This document shows positions 1-64,000 of a stretch of DNA of 64,000 nt, one piece after another. The notes under the pieces were generated by a model, which saw only the letters and a list, made by a program, of their open reading frames with translations, made no database searches and had not been told where the DNA came from. The position numbers and the translations under genes are program-made. This stretch comes from a virus (lineage: Duplodnaviria; Caudoviricetes). Each line of letters starts with the position of its first letter. Within the stretch, counting starts at the first letter, position 1. The stretch covers positions 292 to 64,291 of IMG/VR virus record IMGVR_UViG_3300009149_000032. One strand, written 5' to 3'.

Positions 1-50
1 TGAAACTTCAAGACAGTCTTTTCCTTAGAAGAGATGGAGATCCTGATGAT

Positions 51-623
51 GTGAATTGTGATTGTTCAGCGCAGAGAGAACTTCTATTTGTTTACGACTT
101 CATTCCAATGACTCTGTTCTATGATTTAGAGACATTGACAGCAGATCCAGATGTAACCGGATATCCTGCTAAGGTTAGAATCAATCGAGTAGGATTACAA
201 AATGATATCTTCTCAGGATTCGAAGACGTTTGTAGATTCGAGAGTGATTACTTCTACTACAGTTACGATGATGGTGTCTCTACTGCTCCTATAGTTGTAA
301 GGCATACAATTCGTTTGAACCTTTACTCACAGTATCAATCATTCATTCCTTGGTGTAGTAGTAGTGCATTGAGATTCAACTGGGGAATGCATCATTACAT
401 TGAGTACCTCAACGATGATCCTTCAACAACTATCGAAGAGTGGACCGTAGCGATGGATGAAGAAATTTATATGCCAATACAATTGTACAACGAATGTAAT
501 CCGGTTGGGATTTACTATACGACTAATGTTGTAGATGATGGTTCTACAATTGGTTGTCCAACTGCTCTTAAGTCACCTTGGAATGTTTATGATATTCCTG
601 CTGCAAAAATATCACTTGTATAG
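51..623 (+). CDS. Putative virion structural protein (probably the C-terminal part of a gene starting before the window)
   Basis: Acidic, Cys/Tyr-rich ORF heading a run of tail-like genes; its frame is also open upstream of position 51. Confidence 0.5.
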   Translation: MNCDCSAQRELLFVYDFIPMTLFYDLETLTADPDVTGYPAKVRINRVGLQNDIFSGFEDVCRFESDYFYYSYDDGVSTAPIVVRHTIRLNLYSQYQSFIPWCSSSALRFNWGMHHYIEYLNDDPSTTIEEWTVAMDEEIYMPIQLYNECNPVGIYYTTNVVDDGSTIGCPTALKSPWNVYDIPAAKISLV

Positions 624-630
624 ATAAATA
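623..630 (+). promoter_or_regulatory. T4-type late promoter-like motif (GATAAATA)
   Basis: One mismatch to TATAAATA, 17 nt before the ATG at 648; a gp55-like sigma gene is in the window. Confidence 0.45.
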
Positions 631-647
631 CCTAGAGGGATTCTTTA

Positions 648-2000
648 ATGTCAAATCTAACAGAAAAAGCTCAATTTTTTGCTAAGGGTCAATTGAGACT
701 CTATGACAAGGCAACTGGTAAAGAACTTGCCAAGAAGAATCTTGTCGTGAAGGACTCTGCTCATATTGCAGTGGTTGCCTTAGGTGGAGATATCACAGAG
801 AATACAATCAAGGTTGCCTCTTGGGGCGACTTGTATCCTGAGACTCCCGGACAAACTGGTTACAACTGGATTAAGTTTGAATCGCTAGAAGGTTATCATG
901 CAATCAGTGGCAACCATACTCACAAATCTTTCAATGTTTCAGGTCATTCATACCCCGCACATAAGTCTATCAAGTTCACATTTGAGTTTGATAGAAACAA
1001 TGCTTCAGAGTTCTACGGTAAGAACCTTTTGGAATGGGGTCTGTTCTTCAATGACGTAATGTTTTCCAGAGTTGCACTTGACGAAGATTTTTATTTCCAG
1101 AGTTGGATGACAGTTGTAGGTGAGTGGACAATCATATTCTCAACTTGTGCCGGTGGGTTCAGTAACTTCCTTCTTAATCAATATGGTATCGGTGCGTTGT
1201 GGGGATTCAATAGTGTTGATGATTCCACATACCTTCTCGAAGACTACGTTGGTAAGAATCATTTGACCGGCGTTCTACAACCTCCACTACTTACTACAAA
1301 TCTATTAGGTGTGGACGGTATTGGTAATGATGATTTTAAGAATCAAGACGCTCTCCCTGTATCGTATGGTGTAGGTGGAGAGAATAACGTAGCATACATT
1401 ACAGATGATGATCAGGACGGTGCATTAAATCTACAAGACGGTAAGTTTACAATGTGGCAGTGGTTCAAAATTATAGACGGAGATGAGTTAGACGTAAATG
1501 AAGAATGGGTTCTGCTTTCTAAATGGGCAGAGGATGGATTGACAGCAGATAAATCTTATAGGTTGTATCTCCGCAGGGAAGATCCAACTTCAACTCTATC
1601 CGAATTGTTCAATATGGTATTTGAGATTAATGACGGAGGTACAATACGTACATTAATTTCCGATAACCTTGACTTCAGTTCTAACAGTACAATATCATTG
1701 GCAGAATTGTGGTGCTTGGTTGTGATACAATTAGACCAATCGACTCAAGAGTTGACTATGTATATAAATGATGTGGACGTTGGTTCTATTACACTAACAA
1801 ACAACGGTGTAACCCCTACTAACGATTCATCATTCTTTATCGGTACGCAACAAAAGCTAAAAGCAGATACAACTTCTTATAATAAGAAGGTTGTGCCTTG
1901 GGCATTCATAGACGAGACTGCAATCACTGGCGATCAATTGAGTAGAACTGCAATTTCATTACTCTGGTTTGACGGTGTTGGTGATTTCTACACTCCATAG
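648..2000 (+). CDS. Tail/baseplate protein with C-terminal LamG (concanavalin A-like) domain
   Basis: N-terminal KNLVV...EWGLF...MFSR resembles tail-fibre/baseplate attachment domains; C-terminal FTMWQWFK...WCLVV...MYIND...FFIG...IDETAI is LamG-like. Confidence 0.6.
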   Translation: MSNLTEKAQFFAKGQLRLYDKATGKELAKKNLVVKDSAHIAVVALGGDITENTIKVASWGDLYPETPGQTGYNWIKFESLEGYHAISGNHTHKSFNVSGHSYPAHKSIKFTFEFDRNNASEFYGKNLLEWGLFFNDVMFSRVALDEDFYFQSWMTVVGEWTIIFSTCAGGFSNFLLNQYGIGALWGFNSVDDSTYLLEDYVGKNHLTGVLQPPLLTTNLLGVDGIGNDDFKNQDALPVSYGVGGENNVAYITDDDQDGALNLQDGKFTMWQWFKIIDGDELDVNEEWVLLSKWAEDGLTADKSYRLYLRREDPTSTLSELFNMVFEINDGGTIRTLISDNLDFSSNSTISLAELWCLVVIQLDQSTQELTMYINDVDVGSITLTNNGVTPTNDSSFFIGTQQKLKADTTSYNKKVVPWAFIDETAITGDQLSRTAISLLWFDGVGDFYTP

Positions 2001-2009
2001 GAATATAAA

Positions 2010-2636
2010 ATGGGTAATCCAAACGACACAGCAATGTATCTTCCAAGACCTTATCCAACTGCGCTGACTGCAGAGTGGAAGAAGTATATCATTCAGGGTT
2101 CAACTCCTAACGATACTAGGTTAGACTTTGATATGAATCAGAAGTCTAGAATACCAAGAGCGAATATGACAAGTTATGCATTCGCTTCGTATCCAAAACC
2201 TAACACTGGTAGTCTAGATGAGAATACTGACTTGGCTTTTATGAGAATCACCTCACCTAAGTTCCCAATGTGGATTGAGAAGATTAAGATTTGTCTCCAT
2301 CAAGAAACAACTTACGGTTGTATCAAAGTAAACCTATGGGATTTCGGAGACGACGAATCAAACGTTCCGGTAAATTTATTAGGACTAAATATTTCAACCC
2401 CTACAACTCAACACATACCATTAACTATCTTCTCTGATGAGAAGTTGGTTAGCAATGCACTGGCAACCCCGGACTTGTATATGGTAGATACTGTTCAAGA
2501 GTGTACATACGATCCATTCGAGTATACAATAGCGGCAGATTCTATACTTCGTTTTGGTGTACAGTATGCTGAAGGTAATGGATACGGTTTGAAAGTATTT
2601 CTTATTGGTTGGATGTTGGAGTGTGATACAGTTTAA
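2010..2636 (+). CDS. Putative structural protein
   Basis: Co-oriented in the tail block; beta-rich segment ending GYGLKVFLIG resembles the repeated unit in the next gene. Confidence 0.5.
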   Translation: MGNPNDTAMYLPRPYPTALTAEWKKYIIQGSTPNDTRLDFDMNQKSRIPRANMTSYAFASYPKPNTGSLDENTDLAFMRITSPKFPMWIEKIKICLHQETTYGCIKVNLWDFGDDESNVPVNLLGLNISTPTTQHIPLTIFSDEKLVSNALATPDLYMVDTVQECTYDPFEYTIAADSILRFGVQYAEGNGYGLKVFLIGWMLECDTV

Positions 2637-2648
2637 ATAAGGACAGAT

Positions 2649-4172
2649 ATGTCGGCACAGGTAGAAGATCTAGATACAATCCAACCTTGGAGAGTAGGTA
2701 ATTCTTTCTCTGTGACTCTTCGTGGTCACTGGCAGAAGATTCCTACAGAAGAAAGCACAACTACTCTTGCTTCAGATTACGATCCGTATGCTGCTGCAAG
2801 TACATATGATTCTGATATAAGAGAAGTTGTAGGTACAACAAACTACAATACTGTCTATGATAGTTTCTATGCTCCTGTAGATTTCAGATTGAGTGGAGTG
2901 ACATTACGATTGCCGGTTCCTCTTGCTCAGAAAGCACAGTATGATATACAATTGAAGATTAATGGTGGTTTAATTGAGAAGATTCAAATTCCTGAGTTCG
3001 AAGATCACAACATGAAAAAGTATACTCTCGATTGTGACTTCTTGATTTACGAGGATGATTTCATAGAAGTTTCAATTACCATAAACAATGTTGACTTGGT
3101 TACGTTCAACGAGAACAACCTTACTTGTGCAATCTCCGGTTGTGTTTCATATATCAACTACAAAGAATTATGGGCAGATGAGTTTGCAAGAGTAGCAACC
3201 ACTGCAAATATTATCCTTGCAGGACCGCAAACTATTGATGGAGTTGCTACTATTGCAGGTGATGTAGTTCTAGTAAAAAATCAAACGATTGGTACTGATG
3301 ATGGATTGTATGTAGTTGCTGCAGGTGCTTGGGCGAGAGATGCATCATATCCAACTCTTGCTTCCTTGGAAGATGTAATCATTCATGTTACTGAGGGTAC
3401 AACAAATATATCAGACGATAGCACAAACTACACAGCAGTCGATGATGGTACAGGAACTTTCTTTATAGGTTATCCATTGATTGAATGGGAAACCGGAGAC
3501 AACTGGTACAAGACAAATATTCATCTTCAGAACAGAAGTGGTAACGATACTCTTCAAGATAGAATTTACTTGGATATGGTTAAGAGTCCAATGAACTTCT
3601 TGTTCCAAGGTATTAGACTTTCACTGTTTGAAGATCACTTGATGGTTGTTGAACAGATTAGAGAAAGAATAGTCTGTCTCTATATTGATATACTTGTCAA
3701 TGGTCGAAGTCTTCTTACGTATACAGACTTCCCTAGACCTATGCAGATTGATACTTCGCAAGTTCACAAGACTTACGATATGGCTTTGTTCAACAATGAA
3801 GCAGGTTTCGCAATTCGATTTGGAGATAGTATCGACGTAAGAGTATATTTGAGAAATCCACACACAAAGTACAATGGAAAACTCTTGAATGTATCTCTTT
3901 ATGGTTGCTCTCCTGATTGTGCTGTATTTGATTCACCCACTATTGCAGTTTACGAACCTTGTGATGATGAACCTTGTGAATGGAAGTTCAGCATCGTTCA
4001 ACGTTGTGAACCTGAGAAACTTAGAACTACCGATGCAGCAGGTAATACTATTGCTCCTACTCCATACAATCCTAGTGTTGCTCCTATTGTTGCTCCTGTA
4101 CCTTCTGATAATGATTATGTAGTTGTGAACGGAGTTTATGTGACGGTTGATGGTACGAAGATCTACGTATAG
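2649..4172 (+). CDS. Tail fibre/decoration-like protein
   Basis: Contains ARVATTANIILAGPQTIDGV...GDVVLVKNQT...GLYVV...WAR, a common phage fibre/decoration motif, between two similar beta domains. Confidence 0.6.
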   Translation: MSAQVEDLDTIQPWRVGNSFSVTLRGHWQKIPTEESTTTLASDYDPYAAASTYDSDIREVVGTTNYNTVYDSFYAPVDFRLSGVTLRLPVPLAQKAQYDIQLKINGGLIEKIQIPEFEDHNMKKYTLDCDFLIYEDDFIEVSITINNVDLVTFNENNLTCAISGCVSYINYKELWADEFARVATTANIILAGPQTIDGVATIAGDVVLVKNQTIGTDDGLYVVAAGAWARDASYPTLASLEDVIIHVTEGTTNISDDSTNYTAVDDGTGTFFIGYPLIEWETGDNWYKTNIHLQNRSGNDTLQDRIYLDMVKSPMNFLFQGIRLSLFEDHLMVVEQIRERIVCLYIDILVNGRSLLTYTDFPRPMQIDTSQVHKTYDMALFNNEAGFAIRFGDSIDVRVYLRNPHTKYNGKLLNVSLYGCSPDCAVFDSPTIAVYEPCDDEPCEWKFSIVQRCEPEKLRTTDAAGNTIAPTPYNPSVAPIVAPVPSDNDYVVVNGVYVTVDGTKIYV

Positions 4173-4183
4173 AAGGAATTAAA

Positions 4184-4585
4184 ATGTCAGAGCGAGAACT
4201 TATTACAGTAGAAGGTGCGAATTTCCACCCAGAAGTTGCAAGGGAGGCAGATTTAGATGCTCATACAAGCAACCTATCTAATCCTCACGCAGTAACCGCT
4301 GCACAAGTTGGTGTGTCTTGTTGTTCTTATGTAGCAAAGACCGGAGCATACACTCTAACAGAATCAGACCAAACAGTAGATTGCACAGCAAATACATTTA
4401 CGATATCACTTCCTAGTGCTGTAGGAATAAGAGCGAAGATATACAATATCAAAAATACAGGTACAGGAGTTATCACAGTTGATGGTAATGGTACAGAAAC
4501 TATTGATGGCGAATTAACACAAGAGGTACAACAATGGGATAATATATCCATACAGAGTACCGGAAGTAATTGGATAATATTATAG
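4184..4585 (+). CDS. Small tail fibre-associated protein
   Basis: HTSNLSNPHAVTAAQVG fibre motif and AKTGAYT...TISLP...IKNTG...ETIDG domain typical of phage fibre modules. Confidence 0.6.
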   Translation: MSERELITVEGANFHPEVAREADLDAHTSNLSNPHAVTAAQVGVSCCSYVAKTGAYTLTESDQTVDCTANTFTISLPSAVGIRAKIYNIKNTGTGVITVDGNGTETIDGELTQEVQQWDNISIQSTGSNWIIL

Positions 4586-4594
4586 GAGGATTCA

Positions 4595-6502
4595 ATGAGT
4601 TATTTTGATCATACAACACGTATAAAAAAGTTTGGTGGAGTTCTTTGGTATGTTAATGCCGCTGTAACCGCAAGTGGTGATGGTACGAAACCAGAAACAG
4701 CATTTAAAACAATTGGTGAAGCTATTACAGCTTGCTCGTCTGGTGATGGTATTACGATAATGGCGGGAACATATACTGAGGTCGGAATAGATCTTAATGA
4801 AAGTGGAGTTGAGTTGTGGTTTGAGATTGGAGCTATACTTGATCCTGCTAGTGGAACAGGTTTAACTGTTAGTGGGAATTATTGTTGGGTTGGTTGTCAT
4901 AATGGATCTTTACTCATTACTCCTGCGGCAAATGAAACTGGTATTGAGTCTACTGGAAATTTCAATTATTTTCAAGATATTCGTATCTCATGTTCTTCTA
5001 CAGCAGATATAGGATATGATATAACTGGTAATGGAAATGATTTGAGATTATGTCGATGTGCTTCACCATTAATTGCTGCGTTTAAAATCCAAGGGGATAA
5101 TACCTCTCTTAGGGATTGTTGTACTGGTGGAGAGATAGCAGACATTTCAATTGGCTTTTGGGCAACAAATTCTTGTGATAAAACTAGATTAAGAAATTGT
5201 GGTTCTCAAGGACATGCAACAGCAGGTTATCAGGTTGATGCAGGATGTACAAATTCAGTCATTGGAAATTGTAGTTCTGGAGGTGGTGATGGAGCAAGAA
5301 TTGATAATGGAACTTATACTACTTTTCCAAGTTATCAACCAGACAATCATGTAAAAAAGTTTGGTGGAGATATTTGGTATGTAGACAAAGTATATGGTTC
5401 AGATATTAATTCAGGAGGAACTCCCTCAGAATCACTTGAGACTATTGGAGAAGCATTGAGTCGGTGTGCAGCCGGGGACGCAATTAATGTTAAAGCAGGA
5501 ACTTACACCGAAACAGGATTAGAATTAGATAAAGATGCTACTGAGTTGTGGTGTGAGATAGGTGTTTTGATTGACCCTGCTACTGGTACAGCATTAACAA
5601 TTAGTGGTAACAGTTGTAAACTAACAGGTATGCACAAGATCACACCCGCCGCAGGTGAGACTGGTCTACTAATCAGCGGCATTGAGTGTCATGTTAGTGA
5701 CGGTAAAGTATCAACTGGTGCTATTGGTATCCAGATCACTGGATCAGGCACTGTGATTGATAATTATGCTTCTGGCAATCAGACTAGTATAGCTTACGAC
5801 ATACAAGGTGGGCAATCTAGGCTTAATAATTGTAAGACTGTAGGCATTGGTGCTTCTATCGGTTATAAGATCAACGGTGGAGCTGATACAGGTACAATTA
5901 TTGGCTGTACATCTGTAGGATATGAAACTAGTGGATACTCTATTGCAACAGGTTCAGCAGATTGGACAATACTTAACTGTTCAAGTGGTGCAGGTGATGG
6001 GCGTTGGGTTGATGTTGATCACGCTAACGTTTGGAGTAACTTCTCGTTTCAGGATGAGGTGTATCACGAAACAGATTTTTCAGTAGTTGGTGGTGGGGCA
6101 GGAAGTGATAATTTATTCAAAGTAACTGGTGCTGTTCAGATACTTGGAATACGAGGTCATGTTGAAACTGCATTACATGCTGATATCGACAATGTTAAGT
6201 TTACATTATACGATGGAGCGTCCACAGATATTACGGATGTGGTGGATAGTGCTTCCGCACCGGCAGGATCATTATTCGTGAGAGAGAAAAAGGCGGCAGA
6301 TGCTTTAGTATTATATTCTTCCGCAAGTGCTAAACTCATGCAAGAGGTCGATCTTAAAAAGGCAGTTTTTGGAATTGTAGCAAAAGAATCAGTTGATACG
6401 TATGTACGTTTCACATGGAGCGGTACTGGTGCGACAGGAAAGATACATTTCCATATTCGATGGAAACCGCTTACAGAACATGGGTTCGTAGAAGTAGTTT
6501 AA
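4595..6502 (+). CDS. Tailspike-like parallel beta-helix (pectin lyase-like) protein with internal duplication
   Basis: Two copies of KKFGG-WYV...TIGEA...GD-I---AGTYTE-G---L, each followed by Gly/Cys/Asn beta-helix repeats. Confidence 0.7.
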   Translation: MSYFDHTTRIKKFGGVLWYVNAAVTASGDGTKPETAFKTIGEAITACSSGDGITIMAGTYTEVGIDLNESGVELWFEIGAILDPASGTGLTVSGNYCWVGCHNGSLLITPAANETGIESTGNFNYFQDIRISCSSTADIGYDITGNGNDLRLCRCASPLIAAFKIQGDNTSLRDCCTGGEIADISIGFWATNSCDKTRLRNCGSQGHATAGYQVDAGCTNSVIGNCSSGGGDGARIDNGTYTTFPSYQPDNHVKKFGGDIWYVDKVYGSDINSGGTPSESLETIGEALSRCAAGDAINVKAGTYTETGLELDKDATELWCEIGVLIDPATGTALTISGNSCKLTGMHKITPAAGETGLLISGIECHVSDGKVSTGAIGIQITGSGTVIDNYASGNQTSIAYDIQGGQSRLNNCKTVGIGASIGYKINGGADTGTIIGCTSVGYETSGYSIATGSADWTILNCSSGAGDGRWVDVDHANVWSNFSFQDEVYHETDFSVVGGGAGSDNLFKVTGAVQILGIRGHVETALHADIDNVKFTLYDGASTDITDVVDSASAPAGSLFVREKKAADALVLYSSASAKLMQEVDLKKAVFGIVAKESVDTYVRFTWSGTGATGKIHFHIRWKPLTEHGFVEVV

Positions 6503-7602
6503 CTCGCTTGATCTATCTTGAATTCTTGGTGCTTCTTTGCTACAAGTAATTTTATATCATCAGGATTTATATTATCTGGAAGTTTGTCCTGAACTTTCTC
6601 GATATACTTGTGAATGATATCTTGAATATCAGAACGAGAATCGAATCCTTCAAATTCCTCTCCCTCATCCCCGTTGTCAAAACTAACACGATTGTAGCTG
6701 ACTGTTAGTTCCAACGGGGTCATACCCTTTATAAACTTAAATACCTTCTCGTTGTCAGTACCATATTCATTCATAATGAGTTTTATGATATTACCATTGA
6801 CTCTCTGTTTAATATTATCAAGCTGTTCTGGAGAAGCAGATTCTATAGCAGTCAAAAATCCTGTTGGATTATCAATAGTGATATATTCAAATACTGGACT
6901 CTTCCCTGCTACAAATTCTACTTTACTCTTCTTGATTAAATGAATTCCCTTTGTCTCTCCTACATCATTGAATGTAGAGTTGATTAGCGAACCAACATAT
7001 TGTATCTTTCCCTTTTGTGAGCGGTTGTGATAATGCCCAGAGAGGATTACTGTATCGTTTGGAAAGTCTTCATTCTCAAACATTGTTCTTTCATCAATAG
7101 CATGTTGCCCGTACAATCCTATAATCTCGAAGTGACCAAAGATTACATCATACTCACCTAACATTGCATCGACTGCTCTACTTTTCATTTCATTAGAGTC
7201 AACCCACGGAATGAAAAGACATTTCTTCCCTGCTATCTTTGCTTCTGTAATATCATTGACGATATGAACTGGTGCAACTTTTGAATCCGCTCCGGGTTCG
7301 AATCGAAGGAATCTGCAATTTACAAACTCTGCTTTGTTCTCTCGGTAGTAGAGGTCGTGATTTCCGGCGAGGATGAAGATCTCTTTGCAGGATCTAGATA
7401 GTTTAATAAAGAAATCCCACGCATCATTCAATACTTTGAAGTCAACGGAGGATCTGCTATCGAATATGTCACCTAATATAACAACGGAATCTTTTTTAGT
7501 AACTCTCTTTAAGATTGCTTCGAGTTCTTTGAATAGAATATCGTGAAAGACCTTGTTATTCCTACGTAATCCCACATGAAGATCGCCTAATACTATAATC
7601 AT
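6499..7602 (-). CDS. gp47-like recombination nuclease (Mre11/SbcD metallophosphoesterase)
   Basis: GDLHVG, GDIFD, GNHD, GHF and SGHYH motifs; likely start is MIIVLGD at 7602 after GAGAGGA. Confidence 0.9.
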   Translation of the reverse strand: MIIVLGDLHVGLRRNNKVFHDILFKELEAILKRVTKKDSVVILGDIFDSRSSVDFKVLNDAWDFFIKLSRSCKEIFILAGNHDLYYRENKAEFVNCRFLRFEPGADSKVAPVHIVNDITEAKIAGKKCLFIPWVDSNEMKSRAVDAMLGEYDVIFGHFEIIGLYGQHAIDERTMFENEDFPNDTVILSGHYHNRSQKGKIQYVGSLINSTFNDVGETKGIHLIKKSKVEFVAGKSPVFEYITIDNPTGFLTAIESASPEQLDNIKQRVNGNIIKLIMNEYGTDNEKVFKFIKGMTPLELTVSYNRVSFDNGDEGEEFEGFDSRSDIQDIIHKYIEKVQDKLPDNINPDDIKLLVAKKHQEFKIDQAS

Positions 7603-7603
7603 C

Positions 7604-8023
7604 CTATCCTCTCTCGTGTTTTTCAATAAACCTTCTGGCTGTTTGGGTCATATGGTTGATTTTTTCTTTTCTGGTTTTCTCTCTTGATACCTTATACATC
7701 ATTTGATGATACACAATAGTCGTTAAGAAAGCAAAGGGAGAAGTCTTTTGTCCTGTAGTCTTGCTTCTCCGCTCTGGATCGTAATTATTATACTTCTGAA
7801 GGAGGAGTACGAGGCAGTCTTGCTTCACATCATCCATAACTCCATAGTATTCTAAGTTATTAAACCTCAATCCAACGCCATCTACAATTTTTATAAACAT
7901 ATCTGCCAACTTATCAGACACTTTTCCTTCTTTAGTACACTGGATTATTTCTGCTCTTAGTTCTTTCTTGTCTACGTAATGTTTTTTAGTGTCATTACAT
8001 ACCTTACGGTTTCCCATCTCCAT
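7604..8023 (-). CDS. gp55-like late-transcription sigma factor
   Basis: HYVDKKEL...MFIKIVDG...NYDPE...SPFAFLTTI matches the T4 gp55 family pattern; next to gp47 as in T4. Confidence 0.8.
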   Translation of the reverse strand: MEMGNRKVCNDTKKHYVDKKELRAEIIQCTKEGKVSDKLADMFIKIVDGVGLRFNNLEYYGVMDDVKQDCLVLLLQKYNNYDPERRSKTTGQKTSPFAFLTTIVYHQMMYKVSREKTRKEKINHMTQTARRFIEKHERG

Positions 8024-9086
8024 CTCCTAATGCTTTAGCAACATCTTCAGAGAAAATATCAGCGAGAGAAGAATATCCGTTTTTACCTAACCATTCATTT
8101 ATCTTAGCAAGTGCTGCTTCATCGTATATTTCAGGTGTGTTAAGATTTTTCTCGTAGACTGTTTTACCTGTTGCTGTGACTAAATAGCCTTTTGGCTTAT
8201 TCTCTAAGACTCCTGCCCTAATAGCGAATTGTAACATACCTGAGAAAGGATTCATACCCTCATCATATCTCAGGTCAAGATACACAGTGTTCTCTTCTGG
8301 GTATTCTCGGTTCTTTACTGTGGTTGCTTTAATTCTTATACCAACGTGTGTCTTCTTTTTCTTACCAAGAGCATCTTCTACTTCTTCTTTATTGACAAGA
8401 CGCTCAACGTAAATTATTATATGACTGTTATATACTGCTTTGCTACCACCAGAGATTATTTCTCTTGTAGCAAACATATCACCAATAGCAGCATATGTGT
8501 GATTCGTAAAGACAAGCGGGAAATCATACTCAGTGGCAAGTGAGGCAATGATTCTAAAAGCAGAGTTCTGGTCCTTTGCCCCGGAACCTTGATCTGCTAC
8601 TGCTTTACCCTTCTCTACGTCTGCCATTTCTTTTTGAGTTGCAAGATTACCCATAGAATCTACTGCCACGTACAGTTTATCCTTCTCTTCTGCACGTTCA
8701 TAAAATTCCTGAATCTTCTCGTATGCTTGTATCTTTAGATTAGAAACACTACCAACAGGGATTCTGAAAATCTTACTGGTATCACAACCCAACGATTCGT
8801 AAAATTCTGGTCTTACTGCTCTCTCACTATCAAATATAAGAACTTCGTAACCATTTTCAATTGCACCTCTGATCATATGTGCCATGAGGAATGATTTACC
8901 GGAGTTTGATTTTCCAACTAGTGCGGTAATTGTGTTTTCTGGAACGCCTTTGTAAACGTCACCAGACAAGATTCCGTTCAACGCAAAAGAACCCGTAGAA
9001 ATATATCCGGGGGACTTGATATCTTTTACACATTGTATAGAATCTTTGAATGCTTTTTCTTTTGACATTTTTGATAGTATACCCAA
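8004..9086 (-). CDS. uvsX: UvsX/RecA-like recombinase
   Basis: YISTGSFALNGILSG, Walker A GKSNSGKS, FDSE, VDS, FTNHTY, SGGS, TTVKNR. Confidence 0.9.
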   Translation of the reverse strand: MGILSKMSKEKAFKDSIQCVKDIKSPGYISTGSFALNGILSGDVYKGVPENTITALVGKSNSGKSFLMAHMIRGAIENGYEVLIFDSERAVRPEFYESLGCDTSKIFRIPVGSVSNLKIQAYEKIQEFYERAEEKDKLYVAVDSMGNLATQKEMADVEKGKAVADQGSGAKDQNSAFRIIASLATEYDFPLVFTNHTYAAIGDMFATREIISGGSKAVYNSHIIIYVERLVNKEEVEDALGKKKKTHVGIRIKATTVKNREYPEENTVYLDLRYDEGMNPFSGMLQFAIRAGVLENKPKGYLVTATGKTVYEKNLNTPEIYDEAALAKINEWLGKNGYSSLADIFSEDVAKALGDGDGKP

Positions 9087-9154
9087 TGTCTCTCCTTAAT
9101 TGATACAACCCCTCGGGACACAATTAAGCATCCCGAAAGGTTTGGTGATTGTTA

Positions 9155-10078
9155 CTAGGAAGTTGGTGCGTTTGGAGTACCGAAGATTGCCTCAAAGTCC
9201 TCACCGTCTGGTGCTGCTTGTGCTTGTGGAACTGGTTGCGCTACTGGTTGCTGCGCACCCACTGGTTGTGGAACTGTGGGTGCTGACTCAAAAGGGATTT
9301 GGTTCGGGTCAACCGGAGTTGCCGTTGGTTGTACTGCTACTGGTTGAGGAACCGCTGTAGGAACTGGTGCTGCTACCGGAGTTGCCATAGGTACAGGTTG
9401 TGCTGCTACTGGTGCTGCTACTGGTGCTGTCTGTACTACAGGTTGCGTTGCTACCTGACCCGCTCCGTAGGCAGAAGGAGGAGTTGTTGCTTGAGGACTA
9501 ACCTGACCTTGATATGAACCTGAGGCAGGTTGGGAATTCTTCTTCAAGAAGTAGTCATTCAACTTCTTTACAAACTCAGCAAAGTCTGTAATTCCCATCT
9601 CATTCAACTTCTCCATAATATATGCAGTGTTGATCTGAGTAGGTGAAGTATCAAATCCAGACCTACCATAGTTCGGGAACCACTGAGTCTTGTCCTTGCT
9701 CTGTTGCAATTCAACTACAACATTGAAATTGAAACCGGCGTTAGGGTCAAAGTAGTTAGGTGGAGTATTCTGACCAACAATTGCATTACGCAACGTCTTA
9801 GAAATATCCATAACCTTAACTTGACCATTCATCTCAGGATGAAGAGGATCGCTGAGAACCATAACAGGAAGCAACCACTTCTTGCTGTTAGGATACATCG
9901 ACGTTGAAGTATCTTTTTCAAATACCGCTTCATACATCATTCCTGCATTGAACCCCGGAAGGATACGAATCTGAATGGTTACAATCCCAATCTGACTGAT
10001 CGCTTGATAGTCAGACTGCTTTACAGGCTTGTACCAAATGTCCTTCTTGTTTCCATCATTTCCTGCTTGTGCTGTCAT
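9155..10078 (-). CDS. gp32-like single-stranded DNA-binding protein
   Basis: IWYKP...IRILP...DP-HPE-NGQV...FDP--GFNF...FPNY--S-F core, then a Pro/Ala/Gln/Val linker and acidic tail DGEDFEAIF. Confidence 0.75.
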   Translation of the reverse strand: MTAQAGNDGNKKDIWYKPVKQSDYQAISQIGIVTIQIRILPGFNAGMMYEAVFEKDTSTSMYPNSKKWLLPVMVLSDPLHPEMNGQVKVMDISKTLRNAIVGQNTPPNYFDPNAGFNFNVVVELQQSKDKTQWFPNYGRSGFDTSPTQINTAYIMEKLNEMGITDFAEFVKKLNDYFLKKNSQPASGSYQGQVSPQATTPPSAYGAGQVATQPVVQTAPVAAPVAAQPVPMATPVAAPVPTAVPQPVAVQPTATPVDPNQIPFESAPTVPQPVGAQQPVAQPVPQAQAAPDGEDFEAIFGTPNAPTS

Positions 10079-10122
10079 CTCGTTTCTCCTTATGACTAAT
10101 TGAAAATTTACTCTACAAAAAC

Positions 10123-10151
10123 ATTATACCATAATCTTAGTTACGTGTCAA
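10123..10151 (-). promoter_or_regulatory. Sigma70-type promoter for the SSB-uvsX-gp55-gp47 unit
   Basis: Minus strand TTGACA-N17-TATAAT with TG extended -10. Confidence 0.85.
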
Positions 10152-10759
10152 GTTATATCTTTGTCAATCTCAACTACTTTACCAGAACACCTTGAAGTTG
10201 CGACTGCTTCACTCACACAGGAGTACATTGCACGAGCGTCATTCTTATCATATCTCGTGCTGTTTGCAAATCCAAGTTGCTGACCTGCTTTGAATCCTGC
10301 TTCATCTGCTGCAAGGTATACGAAATCCCACTTGTGAGTTTCCTGTTGCTCCTTGATCATTTCAGAAATCTTTGTGCTGTTAAATTCCTTACTTGCGTTC
10401 TCAGCACCGTCTGTAAGAATTACAAGGATGACCTTCTCTGGTTTCTTCTTCTCTGGAAGTTCATCAATTTCTTTATTCACGTTGTTGATTGTCTTACCAA
10501 TTGCATCAAGTAGAGCAGTACAACCTCTAGGACAGTATGATGTATTAGTGAATGGTTCAACCTTCTTGATTGATTCATTGTTATACTTGAGTTCGTACTT
10601 GTCGTCAAACATCGCAACGGTCATATTGCATTTACCCTTGACCTTCTGTTGCTCTTCAAGGAACGTATTAAATCCTCCGACAGCATCGTCAAGGATTGTC
10701 GACATTGATCCCGACCTGTCTAAAACACAAACGATTAGTGTACTATTCTTCTTAGACAT
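10148..10759 (-). CDS. vWA domain protein
   Basis: MIDAS motif DRSGS, TALLDAIG, ILTDG-EN-S-E; likely start MSKK at 10759. Confidence 0.85.
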   Translation of the reverse strand: MSKKNSTLIVCVLDRSGSMSTILDDAVGGFNTFLEEQQKVKGKCNMTVAMFDDKYELKYNNESIKKVEPFTNTSYCPRGCTALLDAIGKTINNVNKEIDELPEKKKPEKVILVILTDGAENASKEFNSTKISEMIKEQQETHKWDFVYLAADEAGFKAGQQLGFANSTRYDKNDARAMYSCVSEAVATSRCSGKVVEIDKDIT

Positions 10760-10967
10760 TCTCTTTCCTTTTCGATCCAAAACCATAATTAAGAGTGAAA
10801 CCACATTCATCACATACTACTTGAAAGTATGGATACGGTTTTCCTAACTTCTTACACTGCTTTCCATCCTGAACTGTATCAATCTCAGAGTACGAGACTA
10901 CTACACTGAACCTCAACCTTGAACAAACAGGACAAGTCTCACTAACCACTTCATTCTCCCTCTTCAA
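10752..10967 (-). CDS. Small putative zinc-binding protein
   Basis: CPVC...CDEC pairs; overlaps both neighbours at their ends. Confidence 0.5.
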   Translation of the reverse strand: MKRENEVVSETCPVCSRLRFSVVVSYSEIDTVQDGKQCKKLGKPYPYFQVVCDECGFTLNYGFGSKRKENV

Positions 10968-11565
10968 AATAAACTTGTGAACTTGCAGTAGTCTGGACCG
11001 TACCTTGTACTGCTTCCTTAGGACGCTTTACTAAAAGTAAACTCTCTGTGATAATCCTTTCAATAATATGAAGGACTCTATCTGAATGTTCCTTGTCCTC
11101 TTCATCGAAATTAAACATATCATAAGGTAGAGCAACCACATCAAGTTTGTAGTACCTGATAATCTCAAGCAACTTGATTGCCGAGAACTCTACAACGTCA
11201 CTTCTTGGAGCAACTGCCCAACCGGGGATCAAAGAATACTTCTTGAACTTTCCCTTGAGTCGATTGAATACATAGTCGTCTGGATTCTCTGCTCTAAGGT
11301 TACTTGGAGTCACTGGGAATGTTGCAAACTTTGTAGGCTTTGGTGTATTAGGAATATGACTAAGGATAGAAGGGCAACCTCCGTACACCTCCACTGCTTT
11401 TCCAATTTGCTCTGGAAGACTTGGACACTTCGCTACAATCTCCTCAAGCATACCACCACCCATAACCGGAGAAGTTCCATTCTTTTTCTGATAAACAGAT
11501 ACGGGAATGAGGATGATGTCGAATTTCGTAGGATCTGCTAAGATGTTATGGTTGATTGTTTTCAT
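10951..11565 (-). CDS. Macrodomain-like (ADP-ribose binding/hydrolase) protein
   Basis: NIL...DIILIPVS...KKNG--VMGGG...CPSLP--IG...FATFPV...VALP resembles phage macrodomain proteins; ATGA overlap with thyX supports start 11565. Confidence 0.55.
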   Translation of the reverse strand: MKTINHNILADPTKFDIILIPVSVYQKKNGTSPVMGGGMLEEIVAKCPSLPEQIGKAVEVYGGCPSILSHIPNTPKPTKFATFPVTPSNLRAENPDDYVFNRLKGKFKKYSLIPGWAVAPRSDVVEFSAIKLLEIIRYYKLDVVALPYDMFNFDEEDKEHSDRVLHIIERIITESLLLVKRPKEAVQGTVQTTASSQVYFEEGE

Positions 11566-12176
11566 CGTAATGTCTCCAATGAGAATACCGAAGGAGCGAT
11601 AGTCCATAACTGTTTCCATATTTCTTCTGCAATGATTCTGATATCCGGGTGTGCTGCTACCGGCATTCTAAGTTTAAGAAAATGTCTCCACTCTCTGAAG
11701 TTGCAGGTCATAACTAATTCTGTTTTGAGACAGGTAGGAAGAACTGATCTCGCTTGCTGTGGTGAACACCCCCTTTCGAGAAGTTCAAAATAATTCTTCT
11801 CTGCTTCCATTATAGAGACAGTCCATATTGCTTCATCACCTCCTTCAATTCCCGAAGGTTTGATTACAGTAATCTCTTTTCCAAATTTCTCTTTACTATA
11901 ATTGCAATAACGTGTAGACTCCTGACTGTAGGAAGCAAGTCTATGTCTCACAATTTCATGTGAGATTCCTCTGTCAGTAATTATTCGGAATGAAGCGGAG
12001 GCATGTTCCAGAACTGATTCGTGACCACGTTTGATAATCATTCTGATAAATTCTTCAGCAGTTCCTTCAGTAATATCATCCTCAGACTTGTAGCAAGTTC
12101 TCCCTGCTGATTCGATCTCGCATTCTGGCGCAAACGTGTTCCAGAGTAGTTTCGCTGATGGTTCTACAATCTTCAA
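11562..12176 (-). CDS. thyX: Flavin-dependent thymidylate synthase
   Basis: GRTCY-S, GHESVLEH, RGISHEIVRHRLASYSQESTRY, ARSVLP. Confidence 0.97.
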   Translation of the reverse strand: MKIVEPSAKLLWNTFAPECEIESAGRTCYKSEDDITEGTAEEFIRMIIKRGHESVLEHASASFRIITDRGISHEIVRHRLASYSQESTRYCNYSKEKFGKEITVIKPSGIEGGDEAIWTVSIMEAEKNYFELLERGCSPQQARSVLPTCLKTELVMTCNFREWRHFLKLRMPVAAHPDIRIIAEEIWKQLWTIAPSVFSLETLR

Positions 12177-12207
12177 GTTTCTCTCCTGTGGGAATTGGTT
12201 TGAGCCA

Positions 12208-12235
12208 AGTCTATCATAAATTTCTCGGAAGTCAA
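12208..12235 (-). promoter_or_regulatory. Sigma70-type promoter for the thyX operon
   Basis: Minus strand TTGACT-N16-TAGACT with TG extension, upstream of an AGGAGAG RBS. Confidence 0.55.
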
Positions 12236-12296
12236 GATCTTTCTTCGATTTTCTTCAAAGAATAATCTCTTGCTACAATTTCCTGAATTATCTTAC

Positions 12297-12370
12297 TTGT
12301 AACAGAATACAAATATGCTACGTTTGTAACAACCGCAATATTCACTTGTATCTTTTGTAACAATTGTAAC
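12297..12370. repeat. Clustered TTGTAAC direct repeats in the divergent intergenic region
   Basis: TTGTAAC at 12297, 12324, 12355 and 12364; variant TTGTATC at 12346. Confidence 0.6.
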
Positions 12371-12414
12371 TTCTATTGAATAGTAGTTATAAGAATCTTG
12401 GCGGGATTTTTTCC

Positions 12415-12443
12415 TTGACAACCTATCCGGGTTCTGATAGAAT
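12415..12443 (+). promoter_or_regulatory. Sigma70-type promoter for the ruvC-regA-pol unit
   Basis: TTGACA-N17-TAGAAT with TG, then AAGGAG RBS. Confidence 0.8.
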
Positions 12444-12461
12444 CTCCCACAAGGAGAATTT

Positions 12462-13274
12462 ATGCAAGGAACTTTTACAATCTGTGGGATCGATGCTTCC
12501 CTATCATCTACGGGAATTTGTGTCGCTAAGTGTAAATTTGATAGGTTAGATAGAGCAGGACTTCTGGATTTACTCATTAACCTCGAATCCGATGTAGACC
12601 GCACAGGGATAGACTCTGTGTTTGAAGTTGTACACGAAGATGAGATCAAATGTCCGAAACAACTAACCAAAGACCTTGCAGCATGTCGTAAGAAGCAAAG
12701 AGATATGATTGCAGAGGGAGATCATACTTACCTCTCGGATACTGCTATGGAAGAGCATTTGTTTATGAGGAAGATTGAGAACATTGTCTTCAACGCAATG
12801 ACGCTTATCAAGTTACACCAACCAGATGTAGTCATTGTTGAAGACTATTCATATCATTCACAGGGTTCTACCACACAACTAGCAGAACTTAAAGGTGCAT
12901 TGAAGTCTGCCCTCAGAAGTTCCTTGTGGCGAGATGCTGACCCTTACTTCTACACAGCACCAGTTCCTAGCGTTAAGAAGATCGCCTCGACAATGGGGAA
13001 TGCAACTAAGGAACTTATCTGTGAGAATATGAAACGGTATGGATTTGAGGGATATGAAGAGAAGAATGACCAACTCGACGCAATTGGTATAGCACTGTCT
13101 CTGTTCTATTCCATATACTACAGAATATACGGATTCGACTTCCCTGAACCTACCGGTAAGACTTCTAAAGAGAAAACCAAAATGAGGAACCATATCAAGT
13201 CTTGGAAGAAATGCCTAGAGACTTTTGCTAATCGTATTGGTTCTAGAGATGAATTGATCAAATGGGTTATGTAA
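12462..13274 (+). CDS. RuvC-like Holliday junction resolvase
   Basis: ICGIDASLSSTG, PDVVIVEDY, LAELKG, SVKK...GNATKE, DQLDA. Confidence 0.8.
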   Translation: MQGTFTICGIDASLSSTGICVAKCKFDRLDRAGLLDLLINLESDVDRTGIDSVFEVVHEDEIKCPKQLTKDLAACRKKQRDMIAEGDHTYLSDTAMEEHLFMRKIENIVFNAMTLIKLHQPDVVIVEDYSYHSQGSTTQLAELKGALKSALRSSLWRDADPYFYTAPVPSVKKIASTMGNATKELICENMKRYGFEGYEEKNDQLDAIGIALSLFYSIYYRIYGFDFPEPTGKTSKEKTKMRNHIKSWKKCLETFANRIGSRDELIKWVM

Positions 13275-13942
13275 AAGTAGATCTTGACAATCTCAAAACG
13301 CTAAAACTCAACAATGAGCAGTTCAAACTATTCCTCAACCAAATATCAAAAATAGAATTGATCCTGCGGGACTTTGATATGAATGTTGATAAGAATCCCC
13401 ACCTCTGCCCTGTCTGTGACCTCAGGAAGTATGTCAAGTTAGCATTGGATTGGCAAAAGGTTCTGCGGTGTGTGGAGACATTGAAGAATCACATGGGGGA
13501 TGTGAAGTTACCTATGGAGGAATTTCTTCTCTGTTCATATTATACCCTAGCAGCAGATCTTGAGAGTTCAATTCTCATCGAATTTGGCAACGAAGAGATA
13601 GCATGTAAGGGGATTAAGGACAAAAACATCGACGTTCTTAGAGTTTATGGTATGATGATGAACCTGTTTATGAAAGAAAGTCTAAAGAAAGTCCTTGACA
13701 ATTACACCAAGTTGATGTATTATATGAAGGTAAAGCCAGAACAAGTTTATCTTCTGATGAACATTCTTCTGGAAAGTATAATGACCTTGGTTGGACGGTT
13801 CGTTCATATTTACGATGAGAAAACTCATACCGGGGTTATCCATATTTTCAAAACTAGAGAACATAAAGGCGAGGGTCTTTCTTGTGGAGAACCTCTGACA
13901 TTAGAATACACCGTAGATAAGAAAGGTACAACTCATGGATGA
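13262..13942 (+). CDS. Hypothetical protein
   Basis: 226-aa ORF overlapping both neighbours; one CPVC motif; no recognised family. Confidence 0.5.
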   Translation: MGYVKVDLDNLKTLKLNNEQFKLFLNQISKIELILRDFDMNVDKNPHLCPVCDLRKYVKLALDWQKVLRCVETLKNHMGDVKLPMEEFLLCSYYTLAADLESSILIEFGNEEIACKGIKDKNIDVLRVYGMMMNLFMKESLKKVLDNYTKLMYYMKVKPEQVYLLMNILLESIMTLVGRFVHIYDEKTHTGVIHIFKTREHKGEGLSCGEPLTLEYTVDKKGTTHG

Positions 13943-14465
13943 TACATTGAGCAATTTGGAAAGTGTAGTGAGGTTTACACCTTCATCAAGTATCAGATTC
14001 GTCGCTGAGGAATTACGCAGATATGGAATCAAGACCAACAAGAAGAATGAGAAGGGTAAGACTCTTTTCTATCAGAGCGCACATATCATACAGGTATTTG
14101 ATAAAGAGAGTGACAATGATGTTCTGTATCCTTCTTATGCGCTTGTGAGTTTCAAAGACCTCTTCAAACTCATTGGTAAGAACGAAGCAGGAGTTGATGA
14201 CCAAGACGTAGTTCGTGTCTGGGTTATTGCTGAGAAACTTGAGAAGCGAAAGATTGTACAGATTATTGGAACTGCCAAAGAGAATCTTGGTGAAGATGAC
14301 AAACCTACTCTTCCAGATTGTTATGCGAACCTCCATCACATTCACAGAAACGATGAAGAGCGTGAGAACTATTCTTACAAAAGTAAGTTCGCAACTAACA
14401 AAGCATACAAGACTACAGATGGTAAAACTTTACTTGGTGTGTCTGACCACTTCGTATTGGTGTAG
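13935..14465 (+). CDS. regA: RegA-like translational repressor
   Basis: EELRRYGI...YQSAHII...YALVSFKDLF--IG...D-D--R---IA--L aligns with T4 RegA (ETLTRMGI...LYQSCHIL...YYIVHFKEM); lies upstream of the polymerase. Confidence 0.7.
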   Translation: MDDTLSNLESVVRFTPSSSIRFVAEELRRYGIKTNKKNEKGKTLFYQSAHIIQVFDKESDNDVLYPSYALVSFKDLFKLIGKNEAGVDDQDVVRVWVIAEKLEKRKIVQIIGTAKENLGEDDKPTLPDCYANLHHIHRNDEERENYSYKSKFATNKAYKTTDGKTLLGVSDHFVLV

Positions 14466-14473
14466 GAGAAGTT

Positions 14474-14686
14474 ATGATTGAAGGATTTAAAACGACGAAA
14501 CCTAAACCAGAACCAATTCACCACTCAAGATCGTTCACTGAAGGTGAAATAATATCTGCTCTAACTCTTTATATGGAGCGAAATGGTATTGAGGTTCCAA
14601 AGGGTAAGGTTCTCCTCTATGGTTTGATGGATGATTATCCTCGTACTAAAATGTTAACCCTAAGGATTGATGAGGAAGTAGAATGA
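14474..14686 (+). CDS. Hypothetical protein
   Basis: AGGAG RBS; ATGA overlap with the next gene. Confidence 0.55.
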   Translation: MIEGFKTTKPKPEPIHHSRSFTEGEIISALTLYMERNGIEVPKGKVLLYGLMDDYPRTKMLTLRIDEEVE

Positions 14687-15057
14687 GTCTCGACCCTAAA
14701 ATGGAAAACCTCTTGAAGTCATTTGTTCAACTCTGTGACACTATGGTTGAAGAGGCGTTTGTTATAACAAATGGTTTAGAGATTGCCGGGATTGTTCTTC
14801 AAGAGGAACTTGCCCAACATATCTGCCGGAAGGTTATCAATACATACAAAGATCCAAAGCAAGCAGCGGAAGAATGGACAGTATGTAATTTTGCAAATGC
14901 TATGAAGTATTCATTCGAAAGAGGTTATAGAAGTGGCATAGTGAACACATTGAAAACTATTCGTGAGGAAGTCCCTGAAGGGCAACTAGCACGAGACGAA
15001 ACTAAGGAGACTGATAATGTCGGACAAGATACACAACTACGGGATGGTGAACTATAA
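14683..15057 (+). CDS. Hypothetical protein
   Basis: GAGG RBS; operon context. Confidence 0.55.
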   Translation: MSLDPKMENLLKSFVQLCDTMVEEAFVITNGLEIAGIVLQEELAQHICRKVINTYKDPKQAAEEWTVCNFANAMKYSFERGYRSGIVNTLKTIREEVPEGQLARDETKETDNVGQDTQLRDGEL

Positions 15058-17812
15058 TAAGTTTAAGAAGCAAATTGAATATACCTATTTCGAAAAAGAC
15101 GATAACGATGAATGGGTAAAGCAGTACGGTCAGAAGACTGTAGAGAATGAAATCTTTGTCCCTAACGGTGATGCTGTTGTCAAGCAGACAATCGGCACTA
15201 CTCCTGATCTCAGAAAAGATCTCTTCGGTAATCCAATCCTCACAGGTATCTCCTGTGAATATTTCGATAAGAAACTTCCTTCAGCAATTAGAACCTGCCC
15301 TTGTAGATTCTCCTACGATGTTAACCCTATCATAAAATTCCTCGCTGATGAATTTGAATTCGACGCAGAGAAGGATGAAGTTCCTCCCCTCCGTGTTCAG
15401 TTTATGGATATCGAAACACAGATGGATGATAAGGGATTCTTGCAAGCGTGGGATGTTGGACCAGATAGACAAGGTGCAAGAAGAGGTGGAGTCACTCTGA
15501 TCTCTTCTTACGATTCATCTTCAGATAAAACGATGCTCTTCGGGATTCATCCTTACAATGATACTGTTCACGCACTCGAAGATAACATTGAGTATATAGA
15601 TTGTGGTGATGAGTGTGGAGTTCTGAGAGAGTACATGAAGTATCTCAAAGATACCGACCCTGAAATCATTACAGGTTGGAACGTTGCTGATTATGACATA
15701 CCTTACATTCTTAATAGAATGCTTCTACTCTTTGGTGACAAATCTCTCAGGCATTTCGGAAACGGATCTGCTTGGATTAAGAATGAAGCAAGAAGATTCC
15801 TTACCAACGGAATCAACATTGTAGATTATATGATTCTCTATAAGAAGTTTGAGTTGACTCCGAGACGTTCCTATGCTCTTGCTGCTATCGTAGAAGAAGA
15901 AGAGGTAGAGATTGGTGGGGAAGGTAAGATCAAGTATGAAGGTTCACTCAGGGACTTTTACGAAAATGATTGGAACGGTTTTGTAAGATACTGTATCCAA
16001 GACTCAAAGTTGGTTTACGAACTTGACAACAAGAAAAAACTTATGGAAACATTTGTTATGTGTTGTTATATGTCGGGGATTAGTTTCGATAAGGCAATCG
16101 GTCTTGACGTATCGTGGTTGAGAATTCATGACGCTGCAATCTATCGCTACTGTCAAGAGCAAGATATTCAACTTCCAGAGACAAAGGAAGCACCAGAAGA
16201 CACTGCCAAGTTTCTCGGAGCATACGTTATGACTCCCGAACCGGGACTGTACGACTATGTGACAGTATTTGATGTTGCTAGTCTGTATCCTTCCTGTATC
16301 CGTGCTTTGAATATATCTATTGATGCATACAGAGGTAAAATTCAGAGTGGCGATATACCAAGTCAGCAAGGTCCGTACATTGTAGAATTCTATTCTCCTC
16401 TGTGGTTGTCTCTAGGGGATTACCAAGAGAAGATTCTTGAGTCATACAACAAGTACAATAAGAAAAAGATCAATACAGTTCAGGGTAGACCTGAGGTTGT
16501 TCAGTTCAATACATTTGAAGAACTCAGAACTTATCTACAAAGTAGAAACCTTTGTGTTGGAGCAAACGGTACAATCTTCACAAAGGATTTCCGTGGTGTT
16601 ATCCCTGCTCTCCTTGACCAGTGGATTGCCATTCGTAAAAAGAATAAGAAGTTGTACTTCGATTACAAGTTGAAGTATCAGAAGTCTGGGAATCTTGAGG
16701 ATAAGCAACTTTCTGACAGGTATAATACCATTCAGCAGGTTTATAAGATTAGACTTAACTCCCTGTATGGATTCATCGGAACTAAGTGGAGTAGATTCTA
16801 TCATACAGATCTCGCTGAGGCAGTTACAGCAACCGGTCAGTACGTTATCAAGTCCACAATGGAATACCTGAAGCGTAAGAATCCATTCTTCGACGCTATG
16901 TACTGTGATACAGATTCAGTCTTCATTAACTACGGGAAGATTCTTCAGTACAAAGGTATTGTGATCTCAGAAGAGAACCGGGAAGAGTGTGTCAAAGCCT
17001 GTCTTGAGATTGATAAAGAGATTAAGGCAGCAATCAAAGAGAACTTGGATAGTGTATGTAAGAATATTATGCTCACAGACAATGAGTATCAGTTTGAGAC
17101 TGAGGAAGTCATATCGAAACTCTTGATTACATCTAAGAAGAAATATATCGCCAAGGTTGTTTATGATAAAACGACGAGTCAGTATCCACCAGAGGACTAC
17201 ACGATTAAGGGAATGGAATTTAAGAAGTCCAACCTCTCGAAACCTATCAAGAAGTTCCTCCATGAAACTACAATCAAACTTATGAATGGTTTGACTCAGA
17301 GAGAACTCCAAGTAATCCTTCGTAACAAGTTTGATGAACTTCCTAATATGCCTATTGATGACATTTCTTATGTACAAGGTGTTAGGAATATCTGGAAGTA
17401 CAAAGACGGATCGAATATAGTGATACAGAGTGAGAAGAGTGCGGTAGTTTACTTTGCCAAGAAGACTCCGTATCATATTGCAGGAGCAATGGCATACAAC
17501 GCACTGATTGATCACGACCCCGAACTCAGAGGTTTATCGAAGATCCAAGAGGGTGAGAAGGGTAAGATAGTTTTTATATGTCCTTCAAATGCTCTCGGGA
17601 TCAAAGCGATCACACTTCCGATAGGTTCCGATTGGCACCCTGTCCTATATAAGTATTTTAAACTTGATGTAGAGTATATGTTTAACAGGCTTATATTAAA
17701 TCCTCTAAATCCTACATTGGAAGCATTGCGTTTTAATATAACATTAGATAGCATTCTGGGATTCAAATTTTTAGACTCTGACAATAAGTTTGTCCAGACA
17801 TTACTATTCTAG
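15017..17812 (+). CDS. Family B DNA polymerase (gp43-like)
   Basis: Exonuclease motifs DIET, GWN---YD-PY, YC--D; polymerase motifs DVASLYPS, KIRLNSLYG, YCDTDS, KKKY. Confidence 0.97.
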   Translation: MSDKIHNYGMVNYNKFKKQIEYTYFEKDDNDEWVKQYGQKTVENEIFVPNGDAVVKQTIGTTPDLRKDLFGNPILTGISCEYFDKKLPSAIRTCPCRFSYDVNPIIKFLADEFEFDAEKDEVPPLRVQFMDIETQMDDKGFLQAWDVGPDRQGARRGGVTLISSYDSSSDKTMLFGIHPYNDTVHALEDNIEYIDCGDECGVLREYMKYLKDTDPEIITGWNVADYDIPYILNRMLLLFGDKSLRHFGNGSAWIKNEARRFLTNGINIVDYMILYKKFELTPRRSYALAAIVEEEEVEIGGEGKIKYEGSLRDFYENDWNGFVRYCIQDSKLVYELDNKKKLMETFVMCCYMSGISFDKAIGLDVSWLRIHDAAIYRYCQEQDIQLPETKEAPEDTAKFLGAYVMTPEPGLYDYVTVFDVASLYPSCIRALNISIDAYRGKIQSGDIPSQQGPYIVEFYSPLWLSLGDYQEKILESYNKYNKKKINTVQGRPEVVQFNTFEELRTYLQSRNLCVGANGTIFTKDFRGVIPALLDQWIAIRKKNKKLYFDYKLKYQKSGNLEDKQLSDRYNTIQQVYKIRLNSLYGFIGTKWSRFYHTDLAEAVTATGQYVIKSTMEYLKRKNPFFDAMYCDTDSVFINYGKILQYKGIVISEENREECVKACLEIDKEIKAAIKENLDSVCKNIMLTDNEYQFETEEVISKLLITSKKKYIAKVVYDKTTSQYPPEDYTIKGMEFKKSNLSKPIKKFLHETTIKLMNGLTQRELQVILRNKFDELPNMPIDDISYVQGVRNIWKYKDGSNIVIQSEKSAVVYFAKKTPYHIAGAMAYNALIDHDPELRGLSKIQEGEKGKIVFICPSNALGIKAITLPIGSDWHPVLYKYFKLDVEYMFNRLILNPLNPTLEALRFNITLDSILGFKFLDSDNKFVQTLLF

Positions 17813-17814
17813 TA

Positions 17815-17843
17815 TTGACAATAGTCTATGTATGTGGTATAAT
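17815..17843 (+). promoter_or_regulatory. Sigma70-type promoter
   Basis: Exact TTGACA-N17-TATAAT with TG. Confidence 0.85.
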
Positions 17844-17872
17844 ATATAGACGGATCTTAAGGAGAACTGAAT

Positions 17873-19210
17873 ATGCCACAGGAAAAGAACATAACAGAAC
17901 TGGATTTAATCACTGTACTATTCTTTCACGCTTCAAGTTTTCATGCATACATGCTACGTCTGGAATCGGAATTCTTCTCGGAGAAGTATCAATGCTTCTT
18001 TGAGGTTATGCAGAAGCATTACAAAGCATACGGTAAGGTTCCTGCCCAGTCTGTTTACAAAATAGAGTTAGATCCTGAAGACAAGAAAGAGGCGTTGGTA
18101 ACTTGGGATGAAGTCTATGCGAACTATGAGAAAACAAAACACCTTTCACACGATTACCTTCTCGACAAATTTGATAACTTCTCTCAGGGTTGTTTCTTGA
18201 AGCGATTCCTTGTGAACAGTTATGATCTATATGCGAGGGGTGACTATAAGAAAATAAGAAACCAAATCTCCCGGTTGAATGATGCAATCATTGACAACAA
18301 TCTCGGACAGGAGTTTCATGAAGATTCTTTTATTGACAAGAGATACGGACCTAGCAGTTTTGGTTCCTATGTCAATACAGGATTCTCAACGTTTGATGAT
18401 GTGTTTGGTGGTTGGTATCGTAAAGCACTTCACGTTATCGCCGGTCCCTCCAACTCAGGTAAGACTCTTTGGTTGATTAACTTCGTAGCAAACCTCCTAC
18501 TCAATCAAGAGCAGACAGGTTTGAAGATTCTTTATATCACTTTGGAAATTGACGAAGAGCAGGTTGGTAGAAGACTTGACGCTTGTCTTCTTGAAACCCC
18601 AATGACTGAAGTTGCACAATTCAGAGATCAGAAACTACGAGAGTTGATTTCTGAATCAAAAGAGACAAAGGGTAATCGTCTCATCATAAAAGAAATGCCG
18701 GGATACAAGACAACTCCTGCAGACATTGAAGCAATGATGAGGAATCTCGATATCACAAGTGAAGGTGAACTGAAACCTGATATTGTTATTGTAGATTACA
18801 TCGGACTCCTATCTCCGTCTGTTGTTCATAAGAATATGGGATTGTACGAGAAGGGTCTTTCGCTTGCTGTTGAATTGAGATCTATTGCACAGAGATATGA
18901 TATTCCTATGATTGTAGCAGCACAGACAAACCGTGATAGTTTCTCTGATAGAGTTGGACAGGATAAGATATCAGACTCTATTGGTATTGCTCAGACCTGT
19001 GATATGCTTCTAACAATTAATCGTAATGATGAATTGGATGCAAAAGATCAGGCTAACATTTATATGGCTAAGTCAAGGTTCTGTAAGAATGGAGATATCT
19101 ATCTCTTCCAAGTTCTATACGACTGCATGAGAGTTGATGAAATTGTAGGTGGTACTGCGTCCGGTGAAACCGAAACTGGTGAAGAAGATAAAGATAACAA
19201 GGAGAATTAA
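17873..19210 (+). CDS. gp41-like replicative helicase (DnaB family)
   Basis: TGF--FD--FGG, Walker A GPSNSGKT, YITLE, IVDYIGL, AAQTNR, SDSIGI. Confidence 0.92.
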   Translation: MPQEKNITELDLITVLFFHASSFHAYMLRLESEFFSEKYQCFFEVMQKHYKAYGKVPAQSVYKIELDPEDKKEALVTWDEVYANYEKTKHLSHDYLLDKFDNFSQGCFLKRFLVNSYDLYARGDYKKIRNQISRLNDAIIDNNLGQEFHEDSFIDKRYGPSSFGSYVNTGFSTFDDVFGGWYRKALHVIAGPSNSGKTLWLINFVANLLLNQEQTGLKILYITLEIDEEQVGRRLDACLLETPMTEVAQFRDQKLRELISESKETKGNRLIIKEMPGYKTTPADIEAMMRNLDITSEGELKPDIVIVDYIGLLSPSVVHKNMGLYEKGLSLAVELRSIAQRYDIPMIVAAQTNRDSFSDRVGQDKISDSIGIAQTCDMLLTINRNDELDAKDQANIYMAKSRFCKNGDIYLFQVLYDCMRVDEIVGGTASGETETGEEDKDNKEN

Positions 19211-21025
19211 TTGATCACTTTCTTAAACATCGAGATACGCAACTTCATGAGCATCGGAAATGAGTGGTTGCACTTTGATTACAAGACCGGTCTTTCTTAT
19301 GTGTATGGTGAGAACTATGATGTAACTGAAGAAGAAAACCTTTCTGTTATATCTAACGGTTCTGGTAAGACTGTAGTTCTGGTTGACGCTCCTCTGTTTG
19401 CTCTTTACGGTAGGACACAACGCAGGATCAAAAAGGCAGAGGCAATAAACATTCAGAATGGTTGTGACTGTGAGGTTCGTCTGAGTTTCAAAAAGGACGA
19501 TGACGTTTATATTATTGAACGTGGTATGAAACCTGATAAGATTATTATCATTAAGAATGGTGTCGCTGAGAGTGAGGAAGCAAAGAAGCGTCAGGCGAAC
19601 AAAGTTATTGAGGAAGAGATTCTTGATGGGATATCTTTTGAAGTCTTCAAGAATCTTATTGTGCTTAATGGAACTTCTAGTAAGCATTTCTTTGAGTATG
19701 GTAAGAATGAGAAGAGAACATTTATTAATGAAGTCTTCCGTCTTGGATTTCTCGATTACCTTCAGGTACAACTCACTGAGTCTGTCAAGTCTAAGAGATT
19801 AGAGTTGGACAAGTTCGAGATCCAGAAGGTTGCCAAGGAAGAAGAGATAGAGCGTTTGAAGTCTCTGGTTGAGGCAGCAGAGAGCGGAGAGGTAGTAGAC
19901 ACTTCTGGTGATCTGAATCATAAGATACTTCAAGAAGAAACCAAGATAGAAGCAGCACAGACAATCCTTAACGGAATTGAGTCGGAGGTATTTGGTGGAA
20001 CCAAAGAGGAACACACTAGAAAACATGAGTTTGCAGTTGCTAAGATCAATGAAACCAATGAAGAAATCATTCGCCTTGACGCTTCTATTGATTCTCTCCG
20101 CAAAGAATATCAGAGATTGAAGACTGATTACGAATACATTTCAACTCAAAGTAACTGTCCACAATGCACTCAACCAATTTCTCAGGAACTTCGCACCGGT
20201 CTTAACAAGCGTCTTGCTGATGAAGGTTTAGATGTACAAGTCTCCGCAACCAAAGTCAAGGAAGAAAAAGCGACTCTTGAAGATAAGATTCAAAAGATGC
20301 GTGATTGGATGAACCTTGCCAACGCTTCTATGAATACTTATCAGACTAATGCAAACATAGTCACTCACTCCACCTCTCTCCTAACAGAGTATAAGAATCA
20401 ACTAAATGCAAAGCCTGAGGGTGGTGTAAGTATCGAAGCAATCAATGAGGAGATTAAAACACTTGATCAGAACTTCCAAGATTTTAATGTAGAGTTAGAA
20501 GAAGTGAAGCGTGATTATCAAATCCATAAAGTCTGCCGGGATCTAGTCGGCGGTAAGAACTTCTATGGTTTCTATATCAGCATCTTCCGCAACTACCTTA
20601 ACAAGGCGATCAATGAGTACCTTGAGAAGATGGTCAGTCCTCACAGGATTAAGTTTAACAATGATCTTGAGGCAGATGTATATGACGGTAATCTTAAAGC
20701 ACACTCTTATGACAATCTATCAACAGGAGAAAAGGCAAAGATCAATCTTGCACTTCTGCTTTCATTCTTTGACGTACTCCATGCATTTCATAGAATGGAA
20801 ACTTCTCTGTTGGTACTGGATGAGATTCTGGATTCAGGTTTGGATTCACCAAGTATCGTTTTGCTTCACGAGATTCTTAAAGAGAAAGCAAAAGCAAATC
20901 CTCATCTTGGTATCTACGTAGTATCTCACAAAGATTCAAAGGGTGTGTGGTCAGCGCAAGAAGAATGTTCAAAGGTTGTCTTCTGTAAGAAGATGGGATT
21001 CACAACCGTAAAGGAGGATGAGTGA
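19211..21025 (+). CDS. gp46-like recombination ATPase (Rad50/SbcC)
   Basis: NFMSIGN, NGSGKT, coiled coil with CPQC hook, LSTGEK, LLVLDEILD, VVSH. Confidence 0.92.
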   Translation: MITFLNIEIRNFMSIGNEWLHFDYKTGLSYVYGENYDVTEEENLSVISNGSGKTVVLVDAPLFALYGRTQRRIKKAEAINIQNGCDCEVRLSFKKDDDVYIIERGMKPDKIIIIKNGVAESEEAKKRQANKVIEEEILDGISFEVFKNLIVLNGTSSKHFFEYGKNEKRTFINEVFRLGFLDYLQVQLTESVKSKRLELDKFEIQKVAKEEEIERLKSLVEAAESGEVVDTSGDLNHKILQEETKIEAAQTILNGIESEVFGGTKEEHTRKHEFAVAKINETNEEIIRLDASIDSLRKEYQRLKTDYEYISTQSNCPQCTQPISQELRTGLNKRLADEGLDVQVSATKVKEEKATLEDKIQKMRDWMNLANASMNTYQTNANIVTHSTSLLTEYKNQLNAKPEGGVSIEAINEEIKTLDQNFQDFNVELEEVKRDYQIHKVCRDLVGGKNFYGFYISIFRNYLNKAINEYLEKMVSPHRIKFNNDLEADVYDGNLKAHSYDNLSTGEKAKINLALLLSFFDVLHAFHRMETSLLVLDEILDSGLDSPSIVLLHEILKEKAKANPHLGIYVVSHKDSKGVWSAQEECSKVVFCKKMGFTTVKEDE

Positions 21026-21207
21026 TGTTAGATATTGTAGAGCGTATGCAGATATTAGTGGATACAACGTTTGAAGATTATCCTCTATCGTCTATTGAAT
21101 TCGAATATAAAGAAGCAATAAAAGAAATGACAAGATTAAGAGCATTAGTTGAATCTCTGAAACAAGAAAGAGATTACTGGGAAGGCATAGCACAGAGAGG
21201 AACATAA
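21022..21207 (+). CDS. Hypothetical protein
   Basis: Short coiled-coil ORF with GGAGG RBS. Confidence 0.5.
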   Translation: MMLDIVERMQILVDTTFEDYPLSSIEFEYKEAIKEMTRLRALVESLKQERDYWEGIAQRGT

Positions 21208-21431
21208 TGAAAGTTACATTTGAATGTGAAGTAGATTTGAAGGGTGATGAAAGAATCTCTGCAATCGAATTGAGAGTAAAACGTTTCGACGAAAATGCTG
21301 ATGTATTCGATGAACATTTTGAACAGGAATTGTATTTTGTATTTCCTAGACCGACTAAAGTTAGAGAGGGTAAGCATTTACGTATTAATAGAGGCTATTG
21401 TGAGGTTGTAGAAGTTGGAGAAACCACTTGA
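21207..21431 (+). CDS. Hypothetical protein
   Basis: TAATG coupling to the previous gene; GAGG RBS. Confidence 0.5.
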   Translation: MKVTFECEVDLKGDERISAIELRVKRFDENADVFDEHFEQELYFVFPRPTKVREGKHLRINRGYCEVVEVGETT

Positions 21432-21456
21432 CATAAGGGGCGTTTTCTGGTACAAT
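21428..21456 (+). promoter_or_regulatory. Sigma70-type promoter
   Basis: TTGACA-N17-TACAAT with TG, then AAAGGAG RBS. Confidence 0.8.
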
Positions 21457-21472
21457 TATTAACAAAGGAGAA

Positions 21473-21727
21473 ATGATGCCGTATATTAAGCAAGAACGTA
21501 GAGATGAAGTAGATCCAATTGTGGAAGTTATGGTTGCTGCCCAAGTTCAAGCAGACGGAGATTTGAATTATATCCTTTATAAGTTCTGTAAAGAGAACGT
21601 CAAACCTTCATATAACAACTATAAAAATTTCTGTGGTGAACTGAGACAGTGTGCTACAGAAATTGAACGCAGAATCCTCGCAAAGTATGAGGATGAAAAG
21701 ATTGAAGAGAACGGAGATGTAATATGA
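21473..21727 (+). CDS. Small conserved helical phage protein (DUF6899-like)
   Basis: MPYIKQERR...GDLNY...SY--Y----GEL-----E--RR----YED-KI-ENGDV pattern. Confidence 0.65.
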   Translation: MMPYIKQERRDEVDPIVEVMVAAQVQADGDLNYILYKFCKENVKPSYNNYKNFCGELRQCATEIERRILAKYEDEKIEENGDVI

Positions 21728-22332
21728 ATGAGAAAGAACCAGTATCAATTTTGAATTGCCTTTACAAGACATATCTTATCGGCAGCATGGAAGCACCGGG
21801 AAAAGACGATGCAGGAGTGGGTTGGAGACAGATACTAACTCCTCTCATTAATCAGAGAGGGATCTACGCTTTCGATCCGACTAGAGAAGAAGCACAGAAG
21901 GTTGGTTGTTCTGCAAAGGAAATTGGTGAGAAGTTAACTGGTTGGCAACTTGGAGGTCACTGGGACCAATTCATGACCACTATGTCTGCAATCTGGAGAG
22001 GTGTAACCAAGATTGAGGAAGACGAAGAAACAAAAGAACCTCGTACTATTCATATCATGGGAGACATTGACTACGTAGAGAATTCTGATTTCCTGATCTG
22101 GCATTTTGATGAGCAGGATAAACTCGGTGGAACAATCGCTGAACTCGTTATGGCATGGATGAAGGGTATACCTTGCTATCTCGTTACAGCAGCACCGAAG
22201 TCAAAGATCAATAAGAGTGTTCTGTATTTCCTTTTGGACTCAGGACATGGTAGAGGAAGAATCTTCAAGAATGATGGGGAACTTCTTTCATTCCTTGACG
22301 GTGAATACAAACTTATAAAAGTAAACGACTAG
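21724..22332 (+). CDS. Nucleoside 2-deoxyribosyltransferase-like / nucleotide N-glycosidase-like protein
   Basis: YLIGSME...GWR...FDP...DI--V--SD...GGTIAE. Confidence 0.7.
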   Translation: MNEKEPVSILNCLYKTYLIGSMEAPGKDDAGVGWRQILTPLINQRGIYAFDPTREEAQKVGCSAKEIGEKLTGWQLGGHWDQFMTTMSAIWRGVTKIEEDEETKEPRTIHIMGDIDYVENSDFLIWHFDEQDKLGGTIAELVMAWMKGIPCYLVTAAPKSKINKSVLYFLLDSGHGRGRIFKNDGELLSFLDGEYKLIKVND

Positions 22333-22357
22333 GGTGGGTGTTAGGGAGATGCACCCG

Positions 22358-22390
22358 GACTCCCCTGAAATATTGGGGAGTCTTTTATTT
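22358..22390 (+). terminator. Rho-independent terminator
   Basis: GACTCCCC-N9-GGGGAGTC followed by TTTTATTT. Confidence 0.75.
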
Positions 22391-22401
22391 GGAGGGTAAA
22401 C

Positions 22402-22752
22402 ATGTTAGTGGAGTTAGATGTGAAAGAACTTAAACTTAGTGACTTGAAAGCGGGAGATTGGTTTGTACCTTTTGGTATCAATGTTCATTTCAATCGTAAA
22501 GCATCTGTATGGATGGTTGTAGATATTCCTACAACTCTTTTTATTGGTAATCAAGTTGCTCGTGGAATGCGTTGTATCGTTAAGGTTGCTCACGTATATA
22601 TCCCTGAGAAAGACGAACATAATCATACAGGGAAGAGTGAAATTAAATCTGTTGTACCTATCGGAACTATTGATGAAATGAATTCTGACACTTCCGTCCT
22701 TCCACTTGACCACGAGAAAGATGTTTTGAAACTTAAGGAAAAGATCCTTTGA
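22402..22752 (+). CDS. Hypothetical protein
   Basis: GGAGG RBS; 116 aa. Confidence 0.55.
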   Translation: MLVELDVKELKLSDLKAGDWFVPFGINVHFNRKASVWMVVDIPTTLFIGNQVARGMRCIVKVAHVYIPEKDEHNHTGKSEIKSVVPIGTIDEMNSDTSVLPLDHEKDVLKLKEKIL

Positions 22753-24326
22753 TAACAATTACTAGAGTTAATGCACAGAAGTATTCCGTATCTGCTGAGA
22801 GAGGCAACCGAGCAGAACGTGATGAAGCATTGAAGCAACTTGTATGGAAGCACTCACATTATGTTGAAGGTTATCAATTCACTCCGAAGTTCAAATCCGG
22901 GGCATGGAATGGGAAGATTAATACATACTCTCCTGCAAATATTAGAGCAGGGTACTTAGAAGAGACTATTGATCATCTAGAAGCAAACAATATTCCGTGG
23001 CAGTGGAAAGAGAAACCTAAAGACCTTCCGTTCCTGAACCCTGATCAAGATGATTTTACTTATGAAGAGTTTCATAAATTCTGCGCCAAGTTAATTGGTG
23101 CTTGCAAAGAGAAGTTCGATAAGAAATATGATATCGATTTAGCAGTAAGAGACTATCAGATCGAAACTGCCTATAAGATATTAACCCGAAGGTTAGGGGT
23201 TGCACTTCACGCTACCTCTGCAGGTAAGAGTCTGACTATTGCTTTTGTATTGGGGTTCCTGTTCTATAAGAATCTGATTTCCAAAGCAGTCATTATAGTT
23301 CCGCTGCAAAGTTTGATTACTCAGTTCGTTGGAGATCTCCTCGACTTTGGTTTCAAGCCAGATTTCATTGGCAAGTTGTACGGTAAGGAGAAACAGACTA
23401 ACAGACCTATAACAATTGCTATGACCAACTCGACCCACAACCTTATAGATACCGCAGATGGTAAGAGATTCTTTGCGGATACTGACTTGGTGATATGTGA
23501 CGAAGTTCATAGAGCAGCATCAAAGACTGTAGAGAAATCCATCCTGCAGTTCGGAAACGCAAAATACTTTTTCGGTTGCACTGGCACACTGCCCGAAGAT
23601 GATTTGAGTCAGGACACTATCTTCTCCCTCTTTGGATACGTTGTAGATGAGAAGAAGTTGAAACAACTGAGGGAAGAGTACGCAGCAGTCTCCTCGGTCA
23701 AGGTTGGAATCTTAGACTTCAATTATGCAAAAGGATTTCTTAGCAGAATGAAGCGCAAGTCTTCAGCAATGGATTGGCATGAAGAGGTAGAGTTCCTACA
23801 GAAAGATGATGAGTTCCGCAATCCTTACATTACTAATATGATTGTTAACAACTTCCAGAGTGGTAGGAACATCGTAGCACTGGTTAAGAACATCGAGTAT
23901 GGTAGCAAGATGTATCATATGATTAAGGAGAAAGCAGAAGCAGAAGATGTATTCAGTATCTTCGGTAGTGGTGACGAGAAGAAAGCACTAGAGGAGAGAG
24001 ATGAGATAATCGAATACTGTAGAAGTTCAAAGAAACCTTATATCATTGTAACCAACTTCCAGATATTTCATGTAGGTATAAATGTACCTAACCTCAACAT
24101 GGTAGCGATGATAGACGCAGGTAAGAGTAAGATTACGGTAGCGCAGACCATCGGTAGAGGTGTAAGAAAGACTAGGAATAAATCTGATGTATACATACTC
24201 GATTGCTCCTGTAATTTAAAATATGGAGCAAGGCACGGAAAGAAAAGGAAGAAACTTTATATAGACGAAGGGTTTACAGTAATGGAGAAAAAAGTCGAAG
24301 AAAAAGAGTTAAAGGTTAAGATATAA
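22749..24326 (+). CDS. uvsW: UvsW-like SF2 helicase
   Basis: GY-F-PKFK-G-W-GKI, RDYQ, ATSAGKS, DEVH, GCTGT, GINVPNL, QTIGRG-R. Confidence 0.92.
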   Translation: MITITRVNAQKYSVSAERGNRAERDEALKQLVWKHSHYVEGYQFTPKFKSGAWNGKINTYSPANIRAGYLEETIDHLEANNIPWQWKEKPKDLPFLNPDQDDFTYEEFHKFCAKLIGACKEKFDKKYDIDLAVRDYQIETAYKILTRRLGVALHATSAGKSLTIAFVLGFLFYKNLISKAVIIVPLQSLITQFVGDLLDFGFKPDFIGKLYGKEKQTNRPITIAMTNSTHNLIDTADGKRFFADTDLVICDEVHRAASKTVEKSILQFGNAKYFFGCTGTLPEDDLSQDTIFSLFGYVVDEKKLKQLREEYAAVSSVKVGILDFNYAKGFLSRMKRKSSAMDWHEEVEFLQKDDEFRNPYITNMIVNNFQSGRNIVALVKNIEYGSKMYHMIKEKAEAEDVFSIFGSGDEKKALEERDEIIEYCRSSKKPYIIVTNFQIFHVGINVPNLNMVAMIDAGKSKITVAQTIGRGVRKTRNKSDVYILDCSCNLKYGARHGKKRKKLYIDEGFTVMEKKVEEKELKVKI

Positions 24327-24363
24327 GAAATACAAGGAACCTAAATAGACAAGGAGAGGAAGA

Positions 24364-24453
24364 ATGCATTCCGTAGCAGTTTCATTAGTATTTGTGAACA
24401 TAATCGAAATGTATAACGAGTGTTGTTTTATTCTGTGGCTTTGTCTGTATTAG
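24364..24453 (+). CDS. Candidate 29-aa hydrophobic peptide (MHSVAVSLVFVNIIEMYNECCFILWLCLY)
   Basis: AAGGAGAGG RBS, with a CTAAATA late-promoter-like motif at 24341; too short for the ORF track. Confidence 0.35.
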   Translation: MHSVAVSLVFVNIIEMYNECCFILWLCLY

Positions 24454-24456
24454 GTC

Positions 24457-24484
24457 TTGACAAGTCACAGTTTTGCATTATAAT
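24457..24484 (+). promoter_or_regulatory. Sigma70-type promoter for the primase
   Basis: TTGACA-N16-TATAAT. Confidence 0.7.
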
Positions 24485-24495
24485 AGGGATATACA

Positions 24496-25635
24496 ATGAG
24501 TAACAAAAGGAAAAAGAGAATGAAAGAACTTACTTTCGAAGAGTACGTAGAGATATTTTATAACGTCTCAGAACGCACAGAGAAGGTCGACAAGCACACT
24601 TATCGTGGTAGGTGTCCTGAATGTGGCGATTCAAAAAAGGTCAAGTCTAAGAAGCGTTTTTATATTATGAGAGAGCGTGGTAGAAAACCTTGTATGATTT
24701 ACTGTCATAACTGTGGACTTGCTAAGACTGCTCTGTACTTCTTTGAGAATAAATGCCCAGAGGAACTTGCCAAAAGAAGTAAGGGTTTAACTGAACGTGA
24801 TATGAATGATATCAAACGTCTCTCTGAAACCAATGAGACTTCCCCGGACATATTTTATAATTCGATTGAGATTGAAGAGGTCACTCCTGAATCGTATGTG
24901 AATATCCTAGAGACAGAGGTTGGGAAAGCAAAAATCCAAGTTGGTAAGTTCTTTTCCACTTGTACATACCCTGTAACAGAAAATCCAGAAGCACACGCAT
25001 ATCTTTCAAACAGGAACATACCAGAAGAATGTATCAAAGAAATGGTCTTGCTTCACCCGGACTTTCATGATTCAAAGAAGTTTAGGTTTGCATACTTCCG
25101 AGATTACATTATAGTTCCATTCTACGATAAGGTAGATAATGTTCCATATTATTTTCATTCGAGAAGATATAAAAATTTGAATACGAGATTCGCTAGATTC
25201 CTCTCTTGTCCTTACCGTCCTGATGATGTGGAGGTGGATTTCTTCTTGAACGAAATGAGAGTTGATAAGAATCATCCGGTGCTGATTGCTGAAGGAACCT
25301 TCGACTCACTCAATCTCACAAACAGTATTGCAGTTAACGGAGTCAAGAAGATAACTGATGAACAGATTAGTAGATTCGAATATCGCTTCGGTGGTTCTGA
25401 TAACATTATCTACGCTTTGGATAATGAGAATCTGGACTTCGATGCTAATAAGAAAGCAAGAGAACTTCTTAAGAAGGGAAAGAGAGTATTCCTTTGGTCC
25501 CTGATGGAAAAGGATCTACCGGCAGCAGCAGAAATCAAAGACTTCAATACTCTATGTGTCACTGCTAAGAAGTTAATAGTTCCTACAACAGCAATAGAAA
25601 AGTATTCATCTACCAACCCCGCAATACTTTTATAG
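24496..25635 (+). CDS. gp61-like DNA primase
   Basis: Zinc finger RCPECGDS...CHNCG; TOPRIM EG-FDS and ALDNE; KDFN. Confidence 0.9.
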   Translation: MSNKRKKRMKELTFEEYVEIFYNVSERTEKVDKHTYRGRCPECGDSKKVKSKKRFYIMRERGRKPCMIYCHNCGLAKTALYFFENKCPEELAKRSKGLTERDMNDIKRLSETNETSPDIFYNSIEIEEVTPESYVNILETEVGKAKIQVGKFFSTCTYPVTENPEAHAYLSNRNIPEECIKEMVLLHPDFHDSKKFRFAYFRDYIIVPFYDKVDNVPYYFHSRRYKNLNTRFARFLSCPYRPDDVEVDFFLNEMRVDKNHPVLIAEGTFDSLNLTNSIAVNGVKKITDEQISRFEYRFGGSDNIIYALDNENLDFDANKKARELLKKGKRVFLWSLMEKDLPAAAEIKDFNTLCVTAKKLIVPTTAIEKYSSTNPAILL

Positions 25636-25643
25636 GAGTATCA

Positions 25644-26210
25644 ATGTCAGCAACAGCATTTTATGCCGAGGTAGGTAATCATATGAATCGTAACTTAGAC
25701 CTTGACATTTTAGCAAAGGAACAAAGAATGACGAAAGATAAAGAAGATACTGAGAAGAAAGTAAAACTTCTCGTTGCGCTTGCTGAGAGAATGGAAAAGG
25801 TAAAGATAAAGGTACAGAATCTTTCTCAGTCTGATCTCTCCAAGGTTGACAAGAACAATCTCCATACTGAAATGGAAACCGCCATGCTAACACATTCGAA
25901 AATTATAGACGATGTGTACCAGATGAAAGTTGCCATTGGAGATATGAAAGCAATAAGAAACAGTCTGACTCAGATGCTTCATCATAAACTTAAGTTCAGG
26001 AATCAATTGAATCTGAAGTCTGCGAAAGAGATTCAGACCTATATGGATGCAGACGCTACATTCAATCAAGTAAATATACAAATTAAAAAGTTGGAGGCAC
26101 TCATTGAAAAAAGTCAGGAATTCTCATCGCTACTCAGATCAAAGATCGGGTTCATTAGGGATCTCACCAAACTTAAGACTCAGGAACTCTTCGGAGAGCA
26201 GAGTGGGTAA
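25644..26210 (+). CDS. UvsY-like recombination mediator
   Basis: Helical protein ending EIQTYMDAD...L-S---FIRD-------LFG, similar to the UvsY C-terminus. Confidence 0.55.
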   Translation: MSATAFYAEVGNHMNRNLDLDILAKEQRMTKDKEDTEKKVKLLVALAERMEKVKIKVQNLSQSDLSKVDKNNLHTEMETAMLTHSKIIDDVYQMKVAIGDMKAIRNSLTQMLHHKLKFRNQLNLKSAKEIQTYMDADATFNQVNIQIKKLEALIEKSQEFSSLLRSKIGFIRDLTKLKTQELFGEQSG

Positions 26211-27129
26211 TGACATTCCAATCCTTGAGTTTTCCAAAACCCCTTCTGAAGATCCTCTCTGGACGACTTTCATGGGTCATCTGGTGCATCCTGATTATTC
26301 TCATCCCGTTTTCTTTAGGCATAATCTTTCTAACGTTAATCTTTTTAACATTTATGCCGGGGAGACTGTGTATCTTATTGGTCGGGGACCGTCTCTTGGT
26401 AGGTTCGTAGAGAATGCAAAGATCAATAAGATGTTGCAGCACCCAGTTATTACAACCTATGGTATGAATTCCTCGCCAGAAGTTCTCAATAACAATGTGA
26501 ATCTCTGGTCAGCGGTTGATAACGTAACGAAATTCCCCAGACAGATTGCTAAGAACCCTAACATAACAAAATTCATTCCGATGAATCGCTTCACAACTTT
26601 CGATTTCAATTCCCGAACCCAAGACAATAAGAAAATCCTAGCATACAAAGATGGTGAAGAGATGAAGTACAATTGTCTCTGTCCTAATATGTTTGGTGTA
26701 CAGACGTACCTCCTATCAAAAGATAGTGTTAGGAGTGTAACGTTTGGAAATGCATTCCTGAATTGCCCCGCAGTTCTATACGGAATGTTCAAAGGGCATA
26801 AGTGTGTGTTGCTTTATGCTATTAAGATTTGTCTACTCCTTGGATTCAAAAAGATTGTACTGATTGGAGTGGACTTTAGTATGGACCCCAAAGAACCATA
26901 CTACAAACAGACAGCAGCAGACCACAACTCTTTTCACGTTCAACATAACAATAGACTCTACGATGCTCTTGCTCCTATGATGCAGGAGATTGTAAGCACA
27001 CTTCATAAAAATAAGTCACAGTACAGATGTAAGATTTCAACAGCAGAGAAGATACCTCTGCTACCATTTATACCAAAGGTAGATTTGGCAGCACAACTTG
27101 CTGCTGATATTGCAAGGAAGACTAAGTAG
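26203..27129 (+). CDS. Maf/DUF115 (MptE-like, sialyltransferase-like fold) protein
   Basis: YLIGRGPSL, GMN, WSAVDN, AI-I--LLGFKKIVLIGVDF; GTG start at 26203 after GGAG. Confidence 0.65.
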   Translation: MGNDIPILEFSKTPSEDPLWTTFMGHLVHPDYSHPVFFRHNLSNVNLFNIYAGETVYLIGRGPSLGRFVENAKINKMLQHPVITTYGMNSSPEVLNNNVNLWSAVDNVTKFPRQIAKNPNITKFIPMNRFTTFDFNSRTQDNKKILAYKDGEEMKYNCLCPNMFGVQTYLLSKDSVRSVTFGNAFLNCPAVLYGMFKGHKCVLLYAIKICLLLGFKKIVLIGVDFSMDPKEPYYKQTAADHNSFHVQHNNRLYDALAPMMQEIVSTLHKNKSQYRCKISTAEKIPLLPFIPKVDLAAQLAADIARKTK

Positions 27130-27137
27130 GAGAAATT

Positions 27138-27290
27138 ATGTGTGAAGAACAAAAAGAAAAGGAAGAGAATGAGAAGTGTAAGAAAGCAAAAGAAGACAAA
27201 AGAAAACTAGAACCTTACGTTGAGGATGATGGATTTTTCAACCTCACCGACTTCCAGAAGAAAGCCAACGAAGATAAAAAGGACGATTAA
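27138..27290 (+). CDS. Small charged hypothetical protein (50 aa)
   Basis: AGGAG RBS; TAATG coupling to nrdJ; not in the ORF track. Confidence 0.55.
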   Translation: MCEEQKEKEENEKCKKAKEDKRKLEPYVEDDGFFNLTDFQKKANEDKKDD

Positions 27291-29488
27291 TGTCAATCAA
27301 GTCTTTAGCAGAATACACCAGAGTATCAAAGTATGCTCGTTATCTTCCAGAAGAGAAGAGACGAGAAACATGGCAAGAACAAATTGATCGTGCGTTTGGT
27401 ATGCATCTTGAATATTATAAAGATATCATAGAGCAGAATCCAGAACTTCTAGAGGACATAGAGTTTGCTAAGAAGATGTTACTTCGTAAAAAGGTTTTAG
27501 GAAGTCAGAGAGCATTACAGTTCGGTGGTGATCCAATTCTAAAGAAAAACGAGAGACTGTACAATTGCAGCGGAACTTACGTTGATCGTCCAAGAGTATT
27601 CCAAGAGACAATGTTTCTCTTACTTTGTGGTTGTGGTGTAGGATTCTCTGTACAGAAACATCACATTGCTAAACTTCCTCATATTGCTAAACGTAATAGA
27701 GGGGAAATGATTTATGTGATCCCTGATACAATTGAAGGTTGGGGAGATGCTGCAGGAGTTCTTATGTCTTCCTTCTTTGATTCCGATGAAACACCCTTCC
27801 CAGAATACAGAGGTAAGGTAGTTAAGTTTGACTACAGCAAAATCAGACCGAAGGGTTCTCCGTTGTCAAGTGGTTCCAAAGCACCCGGACCTGACGGACT
27901 CAGAATAGCATTAGAGAATGTTGAGAGATCAGTTGATGCGGTTATCAATTCTGTTATTGATAAACTAAGACCGATCCATACATACGATATTCTTATGTAC
28001 TTATCAGATGCAGTATTGTCTGGTGGTGTGAGAAGGTCTGCAACAATCTGTCTCTTCTCTCCTGACGATGAGGAGATGGTTACAGCGAAGACCGGCGATT
28101 GGCTTGCTTCTAATCCACAGAGAGGAAGATCAAATAACTCTGCTCTTCTTATCCGTAGCGAAACTAAGAAAGAAGATTTTAAAAATCTCATCAAGCACGT
28201 TAGAGAATTTGGCGAACCCGGATTCGTTTGGGCAGACGATAAGGAAGCACTCTTCAATCCTTGTTGTGAGATTGGATTGTACGGTTATGATGATAAGGGG
28301 CAGAGTGGTATAAGTTTCTGCAACCTATGTGAAATCAATATGAAGAAATGTCCTACAGAGGCAGACTTTTACGACTCCTGTAAGGCAGCAGCAATCCTCG
28401 GTACACTTCAGGCGGGGTATACAAACTTCCCTTACCTCGGAGAGGTCACTGAGAGTATCGTAAGAAGAGAAGCATTGCTCGGCGTTTCTATGACAGGAAT
28501 GATGGACAGTCCTGAGATTGCTTTCGATCCTAAGATTCAGAAGCAAGGGGCAAGACTCATCAAGGCAGTCAATGAGAAAATGTCTAAGATCCTCAAGGTC
28601 AATGCTGCAGCAAGACTTACCTGTGTCAAGCCTAGTGGTACGTCAAGTTGTATCTTGGGTTCTGCTAGTGGTATCCATCCTCATCATTCCACACGTTACA
28701 TACGTAGAACGCAAGCGAATAAGATTGAAGCACCTGCTATCCATTTTCAAAAGACGAATCCTATGGCAGTAGAGCAAAGTGTCTGGAAAGATACTGATGT
28801 AGTTCTGTCTTTCGTTTGTGAGATCCCGGCAGGTGCGAAGATAAAAAACAACCTATCTGCTATCGAGATGTTGGAGAACGTCAAGACTACTCAGAGTAAT
28901 TGGGTAAAGACCGGAACAATCACTTCTCGTAGCGTTCAACCTTGGTTGATTCACAACGTATCAAATACCATTACTGTCAGAGAAGATGAGTGGGATGACG
29001 TTACGAATTATATCTGGAACAACCGGAAACATTTCTCTGGTGTATCTCTGCTTCCTGAAAGTGGAGACAAGGATTATCCGCAAGCACCATTCGTATCTGT
29101 ACCTTTACCTCAGGAGATTCTTAGAGAGTATGGAAGTTCTTCATACTATGCTAGTGGGTTGATTGAGAGAGCAATGGTTACGTTCAATAACAATCTCTGG
29201 AAAGCATGTGATTTCTTATTAGGTAATAATGGAATCCCAGAGAAGACAAAGGAGATGTATGACTTCAAAGCAAGTTGTGATAAATTTATAACTCGTTATG
29301 TTGATGGGGATGTAAGACGTTTCACTTATCTCCTCAAGGATCTTTATAATATAAAATTGTACGAAGACTTATCCAGAGAATACAAAGATGTGGATTGGTC
29401 TACTATGAAAGAAGAGACAGACGATGTGGACTTTGGGGTCGCACCCGCTTGTGCAGGAGGGACTTGCTCACTAACCAGAGACATTTAA
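27290..29488 (+). CDS. nrdJ: Class II (adenosylcobalamin-dependent) ribonucleotide reductase
   Basis: RRETW, YNCS, G-GVGFSV, VLSGGVRRSA, GEPG, NPCCEI, CNLCEIN, VKPSGT, C-terminal ACAGGTC; no NrdB gene nearby. Confidence 0.9.
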   Translation: MSIKSLAEYTRVSKYARYLPEEKRRETWQEQIDRAFGMHLEYYKDIIEQNPELLEDIEFAKKMLLRKKVLGSQRALQFGGDPILKKNERLYNCSGTYVDRPRVFQETMFLLLCGCGVGFSVQKHHIAKLPHIAKRNRGEMIYVIPDTIEGWGDAAGVLMSSFFDSDETPFPEYRGKVVKFDYSKIRPKGSPLSSGSKAPGPDGLRIALENVERSVDAVINSVIDKLRPIHTYDILMYLSDAVLSGGVRRSATICLFSPDDEEMVTAKTGDWLASNPQRGRSNNSALLIRSETKKEDFKNLIKHVREFGEPGFVWADDKEALFNPCCEIGLYGYDDKGQSGISFCNLCEINMKKCPTEADFYDSCKAAAILGTLQAGYTNFPYLGEVTESIVRREALLGVSMTGMMDSPEIAFDPKIQKQGARLIKAVNEKMSKILKVNAAARLTCVKPSGTSSCILGSASGIHPHHSTRYIRRTQANKIEAPAIHFQKTNPMAVEQSVWKDTDVVLSFVCEIPAGAKIKNNLSAIEMLENVKTTQSNWVKTGTITSRSVQPWLIHNVSNTITVREDEWDDVTNYIWNNRKHFSGVSLLPESGDKDYPQAPFVSVPLPQEILREYGSSSYYASGLIERAMVTFNNNLWKACDFLLGNNGIPEKTKEMYDFKASCDKFITRYVDGDVRRFTYLLKDLYNIKLYEDLSREYKDVDWSTMKEETDDVDFGVAPACAGGTCSLTRDI

Positions 29489-29562
29489 TCTAATTTTATT
29501 ACCTTAGTAGAGAGTGGATTTTTTATAGTCTGCTCTTTTCTATTATATCCCAGATTTTTATC

Positions 29563-29591
29563 TTGACACATAGAGAAAGATGTGTTAAAAT
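29563..29591 (+). promoter_or_regulatory. Sigma70-type promoter upstream of the unit leading into the glycosyltransferase cluster
   Basis: TTGACA-N17-TAAAAT with TG, then AAAGGAG RBS and ATG at 29606. Confidence 0.75.
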
Positions 29592-29605
29592 TTAAAGGAG
29601 ATACC

Positions 29606-29860
29606 ATGAAGAATTTAGACTCAACGAGAATCCATCTTGATATAGCAAAGAACCGTCCGTTCTCAGAAGATTCGGTCAAGCGGTTCAACGATTCGCTTAG
29701 AGGGTTTACTCACGGAATAGAATATATAAAAAGGAAATGGAGGTTTATCAAAGATGGACTCAAAAGAATTAATCAAAACTATAAAGTATTTGTTAGCAAC
29801 CGGGAACAGACTGACAAGTGTGACAGGTACATTGCTCCACGGAAACCTGAGGAGTCTTAA
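29606..29860 (+). CDS. Hypothetical protein
   Basis: Promoter plus strong RBS. Confidence 0.5.
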   Translation: MKNLDSTRIHLDIAKNRPFSEDSVKRFNDSLRGFTHGIEYIKRKWRFIKDGLKRINQNYKVFVSNREQTDKCDRYIAPRKPEES

Positions 29861-30191
29861 TCACTTTGTAACTCAAGTTGATGACTCTATCATTGATTGG
29901 CACCAAGCGGTAGTCTCTGTTGAAACTCTTTTGCAAAGGATAGAAAATGAAAGTGACGCAGATAATTCTGATTGTAGTGGTTCTTGTTCTTGCTCTGGTG
30001 CATCTGAATCTCCAGATACGGTATGCAAATGTAGCAGCGACGAATCAAAACTTGGTCGTGAAGAATTTGAAGATGGAATTGAGTATCCTAAAGACCCAAC
30101 AAACAAGCCAGTTACCTACGGTCCAATTGAAAAACCAACAGTCTTCACCAACTGCCGAAAAATCGAAAACACAAATAGAGATGAAGGTTGA
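29754..30191 (+). CDS. Hypothetical protein overlapping both neighbours
   Basis: GGAGG RBS; 3' half overlaps the 3D-domain gene in another frame. Confidence 0.4.
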   Translation: MDSKELIKTIKYLLATGNRLTSVTGTLLHGNLRSLNHFVTQVDDSIIDWHQAVVSVETLLQRIENESDADNSDCSGSCSCSGASESPDTVCKCSSDESKLGREEFEDGIEYPKDPTNKPVTYGPIEKPTVFTNCRKIENTNRDEG

Positions 30192-30465
30192 AGCAACAGC
30201 ATATTGTCCTGCTTCTTGCTGCTGTGGCAAGTACGCTGATGGGATAACAGCAACGGGAGCAGATGCTTATACAATGGGAGTTGCAGTAGATCCGAAAGTT
30301 ATTCCTCTGGGAAGCACAGTTTGTATTCCCGGTTATGGTACAGTTATTGCCGACGATGTAGGTGGAGCAATTAAGGGAGACAAGATCGATGTCAGATTCA
30401 GAACACACCAAGAAGCAAGGGAATGGGGTAGACAACTCAGGACTATCACAATACTTCGAAAGTAA
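29947..30465 (+). CDS. Membrane-anchored 3D-domain (MltA-like) peptidoglycan lytic transglycosylase
   Basis: N-terminal hydrophobic helix; ATAY...TATG...VAVDPKVIPLGS...GYG...ADDVGGAIKG-KIDV. Confidence 0.88.
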   Translation: MKVTQIILIVVVLVLALVHLNLQIRYANVAATNQNLVVKNLKMELSILKTQQTSQLPTVQLKNQQSSPTAEKSKTQIEMKVEATAYCPASCCCGKYADGITATGADAYTMGVAVDPKVIPLGSTVCIPGYGTVIADDVGGAIKGDKIDVRFRTHQEAREWGRQLRTITILRK

Positions 30466-30481
30466 CCCAAGACAAACAGTA

Positions 30482-30670
30482 GTGTATCAATATCTTTGCT
30501 CCTCTTGTAATCGAATTACAGAGGAGCGTTTCCCATTTGGAGAACCAGATCCTTCTACTCAATGTCAGAACCCTGAGTGTAAGGGAATGGCAATGAAGAT
30601 ACTTTCTACTCCAAATGTCCTCATAGGTATACCAATAAATGAAGCACGTAAAGGAAGGGGTAAAGGATGA
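30482..30670 (+). CDS. FmdB-like zinc-ribbon protein
   Basis: YQYLCSSC...CQNPEC...KILS-P; start uncertain. Confidence 0.6.
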   Translation: MYQYLCSSCNRITEERFPFGEPDPSTQCQNPECKGMAMKILSTPNVLIGIPINEARKGRGKG

Positions 30671-31425
30671 AACTATCGATAGGTGATATTGGAGTAGCAA
30701 TTCTTAGTACCAATAGACCAGAGTGTACTAAGCGTCTTATCAATTCAATAGAGAAGAGAACGCCGGTTTCAGGATGGAAACTATTTGTAATGGATGATTC
30801 AGAACCTCGATACAAACCACAGGTTCTCTCTGCTTGTCAAAAGGATTGGGTTCAGTATTGTGATACAGGCGAAAGAATTGGAGTAGCAAAAAATACTAAT
30901 CAAGCAATGAGAGCGTTGCAACCATACAAGTATAAGATTATACTTAACAATGACGTTGAAATGATAAAGAGAAATTGGATGTTCCTTTATCCTATCGCAA
31001 TGATGAGGACAGGATTCCACCACTTCTGTTTCCAACAAGAGGGTTTGTGGGGAGCAGCAACCAAGAAACGACCTGAAGAGATCTGGAATCACAAAGGTTG
31101 TACCATAAAAACGATTCAGAATTATCCTCAGGGTGCTGTACTCGCCTATGACCAGACAGCATTTGAGACTGTAGGATACTTCGACGCTAAACTCTTCGAG
31201 TCGTATGGAAAGTCTCACTGGGATTGGTCATTCCGAGTTTCGGATTCAGGAATACAGCCAGAAGGTATCCACGATATAGTTGGTTCAAATGATTATATGA
31301 AAGTTCACGATGAGTTATGTTGTACCCCCACTGCTCAGAGGTTGGAATCATATACTAGAAATACTGCTATCTTAAATAACCTCCGCACCCGAGCAGGTGA
31401 AAGGATCTACATTCCATATGGCTAA
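30667..31425 (+). CDS. GT-A (GT2-like) glycosyltransferase
   Basis: ILSTNRP, VMDDS, GVAKN-N, LNND, VGYFD. Confidence 0.85.
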   Translation: MKLSIGDIGVAILSTNRPECTKRLINSIEKRTPVSGWKLFVMDDSEPRYKPQVLSACQKDWVQYCDTGERIGVAKNTNQAMRALQPYKYKIILNNDVEMIKRNWMFLYPIAMMRTGFHHFCFQQEGLWGAATKKRPEEIWNHKGCTIKTIQNYPQGAVLAYDQTAFETVGYFDAKLFESYGKSHWDWSFRVSDSGIQPEGIHDIVGSNDYMKVHDELCCTPTAQRLESYTRNTAILNNLRTRAGERIYIPYG

Positions 31426-32101
31426 GTTTCTAGTATGGGTAAACAGTTACAATCGAAAGGAGATGCTTCTATTCCTTATTGACAGTATCCTTTATCAGCA
31501 GAGAAGAGATACTGTAGACATTATGGTTATAAATGATAGCAGCGACCAAGATTACTCAGAGGTTAAGTCTCAAGTCGATTACTATTGGAAGACGAATAAG
31601 AATTACGGTAAGGAAGAATACTGGAAACTGATTGCGTTTGGTATCAATAAGATTAAATCCATGCCAAAGTACGACTATTATATCAAAACAGACGACGATA
31701 TGAGATTATCTGTAGGATTTTTTCCTACGATTGAGAGATTAGTTTCTGAAATAAATGACCCAAACTGGGCAACTATTGATATTTTATCCGCTCCGAGACA
31801 GAGAGGTAGGACACTTCGGGGTCATTCTGTCGAAATTCAAGGTGAGCGTGATAAATACTTTAGGACACAATGGGTTGATATGAATTTCGTATTCAATCTG
31901 AACACGTTTCCGTATACTATTGAACGATGCAAGGCAGGTAAAGCGTCTAGTGGTGTAGGGTTATGGTTAACTAGATACCTCACCAAGCACGGATATAACC
32001 TATATCAATCTGCCAACTCTCTGGTACTTCATGGAGATCACGAATCGATGATGAACGTAGAAGAAAGAAAGAAACATCCAATAATAACCAAGGAGAGGTA
32101 G
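31397..32101 (+). CDS. GT-A (GT2-like) glycosyltransferase
   Basis: VWVNSYNR, VINDSS, KTDDD, QWVDM; likely start 31418. Confidence 0.8.
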   Translation: MKGSTFHMAKFLVWVNSYNRKEMLLFLIDSILYQQRRDTVDIMVINDSSDQDYSEVKSQVDYYWKTNKNYGKEEYWKLIAFGINKIKSMPKYDYYIKTDDDMRLSVGFFPTIERLVSEINDPNWATIDILSAPRQRGRTLRGHSVEIQGERDKYFRTQWVDMNFVFNLNTFPYTIERCKAGKASSGVGLWLTRYLTKHGYNLYQSANSLVLHGDHESMMNVEERKKHPIITKER

Positions 32102-32709
32102 TGAGTTTCAGAATCTTTACATACTATACCGAGAACACTCCTTACGAACAAGAAGCAGATAATCTTCAACGAGATTGCGAGAGACTCAAGATAGCATTCG
32201 AAAAATTCGCAGTCCCCTCTACAGGTGAGTGGGTAGAGAACACGATGATTAAACCTACTCAAATCTCCGTAGCGTTGGATTGTTTCAGTTCTAGCAATAT
32301 CGTATGGATAGATGCAGACGCAAGAATAAAATCTTATCCACATATCTTTGACGAGTATGAAAATGATGGTATAGACTTCTCTGTATTCCAAATGGGAAGT
32401 CAGAAGCGGGTAACTTCTGGTACTATCTTTATGAGAAACGTTCCTAAGGTTCGAGAGTTCATACATGATTGGAGATTAGAATGTCGGCAATGCATGGATC
32501 GAATCGGAGATCAGCATTGTCTTAGGAAGTTAATCAAGCGAGAAGGTTACAAGAAGTACGATATAAAATATAGATCCCTTCCGTATTCTTACTGTTACAT
32601 CTTCGATGATTCGTTAAGGAGACTCGCACCGAACATCCCTCCTCTCGAAGGAGAACCTGTTGTAGTACATACTCAAGCGTCGAGGAAGTATAGGAATAAG
32701 AAACTATGA
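32101..32709 (+). CDS. Nucleotide-diphospho-sugar transferase-like GT-A
   Basis: W--N---KP, VWIDADA, SGTIF, DQ--L, LP-SYC-IFD, H-QASR. Confidence 0.8.
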   Translation: MSFRIFTYYTENTPYEQEADNLQRDCERLKIAFEKFAVPSTGEWVENTMIKPTQISVALDCFSSSNIVWIDADARIKSYPHIFDEYENDGIDFSVFQMGSQKRVTSGTIFMRNVPKVREFIHDWRLECRQCMDRIGDQHCLRKLIKREGYKKYDIKYRSLPYSYCYIFDDSLRRLAPNIPPLEGEPVVVHTQASRKYRNKKL

Positions 32710-33623
32710 AGCGCACTAGACCAAAGCGAATGAGAAAAAAAGATAAGTCTGCTTATCTCGTTGATGGTGCAGGAAACCTTGTTAGAGGAAGCGGTCCACT
32801 TCCGACTCGAACAAATTATAGAGTACCTAAAGTAAACATGAAGCAGTTCTCTAAGAAAGATCCAAACCGTTCTATCTTTGTTTGGGTTAATACTTTTAAC
32901 CGTCCAGAGGATCTCAAATGTTTACTGGGTGATATTTATAAGAACAAACGAGATCACAAGATAAAAGTTCTGGTTGTTGATGATGCTAGTACAGAAGATT
33001 ACGATACAACTCTGGATTCCTTCGCCGGGAAGTTGAATATCGAATATCATAAAATGGATCAAAACCACGGCAAGAAAAAGTATTGGAAACTCTGCACCTA
33101 CGCTATGAATGAAATCAAAGAGAATTCTGGATACGATTACTACGTTAAGATAGATGACGACGGTAGATTGGTTAATGGATTCTTTGATCGCTGCTGCAAT
33201 ATCTGGGAAAGTATAACTGATGTACGAAAGGTTTGTTTGAACTTCCGTCTGGATAGTAGAGAGGGTAAAGAGGTTTGGACTAATACCAGACCTGTCCTTG
33301 AGCAGCACGGAGGTATCAGCGTATATAAATCTCAGTGGGTTGATATGGATTTCTTCACAACTATCAATTTCTTCTCAGCACTCAGGTACAGACTCAATAA
33401 ACCACCAGATTCGAGATGGAGAAATCCTTGCGTATCTAGTGGAACCGGAAGTGATATAAGTAGGAGACTCACATCACTTGGCTATCATTTGTTTCTCACA
33501 ACTCAATCTCTAGTCAAGCATGACGAGCATAATTCAAAAATGAATCCTAAAGAACGTGCAAAGAATCCTCTCATAACAAAACCTTTCACTGACAAAAATT
33601 ATGGAGTTCGTAAAAATGGCTAA
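32706..33623 (+). CDS. GT-A (GT2-like) glycosyltransferase, paralogue of 31397-32101
   Basis: VWVNTFNR, VVDDAS, KIDDD, QWVDM, SSG-G, S-MN--ER. Confidence 0.8.
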   Translation: MKRTRPKRMRKKDKSAYLVDGAGNLVRGSGPLPTRTNYRVPKVNMKQFSKKDPNRSIFVWVNTFNRPEDLKCLLGDIYKNKRDHKIKVLVVDDASTEDYDTTLDSFAGKLNIEYHKMDQNHGKKKYWKLCTYAMNEIKENSGYDYYVKIDDDGRLVNGFFDRCCNIWESITDVRKVCLNFRLDSREGKEVWTNTRPVLEQHGGISVYKSQWVDMDFFTTINFFSALRYRLNKPPDSRWRNPCVSSGTGSDISRRLTSLGYHLFLTTQSLVKHDEHNSKMNPKERAKNPLITKPFTDKNYGVRKNG

Positions 33624-34320
33624 AGTTTATTTCGGAATGGCAACGTATCCTCCTCGAAAGAAATGTCTTAAGGAAGTCATTCCTAATATTCTACCGCAGT
33701 GTACTAAACTTTTTGTATACCTGAATAAGTATACAGACGTTCCTAAGATTCTCATTCATCCAAAGATAAAAGTTATTATGGCAGAGAAGGAAGGTGAGTG
33801 TGGAGACATTGGTAAGTTTCATTTCGTAGACAAGGTAGACGGATACTACTTTACTGTCGATGACGATCTAGTCTATCCTCCAAATTATGCACAGAGAATG
33901 ATGAGAGCGGTTGATCATTACAGGCAACGTGCAGTCATAGGGGTTCATGGTTGTGTTCTCAATACGAGAAACATGTGGAACTACTATCGTTCCCGCAGTC
34001 TGACCAATTATAGAGCAGCACTTGCTAAGGAAAAGAATGTTCATATCATCGGTACAGGCACAGCAGCATTCCACACTAGCACTCTAAAGATATCTAGAAA
34101 GTCTTTCCCTGTGGAAAACATGGCAGACATTTGGTTTGCAATTGAAGGTCAGAAGCAAAGAGTTCCTTTCATTTTAATATCACGACCTATGCGTTGGGTA
34201 AATGATTGTGCTACTGCCCCGCAGACTACTTCTATCTATCGTAAGAGTAAGAATAAAAGTCACGGTAAATACCAAACGAAAGTCATAAAAGAATATGGAA
34301 ACTGGAAGATCATCTCCTAA
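33601..34320 (+). CDS. GT-A glycosyltransferase
   Basis: ATYPPR, GDIGKF, YFTVDDDLVYPP-Y, GTGT, MADIW. Confidence 0.8.
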   Translation: MEFVKMAKVYFGMATYPPRKKCLKEVIPNILPQCTKLFVYLNKYTDVPKILIHPKIKVIMAEKEGECGDIGKFHFVDKVDGYYFTVDDDLVYPPNYAQRMMRAVDHYRQRAVIGVHGCVLNTRNMWNYYRSRSLTNYRAALAKEKNVHIIGTGTAAFHTSTLKISRKSFPVENMADIWFAIEGQKQRVPFILISRPMRWVNDCATAPQTTSIYRKSKNKSHGKYQTKVIKEYGNWKIIS

Positions 34321-35011
34321 GATAGCCATTATGGTTGTCGCTAACAATGTCTCGAAGGATGTCCTTAAACGATTCCTCTGGGCATGTGAGAAGTCTGAAA
34401 AGGTTTTACCTTTCGATGTTATAGTTGGGAACCATAGAGAACCTGAACAGAAGTTTCACAAGACTGTTATCTTGAATGATATGCTCCGCTCGTATAAAGG
34501 TAAGTACGAAGTATTGGTACAGACTGATATTGATATGCTAGTTCCACCTCGATTGATTACTGATACGTATAGATACTGTCTACGATCCAACGATTGCTAC
34601 CACTGCAATTATTATTTGATTGAACCTAAGGAACTTAAAGATAAACTCTACAAAGATATACCTTGGAATAAAATTCAACAGAGGCAAGTCAGGGCAGCAT
34701 CGGGATCTTGGAACGGTCTATGTTCTAGAATGTGGAGCGAGTCTGGTGGATTCTGTGAAGCGATTTCTCTCTTAGGTGGTCCTGACTCAGAGTTCTATAT
34801 GAGAACAAGGAAGAAAAATATCAGGTGGTATATCACAAGTAAGTTTGTATTAGATCACGTAAATCATCCGAGAAGAAAGGTTAAGAAGCAAGGTAAGAAG
34901 AATTTAAGTATTGCTAGAAAGTATCCTCGTGATTACAATTGGCTAAAGAATCGTAACAACAATGTTGGTTCAACTAAGATTAAGATTTATTCTTTTAGGG
35001 GTAACAAGTGA
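34295..35011 (+). CDS. GT7-C/GT2-like galactosyltransferase-type protein
   Basis: QTDIDMLVPP; GGFCE---LGG-D-EF; H--H. Confidence 0.75.
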   Translation: METGRSSPKIAIMVVANNVSKDVLKRFLWACEKSEKVLPFDVIVGNHREPEQKFHKTVILNDMLRSYKGKYEVLVQTDIDMLVPPRLITDTYRYCLRSNDCYHCNYYLIEPKELKDKLYKDIPWNKIQQRQVRAASGSWNGLCSRMWSESGGFCEAISLLGGPDSEFYMRTRKKNIRWYITSKFVLDHVNHPRRKVKKQGKKNLSIARKYPRDYNWLKNRNNNVGSTKIKIYSFRGNK

Positions 35012-35682
35012 AGAAGAAGAAGAAGAAGAAGAAGAAAGATATAGCCATAATCGTAGCAGCAAAAGGAATCGATCCTGCGTGGGTTGATCGGTTCAAGGAT
35101 AGCATTGTAAAGTCTAATCCTAAACACTCAGTCGATATCATGATCGGGCAAGGTAAGGATAAGAAGTTTTACAAGACGAGAATTATAAATCACCTTATCA
35201 GAAAATGTATGCCGCTATACAAAGTTATTATCCAGACTGATATCGATTTACTAATTCCTCCCCTTCTAATTGACAGAACTTACAGAGCGTTAATGAATCA
35301 ACCTAACAATGGATTCCATCATCACTTGAGATACATTGAACCAGAGGAAGTCAAAGGAAAGGCATATAAAGATTATCCTTGGTACAGGTGGGTTAATCTT
35401 AAATCATCCTTCTGTTCTGGTTGTTGGAATGGTATGTTAAGTAATACTTGGGCAAAGAGTAGAGGGTACAACGAAGATATGTTTGCTTGGGGTAGTGAAG
35501 ACACGGAGTTCTACAACCGATCCAGAAGACTTGGTATTCGGTGGATCAACTGCAAAGATCTTGGTCTAGTTCATATCAGTCACCCACGAAGAACAAAGCG
35601 CAGAGCGCAAGAGAATTTTAAACTTGGCAATATGTACTCCGATAAAACAAATTGGTTAACCGGCGATCTTCATAAAAAATAG
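35008..35682 (+). CDS. GT7-C/GT2-like galactosyltransferase-type protein
   Basis: QTDIDLLIPP; GYNEDMFAWGSED; N-terminal poly-Lys from an AAG repeat. Confidence 0.8.
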   Translation: MKKKKKKKKKDIAIIVAAKGIDPAWVDRFKDSIVKSNPKHSVDIMIGQGKDKKFYKTRIINHLIRKCMPLYKVIIQTDIDLLIPPLLIDRTYRALMNQPNNGFHHHLRYIEPEEVKGKAYKDYPWYRWVNLKSSFCSGCWNGMLSNTWAKSRGYNEDMFAWGSEDTEFYNRSRRLGIRWINCKDLGLVHISHPRRTKRRAQENFKLGNMYSDKTNWLTGDLHKK

Positions 35683-35691
35683 GAGTGTAGT

Positions 35692-36354
35692 ATGAAGAAG
35701 GTAGCAATAATGGCAGTGGCACAAAACATCCCACTGGAAACTAGGAATAGATTCTCAGAAAGTATTCGCTTGTCGAACCCTTCAGTATCATGTGATGTGT
35801 ATCTTCTTGGAGCAAAGAAACCTCGGAAGAAGAAACAACCATTTAACAAGTCGAAACTTCTTAACAAGGGAATAAAAAAGTTAGTCCCTTTGGGATACGA
35901 TGTAATCATTCAAGCAGATATTGATCTGATAGTTCCTCCGGGACTTATAGACAAGACATACGAGATTGCAATGAGTAAGCGTATCTGTTTCTATAATTGC
36001 CACAGACGTATCGACCCTGTAGATCTTCCTAATCTTCCTTCCGATTACAGTTCAATGGATTGGAAGAAGTATATGTCGTTTAAGTGGGAAGCAGCAAACG
36101 GTTGTTGGAATGGGTTGCAGGGAAAGTATTGGATGGATACTGGTGGATACAACGAAGATATGATTGAATGGGGTAAAGAGGATGACGATTGGAGAAGACG
36201 AGCAGCAAAGTTTGGGAAGATTCCTTTTAAGAACTGGAATAAATTCTGTCTCATACATTACAATCACGAAATAAGAACTAAGGATTTCAGAAAGCGAAAC
36301 AGACAATGTGAAATCCGTAGCCTTAATAAGGGGAAGTGGAATTGGCTAACGTAG
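35692..36354 (+). CDS. GT7-C/GT2-like galactosyltransferase-type protein
   Basis: PFNKSKLLN-G, QADIDLIVPP, GGYNEDMIEWGKEDDD. Confidence 0.82.
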   Translation: MKKVAIMAVAQNIPLETRNRFSESIRLSNPSVSCDVYLLGAKKPRKKKQPFNKSKLLNKGIKKLVPLGYDVIIQADIDLIVPPGLIDKTYEIAMSKRICFYNCHRRIDPVDLPNLPSDYSSMDWKKYMSFKWEAANGCWNGLQGKYWMDTGGYNEDMIEWGKEDDDWRRRAAKFGKIPFKNWNKFCLIHYNHEIRTKDFRKRNRQCEIRSLNKGKWNWLT

Positions 36355-37067
36355 TTTTCGGACCATACCTCACGAAGAGACTTAAGTTTCATCAACACGA
36401 TTCCTCCAATGGTGGTAAGGGTGGAGCGAAACCCAATGACTATAACCAAATGAAGAATTGGTATGAGAGTGTTAAGAAATGCAATCTCAACGGAGTTATC
36501 TTACACAATGAATGCTCCCCGGAATTCATCAAGAAGTTTTCAACAGAGAAGATATCATTCTTTAACTGGGAAAAGAAACACAGACCTTCTTATAATGATG
36601 AAAGATTCTATGCGTACCACGAGTATCTAGTATGTCATCCTAAGGTTGAGAGAGTATTCTTCACAGACCTTTTCGATGTTAGGTTCTGTGCTAATCCATT
36701 TAAACTTATGGAGAAGAATCCTGAACATGATTTATTCTTTGGTGAAGAGTTGATGAGTAAGTCAAGTTCGAGATGGATGGTTAGGAAGTGTAGAGAGATG
36801 AAGTTGCAATTGATTACTGGTGGGTATCATCCCGGTCAAGTAATATACAATGCAGGAATCATCGGAGGTAAGCGAAAGCATATTCTCAATCTCTTGATAG
36901 ATATGAAATCTATTTTCGATAAGATACATCCAAGATATAATGCGAATATGCCTGTCTTCAATTTCGCTGCATCTAGAACTCCGAGTAAAATCTTTAGTGG
37001 TCCTCCGCTGCATAATAAATTCAGGTCCAACAAAGTTCCAGAGGGAACTTATATCAAACATAAGTAG
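36336..37067 (+). CDS. Putative GT-A glycosyltransferase
   Basis: VFFTDLFDV...NPF...YNAGIIGG...NM-VFN. Confidence 0.6.
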   Translation: MELANVVFGPYLTKRLKFHQHDSSNGGKGGAKPNDYNQMKNWYESVKKCNLNGVILHNECSPEFIKKFSTEKISFFNWEKKHRPSYNDERFYAYHEYLVCHPKVERVFFTDLFDVRFCANPFKLMEKNPEHDLFFGEELMSKSSSRWMVRKCREMKLQLITGGYHPGQVIYNAGIIGGKRKHILNLLIDMKSIFDKIHPRYNANMPVFNFAASRTPSKIFSGPPLHNKFRSNKVPEGTYIKHK

Positions 37068-37075
37068 GAGAGCAT

Positions 37076-37876
37076 ATGAATATTGTAAATCTATTACCCA
37101 AGCATTTCATTGAGCATGAATACTTTAACATTATGTACAAGCACTTCGATCCAAAAGTATTTGAAGGTAAGACTATCTATGCATCTCATAATTATAACGA
37201 ACTTCCTAGCTACGGAAGAAACGTTATCGCCATACTGACTGCAGGTAATGAGAGAGCAATCCCTCCGAAGTATAAGGACAAGGTTGGTCTTGTATTCAAA
37301 CATCATCTGAACGCTAACAATGTAGGGAATGTCTATCATATTCCTCTCACATACGTACAGGGATTCAATGCAACAGATGCTATACCGATACTCAAGAGAA
37401 AATATGATGTAGTATTCATTGGTAGAACCTGCAAGAGAAAAGATATGTGGACAAACGCTTTGCAGTGGAGAGATAGAAACCCCTCCAAGAATTGTCTCCT
37501 GATTGATTCTGGTCAGAGATTCATGGGAGTTAAGGGTGGTATGGGAATCAAAAAGTATTCAGAGTATATGAAAGACGCTAAGATTGTTTTGAGTCCTAAG
37601 GGAATGGTTCGTGCTGAGTGTCTCCGATTCTCTGAGGCAGTTAAGGTTGCTAGTGCTATTGTCGCTTGCCCTCACCCTATGAAGGTAAGATCATTTAAGA
37701 ACTGCCCTGCATCCTACGTAACTAACTGGAATGAACTGGGAGGTATTCTGGATTCTTATACAGATGAGAAGTTACAAAGGGTACACAATAAAATGAAACT
37801 CTGTTGGAGAGACTACTTCTCTCCTGAGTCTATCGGAAAGTATATCTCAAAGGTAACTAAATCGATCCTATGCTAA
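37076..37876 (+). CDS. GT-B (exostosin/GT47-like) glycosyltransferase
   Basis: RKYDVVFIG...YSEYM--AKIVLSP-G...E--RF-EA. Confidence 0.65.
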   Translation: MNIVNLLPKHFIEHEYFNIMYKHFDPKVFEGKTIYASHNYNELPSYGRNVIAILTAGNERAIPPKYKDKVGLVFKHHLNANNVGNVYHIPLTYVQGFNATDAIPILKRKYDVVFIGRTCKRKDMWTNALQWRDRNPSKNCLLIDSGQRFMGVKGGMGIKKYSEYMKDAKIVLSPKGMVRAECLRFSEAVKVASAIVACPHPMKVRSFKNCPASYVTNWNELGGILDSYTDEKLQRVHNKMKLCWRDYFSPESIGKYISKVTKSILC

Positions 37877-38454
37877 GAATAATACAAGTACGAATACCAA
37901 AGACTGCTACGACTTCTATTGAAGCGGCACTTAAGTTTATGAGGAATAAGAATCTCTTAACCCTTAAACCACATGGTCACGACCAAACTCCTGCAATACT
38001 TAGACAGTACACAGCAGAAGTGAAAAAGAAAGCAATAGTGCTTGCCTCTGTCCGTAATCCTTTTGATAGATTGGTCAGTGCATATCAATACATTGTCCAG
38101 TTCAAAAAGGATAAGAGGAATAAAGAGTTGAAGTATGTTTTCGATTATCCATCCTTCAGGGACTTCGCAATTGATCTCCCCAAGATATTCGAGAAGAATC
38201 AATTCTTTCATCCTCATACGAGATGGTTGTATAATGGAGAGAAGAAACTCTACAATTTTCTCATTCGATATGAATCACTTGAGGGAGATTGGAATAGATT
38301 CCTTAAGGAATATAAGTTATCACCTATGCCTCTACCAGTACAGCGGAAGACAAAGAGGAAGAGTTGGAGAAATTATTATGACGATGAGAGTATGAAGGTA
38401 GTTCACAAAGTTTACGAGGAAGACTTTAGGAGGTTAAAATACGATGGCAATTAG
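37870..38454 (+). CDS. Sulfotransferase (Sulfotransfer_2 family)
   Basis: PAPS motifs IPKTATTS and VRNPFDRLVSAY; RYE-L--D; W--YY; Y--DF. Confidence 0.85.
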   Translation: MLRIIQVRIPKTATTSIEAALKFMRNKNLLTLKPHGHDQTPAILRQYTAEVKKKAIVLASVRNPFDRLVSAYQYIVQFKKDKRNKELKYVFDYPSFRDFAIDLPKIFEKNQFFHPHTRWLYNGEKKLYNFLIRYESLEGDWNRFLKEYKLSPMPLPVQRKTKRKSWRNYYDDESMKVVHKVYEEDFRRLKYDGN

Positions 38455-39028
38455 TCCTGCTAATATAGATCTTATACCACAAGGAGTAAAATTTCTTGGA
38501 GTAACGTTCAAGGATGTTTGGGTTGGTGAACTTGGTAATATAAATATTCGCCAATTAAAATGTACAGCAAAGTCGTGGTTCAAGAAGAAAGGTTCTAAGC
38601 ATACAAGTTTTGATATCAATGGTAAGGATGGAGCGATTGCTGTAGATCTATGCAAACCAATCCCTGACAAGTATAAGAACAAGTTCAATATGGTTACGAA
38701 CTTTGGTACAACTGAACACGTTGAAGATCAGACACAGGTATTCAGAAACATACACGATATGACCACAGTGGGTGGAGTTATGATTCATTCTGTTCCCCTT
38801 CATGGTTACTGGAAAGGTCATTGTCCATTTCGATACACAGCAAAGTTTCCTCCAATGCTTTCAGGATTGAATGGATACTCACTTAAGTTTCAAGAGATAA
38901 GGGATAGGTGGAAAGAAAAGCTATTGAATTTTATCGTACAGAAAACCAGTAATGAATTCGTGGCGATAGATCTTTCTGCTATCACCGTATCAAAAAAATA
39001 CAAGAAGAATACAGACAATTTGTTTTAG
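38444..39028 (+). CDS. SAM-dependent methyltransferase
   Basis: ELGN...SFDING...DL--P...FNMVTNFGTTEHV...GG-MIH--P. Confidence 0.75.
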   Translation: MAISPANIDLIPQGVKFLGVTFKDVWVGELGNINIRQLKCTAKSWFKKKGSKHTSFDINGKDGAIAVDLCKPIPDKYKNKFNMVTNFGTTEHVEDQTQVFRNIHDMTTVGGVMIHSVPLHGYWKGHCPFRYTAKFPPMLSGLNGYSLKFQEIRDRWKEKLLNFIVQKTSNEFVAIDLSAITVSKKYKKNTDNLF

Positions 39029-39036
39029 GATACACC

Positions 39037-39801
39037 ATGATTAATCTTTATGCTGCTAAGTGGATCAAGACTGTCAGAAACTTTGGCGATACTGTAAATC
39101 CATTTCTTGTAACCTCGCTCACTGGGAAACCTTCTCAATTCACATTGAATAGGAAAGTGAAAAGGTATATGGTTTCTGGGAGCGTTCTCCACCACGCAGA
39201 TAAGAATTGCGAAGTCTGGGGTTCAGGGTTGATATCATACAACGCCATACCAATCCGCAAGCCAAAAGTATTCTATGCTGTGAGGGGTCCGAGGACTCAT
39301 CTCATGCTGAAGGAACATAGGATAGTTACTCCAGAAGTTTACGGAGATCCTGTCTTACTTTTCCCTCGCATATATAATCCTACTGTAGAAAAGAAATATG
39401 AGGTAGGAATTATCCCACACTATGCTGATAAAGATTCTTTGTGGGTTAAGAAAGTTTCTAAAAACAAAAATGTTAAGGTAATAGATATACAACATAAGAA
39501 CTTTAAAGAAATGATTAACGATGTATTGAGTTGTAACATAATCCTATCCAGTTCGCTTCACGGAGTTGTAATTGGAGACGCTTACAATGTTCCTTCACAC
39601 TGGATAAGTTTATCAGAGAAGGTTAAGGGTAAGGGTTTTAAGTTCGCTGACTACTATGCTTCTGTAAATAGATTCTGTTTTCTAAGAACTGTATCAGAAG
39701 AAACTCGTCTGAGTAGTATCCTTAACGGTTTTGATAATTACGAAGTCGATATAGATTTAGAACCTCTCATAAAGTCTTGTCCGTTTGGAGAAATCAAATG
39801 A
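39037..39801 (+). CDS. Polysaccharide pyruvyltransferase (ExoV-like)
   Basis: NFGD, GS-L, VWGSG, AVRGP-T, GDP-LL, IIPHY, SSSLHG---DAY-VP, FKF-DYY. Confidence 0.88.
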   Translation: MINLYAAKWIKTVRNFGDTVNPFLVTSLTGKPSQFTLNRKVKRYMVSGSVLHHADKNCEVWGSGLISYNAIPIRKPKVFYAVRGPRTHLMLKEHRIVTPEVYGDPVLLFPRIYNPTVEKKYEVGIIPHYADKDSLWVKKVSKNKNVKVIDIQHKNFKEMINDVLSCNIILSSSLHGVVIGDAYNVPSHWISLSEKVKGKGFKFADYYASVNRFCFLRTVSEETRLSSILNGFDNYEVDIDLEPLIKSCPFGEIK

Positions 39802-39966
39802 AGATAGTAAGTTTCTATCATGACGTAGCGAGTAAGAAGTATTTTTTATGACCACTCAATAAGATTAACAAAGCAGTGTAAGTCTCTCGGATTAGACTAC
39901 CACATTGTTCACAGAGACTTTGGTAAGTCGTGGATAGATAATGTCCGACCAATAGGAAATAGAGTT
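39798..39966 (+). pseudogene. Frameshifted remnant of a nucleotide-diphospho-sugar transferase N-terminus
   Basis: ATG at 39798 stops at a T6 tract; removing one T gives MKIVSFYH...RL--QC--LGL...WIDN, similar to the 32101 protein and in frame with 39967. Confidence 0.55.
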
Positions 39967-40971
39967 GTGTCTATACTATACTACGCAAAACCTAAAGGAG
40001 TAACTTCGAGAGCGATCTATGATGAAGTGGTTGGTAGATTTTATAATCCAATCTTCTTGAATGTAACGGGGATAAGAAACATACTCAATGATATCAAACA
40101 GTACAGTCCTGAACAGATATGGGTATCCTCCGACTGTCTAGAAAGTATGTCTCACAAAGCAAGAGTGATTCGAAATATGAAAATCCCCGTTGTCAATCTA
40201 AATATAAAGGAACGGTCACAAAAGAACCACGCTATTTATAAGAGAGTCAATCAGATACTCATTGAAGCAAACCTCCCCTTAACAAAGTACAAGGGTGAGG
40301 TAAAGCCATTATTCTTTTTAATGATTGACAAATGTATCTCTGAGTATCTAGAAGCGAATGACTCTATAAAAGATATCAACCGCAAGTATCCTCTAGTTGT
40401 TATATCGTCTGGGTTGAACCAAGCAGCAATTGAAAAGCATCTTCCTGAATGTATATTTATTGATTCGAAGAAGAACTCATTTCCACATAAGCTGAAATTA
40501 TTCCTAGAGTATATCAACCATAGGAATATAAACTATAACATTGCGTTCAGATTAGATATGGATTGTATTATATTTGATGTTGAGAGATTAATTGAAATGG
40601 GTAAGTATATTGTGGGGAGAAAAGTTCTGGTTGGTAATCTGAAAAAAGCAACAGGTTCATACGTTATAAAGTGGTTTGGTCGTCACGGAGGATATATTCG
40701 TGGTGGATGCAATATGACAACAAAGGAATCGCTAGATTCTATCAAACAGTTTAACGATGAAGATTTTAAACCGCAAGACTTTGACGCTTGCTATAATATA
40801 ATTCTAGCTAGATTTGGTGTGCAACAATTAGGTCTTCCTATATTCGAATTCAATGAGAGATATCAAGGTCAGCATCCGGCATGGCACCCGATCAAGTTGA
40901 AAACTGTAGGAAGGATGGAACTCTTTAAACAGCACAACGATTTGTATAACTCACAGGAGAAAGCATCGTGA
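39967..40971 (+). CDS. Putative glycosyltransferase
   Basis: FRLDMDC DxD motif and YIRGGC, inside the GT cluster. Confidence 0.55.
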   Translation: MSILYYAKPKGVTSRAIYDEVVGRFYNPIFLNVTGIRNILNDIKQYSPEQIWVSSDCLESMSHKARVIRNMKIPVVNLNIKERSQKNHAIYKRVNQILIEANLPLTKYKGEVKPLFFLMIDKCISEYLEANDSIKDINRKYPLVVISSGLNQAAIEKHLPECIFIDSKKNSFPHKLKLFLEYINHRNINYNIAFRLDMDCIIFDVERLIEMGKYIVGRKVLVGNLKKATGSYVIKWFGRHGGYIRGGCNMTTKESLDSIKQFNDEDFKPQDFDACYNIILARFGVQQLGLPIFEFNERYQGQHPAWHPIKLKTVGRMELFKQHNDLYNSQEKAS

Positions 40972-41600
40972 AGCAACTAAAGGTGGATTCATATAAAGAG
41001 TATGTTAAACTTCAGACCAAAGGTAATAAAGCGAAGTTGAAGAAGAATAAAAATCTTCACGGTATTAAGAATGAAGAGATTGATTTCGTTACGAAGTATG
41101 TTAAAAAGAATATCCCAGAGGCAACGTTTGGGATCTGCCACGGTGTACGAAATGGTTGGGAAGTTTGTGAACTTCGAAAATCTCTTGACATAGATATTAT
41201 CGGGACAGACATATCATCGACAGCAGTAGAGTTTGAACATGTTATCCAACACGACTTCCATAAGATTAAACCTGAGTGGTTGGGTAGCGTTGATTTTATT
41301 ATGACAAACTCACTAGATCATTCTTATGACCCTGCAATGGCTATTGACCAGTGGATGAGTTGTGTTAAAGATACAGGAAGGTTATTTCTTATCTGGATGA
41401 AAACACACAACGAAAGTTTCCTCCGAGAAGGAAGCGATGATCTCTTCGGTGCGAATAGACCTGAGTATAAAGATTTGATTGAGAAGAAGTATTGTCTTGA
41501 AGAGATGAAACCTATTCGAGTTCTCAACCACGGAGTCCGTTATATATTTATAGTTAAACATAGGAGAGAATCTAATGGCAATGGTATCGAAGTCTCATAA
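40968..41600 (+). CDS. SAM-dependent methyltransferase
   Basis: ICHGVRNG-E, IGTDIS, HDFH, DF---NS-DHS-DP. Confidence 0.75.
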   Translation: MKQLKVDSYKEYVKLQTKGNKAKLKKNKNLHGIKNEEIDFVTKYVKKNIPEATFGICHGVRNGWEVCELRKSLDIDIIGTDISSTAVEFEHVIQHDFHKIKPEWLGSVDFIMTNSLDHSYDPAMAIDQWMSCVKDTGRLFLIWMKTHNESFLREGSDDLFGANRPEYKDLIEKKYCLEEMKPIRVLNHGVRYIFIVKHRRESNGNGIEVS

Positions 41601-42249
41601 ATTTATCTACGTATCCGGTGGTAGGAACGCCACTGGTGCTGTCAAGGGTGCGCTTGTAAAGATCCCCGGTCTTGATTACTTTGAACCTGCCAAGAAGAAC
41701 AAAGGTGATTGGAGAAAGTTTAACAAGCATATGCCTGCAAGACATATCAAACGAGCAATCTCTGCAGATGTTTGGAACAAGTCATTCAAGTTTACCTTTG
41801 TGCGTAACACATACAGTTGGGTTGTATCCTCATTCTTCTTCTGGGTAAAGATCGGTATGCGACCTATGCCTAAGAATAAAATTATGACAATGGATGATTT
41901 CAAGTTCGCTGTGAAGTATTACAGATCTCCTCAGGGTAGAAGACATGATGAGTGTTCAGACATACGCTCACAGCATTCATTCATCTGTAGTAAGGATGGA
42001 TATATTCTTTTGGACTTCGTAGGTCACTTCGAGAACCTCCAGAAAGATTTCGATGAGATATGTACCCACATTGAAATCAAACCGATCCCTCTGACTGTAC
42101 AGAACTCTTCTGCTGCGTCTCAACATAAGAAACACTCGACGGGTATTCATTGGAGTGAACACTACAAGAGTAATGCAAATGCTCAAGACTATATCTATAA
42201 ACATTGGAAGAGAGATATAGACGCATTCAAATTTAAGTTGGAGAAGTAA
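41575..42249 (+). CDS. Sulfotransferase-like protein (Sulfotransfer_2)
   Basis: SHKFIYV, KHMPA, FKFTFVRN-Y-W-VS, DFVG-FENLQ-DF; 5'-PSB motif is divergent (GRNATG). Confidence 0.75.
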   Translation: MAMVSKSHKFIYVSGGRNATGAVKGALVKIPGLDYFEPAKKNKGDWRKFNKHMPARHIKRAISADVWNKSFKFTFVRNTYSWVVSSFFFWVKIGMRPMPKNKIMTMDDFKFAVKYYRSPQGRRHDECSDIRSQHSFICSKDGYILLDFVGHFENLQKDFDEICTHIEIKPIPLTVQNSSAASQHKKHSTGIHWSEHYKSNANAQDYIYKHWKRDIDAFKFKLEK

Positions 42250-42836
42250 TGGCAAAGATATTTTTAGATCTCGGTGTCCATAATGGGCAGACATTAGAGA
42301 TGGGTATCAAAACTTATCCTCACTTCGATAGGTTCATTGGAATCGAACCTGTAACATCATTATGTGAAAAAGCTATTGGTAGATGTAGTGCATATAAAGA
42401 TAAGAACATAAAGGTTTATAATATAGCTTTGGATAGTCTGAGTGTTCTGAAAAAGACGATAACATTTTATGAGGATACAAGCAAAGGTAATCATCAACTA
42501 GGTTCCTCACTCTTCTCGGACAAGACTATGAGAACTAATAAGAAAGTGGAAGTAATGTGTTGGGATGTGAATCATTTCTTTAGAACCAACTTCAAGGATA
42601 ATGATCAGGTCGTAATGAAGATTGACGTTGAAGGTGCTGAATACAGGATCTTTGATGCACTGATTACCTCAGGACTCCTCAAGAAGCACGTTATAAAAAT
42701 CTTTGCTGAGTGGCACTGGAACAAAGTACCCTCAATAAGCAAGGATGAACACAACAGAATTCTTATTGCCCTCAACAAATTAGGCTATAACCTCAAAGGT
42801 AAGAGCAAGTTAGATGAATTTTATAATGGATTTTAA
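42249..42836 (+). CDS. FkbM-family methyltransferase
   Basis: FLDLGVHNG, GIEP, GSS, MKIDVEGAEY, EWH. Confidence 0.85.
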   Translation: MAKIFLDLGVHNGQTLEMGIKTYPHFDRFIGIEPVTSLCEKAIGRCSAYKDKNIKVYNIALDSLSVLKKTITFYEDTSKGNHQLGSSLFSDKTMRTNKKVEVMCWDVNHFFRTNFKDNDQVVMKIDVEGAEYRIFDALITSGLLKKHVIKIFAEWHWNKVPSISKDEHNRILIALNKLGYNLKGKSKLDEFYNGF

Positions 42837-42858
42837 CACAATAAAATCTTAAAAACCC

Positions 42859-42887
42859 TTGACAATCCCGCCAGATTCAGATATAAT
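42859..42887 (+). promoter_or_regulatory. Sigma70-type promoter for the Rnl2-PARP unit
   Basis: TTGACA-N17-TATAAT. Confidence 0.85.
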
Positions 42888-42903
42888 ATAGCAATTAACC
42901 TTT

Positions 42904-43173
42904 ATGGGAGATGATATGCAAATACGTTGCTATAGGTTCTGGATAACATTACTACCTCTATTCCTCGTGCTTGTACTGGCATTGTCTGCTCTCGGTGGTC
43001 ATGCCGTGTATCAATATGGGTATTTCTCCGGTAGACAAAGGGGATATCCAGAAGGTTGGTTTGACAGGCATATGCGAGATGATTTTGCTAAGAAGATTTT
43101 CTGTGGTCAGTATTGGAAGTATGTAGAATCGCTTTGTCACTCTGACCAAGTTAGGAGAGAAGAGAAATGGTAA
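42904..43173 (+). CDS. Small membrane protein
   Basis: One hydrophobic helix; directly after the promoter. Confidence 0.5.
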   Translation: MGDDMQIRCYRFWITLLPLFLVLVLALSALGGHAVYQYGYFSGRQRGYPEGWFDRHMRDDFAKKIFCGQYWKYVESLCHSDQVRREEKW

Positions 43174-44210
43174 TCGAATTCAAAAAGTATAGTTCAATTG
43201 AAAATGTCAGTCGTACTAAAACTATTAATGCTATCACTGAGCAAGGTCTTAATGACGCTCACACAGTTTGGACAGTATCCGAAAAGATTCACTGTTCAAA
43301 CTTCTCACTCTACATAACCTCATCCGAAATCAAAGCAGCAAAGAGATCAAGTTTCCTCGGCGTTGGTCAGAACTTCTTCAACTTCGAAGATGTTCTCGAC
43401 GAGCATCTTGATCGGTTGAAACTTCTTTTCGTATTCACTACAGAACTATATGACATTGAACCTGACAAGTTGGAGATAATTCTCTACGGAGAACTCTTCG
43501 GAGGTACGTATCCACACGATGATGTTGCGCCTGTAGCAGGAGCAACAAAGGTACAGAGGGGTGTATACTATTCCCCATTCAATACTTTCTATGCGTTTGA
43601 TATGAAAGTGAATGGTGGAATCATTAATATAGAAGTCTTTGAAGAGTTGATGGAGCAGGTTGGTTTCATCCATGCAAAGAGTCTTTTCAGAGGTATACTT
43701 GAAGAATGTCTCGCATACCCTAACGAATTCCAAACAACCCTCCCGGCAGCATTCGGACTCCCAAAGATTGAGAATAACATTTGCGAGGGAGTTGTAATCA
43801 AACCCATAGTCGCAAAGTATTTCGGATCTGGTAGTCGTGTGATTCTCAAGAATAAGAATGAGAAGTTCGCAGAGATTGCAAACGAGAGCAGACCTAAGAA
43901 GGAAAGGGTTCCAGTTGATATCTCTATGTCTGAAGAGGAAGACGCTCTCTACCAGACTGCTCTTGCTTACGTGACTAAGAATAGACTCTGTAATGTTATC
44001 TCAAAGATAGGAGAGATTACAGATAAGATGTTTGGTAAGTTGCAGGGAATGTTTATGAAGGATGTAATGGAAGACTTTAGAAAGGATCATGGAGAAGCGT
44101 GGGATGCTCTTGAGAAGAAGAGAGCAAAAGTTATTCAGGTCAATCTTAATAATCACGTTAAGGAATTGGTTCGTGAAAACTTCCTTGACATTATTGACGG
44201 AACATTTTAG
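43167..44210 (+). CDS. RNA ligase 2 (Rnl2 family)
   Basis: FKKYSSIEN, EKIH-SNF, YGELFGG, FYAFD, EGVVIKP, ILK-KN-KF-E, NRL-NVISKIG. Confidence 0.92.
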   Translation: MVIEFKKYSSIENVSRTKTINAITEQGLNDAHTVWTVSEKIHCSNFSLYITSSEIKAAKRSSFLGVGQNFFNFEDVLDEHLDRLKLLFVFTTELYDIEPDKLEIILYGELFGGTYPHDDVAPVAGATKVQRGVYYSPFNTFYAFDMKVNGGIINIEVFEELMEQVGFIHAKSLFRGILEECLAYPNEFQTTLPAAFGLPKIENNICEGVVIKPIVAKYFGSGSRVILKNKNEKFAEIANESRPKKERVPVDISMSEEEDALYQTALAYVTKNRLCNVISKIGEITDKMFGKLQGMFMKDVMEDFRKDHGEAWDALEKKRAKVIQVNLNNHVKELVRENFLDIIDGTF

Positions 44211-44219
44211 GAGAACCAA

Positions 44220-44582
44220 GTGGACAAATTTGGATGGGTGATATCAACGCTTTTCGTATTTATAGTTATGTCGTGTTGTGGTGCTATGTTTTACGAGACA
44301 TATTATCCCGACCCAGTTGTGGGAAGTAATCAGTATATTGAAGTATATGCAAATGATAATCATCTAGGCACAGTTGGTTATGTCAAAAATATATCATGCA
44401 AGCAGATCAGAGTTAAATGTATTTCGATAGGTAAAGGAGAATTCACCGAGTGGATTAAAGTTCTCGAACCAAATAAGACAATAACAACAACTGTAAAATC
44501 TAGTTATGGATATTACATATACAATCTTGAAGGTATAGAACTTTCATACCTTCATGCAACCAAAGGGGAAAGAAATGAATGA
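44220..44582 (+). CDS. Membrane-anchored hypothetical protein
   Basis: N-terminal hydrophobic segment; AGGAG RBS. Confidence 0.5.
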   Translation: MDKFGWVISTLFVFIVMSCCGAMFYETYYPDPVVGSNQYIEVYANDNHLGTVGYVKNISCKQIRVKCISIGKGEFTEWIKVLEPNKTITTTVKSSYGYYIYNLEGIELSYLHATKGERNE

Positions 44583-44892
44583 AGCAGAAGTAGTTGTTAA
44601 AGAAGTTACTGAGGAAGAGGAAGAAGAAAAGAATCGTAACGATCCTCTTCGTGACCGTATGGGATTTTATAATCTCTGTCGCTCAAGAAACAAACCTTCG
44701 AAGGGTGAACTAAAGCAGATTGTTTTCCCTAAGATGGAGAAGGATGAACCGACTGGAGACTATATCAAACGTGCTGAGAAGGAACTTGGTGTAAAGATTT
44801 CTTCTGTAGGTCTTATGAAGAAACCTAAAAGAAATGCTCCCTGTCCTTGTAAGTCCGGGGAGAAGTCTAAGAAATGTTGCTACAGGGGATAA
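44575..44892 (+). CDS. SEC-C motif protein
   Basis: C-terminal RNAPCPCKSGEKSKKCC. Confidence 0.75.
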   Translation: MNEAEVVVKEVTEEEEEEKNRNDPLRDRMGFYNLCRSRNKPSKGELKQIVFPKMEKDEPTGDYIKRAEKELGVKISSVGLMKKPKRNAPCPCKSGEKSKKCCYRG

Positions 44893-44893
44893 A

Positions 44894-45223
44894 ATGATTC
44901 GCAAGCAAACGGTATATACAGAAACGGTTGGTGAAGGTGAGGAGATGGAAATCCGTATGGTCACAGCAGACGAAGCGATTGATATCGAAGATTCAAGTAT
45001 GTTCGCCGGTCATGCGCTCATAGGAATCCAAACTCCTCAAGGTACAATTGAACAACCGATTCGTTTCGGAATCTTTGGTGCAGTTGATATTCGAGATGCA
45101 TTTGCTAAGTTCGAAGAGGCAAGAGCAACGGAAGCACCGAAGGAAGCAAAGAAGATTGTCGATGCTATAAAAGAGCAGTTTGAAGCAGAGCAGAAAAAGA
45201 TCTTGGTTCCCGGCAGGAGATAA
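44894..45223 (+). CDS. Hypothetical protein
   Basis: Likely start MIRKQ; ends KKILVPG. Confidence 0.55.
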   Translation: MIRKQTVYTETVGEGEEMEIRMVTADEAIDIEDSSMFAGHALIGIQTPQGTIEQPIRFGIFGAVDIRDAFAKFEEARATEAPKEAKKIVDAIKEQFEAEQKKILVPGRR

Positions 45224-45226
45224 AGA

Positions 45227-46534
45227 ATGTCAGATATTGTTCTTGATAAAATGTTTGTTTGTACTGACTCAGGGTATGGAAAAATTGGTCACAATAAATA
45301 TTGGTCTGTAAAAGTTTTCACCGATGGTAGAATGGAAACCGAGTACGGAAGAGTTGGAGATCCCGGAGCAAGTACAACAAAGGATTTTGGTAATGAAGCT
45401 ACAGCATTGAAGAAAGCAAATCAGTTAATCAAGAAAAAAGAAAAAGGTAAAGCGAGGAAGGATGGGAAGGGAAGAGACTCGCAGTACAAAGAGGTAGAGA
45501 TTATCGGAAAGGTTTCGTCTTCTAATGGAGCGAAGTCCGTAGGCAGATCAGCTTGGAAGACAATCGCCAAAGGTGATACTGAAGTTGAATCCCTTATCTC
45601 ACTTCTCGACAGAGAGAATATTCATAACATTACCAGTGGTACAACTCTGACATACGATGAGCATACAGGACTCTTCTCTACTCCTCTGGGAGTTGTAGGA
45701 CAGAATAGTATCGACTCAGCCAGAGTTGTGCTTTCAAAAATGAAAGACTTGGTAGAGAAAAAGAAATTTGGTAAGGAGGGTGATAAGATTGCCGAAGAGT
45801 TCATGATGATCATCCCCCAGAATATAGGTAGGAGAAAAAGACCAACACTTCAAACAATCTGTCCTACTCTTGATAAGTTAGAAGAACATAATTCGATTCT
45901 AGATTCACTTCAAGCTAGTCTTGATATTGTATTGACTCCTAAAGATACTCCTGATGATAAGGATGAGGTGGAAGACTTTGGCGTAACACTGTCTCTTATG
46001 AATGATAAAAAAGAATTTGATAGGCTTGTTAAGTTCTACGGAAGCACTAAGAGATCACAACACGTTTGTCACCACCTTTCGATGCAAAGAATTTTCTCTG
46101 TTGAACACAAAGATATGAATAAACAATTTGAAATCAAAGGTGAGAATATAGGAAATGTTCAAGAGCTTTGGCACGGAACCAGAATTGGTAATATACTTTC
46201 AATCCTTGCAAAGGGAATGCATATCCCACCTTCGTCTGCCTCGCATTGCACTGGAAGACTCTATGGAGATGGTCTTTATTTTAGTGATCAGTCAACCAAG
46301 AGTCTAAATTATTCTTATGGATACTGGTCAGGCAATAGAAACAATCACTGCTTTATGTTTCTATTCGATGTGGCAATGGGGAAATCTTATACACCGTCTG
46401 GAGGTATAAAAAGTATTCCAAGCGGATATGATTCTTGCTTCGCAAAAGCAGGGAATTCTGGGGTAAGAAACAACGAAATGATTGTATATAAATCGTTTCA
46501 ATGCCGCCCGAAATATCTTATAGAATTTAAATAA
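45227..46534 (+). CDS. PARP-family ADP-ribosyltransferase (WGR + helical regulatory + catalytic domains)
   Basis: NKYW...YGRVG (WGR); TPLG...IIPQNIG (helical); LWHGTR, GRLYGDGLYFSD, KSLNY, NNEMIVY (H-Y-E triad). Confidence 0.92.
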   Translation: MSDIVLDKMFVCTDSGYGKIGHNKYWSVKVFTDGRMETEYGRVGDPGASTTKDFGNEATALKKANQLIKKKEKGKARKDGKGRDSQYKEVEIIGKVSSSNGAKSVGRSAWKTIAKGDTEVESLISLLDRENIHNITSGTTLTYDEHTGLFSTPLGVVGQNSIDSARVVLSKMKDLVEKKKFGKEGDKIAEEFMMIIPQNIGRRKRPTLQTICPTLDKLEEHNSILDSLQASLDIVLTPKDTPDDKDEVEDFGVTLSLMNDKKEFDRLVKFYGSTKRSQHVCHHLSMQRIFSVEHKDMNKQFEIKGENIGNVQELWHGTRIGNILSILAKGMHIPPSSASHCTGRLYGDGLYFSDQSTKSLNYSYGYWSGNRNNHCFMFLFDVAMGKSYTPSGGIKSIPSGYDSCFAKAGNSGVRNNEMIVYKSFQCRPKYLIEFK

Positions 46535-46538
46535 ACTC

Positions 46539-46567
46539 TTGACATTCTTATAAGGATCAGTTATAAT
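46539..46567 (+). promoter_or_regulatory. Sigma70-type promoter
   Basis: TTGACA-N17-TATAAT. Confidence 0.8.
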
Positions 46568-46661
46568 GTATGTAATACTTGATAGATATTATAAACCGAG
46601 GATGGTTCATAACTTTTTCAGCATTGAACCTTATCCACCAGAAGACACGAAGGAGAATCAA

Positions 46662-47153
46662 ATGGGACTTGGACTTGAATCACTGAAGAACATTGTTAAC
46701 AAAGAGGTTGCTTTGAAGATTGCAATGGAAGAACAATTCACAGCATATGATATCACTAAAGCGATTCGTGAGTATATCAAATATGATTTTGCCCACGACG
46801 ATAGTAGAGACTTTGTTCACGCTCTTCTTGACGATAAAGATGGTGTCCTTGTCAAGAACAGTTATGTTAAGACTTCTATGAGACTTCCAACTGGTGTACA
46901 TGCATTTGTATTTCATGACGAATTCACAGACCCAGAAGATTATGTTGCTAACATGAAAGTTGATAATACTTACACTCCTGACTCCACCCTCGCTGCAGAC
47001 TCACAAGTCTGTATTGATAACTTGAGAGAAGACTTTGATGACCTCCGCAACATCGCTTTAGAAGTAGTCTCTTGTTATCGTAACGATAGCCTAGAGGAAC
47101 TTTCAGAATCAATCAAGGATCTTGAAAGCACATTGAAGAATATTTGTAATTAA
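46662..47153 (+). CDS. Hypothetical protein
   Basis: AAGGAG RBS before ATG 46662. Confidence 0.55.
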   Translation: MGLGLESLKNIVNKEVALKIAMEEQFTAYDITKAIREYIKYDFAHDDSRDFVHALLDDKDGVLVKNSYVKTSMRLPTGVHAFVFHDEFTDPEDYVANMKVDNTYTPDSTLAADSQVCIDNLREDFDDLRNIALEVVSCYRNDSLEELSESIKDLESTLKNICN

Positions 47154-47176
47154 TTTTTGATGAACACAGGGAGAGT

Positions 47177-48316
47177 ATGATGACAAAGACATTTCCAAAG
47201 TTGTATAAGAAATCCTCCACTGGAAAGATTTCTGAGTGGGAACTTATCGTTGAAGAATCTAATAAAGGTTCTGGTGTAATTAAAATCACCCACGGTTATT
47301 CTGACGGTAAGAAACAGGAAGACCTTAAAGTGATTGAAGAAGGTAAGAACGCCGGGAAAGAGAACGAGACTACAGCACTTGAACAGGCAATTGCGCAAGC
47401 AGAGAGTAAGTATAAGAAACAACTCGACAAGGGATACGTCGATTCGATGGATGATGTTGACAAAGTTCTTTATCTTCCTATGCTTGCACACTCCTATGAT
47501 AAGCGTGGTAAGGATATTAAGTTCCCTTGTATCGCTCAGAGAAAGTTTGATGGAGTCCGTTGTCTTGCTACTGTTGAGAATGGTAAGGTAGTTCTTAAAT
47601 CTCGCAAAGGAAAAGTGTTCCCTCATATGGAACATCTTCACGATCAAGTCAAGACTCTTATTGAATCCACCACCGGAGAACTTATCCTTGATGGTGAACT
47701 TTACTCAGAGACATTGACCTTCCAGAGAACTGTAGGTCTTGTCAAGAGAGTTACCTTGAAGGAAGGTGATGAAGGGGATTCAAGACAGATCATGTTCCGT
47801 CTTTACGATTGCATCTTCCCAGATAATCCTACCGCTGCTTTCATGACTCGCTACAACTTCCTTGACAATCTTCTCAAGCGTAGAACAAACTTCGCTCACC
47901 TCAAGTTGACTGAGAACTTCACTGTCAGAGATGAGAAAGCAATGAAAGAGCTTCACGATGTATTTGTTCAAGAGGGGCACGAGGGGATTATTTTAAGAAA
48001 TATCAAAGGTATTTATGGAGTTAACAAACGCTCCAAGGATCTCCAGAAGTATAAACATTTTCTCGATGACGAGTTTGAAGTGGTTTCGTTTACCGAAGGA
48101 GTGGGTCGAGCCAAGGGAACAGTTATTTGGACGTGCAAAACTAAAGAAGATAAAGAGTTTAATGTTAGACCTAGAGGAACCGAACAAGAGCGAAGAAATT
48201 GGTTTGAAAATGGAGAGAAATATATAGGAAAAATGATCACTGTGAGGTATTTTGAAATGACAGATGATAATATTCCTCGCTTCCCAGTCGGTTTAGTTTT
48301 TCGAGATTATGAATAA
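47177..48316 (+). CDS. ATP-dependent DNA ligase
   Basis: PMLA, KFDGVR, LDGELY, YD, EGIILR, KRS--L-K-K, OB fold ending PRFP---FR. Confidence 0.93.
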   Translation: MMTKTFPKLYKKSSTGKISEWELIVEESNKGSGVIKITHGYSDGKKQEDLKVIEEGKNAGKENETTALEQAIAQAESKYKKQLDKGYVDSMDDVDKVLYLPMLAHSYDKRGKDIKFPCIAQRKFDGVRCLATVENGKVVLKSRKGKVFPHMEHLHDQVKTLIESTTGELILDGELYSETLTFQRTVGLVKRVTLKEGDEGDSRQIMFRLYDCIFPDNPTAAFMTRYNFLDNLLKRRTNFAHLKLTENFTVRDEKAMKELHDVFVQEGHEGIILRNIKGIYGVNKRSKDLQKYKHFLDDEFEVVSFTEGVGRAKGTVIWTCKTKEDKEFNVRPRGTEQERRNWFENGEKYIGKMITVRYFEMTDDNIPRFPVGLVFRDYE

Positions 48317-48342
48317 AGTTAATAATTTCTAATGATTATACC

Positions 48343-48349
48343 CTAAATA
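48343..48349 (+). promoter_or_regulatory. Late promoter-like motif (CTAAATA) before the HNH gene
   Basis: TAAATA core just upstream of an AAAGGAG RBS. Confidence 0.4.
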
Positions 48350-48366
48350 TTGTAAAGGAGATTACA

Positions 48367-49035
48367 ATGTTAAAGGTGTGTAAAAAGTGTAACATGAAAA
48401 AAGATTTCTCTGAGTTTAACAAAGATAAGACACGAAAAGACGGACTGTTCCCGTATTGTAAAGAATGTAAAAGTATTTCGGATAGAGAGTCTTATAAGAA
48501 ACATCGAGAATCTCGTTCAAAGAGTTCTATGGAATACTATTATGAACATAAGAATGATGAAGAATATAAAGAATATCGAAGAGAGGCAGTTAAGAGATAT
48601 TATAAAACTGATAAAGGTAAACTATATAAAAAAGAATATAGATCCACAGAAGAATATAAAAAGAAGCATCGTGAATATATGAGGGGTTATTTAAATAAAC
48701 GATATCGTGAAGATATTAGATTTCGTTTAAACATTTTAATGGGTAATAATATTCTCAAAGCTCTTAAAAAGAATAAGGGTGGAAGACATTGGGAAAGTTT
48801 GGTCGGCTATACTATTGATGAGTTAAAATCTCATTTAGAGAGTATGTTTACAGATGAAATGAATTGGGAAAATCATGGTAGAGTTTGGCATATTGATCAT
48901 ATAAAACCAAAGTCGTGGTTTAAATTTAATTCAAATGAAGACGAAGAGTTTCAACAATGTTGGTCCCTAGATAATTTACAACCTCTTCTTACTGAGGATA
49001 ATCTTAGAAAAAATAATAAGTGGATAGGAGAATAA
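48367..49035 (+). CDS. Free-standing HNH endonuclease (probable homing endonuclease)
   Basis: CKKC...CKEC, basic linker, WHIDHIKP...NLQPL---N--K; more AT-rich than the flanks. Confidence 0.8.
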   Translation: MLKVCKKCNMKKDFSEFNKDKTRKDGLFPYCKECKSISDRESYKKHRESRSKSSMEYYYEHKNDEEYKEYRREAVKRYYKTDKGKLYKKEYRSTEEYKKKHREYMRGYLNKRYREDIRFRLNILMGNNILKALKKNKGGRHWESLVGYTIDELKSHLESMFTDEMNWENHGRVWHIDHIKPKSWFKFNSNEDEEFQQCWSLDNLQPLLTEDNLRKNNKWIGE

Positions 49036-50328
49036 ATGTCAGAGCGAAAGAAATGGACGCTCGATGATTGGAAGAAAGATAAAGAAGAACTTGAAGAAAC
49101 TAAAAAGGATATACCCTTGAATGTAGTAGGGTTATTACCTGACTCTCCTGTAAATGTATCAGGAGTATTACCTCCCGGATATGATATATCCCCTCCAGTT
49201 CAAGGAGAAGCGTATGAAATAAATGGCGAAGAGTTCATTGGTCAAAGTCCCGCTCCTGAAAAAGATGTGAATGTAGAAGTCAACCTAGATAAGAACGTCT
49301 CGGTTGATTTCGCATTGTCTGACGAAGATGAACCTGTCAGAATCAAATCAAATAAAGAAGACAACAATGACAAGAAGGGGATTCGTCACGGTAGGAGTCA
49401 GTACGAAGGTTTTAATATAGGTCACTATGTACAGACCCCACCCATCCTATTCACAAGAGATAGTCACAATGTATTCATGGGAGACATGTATAGAGGTGCA
49501 ACTGCATTCCTAATACTTGGTGGTCCTAGTATGAAGAATCTAAACCTCGACTCTCTCAAACGTCCGGGAATTCTTACTATGGGAGTCAACAACTCTGTTA
49601 GAACATTCCGTCCTAACCTCTGGACATGTGTAGATAATCCATCTCACTTCATAAAATCTATCTGGTTTGATCCTACGATCACAAAGTTAGTTCCTATGGC
49701 ACATGCAGAGAAGAAGATCTTCGATAATGTATCTTGGAAAGAGATGGATATGGTTGTAGGTTCTGCTCCTAACGTTTTTTATTACAGACGCAATGAGCAT
49801 TTCGTACCAAGTCAATTCCTGTTTGAAGATACAATCAACTGGGGAAATCATTCTAACCTATGCCACTGCGGGTTCTGGCGAGGTAAGAGTGATGAGAAGA
49901 AAGTCTCTGTATGTCCTGATTGTGGAGAGAAAGCGTTTGGTTCTCGAAGTGTCTTCCTCCCCGCAATCCGTCTTCTTTATTATCTAGGAGTGAGAAACAT
50001 ATTCCTTCTGGGTTGTGACTTCAATATGAAGAAGGGTGAACAGAACTATCACTTTGAACAGGACAGAACATCTAGCTCAGTTAATAACAATAACAATTCA
50101 TACAGAATGTTGGCTAAACGTTTCGAGGATTTGAAACCTTACTTCAAAAAGTATGGTCTTCAGATATTCAATTGTAATCCTGACTCTGCTCTTGAAGTTT
50201 TTCCAAAGGTCAGTTTCAAAGATGCAATCGATGCAGCACTCCACCCAATGCCGGATACTGAGAACGAAAGAACCGAAGGATTGTATGACAGAGAAGCGAA
50301 ACTCAAAGCACAAGGGAAATCCAAATGA
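49036..50328 (+). CDS. Maf/DUF115-like protein, paralogue of 26203-27129
   Basis: FLILGGPS, MGVNN, WTCVDN, YYLG-RNIFLLGCDF; CHC...CPDC insertion. Confidence 0.65.
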   Translation: MSERKKWTLDDWKKDKEELEETKKDIPLNVVGLLPDSPVNVSGVLPPGYDISPPVQGEAYEINGEEFIGQSPAPEKDVNVEVNLDKNVSVDFALSDEDEPVRIKSNKEDNNDKKGIRHGRSQYEGFNIGHYVQTPPILFTRDSHNVFMGDMYRGATAFLILGGPSMKNLNLDSLKRPGILTMGVNNSVRTFRPNLWTCVDNPSHFIKSIWFDPTITKLVPMAHAEKKIFDNVSWKEMDMVVGSAPNVFYYRRNEHFVPSQFLFEDTINWGNHSNLCHCGFWRGKSDEKKVSVCPDCGEKAFGSRSVFLPAIRLLYYLGVRNIFLLGCDFNMKKGEQNYHFEQDRTSSSVNNNNNSYRMLAKRFEDLKPYFKKYGLQIFNCNPDSALEVFPKVSFKDAIDAALHPMPDTENERTEGLYDREAKLKAQGKSK

Positions 50329-50957
50329 GAAGAAAAACTCCAAGAGGAGACGGACTTAGACCTAAGATTGAATCTCTTATCAACGAAGATACTTACTTTG
50401 TGATGATTGGTGCCAACGATGGATACATTGGCGATCCTCTTTACAATATGATATACGAATTCAATATGCGTGGGATATTCTTTGAACCTATCGAGGAATG
50501 TTTTCTGAAGTTGAAAGAGAACTATAAGAAGCATCCCCGATATGACGAGATGATATTTCATCAAGAGTGCGTCACTGAAACTGATGGCATGATAGATTTC
50601 TATATAAACAAAAAGGATTCTTCCTGCTCCACCGCTGATAATACAATTGGTGCGTATAAGAAAGAGTTCAGGCAGAAGCGTCTGGTTAAAACTCAATGTC
50701 CTTCACAGACGTTGGCAACCCTCAATAAGAACCTCACACACCACATAGATCTATTGCAGATTGATACTGAAGGTCTTGATTGGTTAATCATAAAACAGAT
50801 CCTAGATCTAAGTAAACTCCCACACATTATTCATTTCGAAAAGAAGAACTTCTCTGATGAGCATCATAAATTCTGCCTCAGGTTCCTAGATGACTACAAC
50901 TACAAAGTTGAGAGAGGTGACTCCCGACACGATTATCTGGCGATACGAAAGGGTTAG
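50325..50957 (+). CDS. FkbM-family methyltransferase
   Basis: IGANDG--GDP, FEP, IDLLQIDTEG-D. Confidence 0.85.
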   Translation: MRRKTPRGDGLRPKIESLINEDTYFVMIGANDGYIGDPLYNMIYEFNMRGIFFEPIEECFLKLKENYKKHPRYDEMIFHQECVTETDGMIDFYINKKDSSCSTADNTIGAYKKEFRQKRLVKTQCPSQTLATLNKNLTHHIDLLQIDTEGLDWLIIKQILDLSKLPHIIHFEKKNFSDEHHKFCLRFLDDYNYKVERGDSRHDYLAIRKG

Positions 50958-50958
50958 T

Positions 50959-51825
50959 ATGTCTCATGGTGTTATATATTATAACAGAGGTACAGGGTGT
51001 CTCGCAAGGTTAGTAGTCTCTATAACAAGTCTACTCAAACATTACGGTGGTCCTATCTGTCTAGTCTCAGCGGGAGAAGATTCACATCCGTATCTAAAAA
51101 AGATCGCTGACAGATTTAATTTGATGTATAAAGAATTCGACTCCCCAGTAATTCCGGGGAAGGGTCAAATATTTTTAGAGACTACTCTTGCTGCAGAGTT
51201 CTCTCCATTTGATACAACTGTCTGGATAGATTCTGATACTGTAGTAACTGGATCAATAGATGAGTTGTTTAAACTTGCAGTCGATAATGAAATTGCAATG
51301 CCTCAATTTGCTCACTGGACAATGGCGAAGGGAATCATTCGTAAACGTGCCGGTAAGTGGGATCAGTTCTTCCCAGAGCGAGTAGAGAAGTATGTTGGTA
51401 GAGCAGATCTTCCCTCACTCAATTGTGGGGTATATGGGTTCACTAAGGATGCACAGTTCATGAAGAGATGGTATCATTTCGCAGAGGTGGGTAGAAGAAA
51501 GTTTATTCCTAATGAAGTCGCTATGCAACTATCTATTTGGGAATTCCCTCACATAATAGTTGATCAGAAGTTCAACTGCTCATGTAAGTATGCAGACCCT
51601 ACAGCAGAAGATGTCAGAGTAGTTCACTACCACGGAAAGAAACATTGTAGATTCAGCGACAAGGGGATTCCTAGATACAATTCCGATATCTGGTTGGATA
51701 GGTTTCTCAAATGTAGAGAAGAAGGATTGTTCCTTGAACTAGGTTTGGATATAATAAACGTAGACTATGGGGATAAGACGTTCAGGAAAAATAAGAAGGA
51801 GACGCTCAATTGGATTTCACAATAG
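50959..51825 (+). CDS. GT-A (GT8-like) glycosyltransferase
   Basis: SPFD-TVWIDSDT, NCGV, NE---Q, FN, VVHYHG-K. Confidence 0.75.
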   Translation: MSHGVIYYNRGTGCLARLVVSITSLLKHYGGPICLVSAGEDSHPYLKKIADRFNLMYKEFDSPVIPGKGQIFLETTLAAEFSPFDTTVWIDSDTVVTGSIDELFKLAVDNEIAMPQFAHWTMAKGIIRKRAGKWDQFFPERVEKYVGRADLPSLNCGVYGFTKDAQFMKRWYHFAEVGRRKFIPNEVAMQLSIWEFPHIIVDQKFNCSCKYADPTAEDVRVVHYHGKKHCRFSDKGIPRYNSDIWLDRFLKCREEGLFLELGLDIINVDYGDKTFRKNKKETLNWISQ

Positions 51826-53051
51826 TCACAGCAGTTACACCAGAGTATGAGAAGTTTCTTTTGTTATCACTCTACAACTGGAAGAAACATCCACAACTTA
51901 CAGATAAACCTCTGATACTTTACACTCACGGTTATCACAGACCAGAAAAGAAGTTTCAGGATCTCTGGAAGGATATAAGAATCATCAAGTGGGATATGGA
52001 AAAGTATGATACACAACGAGAGTTAATGCTCTCTGCCTTTGTAATAGGAGTTATGCAGAATGTTGGAACAGAATACTCTCTCAAATTAGACTCAGACGTA
52101 TTAGTTGATGAGAATGTTCCGCTGCTTAAGGAAAGTGATTTCGACTATGATATTATTGGACACAGATGGGGATACACCAAACCCAAATCATTTATACTAG
52201 ACATAGAAGAGTGGGCAAAAAAGATTGAACTGGTTGGTAATCCTGTCTTTGATAAGAATGCGTTGGCAGAGATTAAGTCTCAGAGAATGAAGAGGGTTGG
52301 TTCACGTAGGTTTGCATCCTTTGTTTGTTTACAGAAGACAGAATTCATAAGAAGATGTTGCCTATGGTTAGAGGAGAGTAGACTTCCAATTCCAAGTCAC
52401 GATACATTCCTTTGGTATATGGCAGAGAGATTACCAGATACAAATTGGGGAGCGAGAAGATTCAAACCTTCAGCAATGACTACTTCGAACTTCAAGAAGT
52501 TCCAGAAGTTCTATAATGCAAAGTACAATCCTCTCGAAGAGATTGTCCGAGTACGTTCTGCTAAAAGGAAGAATAGATACCCAGAACTATTCAATCAGTT
52601 AGCAGAGGTAAGCAAAGGTAAGAAGATGCTTTCTTATGGTTGTGGGTTTGAAGAACCTTCTTCTCTTCTGTCTGCTTGTCCTGAGACTACTATCTATGCT
52701 ACAGATATAAACCCCAAGGTAATTGAGCAGGGAATAGCAATGAAGAAGAACATAACATTCTTCCCAACCAATAAAAAGAATCTTGAGAAGTATGGGAAGT
52801 TTGATATCATATTGGCAATGAATATCTTCAAGAGGATTCATTTAACTCCTGAGGAATTAGAAAAACAATACCCTTTATCTAAATTCAATACACAAATGGA
52901 ACACCTCTGTCAACACTTAGCACCCGGAGGTATGCTGATACTTTCCGGTACAACGTATAAGTTTACTGATACATCCGAGTTCAAGGAGAACTTTGAACCC
53001 GCAATTGAATCAACGTCAGGAAGAGTATGTGCATATCAAAAGAGGATGTAA
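51810..53051 (+). CDS. Glycosyltransferase-methyltransferase fusion
   Basis: N-terminal GT-A (LKLDSD); C-terminal class I MTase (LSYGCG--E, YATDIN, FDII, L-PGG-L). Confidence 0.7.
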   Translation: MDFTIVTAVTPEYEKFLLLSLYNWKKHPQLTDKPLILYTHGYHRPEKKFQDLWKDIRIIKWDMEKYDTQRELMLSAFVIGVMQNVGTEYSLKLDSDVLVDENVPLLKESDFDYDIIGHRWGYTKPKSFILDIEEWAKKIELVGNPVFDKNALAEIKSQRMKRVGSRRFASFVCLQKTEFIRRCCLWLEESRLPIPSHDTFLWYMAERLPDTNWGARRFKPSAMTTSNFKKFQKFYNAKYNPLEEIVRVRSAKRKNRYPELFNQLAEVSKGKKMLSYGCGFEEPSSLLSACPETTIYATDINPKVIEQGIAMKKNITFFPTNKKNLEKYGKFDIILAMNIFKRIHLTPEELEKQYPLSKFNTQMEHLCQHLAPGGMLILSGTTYKFTDTSEFKENFEPAIESTSGRVCAYQKRM

Positions 53052-53500
53052 AGAAGTTTGATATAGGTTACTTCGAAGATGATGCAGAGATTGCAGCAGT
53101 ACGTCAAAAGAAGTGGGGATACGGAGTTGAACTTGTTCACCAATACGTTGACCCGGAACTTGCTCTTGTCGCTTGGAATGTAACTAGAACAAAGGCATAT
53201 GAAGAGAAATACATCTATCTTATGGAACCGAGACTACTGAGTAGGTTTATTAAGAGAAGACGTACCAGAAGTAATAGTCTGAAGTCTTGGTTTGAAAAGG
53301 ACGGTAAGATTCTCACCGGAGAAGAGAAGTGGGATTTTTTATATGAGAGTATCAAGACTCACGGTTGGGATACGTATCAACCTGCTTGTCTACAGATACG
53401 TAGTGGTAAGAAGGTTAAGGTCGCTAATGGTCATCACAGAATCGGAATAGCATTCGAACTTGGGTTACAAGTTATCCCGATTTCTTTTTTATATAAATAA
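53027..53500 (+). CDS. ParB/sulfiredoxin-like N-terminal domain protein
   Basis: LYESIK--G....VANGHHR--IA--LG---IP. Confidence 0.65.
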   Translation: MCISKEDVKKFDIGYFEDDAEIAAVRQKKWGYGVELVHQYVDPELALVAWNVTRTKAYEEKYIYLMEPRLLSRFIKRRRTRSNSLKSWFEKDGKILTGEEKWDFLYESIKTHGWDTYQPACLQIRSGKKVKVANGHHRIGIAFELGLQVIPISFLYK

Positions 53501-53525
53501 ATGTCAATTATAAAATAAAATGTAC

Positions 53526-53553
53526 TTGACAATATTTTAATTTCTGTTACAAT
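53526..53553 (+). promoter_or_regulatory. Sigma70-type promoter
   Basis: TTGACA-N16-TACAAT with TG, then AAGGAG RBS. Confidence 0.7.
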
Positions 53554-53575
53554 AGTTTAAGAAAAGGAGAATCAA

Positions 53576-54052
53576 ATGCCAAAAGAACTTTCAGACGGTC
53601 ATGTTCCAATCCCCACAGAGTCAGAGATGAGTAAAAGTCCAAGTCATATTCCATTCACGAGCAGTCACGGTCCCACACCTCATGCTGTTCCGAGTTATGA
53701 GAATCAGAGAAGTGTTCCAATGCCTCATGGTATGCTTAAACCTCAGGCAGTTCCAGATGTAAATCTCAATCCATACCAGAAAAAACTCCTTGAAGCACTC
53801 AAAGCAGCACCAAACGTTATGAAACTTATGGGAGTAATTTTCCATCACTATCCTACTGCCGTAGTCAAAGAGTCGAGGCAGACCGGACCTAACGCTACTG
53901 CAAGGCAGAAACAAGCAGGTAGAGAAACGCAGAAGGTTCGTTTGAATATGGAAGCATTCATTGAAGAAGAGATCGCCAAACTTGCCGGGATTGATGTAGA
54001 GAAACTTCTTGAGGAAGCAAAGGCAGAAGTAGCAGCAGCAAAAGAAAAATAG
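53576..54052 (+). CDS. Hypothetical protein
   Basis: Promoter and RBS; Pro/His-rich N-terminus. Confidence 0.6.
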   Translation: MPKELSDGHVPIPTESEMSKSPSHIPFTSSHGPTPHAVPSYENQRSVPMPHGMLKPQAVPDVNLNPYQKKLLEALKAAPNVMKLMGVIFHHYPTAVVKESRQTGPNATARQKQAGRETQKVRLNMEAFIEEEIAKLAGIDVEKLLEEAKAEVAAAKEK

Positions 54053-54057
54053 TCCAT

Positions 54058-54357
54058 GTGGACTTTGTAGTAGTGAATGTAGCAAGGGAGAGAAATATGG
54101 GTAAGTGTAGCAAGAAGACAAAGAAGACATTTGTTATTCGTAGGACAACCGAAGGATGGGATCGAGCATCATCGAGTTATGTAGTTGAACGCTCACAACC
54201 TGTTAACAAGTCCATCGGTGGAGGTTATCGTTTCGCCAAGACCTCACTTTCAGAAGCAGTTCAGTTTGAACAGACTACTGCTAAGAAAATTCTCACGAGT
54301 CTCAAAAGAAATGATTCACATAAAGGTGAATCGACTTACACTCTTATAGAAGCATAA
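54058..54357 (+). CDS. Hypothetical basic protein
   Basis: Likely start MGKCS after GGGAG. Confidence 0.5.
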   Translation: MDFVVVNVARERNMGKCSKKTKKTFVIRRTTEGWDRASSSYVVERSQPVNKSIGGGYRFAKTSLSEAVQFEQTTAKKILTSLKRNDSHKGESTYTLIEA

Positions 54358-54379
54358 AGGGAGCGTAACAGAGGGAGTT

Positions 54380-54412
54380 GAAGTGGGGAGAGTTTACTCT
54401 CCCCATTTCTTA
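54380..54412 (+). terminator. Rho-independent terminator
   Basis: TGGGGAGAGT-TT-ACTCTCCCCA followed by TTTCTT. Confidence 0.75.
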
Positions 54413-54462
54413 TAGGTAGACTTCTCGTTCCTCCGACATAAATACTTACAGAAGGAGAATTT

Positions 54463-54882
54463 ATGTCAGGACAATTCCACCCACGAGTATCTTTTCCGTT
54501 GTACTTTGAGTGGGCAAAAACTGGTAGAGTCGACATAGAACCTTTCTTCTCTGCCTATGGCTACGGTGTATCTGTAAAGGTTATCTTTCAATTCACTTGG
54601 GGTACTGGTGAAGATAAGTTTGTATATGATAGAGTCCTTCACGAAGATGCAATGGTGCGGAAGTTGGTAACATCTGCCGGGAGTGATGAGACTTGGGAAA
54701 TGTTCTCAGAGTATTTCGAGAGTTTCTATCACAACAAGATAGGTCAGGATGTTATCGTACCTATCACCGCTCTGCTTTTGAATACATACTTCCCCGAGAT
54801 TGTGGAGAGGTATAACTTGGATCTTACAGAATACGTTACCGAAGTTACATTCGAAGACGATAAAAGGATTGGGTATAAGTGA
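54463..54882 (+). CDS. Hypothetical protein (possibly late)
   Basis: CATAAATA at 54437 and AAGGAG RBS. Confidence 0.55.
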   Translation: MSGQFHPRVSFPLYFEWAKTGRVDIEPFFSAYGYGVSVKVIFQFTWGTGEDKFVYDRVLHEDAMVRKLVTSAGSDETWEMFSEYFESFYHNKIGQDVIVPITALLLNTYFPEIVERYNLDLTEYVTEVTFEDDKRIGYK

Positions 54883-55610
54883 ATCCAACTATAAAAAATA
54901 TAAAGAGTCTAGCATCACAACACAAAGTTCTCAGAGGTGTAAACCCATTCACATTAAATGTAGAGACAATCAATAAGATTTGCGACATTTGTATTGATGA
55001 GGTTCAATCCTCAATAGTTTCTAAGAGTGGAATCGATTGGAACTGCTCTTGGAAGAGTCAATCAATTCTCACCAAAGCAGAATTAGAACAGAACTACAAA
55101 CCCATCCCAAGACTCGACCGACTTATTCAAACCATCACAGAGAATCTTCAAAGGTCATTCCCTATAAAAGTATCCATGACTAAGAAGTTGGGACCGGAAT
55201 ATGTTTACTTCTGCTCTGGCGAGAAAAGTAATAACGATTGGGTACACGTTCCACACCTCAATAGATTTTCTAGCAATAAGATATACTACAAGATATTCGT
55301 TCACGAACTTGGTCACGCTGCTTGCTCTCGCAACCGTCTCTGCCTGAAGTTTGGTATGATGGATGAAGAGGAAGTGACTGTGGATTCTGTAGCAATGATC
55401 CTCTGCTTTCTTATGGGTATCAATGTTTGGGAAGATAGTATTGCTTATTCACAGAACAGATCATACGGAGAAAAGAAGAAGAAGAAGAAAGATCATATCT
55501 TATATGTGAAGACAGCAAAGCAGTGGAGAACTATCAAGAACAAGACCAAAAGGATTGTCAAATACTTCTTATCGGGTCGTGAGAAACCTACCGGACTCAT
55601 ATCTCTATAA
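54879..55610 (+). CDS. Zincin-like metallopeptidase (ArdC/MPTase-like)
   Basis: D-VHVP---F-S---YY----HELGHA...RL...EEE--. Confidence 0.65.
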   Translation: MNPTIKNIKSLASQHKVLRGVNPFTLNVETINKICDICIDEVQSSIVSKSGIDWNCSWKSQSILTKAELEQNYKPIPRLDRLIQTITENLQRSFPIKVSMTKKLGPEYVYFCSGEKSNNDWVHVPHLNRFSSNKIYYKIFVHELGHAACSRNRLCLKFGMMDEEEVTVDSVAMILCFLMGINVWEDSIAYSQNRSYGEKKKKKKDHILYVKTAKQWRTIKNKTKRIVKYFLSGREKPTGLISL

Positions 55611-55638
55611 AAAACATACGTCGATTATAAGAATGAAA

Positions 55639-55665
55639 AAAGCCTTAGAGTAGATCTAAGGCTTT
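55639..55665. terminator. Bidirectional terminator between convergent units
   Basis: AAAGCCTTAGA-N5-TCTAAGGCTTT with an A-run on the left and T-rich sequence on the right. Confidence 0.7.
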
Positions 55666-55711
55666 CCTTTCTATAAGAATGTTCTATGACCCTCTAGGAT
55701 TTTTTATAAGG

Positions 55712-56446
55712 CTATTTGAAATCCATAGTGACAACCAAGAGGTTCGCTTTCTGATCAAGGAAGGTTGTTATATTTTTAATCCTGTCTTTCTTCTTTCCCA
55801 TACTCTCAAGAAGTTTCTCATATGCATCTACGTGAGTAGGATTTGGTTTGAGTTTAACAACCCACGGTGACTTATCTGAGGATAAAGATTTCTTAATGGT
55901 CTTCTCTTCAATCTTATTGCTGAAGTCGCTGATAACCTTCTGGATATTTGGATACATACCTGAGATTTGACGAACTGTTTTACCTCTGTCTACCAATACA
56001 ACGGTAGGATTATTGCGGAACTCAAATCCATTTGCTTGTACATCATTCTTTTCTATCTTATAGAATGATACATTCGCTGCGATCTCTGGTGTAATAGACT
56101 TATCAATCAGACGAAGCATATACTTGCAGGAACTACAACCTTTGAAGTGAGCGATAACATACACAGACATTCCCTTGGCTGAGTGTTTGAGAATATTATA
56201 ACGTCCGGAGATTCGAGGAAGCGTATCAATATTCTTTAACTGACTCAAGTCTACCACTCCACCACCAACTGACTTAGAAGTTCTGGGGATGGTCTTTTTC
56301 TTAGAGACTCTTTGCCTTTGTGAATAGTCTAAGAATGAATCAGATATCTTCTTGCCTGTTGCGTCGAGAAGAGGAGCGTCGAACTTCTTTAGATACTTCT
56401 TACGTTTGTTACCACAACTTGAACAACCCATTGTATCTCCTACCAA
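55712..56446 (-). CDS. Thioredoxin-fold protein
   Basis: FKGCSSCKYM, cis-Pro loop NPTVVLV...G; second GCSSCG at the N-terminus. Confidence 0.65.
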   Translation of the reverse strand: MVGDTMGCSSCGNKRKKYLKKFDAPLLDATGKKISDSFLDYSQRQRVSKKKTIPRTSKSVGGGVVDLSQLKNIDTLPRISGRYNILKHSAKGMSVYVIAHFKGCSSCKYMLRLIDKSITPEIAANVSFYKIEKNDVQANGFEFRNNPTVVLVDRGKTVRQISGMYPNIQKVISDFSNKIEEKTIKKSLSSDKSPWVVKLKPNPTHVDAYEKLLESMGKKKDRIKNITTFLDQKANLLVVTMDFK

Positions 56447-57414
56447 ACTGAAGACAATCCCTCGGAGAACGATTCGAGGATTGCTTTATTGTGAAATGGG
56501 AACCAAACTTCTTCACCCTTTTGTATTCTTCTTGTGTAACCGAATGCGTCTTGGATAAGTTGAAGTTCTCTGAGTTCAATGTTCACTGAGATATCATACT
56601 TCTTTTTCCCATTGACACATAGGAGCAGATCATCTATATCATCCTCAATTCTGTATACTGCTGTATCCATTGTCCAATACTTAATCGTATCTCGTAGTGT
56701 ACGATACTTTAACTTGACTGCTTCTCTATCGTCAATGTCGAGTATCTGGTCAGCGATTGGATCGACTATGTTCTCGATCTTCCAATCCATTGCTCTTGTA
56801 TCATAGACTAGGATTACTCTATCTTCTGCAGCGGAATCGTCATATGTATTGTATGGTACGTCAATGAAATCAAATACGCTTTGCTGATAGAACTCTGCAT
56901 AGAATTCCTCAACAGAGTCCAAGAAGATTACCAACGCTCGAAACGTTTCGTTGAGTAGTTCGTAACTCTTGAAATCGTAATCATACTTCTCAAGATTCTT
57001 CAGGATGATCTTTCCGTCCTTAATCTTCAGACCTGTTTCAGTAAGAGCGGTTGTACCTGTAGGTAGAACCTCACCTGCTATCTTATAGTCAGGTTCGAGA
57101 ACGTCTAGAGTATTCCTATCGTAAGTAGCAGAGACTTGATTGAAAACCATTTCGATAAACTTGGAGTTGGATACAAGATCAAACCCCAGAGTATTCCAGT
57201 TCAATACCTTTTCATTTCCTATAGGAAGAAGTGGTGCAGTCTCGCCGGGGTTAGTAGAGTGTGCTGCGATCCATGCACTCTCTGTTGGTTCGTCTATAAG
57301 TACCGCTGCTTGTTCTTCAAGTATGAGTAAGTCTGTCATCGACTTGTACATTGTATCGATAGCAGTCTTAACTCTTCTGTCTTTAATATTTGTGTCTTTG
57401 TATAAAAATCCCAC
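56440..57414 (-). CDS. Hypothetical late protein
   Basis: Follows gp13; GTG start with AGGA RBS; no recognised family. Confidence 0.55.
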   Translation of the reverse strand: MGFLYKDTNIKDRRVKTAIDTMYKSMTDLLILEEQAAVLIDEPTESAWIAAHSTNPGETAPLLPIGNEKVLNWNTLGFDLVSNSKFIEMVFNQVSATYDRNTLDVLEPDYKIAGEVLPTGTTALTETGLKIKDGKIILKNLEKYDYDFKSYELLNETFRALVIFLDSVEEFYAEFYQQSVFDFIDVPYNTYDDSAAEDRVILVYDTRAMDWKIENIVDPIADQILDIDDREAVKLKYRTLRDTIKYWTMDTAVYRIEDDIDDLLLCVNGKKKYDISVNIELRELQLIQDAFGYTRRIQKGEEVWFPFHNKAILESFSEGLSSVW

Positions 57415-57425
57415 AGTAGTTTCCT

Positions 57426-58163
57426 TTAGGCAACAAAGAAGTCAGGTGGAGTTGACCATTCAGTTAGGAGAGACTCTTCAAGTTTCGTAATCATCTCCTC
57501 ACCTTTATTGAGATACATATCTGCATTCAAGGTTGCGCCGCCCGGAAGCACCATACCTGCATACTTGCCACGGTTCATTCCAATCTGTACCAGACATTTA
57601 GCGAATACATAATCTCTTATCCAAGAATGTCTGTAGAGTTGACCCTCTGGTCGCTTCACCCAAACATCAATGAATAATCCACCATTGTATTTGGGGAACG
57701 GAAGTATACGGGCAATCTGTGCAAACTCATCTATCTCTACTCTGTATTGTCTCCCATACATTGTCTTGAACATATCCAACCACTCATACATTATTTGGAA
57801 TGTGATAACGTCTGGTTGGTATATATTGAACCCCCAACGGTGCAACATCATATTCTCTACGGTGAATAGAGTATTCAGGTTGCTCCATATGTCGGAGTTG
57901 TAATCACTGAGAACTTCATTGACTGCTGTAACCGCAGGGGTTACATCACTGATATCAACCCAACCGGTTCCTGCTGTAACTGGAAGGTAGAGAATTCTTT
58001 CCTCTTGAGCGATACCAATTGCCTGTTCGTAGAATCTATCCAGTGCGAAGTCAATGATATCATCTATCTGTAAATCATGAAGGTCAGAAGTCTTGATACA
58101 AGGTGCGCCAAGTCTTCTGTGGATATATTCGATCAGTTCTGGTCTGCTAGTAATCTTTGCCAT
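57426..58163 (-). CDS. gp13-like neck protein
   Basis: EL--YI-RRLGAP, QIDD-I--AL, W--DY--A---Q-G---GKY----LPGG--LN, PP-F. Confidence 0.88.
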   Translation of the reverse strand: MAKITSRPELIEYIHRRLGAPCIKTSDLHDLQIDDIIDFALDRFYEQAIGIAQEERILYLPVTAGTGWVDISDVTPAVTAVNEVLSDYNSDIWSNLNTLFTVENMMLHRWGFNIYQPDVITFQIMYEWLDMFKTMYGRQYRVEIDEFAQIARILPFPKYNGGLFIDVWVKRPEGQLYRHSWIRDYVFAKCLVQIGMNRGKYAGMVLPGGATLNADMYLNKGEEMITKLEESLLTEWSTPPDFFVA

Positions 58164-58199
58164 TATTATTTCCTCTACCTATAAATTGTCCCTCATCTT

Positions 58200-58207
58200 T
58201 ATTTATA
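58200..58207 (-). promoter_or_regulatory. T4 late promoter TATAAATA, in the loop of an inverted repeat
   Basis: Exact TATAAATA on the minus strand upstream of gp13, flanked by GTCCCTC/GAGGGAC. Confidence 0.7.
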
Positions 58208-58242
58208 GACGAGGGACGTAAAGTATGAGAAGAATTTCACTA

Positions 58243-58785
58243 TTAAGCGTCTTGAATGTCAACACACATTTTTATAAGTGTATCTTTCTTTTCTTTCAGG
58301 AGAACATACTCTTTAAGATCTTCGTTGTTCTCTATAATATATTCAGCGAGTTGACGCTTAGTGTATGCTACAAAGTCTGTATCTTCTTTCTCTTCTTCAA
58401 CTTCCTCCTCTTCTTCAACTTCCTCAGTAAGGAGTTCCATAGGAGCATCTTCTTCCTCTTCGATGTCAATCTCTACAACCTGCCCGGAGTTCTCTACGTT
58501 AGCAAATGGATCAAGTCTGTCTTGCTTCTCAAAGACTTCCTCATCTGATGCAGTAATAACTACAGAGGATTCCTGTTCGACGATCTCTTTGATCTTTCTG
58601 ACTCTGGAATGCTTGCGCTTCTTTACTACGTCATCGAACTGTGCTACCGCTCTGGCATTATTGACTTGAGATGATGGTAAATCTACCAACTCTCCGGGAC
58701 TGAGTGTGTAACTATAACATTTTCCCATTGAGGTCCAAGTGATTGTTCTCCGAGCGCACCCCACGTAACGAAGTGTTGTGTACAT
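58243..58785 (-). CDS. Acidic hypothetical late protein
   Basis: Glu-rich middle; short C-terminal helical motif; GGAG RBS. Confidence 0.55.
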   Translation of the reverse strand: MYTTLRYVGCARRTITWTSMGKCYSYTLSPGELVDLPSSQVNNARAVAQFDDVVKKRKHSRVRKIKEIVEQESSVVITASDEEVFEKQDRLDPFANVENSGQVVEIDIEEEEDAPMELLTEEVEEEEEVEEEKEDTDFVAYTKRQLAEYIIENNEDLKEYVLLKEKKDTLIKMCVDIQDA

Positions 58786-58787
58786 AA

Positions 58788-61700
58788 TTAATCTCCCTTT
58801 TTGTCTTTCTTACTTTCTTTTTTCTTCTCTAAATCCTTTTTACGTTTCTCTTCAAAGGTTTTGTAAACGATTCTAACGTCACCAATTACTTCTGTTCTTA
58901 CTTTCCTACCGTCTCTAACTGGAAGAGCATTGACTTGTTTGGTTTGAGTGTGGGAAGGTTCTTTCTTTTCTTTCTTATCTTTCTTCTTCTTACTGTCTTT
59001 CTCTTTCTTAAACTTCTCCGCACTACCCTCTTCATCAAGTTCAGAACTCTCTAATAGACTACCATTAGCAAATGCTGATACTGTTGATGTTTCGATAGGA
59101 TCTTCGTTGTTCTTAAGTGTAGAGAGGTCGATCACGTAATACTCTTTGTTACCCTTACCCTTTGAAGTCTTCTCAGCAAACTCCTCAGCTTTGTCTTGTG
59201 CATCAAACTCTTTAATGATTCTAGCACCATCATCCATGACAGCAAATTTACCACTCTCTTCTGTCTGAACACTCTGACTCACATGAGCAGAAGCAAGTTT
59301 GTAGAATACTTTTTCAAGGTTGTGAGCAGAGACACCAAGTTCATCAGCAAATGCATGAACCTCTTTGTCATCTGGATTCTCATGACCCTTTAACCATTCT
59401 ACAACTTTACCTTCAAGATCTTCGCTCTCTTCAGATACAGATGAGATATTTGTGAGAACAGACTTAGCGGAGGATGGTGGAGTAAGTATCTTACCACTCT
59501 CTTCAATCGATTCATCTTTAGGATACTCAGCAATTACATTACCATAGAATCCATCTGGATTAACCTTAAGGCTTGTAGGTTCTTCTGTGATTCCTTTATC
59601 CTTCATCATTGCTCTGAATCGCTTCTCTGCTTCTTTAGCAACCCAGTAGATGTAGCGGAAGTCAACTGTAACCTTCTTAGGTTCTGACTTGAACTTGAAA
59701 GTATTCTCTCCGAAGAACTTCTGAAGAACCTTGAAATAATCTTCAAGTGATTGACCTTCTCCTCTTTCTGGATCTTCTTCGGTCATTTCCTTCTCTTCGT
59801 GTTGTGGTTCAATCTTCTGGAGTTTTGAGTAGTAGTTGGGAAGTTCTGCGAGATGATCAAGAGCAATCTCTTTAGCGAGTTTCTTATCCTTAGTGTGTTC
59901 CATCTCAACCTTAACACCCATTGCTAACTCTTCTGGGTTTACGTCTGCAGCAGTAACGCTTTTCTTATCTGCTTCACCGGTTGTGTCTGGACAATCTTCT
60001 GCCTCATCCATCCCCTCATTCAATTTGAGAGTGGATAGGAAGTCTGCGAGAATAACTACGTCATCCTCAGTCTTGAATGGATCGCTATCGGTTGTTCTAT
60101 CTCTATCTAACTGATTACTGTTGAAGGTTGATACAGCGGAATAAACAATGTCATTTGTTTGTGGTCTTGGTTTCTTTGTTATCTCAGTCTTATAGTTCTT
60201 TCCACTTGAGTTCCAATCGTAGGTAGCAACATTCTCTGTGCTTACATCTACGTTCTCAAACTTCTTCAGTTCCAGAACTTCCCTTTCCGTAAAAGGGACT
60301 GCTTCTTTTTCGACTGCCTCTGTTACCTGTTGTTCTGTAGACTCGATAAGATTCTTGATATGACTATCAATAATCTCGTCAGTAGATTGCATCTCTTTGA
60401 GATTACCCATCTGAAGTTCCTGCTCGAATCTTTCTCTCAAAGCATCTGCTGTCTTCAAACGAATTGATCTTGGGAACACAGCATCGGGATTACTTGAACC
60501 TGTAACACATTTCCTTGCACCCATGTCTGCAAGAGTTTCGAATGCTTTGGCAGCAAGTTTAGGTTCGTAGATACCTTCCTTCTGTTTACGTAGAAGGTTG
60601 TTGACTATAACTTTGAAACGTCCTTCCTTACCCCCGAGAACTGGATCATTGTCGATACAAGTTATGAGTTGCTTTACTTTACCAACAGGTTGAATGTCCT
60701 CTTTGAGTGCTTTCTGTTCTTGAGTCTCCCCGTCCTCACCAGACTCAGGAAGTGAAAGTTCTCTTTCTTTTGGAGTTTCGTCTACTGCTACACCTTCTAC
60801 TTCTTTACCACAGTAACCTTTAGGTTTCTTTTGCTTCTTATCTTCTGGGTCTTTGTTAATGTCCGTTACTTTAATCTTCTCAGGTTCAGGAATCTCATCG
60901 TCATCTGGACCCATCTCTTGCGGAGTATGTGCCTTGAGTTCTTTGAGTGGTACGAACTGAGCAACCTCATCAAAGTCTGTAGTGATAAGAATAGAAGTCA
61001 TCTCTTCACCAGACGGAGCGAAGTCTACAACAAACCACGGTTGACCATCCCACAGAACTGGTTGCCCTGCGATCCAATCTTCCGCTGCATAACTGTTAGC
61101 ACGGTTGTTATTAAGTATCTCACCCCACTCACCCTTCTCTGCAGGATGAACTTTGTGACGTACCAACTTCAACTTTGGCACACCGGAACCTTTACCTTCA
61201 AGCATATACTCACGCTCTTCACTAATGATCTTAGTCATTTTGAAACTGCGTGGTTTAGACTTCTGAAGTTTAAGACGGAACGCTTCAAGTTCTCTGTTGT
61301 TAAGACGAAGGTTATAGACTTGCTTGTTCGTGAGAACACTGTCTACTCTTACTTCGAACTGTGCTTCAAGTTCTTTCCAAGGTTCAAGATCACCATCCTT
61401 AGGTCCGATGTATTTGATCTGAACATTAGAGAACTGGTAATCATCCAGAGATACTTTCTCTCCGGGAGTACCAGATAGTACAGACTTGATAGAGGTACGA
61501 AGTTCCTCATCCTTTCTACTCTTTGGATCTCTCAACCAAACCTTGCTACCAGTTTTGAAAAGGTCTGCTGCAATCTCTTTCTTAAGAATCTGTTCTTTTC
61601 TATAAGGAAACAGATAGTAGTGGACTTTATCTGGTGTAACTTTGGTTGTGATAATCATAGGGGGTTCTGAAGAAGCACCCATGAAGTATCGCTGATTGGG

Positions 61701-61958
61701 TCCAACGTAAACACCGTCAACCACATCACCTTGATTATTAGCAGCAGGAGGGGCAACATCGTCACCCCTTGCTTCTTGTAGATTTATTAGAGTATTGGAA
61801 AGAGCAGGAGTTTTTCTACCTTCATTCTTAACATAAGGTTCGAATTCCTTCTTAACTCCACCTCTATCTCTTTGTACTCCACCGAGAAAGTCACTAAGCG
61901 GTTCAATCGCTTTCTTGGTTTTATTCTCCTGATACGGAGTGTTTTCGAATTCTGGCAT
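58788..61958 (-). CDS. Large multi-module head/internal protein containing a DUF5661-like domain
   Basis: EL-MG--VE-EHT-----A-EIALDHL-E-P-YY-KL; many [LIVM]xE motifs; head-gene context. Confidence 0.65.
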   Translation of the reverse strand: MPEFENTPYQENKTKKAIEPLSDFLGGVQRDRGGVKKEFEPYVKNEGRKTPALSNTLINLQEARGDDVAPPAANNQGDVVDGVYVGPNQRYFMGASSEPPMIITTKVTPDKVHYYLFPYRKEQILKKEIAADLFKTGSKVWLRDPKSRKDEELRTSIKSVLSGTPGEKVSLDDYQFSNVQIKYIGPKDGDLEPWKELEAQFEVRVDSVLTNKQVYNLRLNNRELEAFRLKLQKSKPRSFKMTKIISEEREYMLEGKGSGVPKLKLVRHKVHPAEKGEWGEILNNNRANSYAAEDWIAGQPVLWDGQPWFVVDFAPSGEEMTSILITTDFDEVAQFVPLKELKAHTPQEMGPDDDEIPEPEKIKVTDINKDPEDKKQKKPKGYCGKEVEGVAVDETPKERELSLPESGEDGETQEQKALKEDIQPVGKVKQLITCIDNDPVLGGKEGRFKVIVNNLLRKQKEGIYEPKLAAKAFETLADMGARKCVTGSSNPDAVFPRSIRLKTADALRERFEQELQMGNLKEMQSTDEIIDSHIKNLIESTEQQVTEAVEKEAVPFTEREVLELKKFENVDVSTENVATYDWNSSGKNYKTEITKKPRPQTNDIVYSAVSTFNSNQLDRDRTTDSDPFKTEDDVVILADFLSTLKLNEGMDEAEDCPDTTGEADKKSVTAADVNPEELAMGVKVEMEHTKDKKLAKEIALDHLAELPNYYSKLQKIEPQHEEKEMTEEDPERGEGQSLEDYFKVLQKFFGENTFKFKSEPKKVTVDFRYIYWVAKEAEKRFRAMMKDKGITEEPTSLKVNPDGFYGNVIAEYPKDESIEESGKILTPPSSAKSVLTNISSVSEESEDLEGKVVEWLKGHENPDDKEVHAFADELGVSAHNLEKVFYKLASAHVSQSVQTEESGKFAVMDDGARIIKEFDAQDKAEEFAEKTSKGKGNKEYYVIDLSTLKNNEDPIETSTVSAFANGSLLESSELDEEGSAEKFKKEKDSKKKKDKKEKKEPSHTQTKQVNALPVRDGRKVRTEVIGDVRIVYKTFEEKRKKDLEKKKESKKDKKGD

Positions 61959-61996
61959 ATGCTACCCTTTATAAGTTATACGTTGAAACAAATAGA

Positions 61997-62980
61997 CTAT
62001 TTAGATTTCTTCGTGCGAGTCTTTCTTACACGTTTCTTAGTCGTTTCTTTTGTTTCTTCTTTCATAACTTTCTTATTGGTCTTCTTAGTTGCTTTCTTCT
62101 TGGTTGCTTTCTTAGGTTCGATTGCTTCTGATATCATACGGTTAACAAGTTTATCAAGGTCTTCACTCTCTTCTATTTCTTCCTTGCCCTTCTTCTTGTC
62201 TTCCTCTTTCTCTTCTTCTACTTCGTCTTCATCATCTTCTGGTTCTGTGTCAGCGGGTTCTTCTGCAGGTGCTTCTTCTGGCGCAGGTTCTTCGTCACCA
62301 CCTTCAAGATCAGCATCCCCGGCAGAACCTTCTAACTCTTCACCACCTTCTGCATCACCCTCTGGTTCACCTTCTGCTTCTGGTGCAGGTTCGTCTTCAA
62401 CCTTAACGACTGATCCTTGAGGATTGATAACTGCAAACTTCTTGCCGTTCTCGTCTTGGTATTCTGAAGGACTAATCTTTTCAAATTCACCTTCGACACC
62501 TGACTCTTCACCGAAAGTAAATTTATCACCAACCTCAAGTTCTTCGAAGTTAGTAACCCCTGCTTCACCTTCTGCTTCTTCAACCTCTTCAGGTTCTTCT
62601 TCAGGTTCCTCTTCAGGTTCCTCTTCGGTTTCAGGTTCCTCTTCAGGTTCCTCTTCGGGTTCCTCTTCAACATCACCCTCGTCGTCTACGGGTTCGTCGT
62701 CTACAGGTTCCTCGTCGTCGAGTTCGTCCTCAGGAGCAGGGGCACCTTCTTCAGCGTCCTCTTCGACTTCCTCGTCGTCTCCTTTAGGTTCTCCATCCTC
62801 GTCAACATCTTTCTCTTCTTCAACCTCTTCATCATCCTCATCGTCTTCTTCTTTCATAAGATCTTCGAGGTCGATTGTTTTAAGGTCGAATGATTCTTTG
62901 ATAGTCTCAAGGAGAGTTGAACGAATGTCCTCCATCTCTTCCTGCAAACTTTGTAGTCTCTTAAGTACGGTGCGAAGCAT
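61997..62980 (-). CDS. Highly acidic prohead core/scaffold-like protein
   Basis: Very Glu/Asp-rich with EEEP repeats and a basic C-terminal tail; downstream of the portal. Confidence 0.55.
   Translation of the reverse strand: MLRTVLKRLQSLQEEMEDIRSTLLETIKESFDLKTIDLEDLMKEEDDEDDEEVEEEKDVDEDGEPKGDDEEVEEDAEEGAPAPEDELDDEEPVDDEPVDDEGDVEEEPEEEPEEEPETEEEPEEEPEEEPEEVEEAEGEAGVTNFEELEVGDKFTFGEESGVEGEFEKISPSEYQDENGKKFAVINPQGSVVKVEDEPAPEAEGEPEGDAEGGEELEGSAGDADLEGGDEEPAPEEAPAEEPADTEPEDDEDEVEEEKEEDKKKGKEEIEESEDLDKLVNRMISEAIEPKKATKKKATKKTNKKVMKEETKETTKKRVRKTRTKKSK
62585..62669 (-). repeat. Imperfect 12-bp tandem repeat encoding EEEP
   Basis: (TTCAGGTTCCTC)n on the + strand. Confidence 0.75.
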
Positions 62981-63006
62981 TTGTATCTCCTTTGATCGGT
63001 TAAGTA

Positions 63007-63633
63007 TTATTCTTCTGATTCTTTATCGGAATCTTCGTCTTCTGGTTCTTCTACTTCTGGTTCTTCGTCTGGGTCATCCTTCTCTACATCATCTGCTCGG
63101 AAGTAAACCGTTTCTCTACCTAAATTCTTATCATCAATATTGGAATCGATTCGCTTCTTGATGATGTTTGCTTCTTGGAAACTTCCTTTACGTCTTGCTG
63201 CGAAATATTCCGATACCCACTTCCTCAAAGTCTCGTCAGTCTCAAGCATCTTCTCAGTCTTGATGATTCGACCTTTGAGTGAACCCTGTTTCTTTTTAGT
63301 GAATGTTTCTTCACTCTCTGCATCTGGATCTGGTTCAACAGTCTCAGCAGGATCTTCGTCACCTGCTACGATAGTTTCTTTGCGTCTCTTAGCATCCTTT
63401 GCTTGCTTCTGATCCTCAGGAGAAAGAATAACACCATCCTTCTTCAACTTACCAGTACGGTCTTGAGATAGGATTGCTTCCTCAATTTTCTTATCCTTTG
63501 GATTAGGATTCACAGCAACGTCTGCTATACTAACATTTTCCCCAAGAAGAGTACCCAATCCCAATATCAAATCAGAGCATTCTTCCTCAAATTTATCTAT
63601 CTTCTTGATGGTTTTATTAAGAACTTTGAGCAT
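63007..63633 (-). CDS. Hypothetical head-region protein
   Basis: AAAGGA RBS; CTAAATA motif at 63664-63670 on the minus strand. Confidence 0.55.
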   Translation of the reverse strand: MLKVLNKTIKKIDKFEEECSDLILGLGTLLGENVSIADVAVNPNPKDKKIEEAILSQDRTGKLKKDGVILSPEDQKQAKDAKRRKETIVAGDEDPAETVEPDPDAESEETFTKKKQGSLKGRIIKTEKMLETDETLRKWVSEYFAARRKGSFQEANIIKKRIDSNIDDKNLGRETVYFRADDVEKDDPDEEPEVEEPEDEDSDKESEE

Positions 63634-63705
63634 TTGGATTCCTTTATGTAATCGATACTATAATATTTAGTGTGGAAATCTCATAATAAATAGTTTTTCT
63701 TGAGT

Positions 63706-64000
63706 TTATAACTCTAGACCACCACCATCGTCTCCACCTTCGTCTCCACCATCATCTCCGAGTCCTGCATCATCTACTCCACCCTCTCCTTCACCCTCTT
63801 CACCACCCGCTTTTGCCGTTGCTTCCTCCTTCAACCACTTCTCATTCTCTGCAATCTTATCGTCTGACCAACCCATACCTTCTTTCAAGGCAGTTCTCTT
63901 AGCAAATACTGGTTCATCTGCATCGATATTGTTAGAGAAGTTAGAGAATCTGGTGAATTGTGCTTCCAATGCTTCAGCATTCTTCATGTATGTGAAGTAA
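63706..64000 (-). CDS. C-terminal end of a gp20-like portal protein (truncated by the window edge)
   Basis: F-K---LK--MGWSDD-I-E------EE plus acidic Gly-rich tail, as in T4-like portal C-termini. Confidence 0.6.
   Translation of the reverse strand, partial: YFTYMKNAEALEAQFTRFSNFSNNIDADEPVFAKRTALKEGMGWSDDKIAENEKWLKEEATAKAGGEEGEGEGGVDDAGLGDDGGDEGGDDGGGLEL

Follow-up and report, generated by a model that had tools for sequence, protein, structure and literature searches.

Clusters of glycosyltransferase (GT) genes in marine T4-like phages have already been published, and Freeman et al. 2023 reportedly describe virion glycosylation in mycobacteriophages. According to excerpts of three papers, the default reading of GT clusters in marine T4-like myophages is remodelling of the host O-antigen or capsule (PMC7029224, PMC7824862, PMC12801897). 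The fibril glycans of Mimivirus are pyruvylated and methylated and thought to be virus-made (PMC8456856), and Ser-Asp repeats are glycosylated by SdgA and SdgB (PMC3794999). We analysed a 64,000-nt stretch of viral DNA (the window), which represents 34% of the genome of a deeply divergent T4-like phage from an uncultured lineage and carries 17 co-oriented + strand ORFs (g1-g17) with predicted glycan functions at 30667-42836. Because this block is devoid of export genes, the phage lineage probably either adds a glycan coat to a protein of its own or alters a glycan of the host.

The first-pass annotation of this DNA had described a phage with 17 contiguous, mostly overlapping + strand genes, about 11 of them for GT-like proteins, whose products, many of them strongly Lys/Arg-rich, have no obvious transmembrane (TM) segment and use host donors, in a window without export, initiating or sugar-nucleotide genes; our analysis bore out this description. 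T4-like core genes are present, identifying the element as a phage. Calculated from ORF coordinates, 12 of the 16 junctions between g1 and g17 are overlaps of 1-29 nt, and the others comprise three gaps of 8-9 nt and one of 165 nt, which separates g13 from g14. The block is located in the replication region, away from the structural genes and behind an early-type promoter, the sigma-70-type site at 29563..29591, where transcription of the unit probably starts. Sigma-70 sites with a score of 11/12 or more flank the block on both sides, with none inside it, in the window as well as in the complete relative G004. The latter has a perfect site upstream of the block, equivalent to that of the window, and the same arrangement at the 3' border; its genome holds 34 sites of at least 11/12 (vs 8.25 in shuffles). 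Judged from these sequence features, the block looks like a single early-type operon of ~13 kb and would be expressed early. The first sizeable gene of the transcription unit encodes a 3D-domain protein with a TM-like segment at residue 1.

Families were assigned using Pfam (gathering score), PHROGs, ESM Atlas, paralogy and DxD invariance among orthologues, and these combined assignments reproduced the tally of about 11 GTs, two sulfotransferases, one pyruvyltransferase and three methyltransferases (Table 1). Pfam gathering scores were exceeded by g3, g7, g10, g11, g12, g13, g16, and g17. Orthologues (3-8 per gene) share an invariant DxD motif in g2-g8 but not in g1, g9, and g10. Approximately half of the GT assignments are firmly evidenced, and the rest indirectly. 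Orthologues of g1, g9, and g15 were found in five, seven and three relatives, respectively, and a g3 homologue in the huge phage LR756500.1; the G004 orthologue of g4 reached 26.7 bits in Pfam, and g5 is 85% identical to its counterpart in the relative G001 and 72% to that in G004. The g6, g7, and g8 proteins are paralogues, and g7 gave weak PDB matches to chondroitin synthase 3 and B4GalT1. Together, g13 and g14 form a variable cassette. Among the relatives, including G004, g13 had no match and is confined to this genome; it shares 34-42% identity with genes from huge, Lak, and Cobetia phages. Sequence comparison of g14 with Pfam, PHROGs, NCBIfam, and the PDB gave no match, and its ESM Atlas structure resembles Fringe, GT8, and GT2 (GT-A) models (TM-score 0.5-0.57).

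Table 1. Positions and supporting evidence for the glycan genes of the window and the features bordering the 17-gene block
Feature	Position	Strand	Evidence
MptE-like (DUF115), candidate ulosonic-acid-type transferase	26104..27129	+	weak Pfam MptE-like match; paralogue of 49036-50328
Terminator-like hairpin	29509..29538	+	after ribonucleotide reductase gene; 12-pair stem, then T-rich tail
Sigma-70-type promoter TTGACA-17-TAAAAT	29563..29591	+	11/12 match, TG extension
3D-domain cell-wall peptidase-like protein	29947..30465	+	Pfam 3D 65.8 bits; PHROG peptidase families
Small zinc-ribbon-like ORF	30362..30670	+	immediately 5' of g1; conserved in relatives
g1, GT-like	30667..31425	+	weak GT2, Pfam 22.7 bits (cut-off 23.3); PHROG glycosyltransferase phrog_2456, E 6.6e-18
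g2, GT-A-like	31397..32101	+	weak GT2, below gathering score; paralogue of g4 (34% identity); invariant D99-D-D
g3, Nucleotid_trans (GT77-type) glycosyltransferase	32101..32709	+	Pfam 27 bits, above cut-off; invariant D71-A-D
g4, GT2-like	32706..33623	+	Pfam 21.2 bits, under cut-off; invariant D150-D-D
g5, GT2-like	33601..34320	+	weak GT2, below gathering score; invariant D87-D-D
g6, GT-A-like	34295..35011	+	no Pfam match; 37% identity to g7; phrog_15655; invariant D78-I-D
g7, GT7-type (beta-4-Gal/GalNAc-transferase-like) GT-A	35008..35682	+	Glyco_transf_7C 27.2 bits, above cut-off; invariant D78-I-D
g8, GT7-type paralogue	35692..36354	+	Glyco_transf_7C 19.9 bits, below gathering score; 36% identity to g7; invariant D76-I-D
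g9, GT-like	36336..37067	+	phrog_1579, E 3.5e-16, C-terminal half of that PHROG glycosyltransferase family
g10, GT47/exostosin-like GT-B	37076..37876	+	RXYLT1_C 31 bits, above gathering score
g11, sulfotransferase	37870..38454	+	Sulfotransfer_2 53.5 bits; phrog_3347
g12, SAM methyltransferase	38444..39028	+	Methyltransf_23 28.2 bits
g13, polysaccharide pyruvyltransferase	39037..39801	+	PS_pyruv_trans 42.4 bits
g14, GT31-like GT-A	39967..40971	+	ESM Atlas score 0.95 to viral GT31/Galactosyl_T clusters
g15, probable SAM methyltransferase (weak)	40968..41600	+	Methyltransf_11 19.6 bits (cut-off 21.2)
g16, sulfotransferase	41575..42249	+	Sulfotransfer_2 41.5 bits; phrog_3347, E 1.3e-12
g17, FkbM-type methyltransferase	42249..42836	+	Methyltransf_21 42.7 bits; TIGR01444 above its cut-off
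Perfect sigma-70 consensus promoter	42859..42887	+	12/12; begins next unit, sets 3' border of block
Second glycan block, four genes	49036..53051	+	phrog_4603; Pfam matches; ESM Atlas MptE-like and WaaZ_KDO_III clusters
MptE-like/WaaZ-like transferase	49036-50328	+	second glycan block
FkbM methyltransferase	50325-50957	+	Pfam; second glycan block
Weak GT8-like gene	50890-51825	+	Pfam; second glycan block
Methyltransf_23 protein	51810-53051	+	Pfam; second glycan block

The most conserved member of the block is g10, which has 26 metagenomic homologues and finds its top viral match in a GT47 protein from Synechococcus phage S-SKS1. Its AlphaFold2 model (pLDDT 93.8) matched the GT47 exostosins EXT1/EXT2/EXTL3 best in the PDB and, in addition, the chlorovirus capsid-glycan xylosyltransferase A075L, the enzymes SdgB and GtfA/B that attach O-glycans to Ser-rich repeats, the lipid-directed PimA, and a methylmannose-polysaccharide mannosyltransferase.

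All 17 block proteins appear soluble, as the best 19-residue Kyte-Doolittle window stayed at or below 1.37 in each and no TM-like segment was found. All have a pI above 8, with a median of 9.6 compared to 5.95 for the other 48 proteins of the window (Mann-Whitney p = 1.3e-6), a basic charge that suits membrane-peripheral and nucleic-acid-binding enzymes equally well. Export, initiating and sugar-nucleotide families were not found in the 64-kb window. G004 has a complete genome of 191,782 b with terminal repeats (CheckV 100%) and keeps 15 of the 17 block genes at the equivalent position with 45-78% identity. Pfam scans (E<=1e-4) of its 215 ORFs with a length of 70 aa or more revealed no Wzx/Wzy-like, ABC, initiating-transferase, epimerase, NTP-transferase or PAPS gene; six-frame searches with PF01370, PF00483, and PF00005 returned nothing above the cut-offs, and none of its ORFs has four or more TM-like segments. 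Because genes for sugar-nucleotide or PAPS synthesis and for a flippase, polymerase or ABC system are all missing from this complete relative, the block enzymes would need donors from the host.

The block was found on eight related contigs, with exchanged cassettes. G001 conserves g1-g7, L161 and L164 carry parts of the block, and in L163, L165, L166, and L171 it is flanked by RNR/3D-peptidase genes on one side and by RNA ligase 2/PARP genes on the other. Variable slots in the relatives hold GT-B pairs, a GT11-like gene, Sulfotransfer_1, a B12-radical SAM gene, and a GT92-like gene.

As the best explanation, held tentatively and at somewhat less than even confidence, we propose that the glycan is targeted to virion fibres, which agrees with the phage glycocalyx favoured by the first-pass annotation. 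Eleven soluble, basic GTs, mostly DxD-bearing GT-A enzymes together with one GT47-like GT-B enzyme, would extend a heteroglycan in the cytoplasm of the infected cell from host-made nucleotide sugars. With all enzymes acting on one glycan, a single chain would then be decorated with sulfate by two sulfotransferases (from PAPS), pyruvate by one pyruvyltransferase (from PEP) and methyl groups by three methyltransferases (from SAM), giving an anionic, partly capped product. Since the lineage encodes neither an enzyme that loads a lipid carrier nor a flippase, a polymerase or an exporter, the most likely acceptor would be a cytoplasmic phage protein that later enters the virion. The best candidates are Ser-rich stalks of fibre/baseplate-like proteins in the relatives, and the fibres would thereby acquire a coat resembling mucin or proteoglycan.

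Three adjacent G004 proteins carry Ser-rich tracts, one of them comprising 1228 aa with ~320 residues at ~70% Ser. A Laminin_G_3 domain in another matches cyanomyovirus virion and baseplate proteins, a single domain match that makes these proteins candidates for a virion location. Their genes adjoin a GT8 and a GT2 gene. Two Ser/Asp-rich stalk proteins of G005/L173 share the N-terminal domain of those in G004; such stalk proteins thus occur in both relatives in which the region is visible, and the block was seen in one of these (G004). The contig that holds the window does not extend to this region. In 48 other viral loci with a homologous N-terminal repeat domain, such Ser-rich tracts were essentially absent. 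Near 73 other viral sulfotransferase genes, Ser/Thr-rich ORFs, mostly short and doubtful, were not enriched (10/74 loci vs 4/48 controls). An ORF beside the G004 fibres considered as a sulfotransferase was unsupported (no Pfam match, hhalign probability 2.4%). The modelled GT47-like fold common to g10, A075L, and SdgB may offer a lead to a virion acceptor; GT folds as such give no indication of the acceptor, and the g10 matches include PimA. Likewise, the replication-region position and early-type promoter would fit host-surface or DNA targets at least equally well.

The strongest of these alternatives, which we regard as only somewhat less likely than the virion reading, is that the soluble enzymes act at the inner membrane face on host undecaprenyl-phosphate-linked intermediates, building or re-decorating an O-antigen- or capsule-like glycan that is exported by a host flippase, ligase or ABC system. 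The cell surface would thereby be altered, e.g. blocking superinfection or keeping progeny off debris. This corresponds to the default published reading, for which the excerpts of those papers contain no experimental support in any such phage (PMC7029224, PMC7824862, PMC12801897). An early-type promoter, early and replication genes as neighbours, a unit opening with a cell-wall-active protein with a hydrophobic N-terminus, and PS_pyruv_trans and FkbM families typical of polysaccharide loci all agree with a host-surface target, as do the high pI usual for membrane-peripheral GTs and a cassette exchange that recalls O-antigen loci. However, G004 encodes no polytopic membrane protein and lacks genes for an initiating phosphoglycosyltransferase and for Gtr-type, Wzx, Wzy, and ABC proteins, so eleven foreign GTs would work only if the carriers and exporters of the host took on a product foreign to them. 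Of the 22 glycan proteins of the window, none reaches a bacterial polysaccharide family curated in NCBIfam, the sole curated cut-off passed being that of the generic FkbM domain. Moreover, the epimerase and Kds genes described for cyanophage clusters in the excerpted literature are missing here.

Another cytoplasmic product appears improbable: a free or lipid-anchored intracellular oligosaccharide, comparable to the methylated polysaccharides of mycobacteria, a small molecule that is glycosylated, or a host or non-virion phage protein that carries the glycan. It would account for enzymes that are all soluble and accompanied by no export genes, for the methylmannose-polysaccharide match of g10, and for the several methyltransferases and radical SAM enzymes beside the block in relatives. 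Against it, we know of no phage precedent, Pfam scans of the window and G004 revealed no carrier, scaffold or small-molecule tailoring genes, and cassette diversification would have no obvious reason.

Still less probable is hypermodification of DNA, in which an oligosaccharide on a modified base would evade restriction and other nucleases. The T-even glucosyltransferase genes have a comparable genome position and early-type promoter, next to which the location of the block among replication and nucleotide-metabolism genes is suggestive, and all 17 enzymes are basic, like the nucleic-acid enzymes of the window. A precedent is phage YerA41, for which the excerpted source describes several genes with GT motifs and thymidine that bears a substituent of ~1 kDa, apparently an oligosaccharide (PMC9023294). 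Yet six-frame searches with PF00303 found no ThyA-family hydroxymethylase in either the record of the window or G004, the lineage encodes ThyX and dCMP deaminase and thus the ordinary dTMP route, and Pfam scans of the window found neither the T4 alpha- nor the beta-glucosyltransferase family. In addition, sulfate and pyruvate would make DNA awaiting packaging more negative. Joining of a misassembled bacterial polysaccharide locus to phage DNA, raised by the first-pass annotation, is excluded because the block holds the same place, between the same phage genes, in independently assembled related contigs (eight in all), one of them a complete genome with terminal repeats, and because its GC content is even (0.37-0.41 vs 0.36-0.43 elsewhere in the window), with continuous strand skew.

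Besides the 17-gene block, five further glycan-type genes lie elsewhere in the window, which the first-pass annotation had overlooked. The upstream MptE-like gene is 84% identical to its counterpart in G001 and 69% to that in G004, and the other four form a second glycan block that is conserved in part in G004.

The 17 co-oriented ORFs of the block (g1 to g17, in order) overlap at 12 of their 16 junctions, as judged from their coordinates, and profile searches assigned them to glycan-building families with a firmness that differs by gene. Pfam gathering scores were exceeded by g3 (Nucleotid_trans), g7 (Glyco_transf_7C), g10 (RXYLT1_C) and g12 (Methyltransf_23), as well as by the putative sulfotransferases g11 and g16 (Sulfotransfer_2; 53.5 and 41.5 bits), the predicted pyruvyltransferase g13 (PS_pyruv_trans; 42.4 bits) and g17, a candidate FkbM protein (42.7 bits). 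Sub-threshold Pfam matches were obtained for g1, g2, g4 and g5 (GT2), g8 (Glyco_transf_7C) and g15 (Methyltransf_11), and PHROGs classed both g1 and g9 as glycosyltransferases (GTs). No profile matched g14, which ESM Atlas groups with GT-A models and with viral clusters of GT31 type. The NCBIfam search returned no informative names, and single-sequence PDB searches gave no matches for g1, g10, g14 or two MptE-like proteins encoded elsewhere in the window, and only weak ones for g7. Two paralogue groups are present (g6/g7/g8 and g2/g4), and in orthologue alignments a D-x-D motif is invariant in g2 through g8 and not found in g1 or g9, g14 having no orthologues to align. Profiles, orthologue alignments and relatives together confirmed and extended the gene content described by the first-pass annotation, reproducing its tally of about 11 GTs, two sulfotransferases, one pyruvyltransferase and three methyltransferases; its remarks that the proteins lack obvious transmembrane (TM) segments and that many are Lys/Arg-rich were likewise borne out by TM-like segments in 0/17 block proteins and by basic charge in all 17 (median pI 9.6, compared with 5.95 for the remaining 48 proteins of the window; p = 1.3e-6). 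Five further glycan-type genes lie outside the block, and the GT-like genes of the window add up to 14 (11 of the block, two MptE-like and one GT8-like). Coordinates of these and other features are collected in the table.

Coordinates of the glycan block, its flanking promoters and other features of the window and its relatives
Feature	Record	Coordinates	Remark
635-aa protein	window	4595-6502	
VWA-like protein	window	10148-10813	- strand
Glycan-type, outside block	window	26104-27129	
Sigma-70 site	window	29563-29591	after RNR terminator
Block, g1-g17	window	30667-42836	+ strand
Perfect sigma-70 site	window	42859-42887	immediately past g17
PARP	window	45227-46534	
Endonuclease VII/HNH-like ORF	window	48367-49035	
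Run of glycan-type genes, outside block	window	49036-53051	
Methyltransferase	window	51810-53051	homologue in LR756500.1
Endonuclease VII/HNH-like ORF	G004	65065-65346	g1/g2 gap
DNA polymerase, intein-like inserts	G004 (L030)	79182-83399	1405 aa
Ser-rich stalk protein	G004	120611-123723	
Ser-rich stalk protein	L173 (part of G005)	10669-12780	
Endonuclease VII/HNH-like ORF	L008 (G001)	3-413	after g7
RNR, intein-like insert	L020 (G004)	7329-9977	882 aa
Homologue of VWA-like protein	L013	29956-30423	near LR756500.1 glycan cluster

The absence of export and sugar-synthesis genes, which the first-pass annotation had noted for the window, extends across the genome of a complete relative, G004 (191,782 bases, terminal repeats, rated 100% complete). 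Among the 215 G004 ORFs of at least 70 aa compared with Pfam (E<=1e-4), we found no Wzx, Wzy or ABC transporter, no epimerase, dehydratase or sugar nucleotidyltransferase, and no APS kinase or ATP sulfurylase, and an initiating phosphoglycosyltransferase (Bac_transf, Glycos_transf_4) was absent from both these ORFs and the window. No G004 ORF has four or more TM-like segments, and the top score of its one CTP_transf_like domain was for NMN adenylyltransferase. Six-frame searches gave 0/2 records (the window's and G004) for PF01370, nothing above the cut-off for PF00483 and, for PF00005, the UvsX P-loop as the sole match, below the cut-off. In contrast, bacterial Wzx/Wzy- or ABC-dependent O-antigen and capsule loci include an initiator, nucleotide-sugar genes and either an ABC exporter or a flippase with its polymerase, none of which was found in the window or G004.

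The window spans bases 292-64291 of its 64,291-base IMG/VR record, which is rated 34% complete. Its T4-like core genes are SbcCD-like gp46/47, gp55, UvsX, gp32-like and RegA, accompanied by a family B DNA polymerase, a gp41-type helicase, primase, a class II-like RNR, RNA ligase 2, DNA ligase and endonuclease VII, and the lineage core recognised with Pfam and PHROGs in the window and G004 includes gp43, gp41, gp46/47, UvsX, gp55, RegA, gp23 and gp20. The DNA polymerase is ~29% identical to cyanomyovirus and Vibrio phage polymerases, and neither the polymerase gene nor the block as a whole had a DNA-level match in INPHARED. The source phage represents a deep, uncultured T4-like branch. Intein-like inserts occur in the G004 DNA polymerase and RNR, and the window's genes are without them.

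Synteny with G004 spans the whole window. Of the 17 block genes, 15 persist in G004 (45-78% identity; g15 in a shifted position), whereas g13 and g14 are missing and a GT2_4/GT92-like gene occupies their slot. A further relative, G001, retains g1-g7, the same genes flank the block in four other contigs (L163, L165, L166 and L171), and two more (L161 and L164) hold parts of it. The relatives' variable slots hold GT-B gene pairs replacing g2-g4, a GT11-like gene, Sulfotransfer_1, further methyltransferases and a B12-radical SAM enzyme. These comparisons indicate that the block has long been fixed in the lineage and is composed of a conserved core and swappable cassettes. Misassembly of a bacterial locus, a concern raised in the first-pass annotation, is therefore ruled out by this conservation, including the same flanking genes in independent contigs, together with the even GC. 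Endonuclease VII/HNH-like ORFs akin to one in the window are located in or at the edge of the relatives' block, and these may be mobile endonucleases aiding cassette exchange.

Sigma-70 promoters were scored as TTGACA-N16-18-TATAAT with at least 11 of 12 positions matching. The window has 11 such sites, nearly all intergenic and co-oriented with the replication genes. Two of them flank the block, and no site reaching this score lies between these two. G004 shows an equivalent promoter arrangement round its block and has 34 sites, versus 8.25 in shuffles. From this layout we infer that the block is one early-type unit of ~13 kb. The exact T4 late-promoter octamer was not enriched (7 matches versus 3.3 expected; 4/100 shuffles reach 7), and short ATAAATA-like motifs were observed upstream of some structural genes and not clearly upstream of g1. 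AGGAG-type strong ribosome-binding sites are common in the window and G004; together with the near-consensus promoters they suggest a host using canonical sigma-70 and Shine-Dalgarno.

For g10, the predicted structure (pLDDT 93.8) has a GT47-like GT-B fold with exostosins as the closest relatives (EXT1/2 and EXTL3; E 1e-8 to 1e-6, TMq 0.53-0.60), and the model also matches A075L, a chlorovirus capsid-glycan enzyme (PDB 8asa/8avq), as well as SdgB and GtfA/B. Homologues of g10 sit on contigs of 184 kb, 177 kb and 57-67 kb, among others, and PF03016 is present in some of the homologues; a GT47 protein of a Synechococcus phage is the top viral match. A protein search with g10 gave zero matches in INPHARED and in GTDB genome contigs.

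As acceptor of the glycan we tentatively put forward a virion protein, a choice that we hold with somewhat less than even confidence. Three neighbouring G004 proteins have extreme tracts that are acidic and rich in Ser; in the one of 1228 aa, ~320 residues are ~70% Ser. A Laminin_G_3 domain in one of the three matches cyanomyovirus virion/baseplate proteins, and it is on this single domain match that the virion placement of the Ser-rich proteins rests; GT8 and GT2 genes adjoin these fibre-like genes. Another relative, G005, encodes two Ser/Asp-rich stalk proteins with an N-terminal domain in common with those of G004. Ser-rich stalks in fibre/baseplate-like proteins are thereby seen in 2/2 relatives with the region visible, a region that is beyond the window's contig. 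The relatives' stalks are rich in Ser, Asp and Glu, and such Ser tracts are essentially missing at 48 other viral loci with a related N-terminal repeat domain. The g10 matches to exostosins, A075L, SdgB and GtfA/B, and the existence of other virus-encoded soluble enzyme sets that glycosylate particles, were weighed on the same side. Counting against a virion acceptor, the 17-gene block is not among structural genes. Ser/Thr-rich ORFs were not enriched within 10 kb of viral sulfotransferase genes (10/74 loci versus 4/48 controls), and those counted were mostly short, doubtful and of antisense type.

The N-terminal domain common to the Ser-rich stalk proteins comprises ~70 residues with a conserved Cys pattern, and repeated Cys-rich modules are found in some of these proteins; when used as the query of a word-based search, the N-terminal domain from the Ser-rich protein matched that protein only. 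An N-terminal P-loop-like motif made a 237-aa ORF beside the G004 fibres a candidate sulfotransferase; the candidate was rejected (0 Pfam matches, hhalign probability 2.4%), which also counts against a virion acceptor.

On one reading of a virion acceptor, roughly a dozen phage GTs working in the cytoplasm would attach O-glycans to the long poly-Ser stalks of fibre/baseplate proteins, the chains would then be sulfated, pyruvylated and methylated, and the product would be strongly anionic glycan brushes on the virion, varying between strains. We consider this reading, a phage-made mucin- or proteoglycan-like coat, doubtful as a whole; if true, it would be the first sulfated glycoconjugate made wholly by bacteriophage enzymes and a prokaryotic-virus counterpart of giant-virus fibril glycans. 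Of the interpretation in the first-pass annotation, the part concerning virus-encoded soluble GTs acting without export machinery is supported by the TM scan and the G004 scans, and its preference for the virion keeps the tentative standing given here.

A host envelope glycan as the target is the standard published inference for such clusters in the accessible text of three reports (PMC7029224, PMC7824862, PMC12801897), and it would fit a promoter of early type, the 3D-domain gene close by, the enzymes' basic charge and the swapping of cassettes. Host carriers and exporters would have to accept a wholly foreign product, and the inference appears in that text without experimental backing; we regard this target as rather unlikely, and give little credence to other cytoplasmic products. 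DNA is a highly improbable target despite the precedent of an oligosaccharide-like base modification in phage YerA41 (PMC9023294, accessible part), as six-frame searches with the ThyA-type hydroxymethylase profile PF00303 gave 0/2 records while the positive control matched 10/14 genomes, and ThyX and dCMP deaminase point to ordinary thymidine.

Clusters of GT genes have already been published for marine T4-like phages (PMC12801897, PMC7029224, PMC7824862), and in the accessible portions of this literature the 13 GTs of S-SCSM2R are presented as perhaps the largest such set in any marine phage, compared with the 14 GT-like genes of the window. The 'LPS / cell-wall' clusters of T4-like marine myophages described there (P-SSM2, S-SCSM2R and the pelagimyophage host-recognition cluster) are like the block in their T4-like background, their many clustered soluble GT genes and their variable content between relatives. 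According to the same portions, they contain epimerases, KdsA/B, rfaE and RmlC, none of which is in the block, and often adjoin tail fibres, whereas the block sits in the replication region, with the RNR gene on one side and the RNA ligase 2 gene on the other, and G004 has only a separate GT8 and GT2 pair near its fibre-like genes. The block further has two putative sulfotransferases and, in this genome, a predicted pyruvyltransferase, neither of which the accessible text mentions for marine myophage clusters, and differs from the published clusters in having 17 genes in one unit and in belonging to a new lineage.

A run of genes in LR756500.1, a 462-kb uncultured huge phage, contains homologues of g3, g11, g13 and one methyltransferase from the window's run outside the block. 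With a sulfotransferase, a pyruvyltransferase, methyltransferases and GTs, it represents a related set smaller than the block. Unlike the block, it also has genes for CMP-Kdo synthesis (KdsA, KdsB and an SIS isomerase), a DegT aminotransferase, and KpsC/S-like and GT29-like genes, and the CMP-Kdo genes imply that this phage makes at least one donor of its own. The window's VWA-like protein (phrog_7371) has 43-44% identical homologues near this cluster and directly after a sulfotransferase in another viral locus, L105. Sulfotransferase genes occur widely among viral contigs, at 73 other loci and often in pairs, and tblastn of the window proteins against these 73 loci matched almost only the sulfotransferases themselves. 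The sulfotransferase of Stenotrophomonas phage DLP_6 and the pyruvyltransferase of Cobetia phage Carin-5 are single genes amid unrelated ones. Searches of open-access papers and preprints yielded no account of a phage making a sulfated glycan, nor of glycosylated Ser-rich phage fibres.

Cytoplasmic soluble GTs acting on long Ser-rich adhesin stalks, as proposed here for the virion proteins, are known from the GtfA/B-SRRP and SdgA/SdgB-Clf/Sdr systems. Unlike the block, these use 2-6 GTs and add no sulfate, pyruvate or methyl groups; the block shows no sequence-level membership in them, and its link between enzymes and stalks is co-occurrence in the lineage. Virion-glycosylating viruses (mycobacteriophages, chlorovirus and Mimivirus) have soluble, cytoplasmic and export-free GTs and methyltransferases of their own, as predicted for the block. 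Giant viruses encode their own sugar-nucleotide pathways, whereas the block lineage does not. Glycosylation gene sets of mycobacteriophages are much smaller than the block. Virion glycosylation in mycobacteriophages was reportedly described by Freeman et al. in 2023. The fibril glycans of Mimivirus bear pyruvate ketals and O-methyl groups, according to the accessible part of PMC8456856.

Glycan-building enzymes take up ~6% of a 190-kb lytic phage genome. Because the block is kept lineage-wide while its cassettes swap, the product is probably under selection by something recognising it. If it is carried on the virion, sulfated and pyruvylated glycans would join the chemistry of the phage particle, with consequences for adsorption, stickiness to marine gels and particles, and recognition by grazers and defence systems, as well as for the interpretation of viral-fraction proteomes and buoyant densities. 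If instead the host surface is changed, the lineage would be a test case for the oft-repeated proposal that host O-antigens may be rewritten by marine T4-like phages. In either case, its divergent GTs, sulfotransferases and pyruvyltransferase form a compact set, free of export genes, that lends itself to expression and assay.

Several other genes of the window and its relatives were observed. The window encodes a eukaryote-style PARP with WGR, PARP regulatory and PARP catalytic domains (Pfam, 105 bits), which is conserved in G004 and in three relatives' contigs (L163, L165 and L166). G004 also carries NADAR, Macro, NMN-adenylyltransferase-like and phosphoribosyltransferase genes, and together with the PARP these suggest an ADP-ribose/NAD module. 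The 635-aa protein near the start of the window has weak beta-helix/chondroitinase B-like matches and no G004 counterpart, and may be a variable depolymerase-type fibre. Also noted in G004 (L023, L024, L035 and L017) were RNA repair genes for Ro60/TROVE, RlaP, RNA ligase 2 and a PNKP-like phosphatase, together with genes for a caspase-like peptidase, an Apyc1-like nuclease of anti-Pycsar type and a pair of radical SAM enzymes, of which one is B12-dependent.
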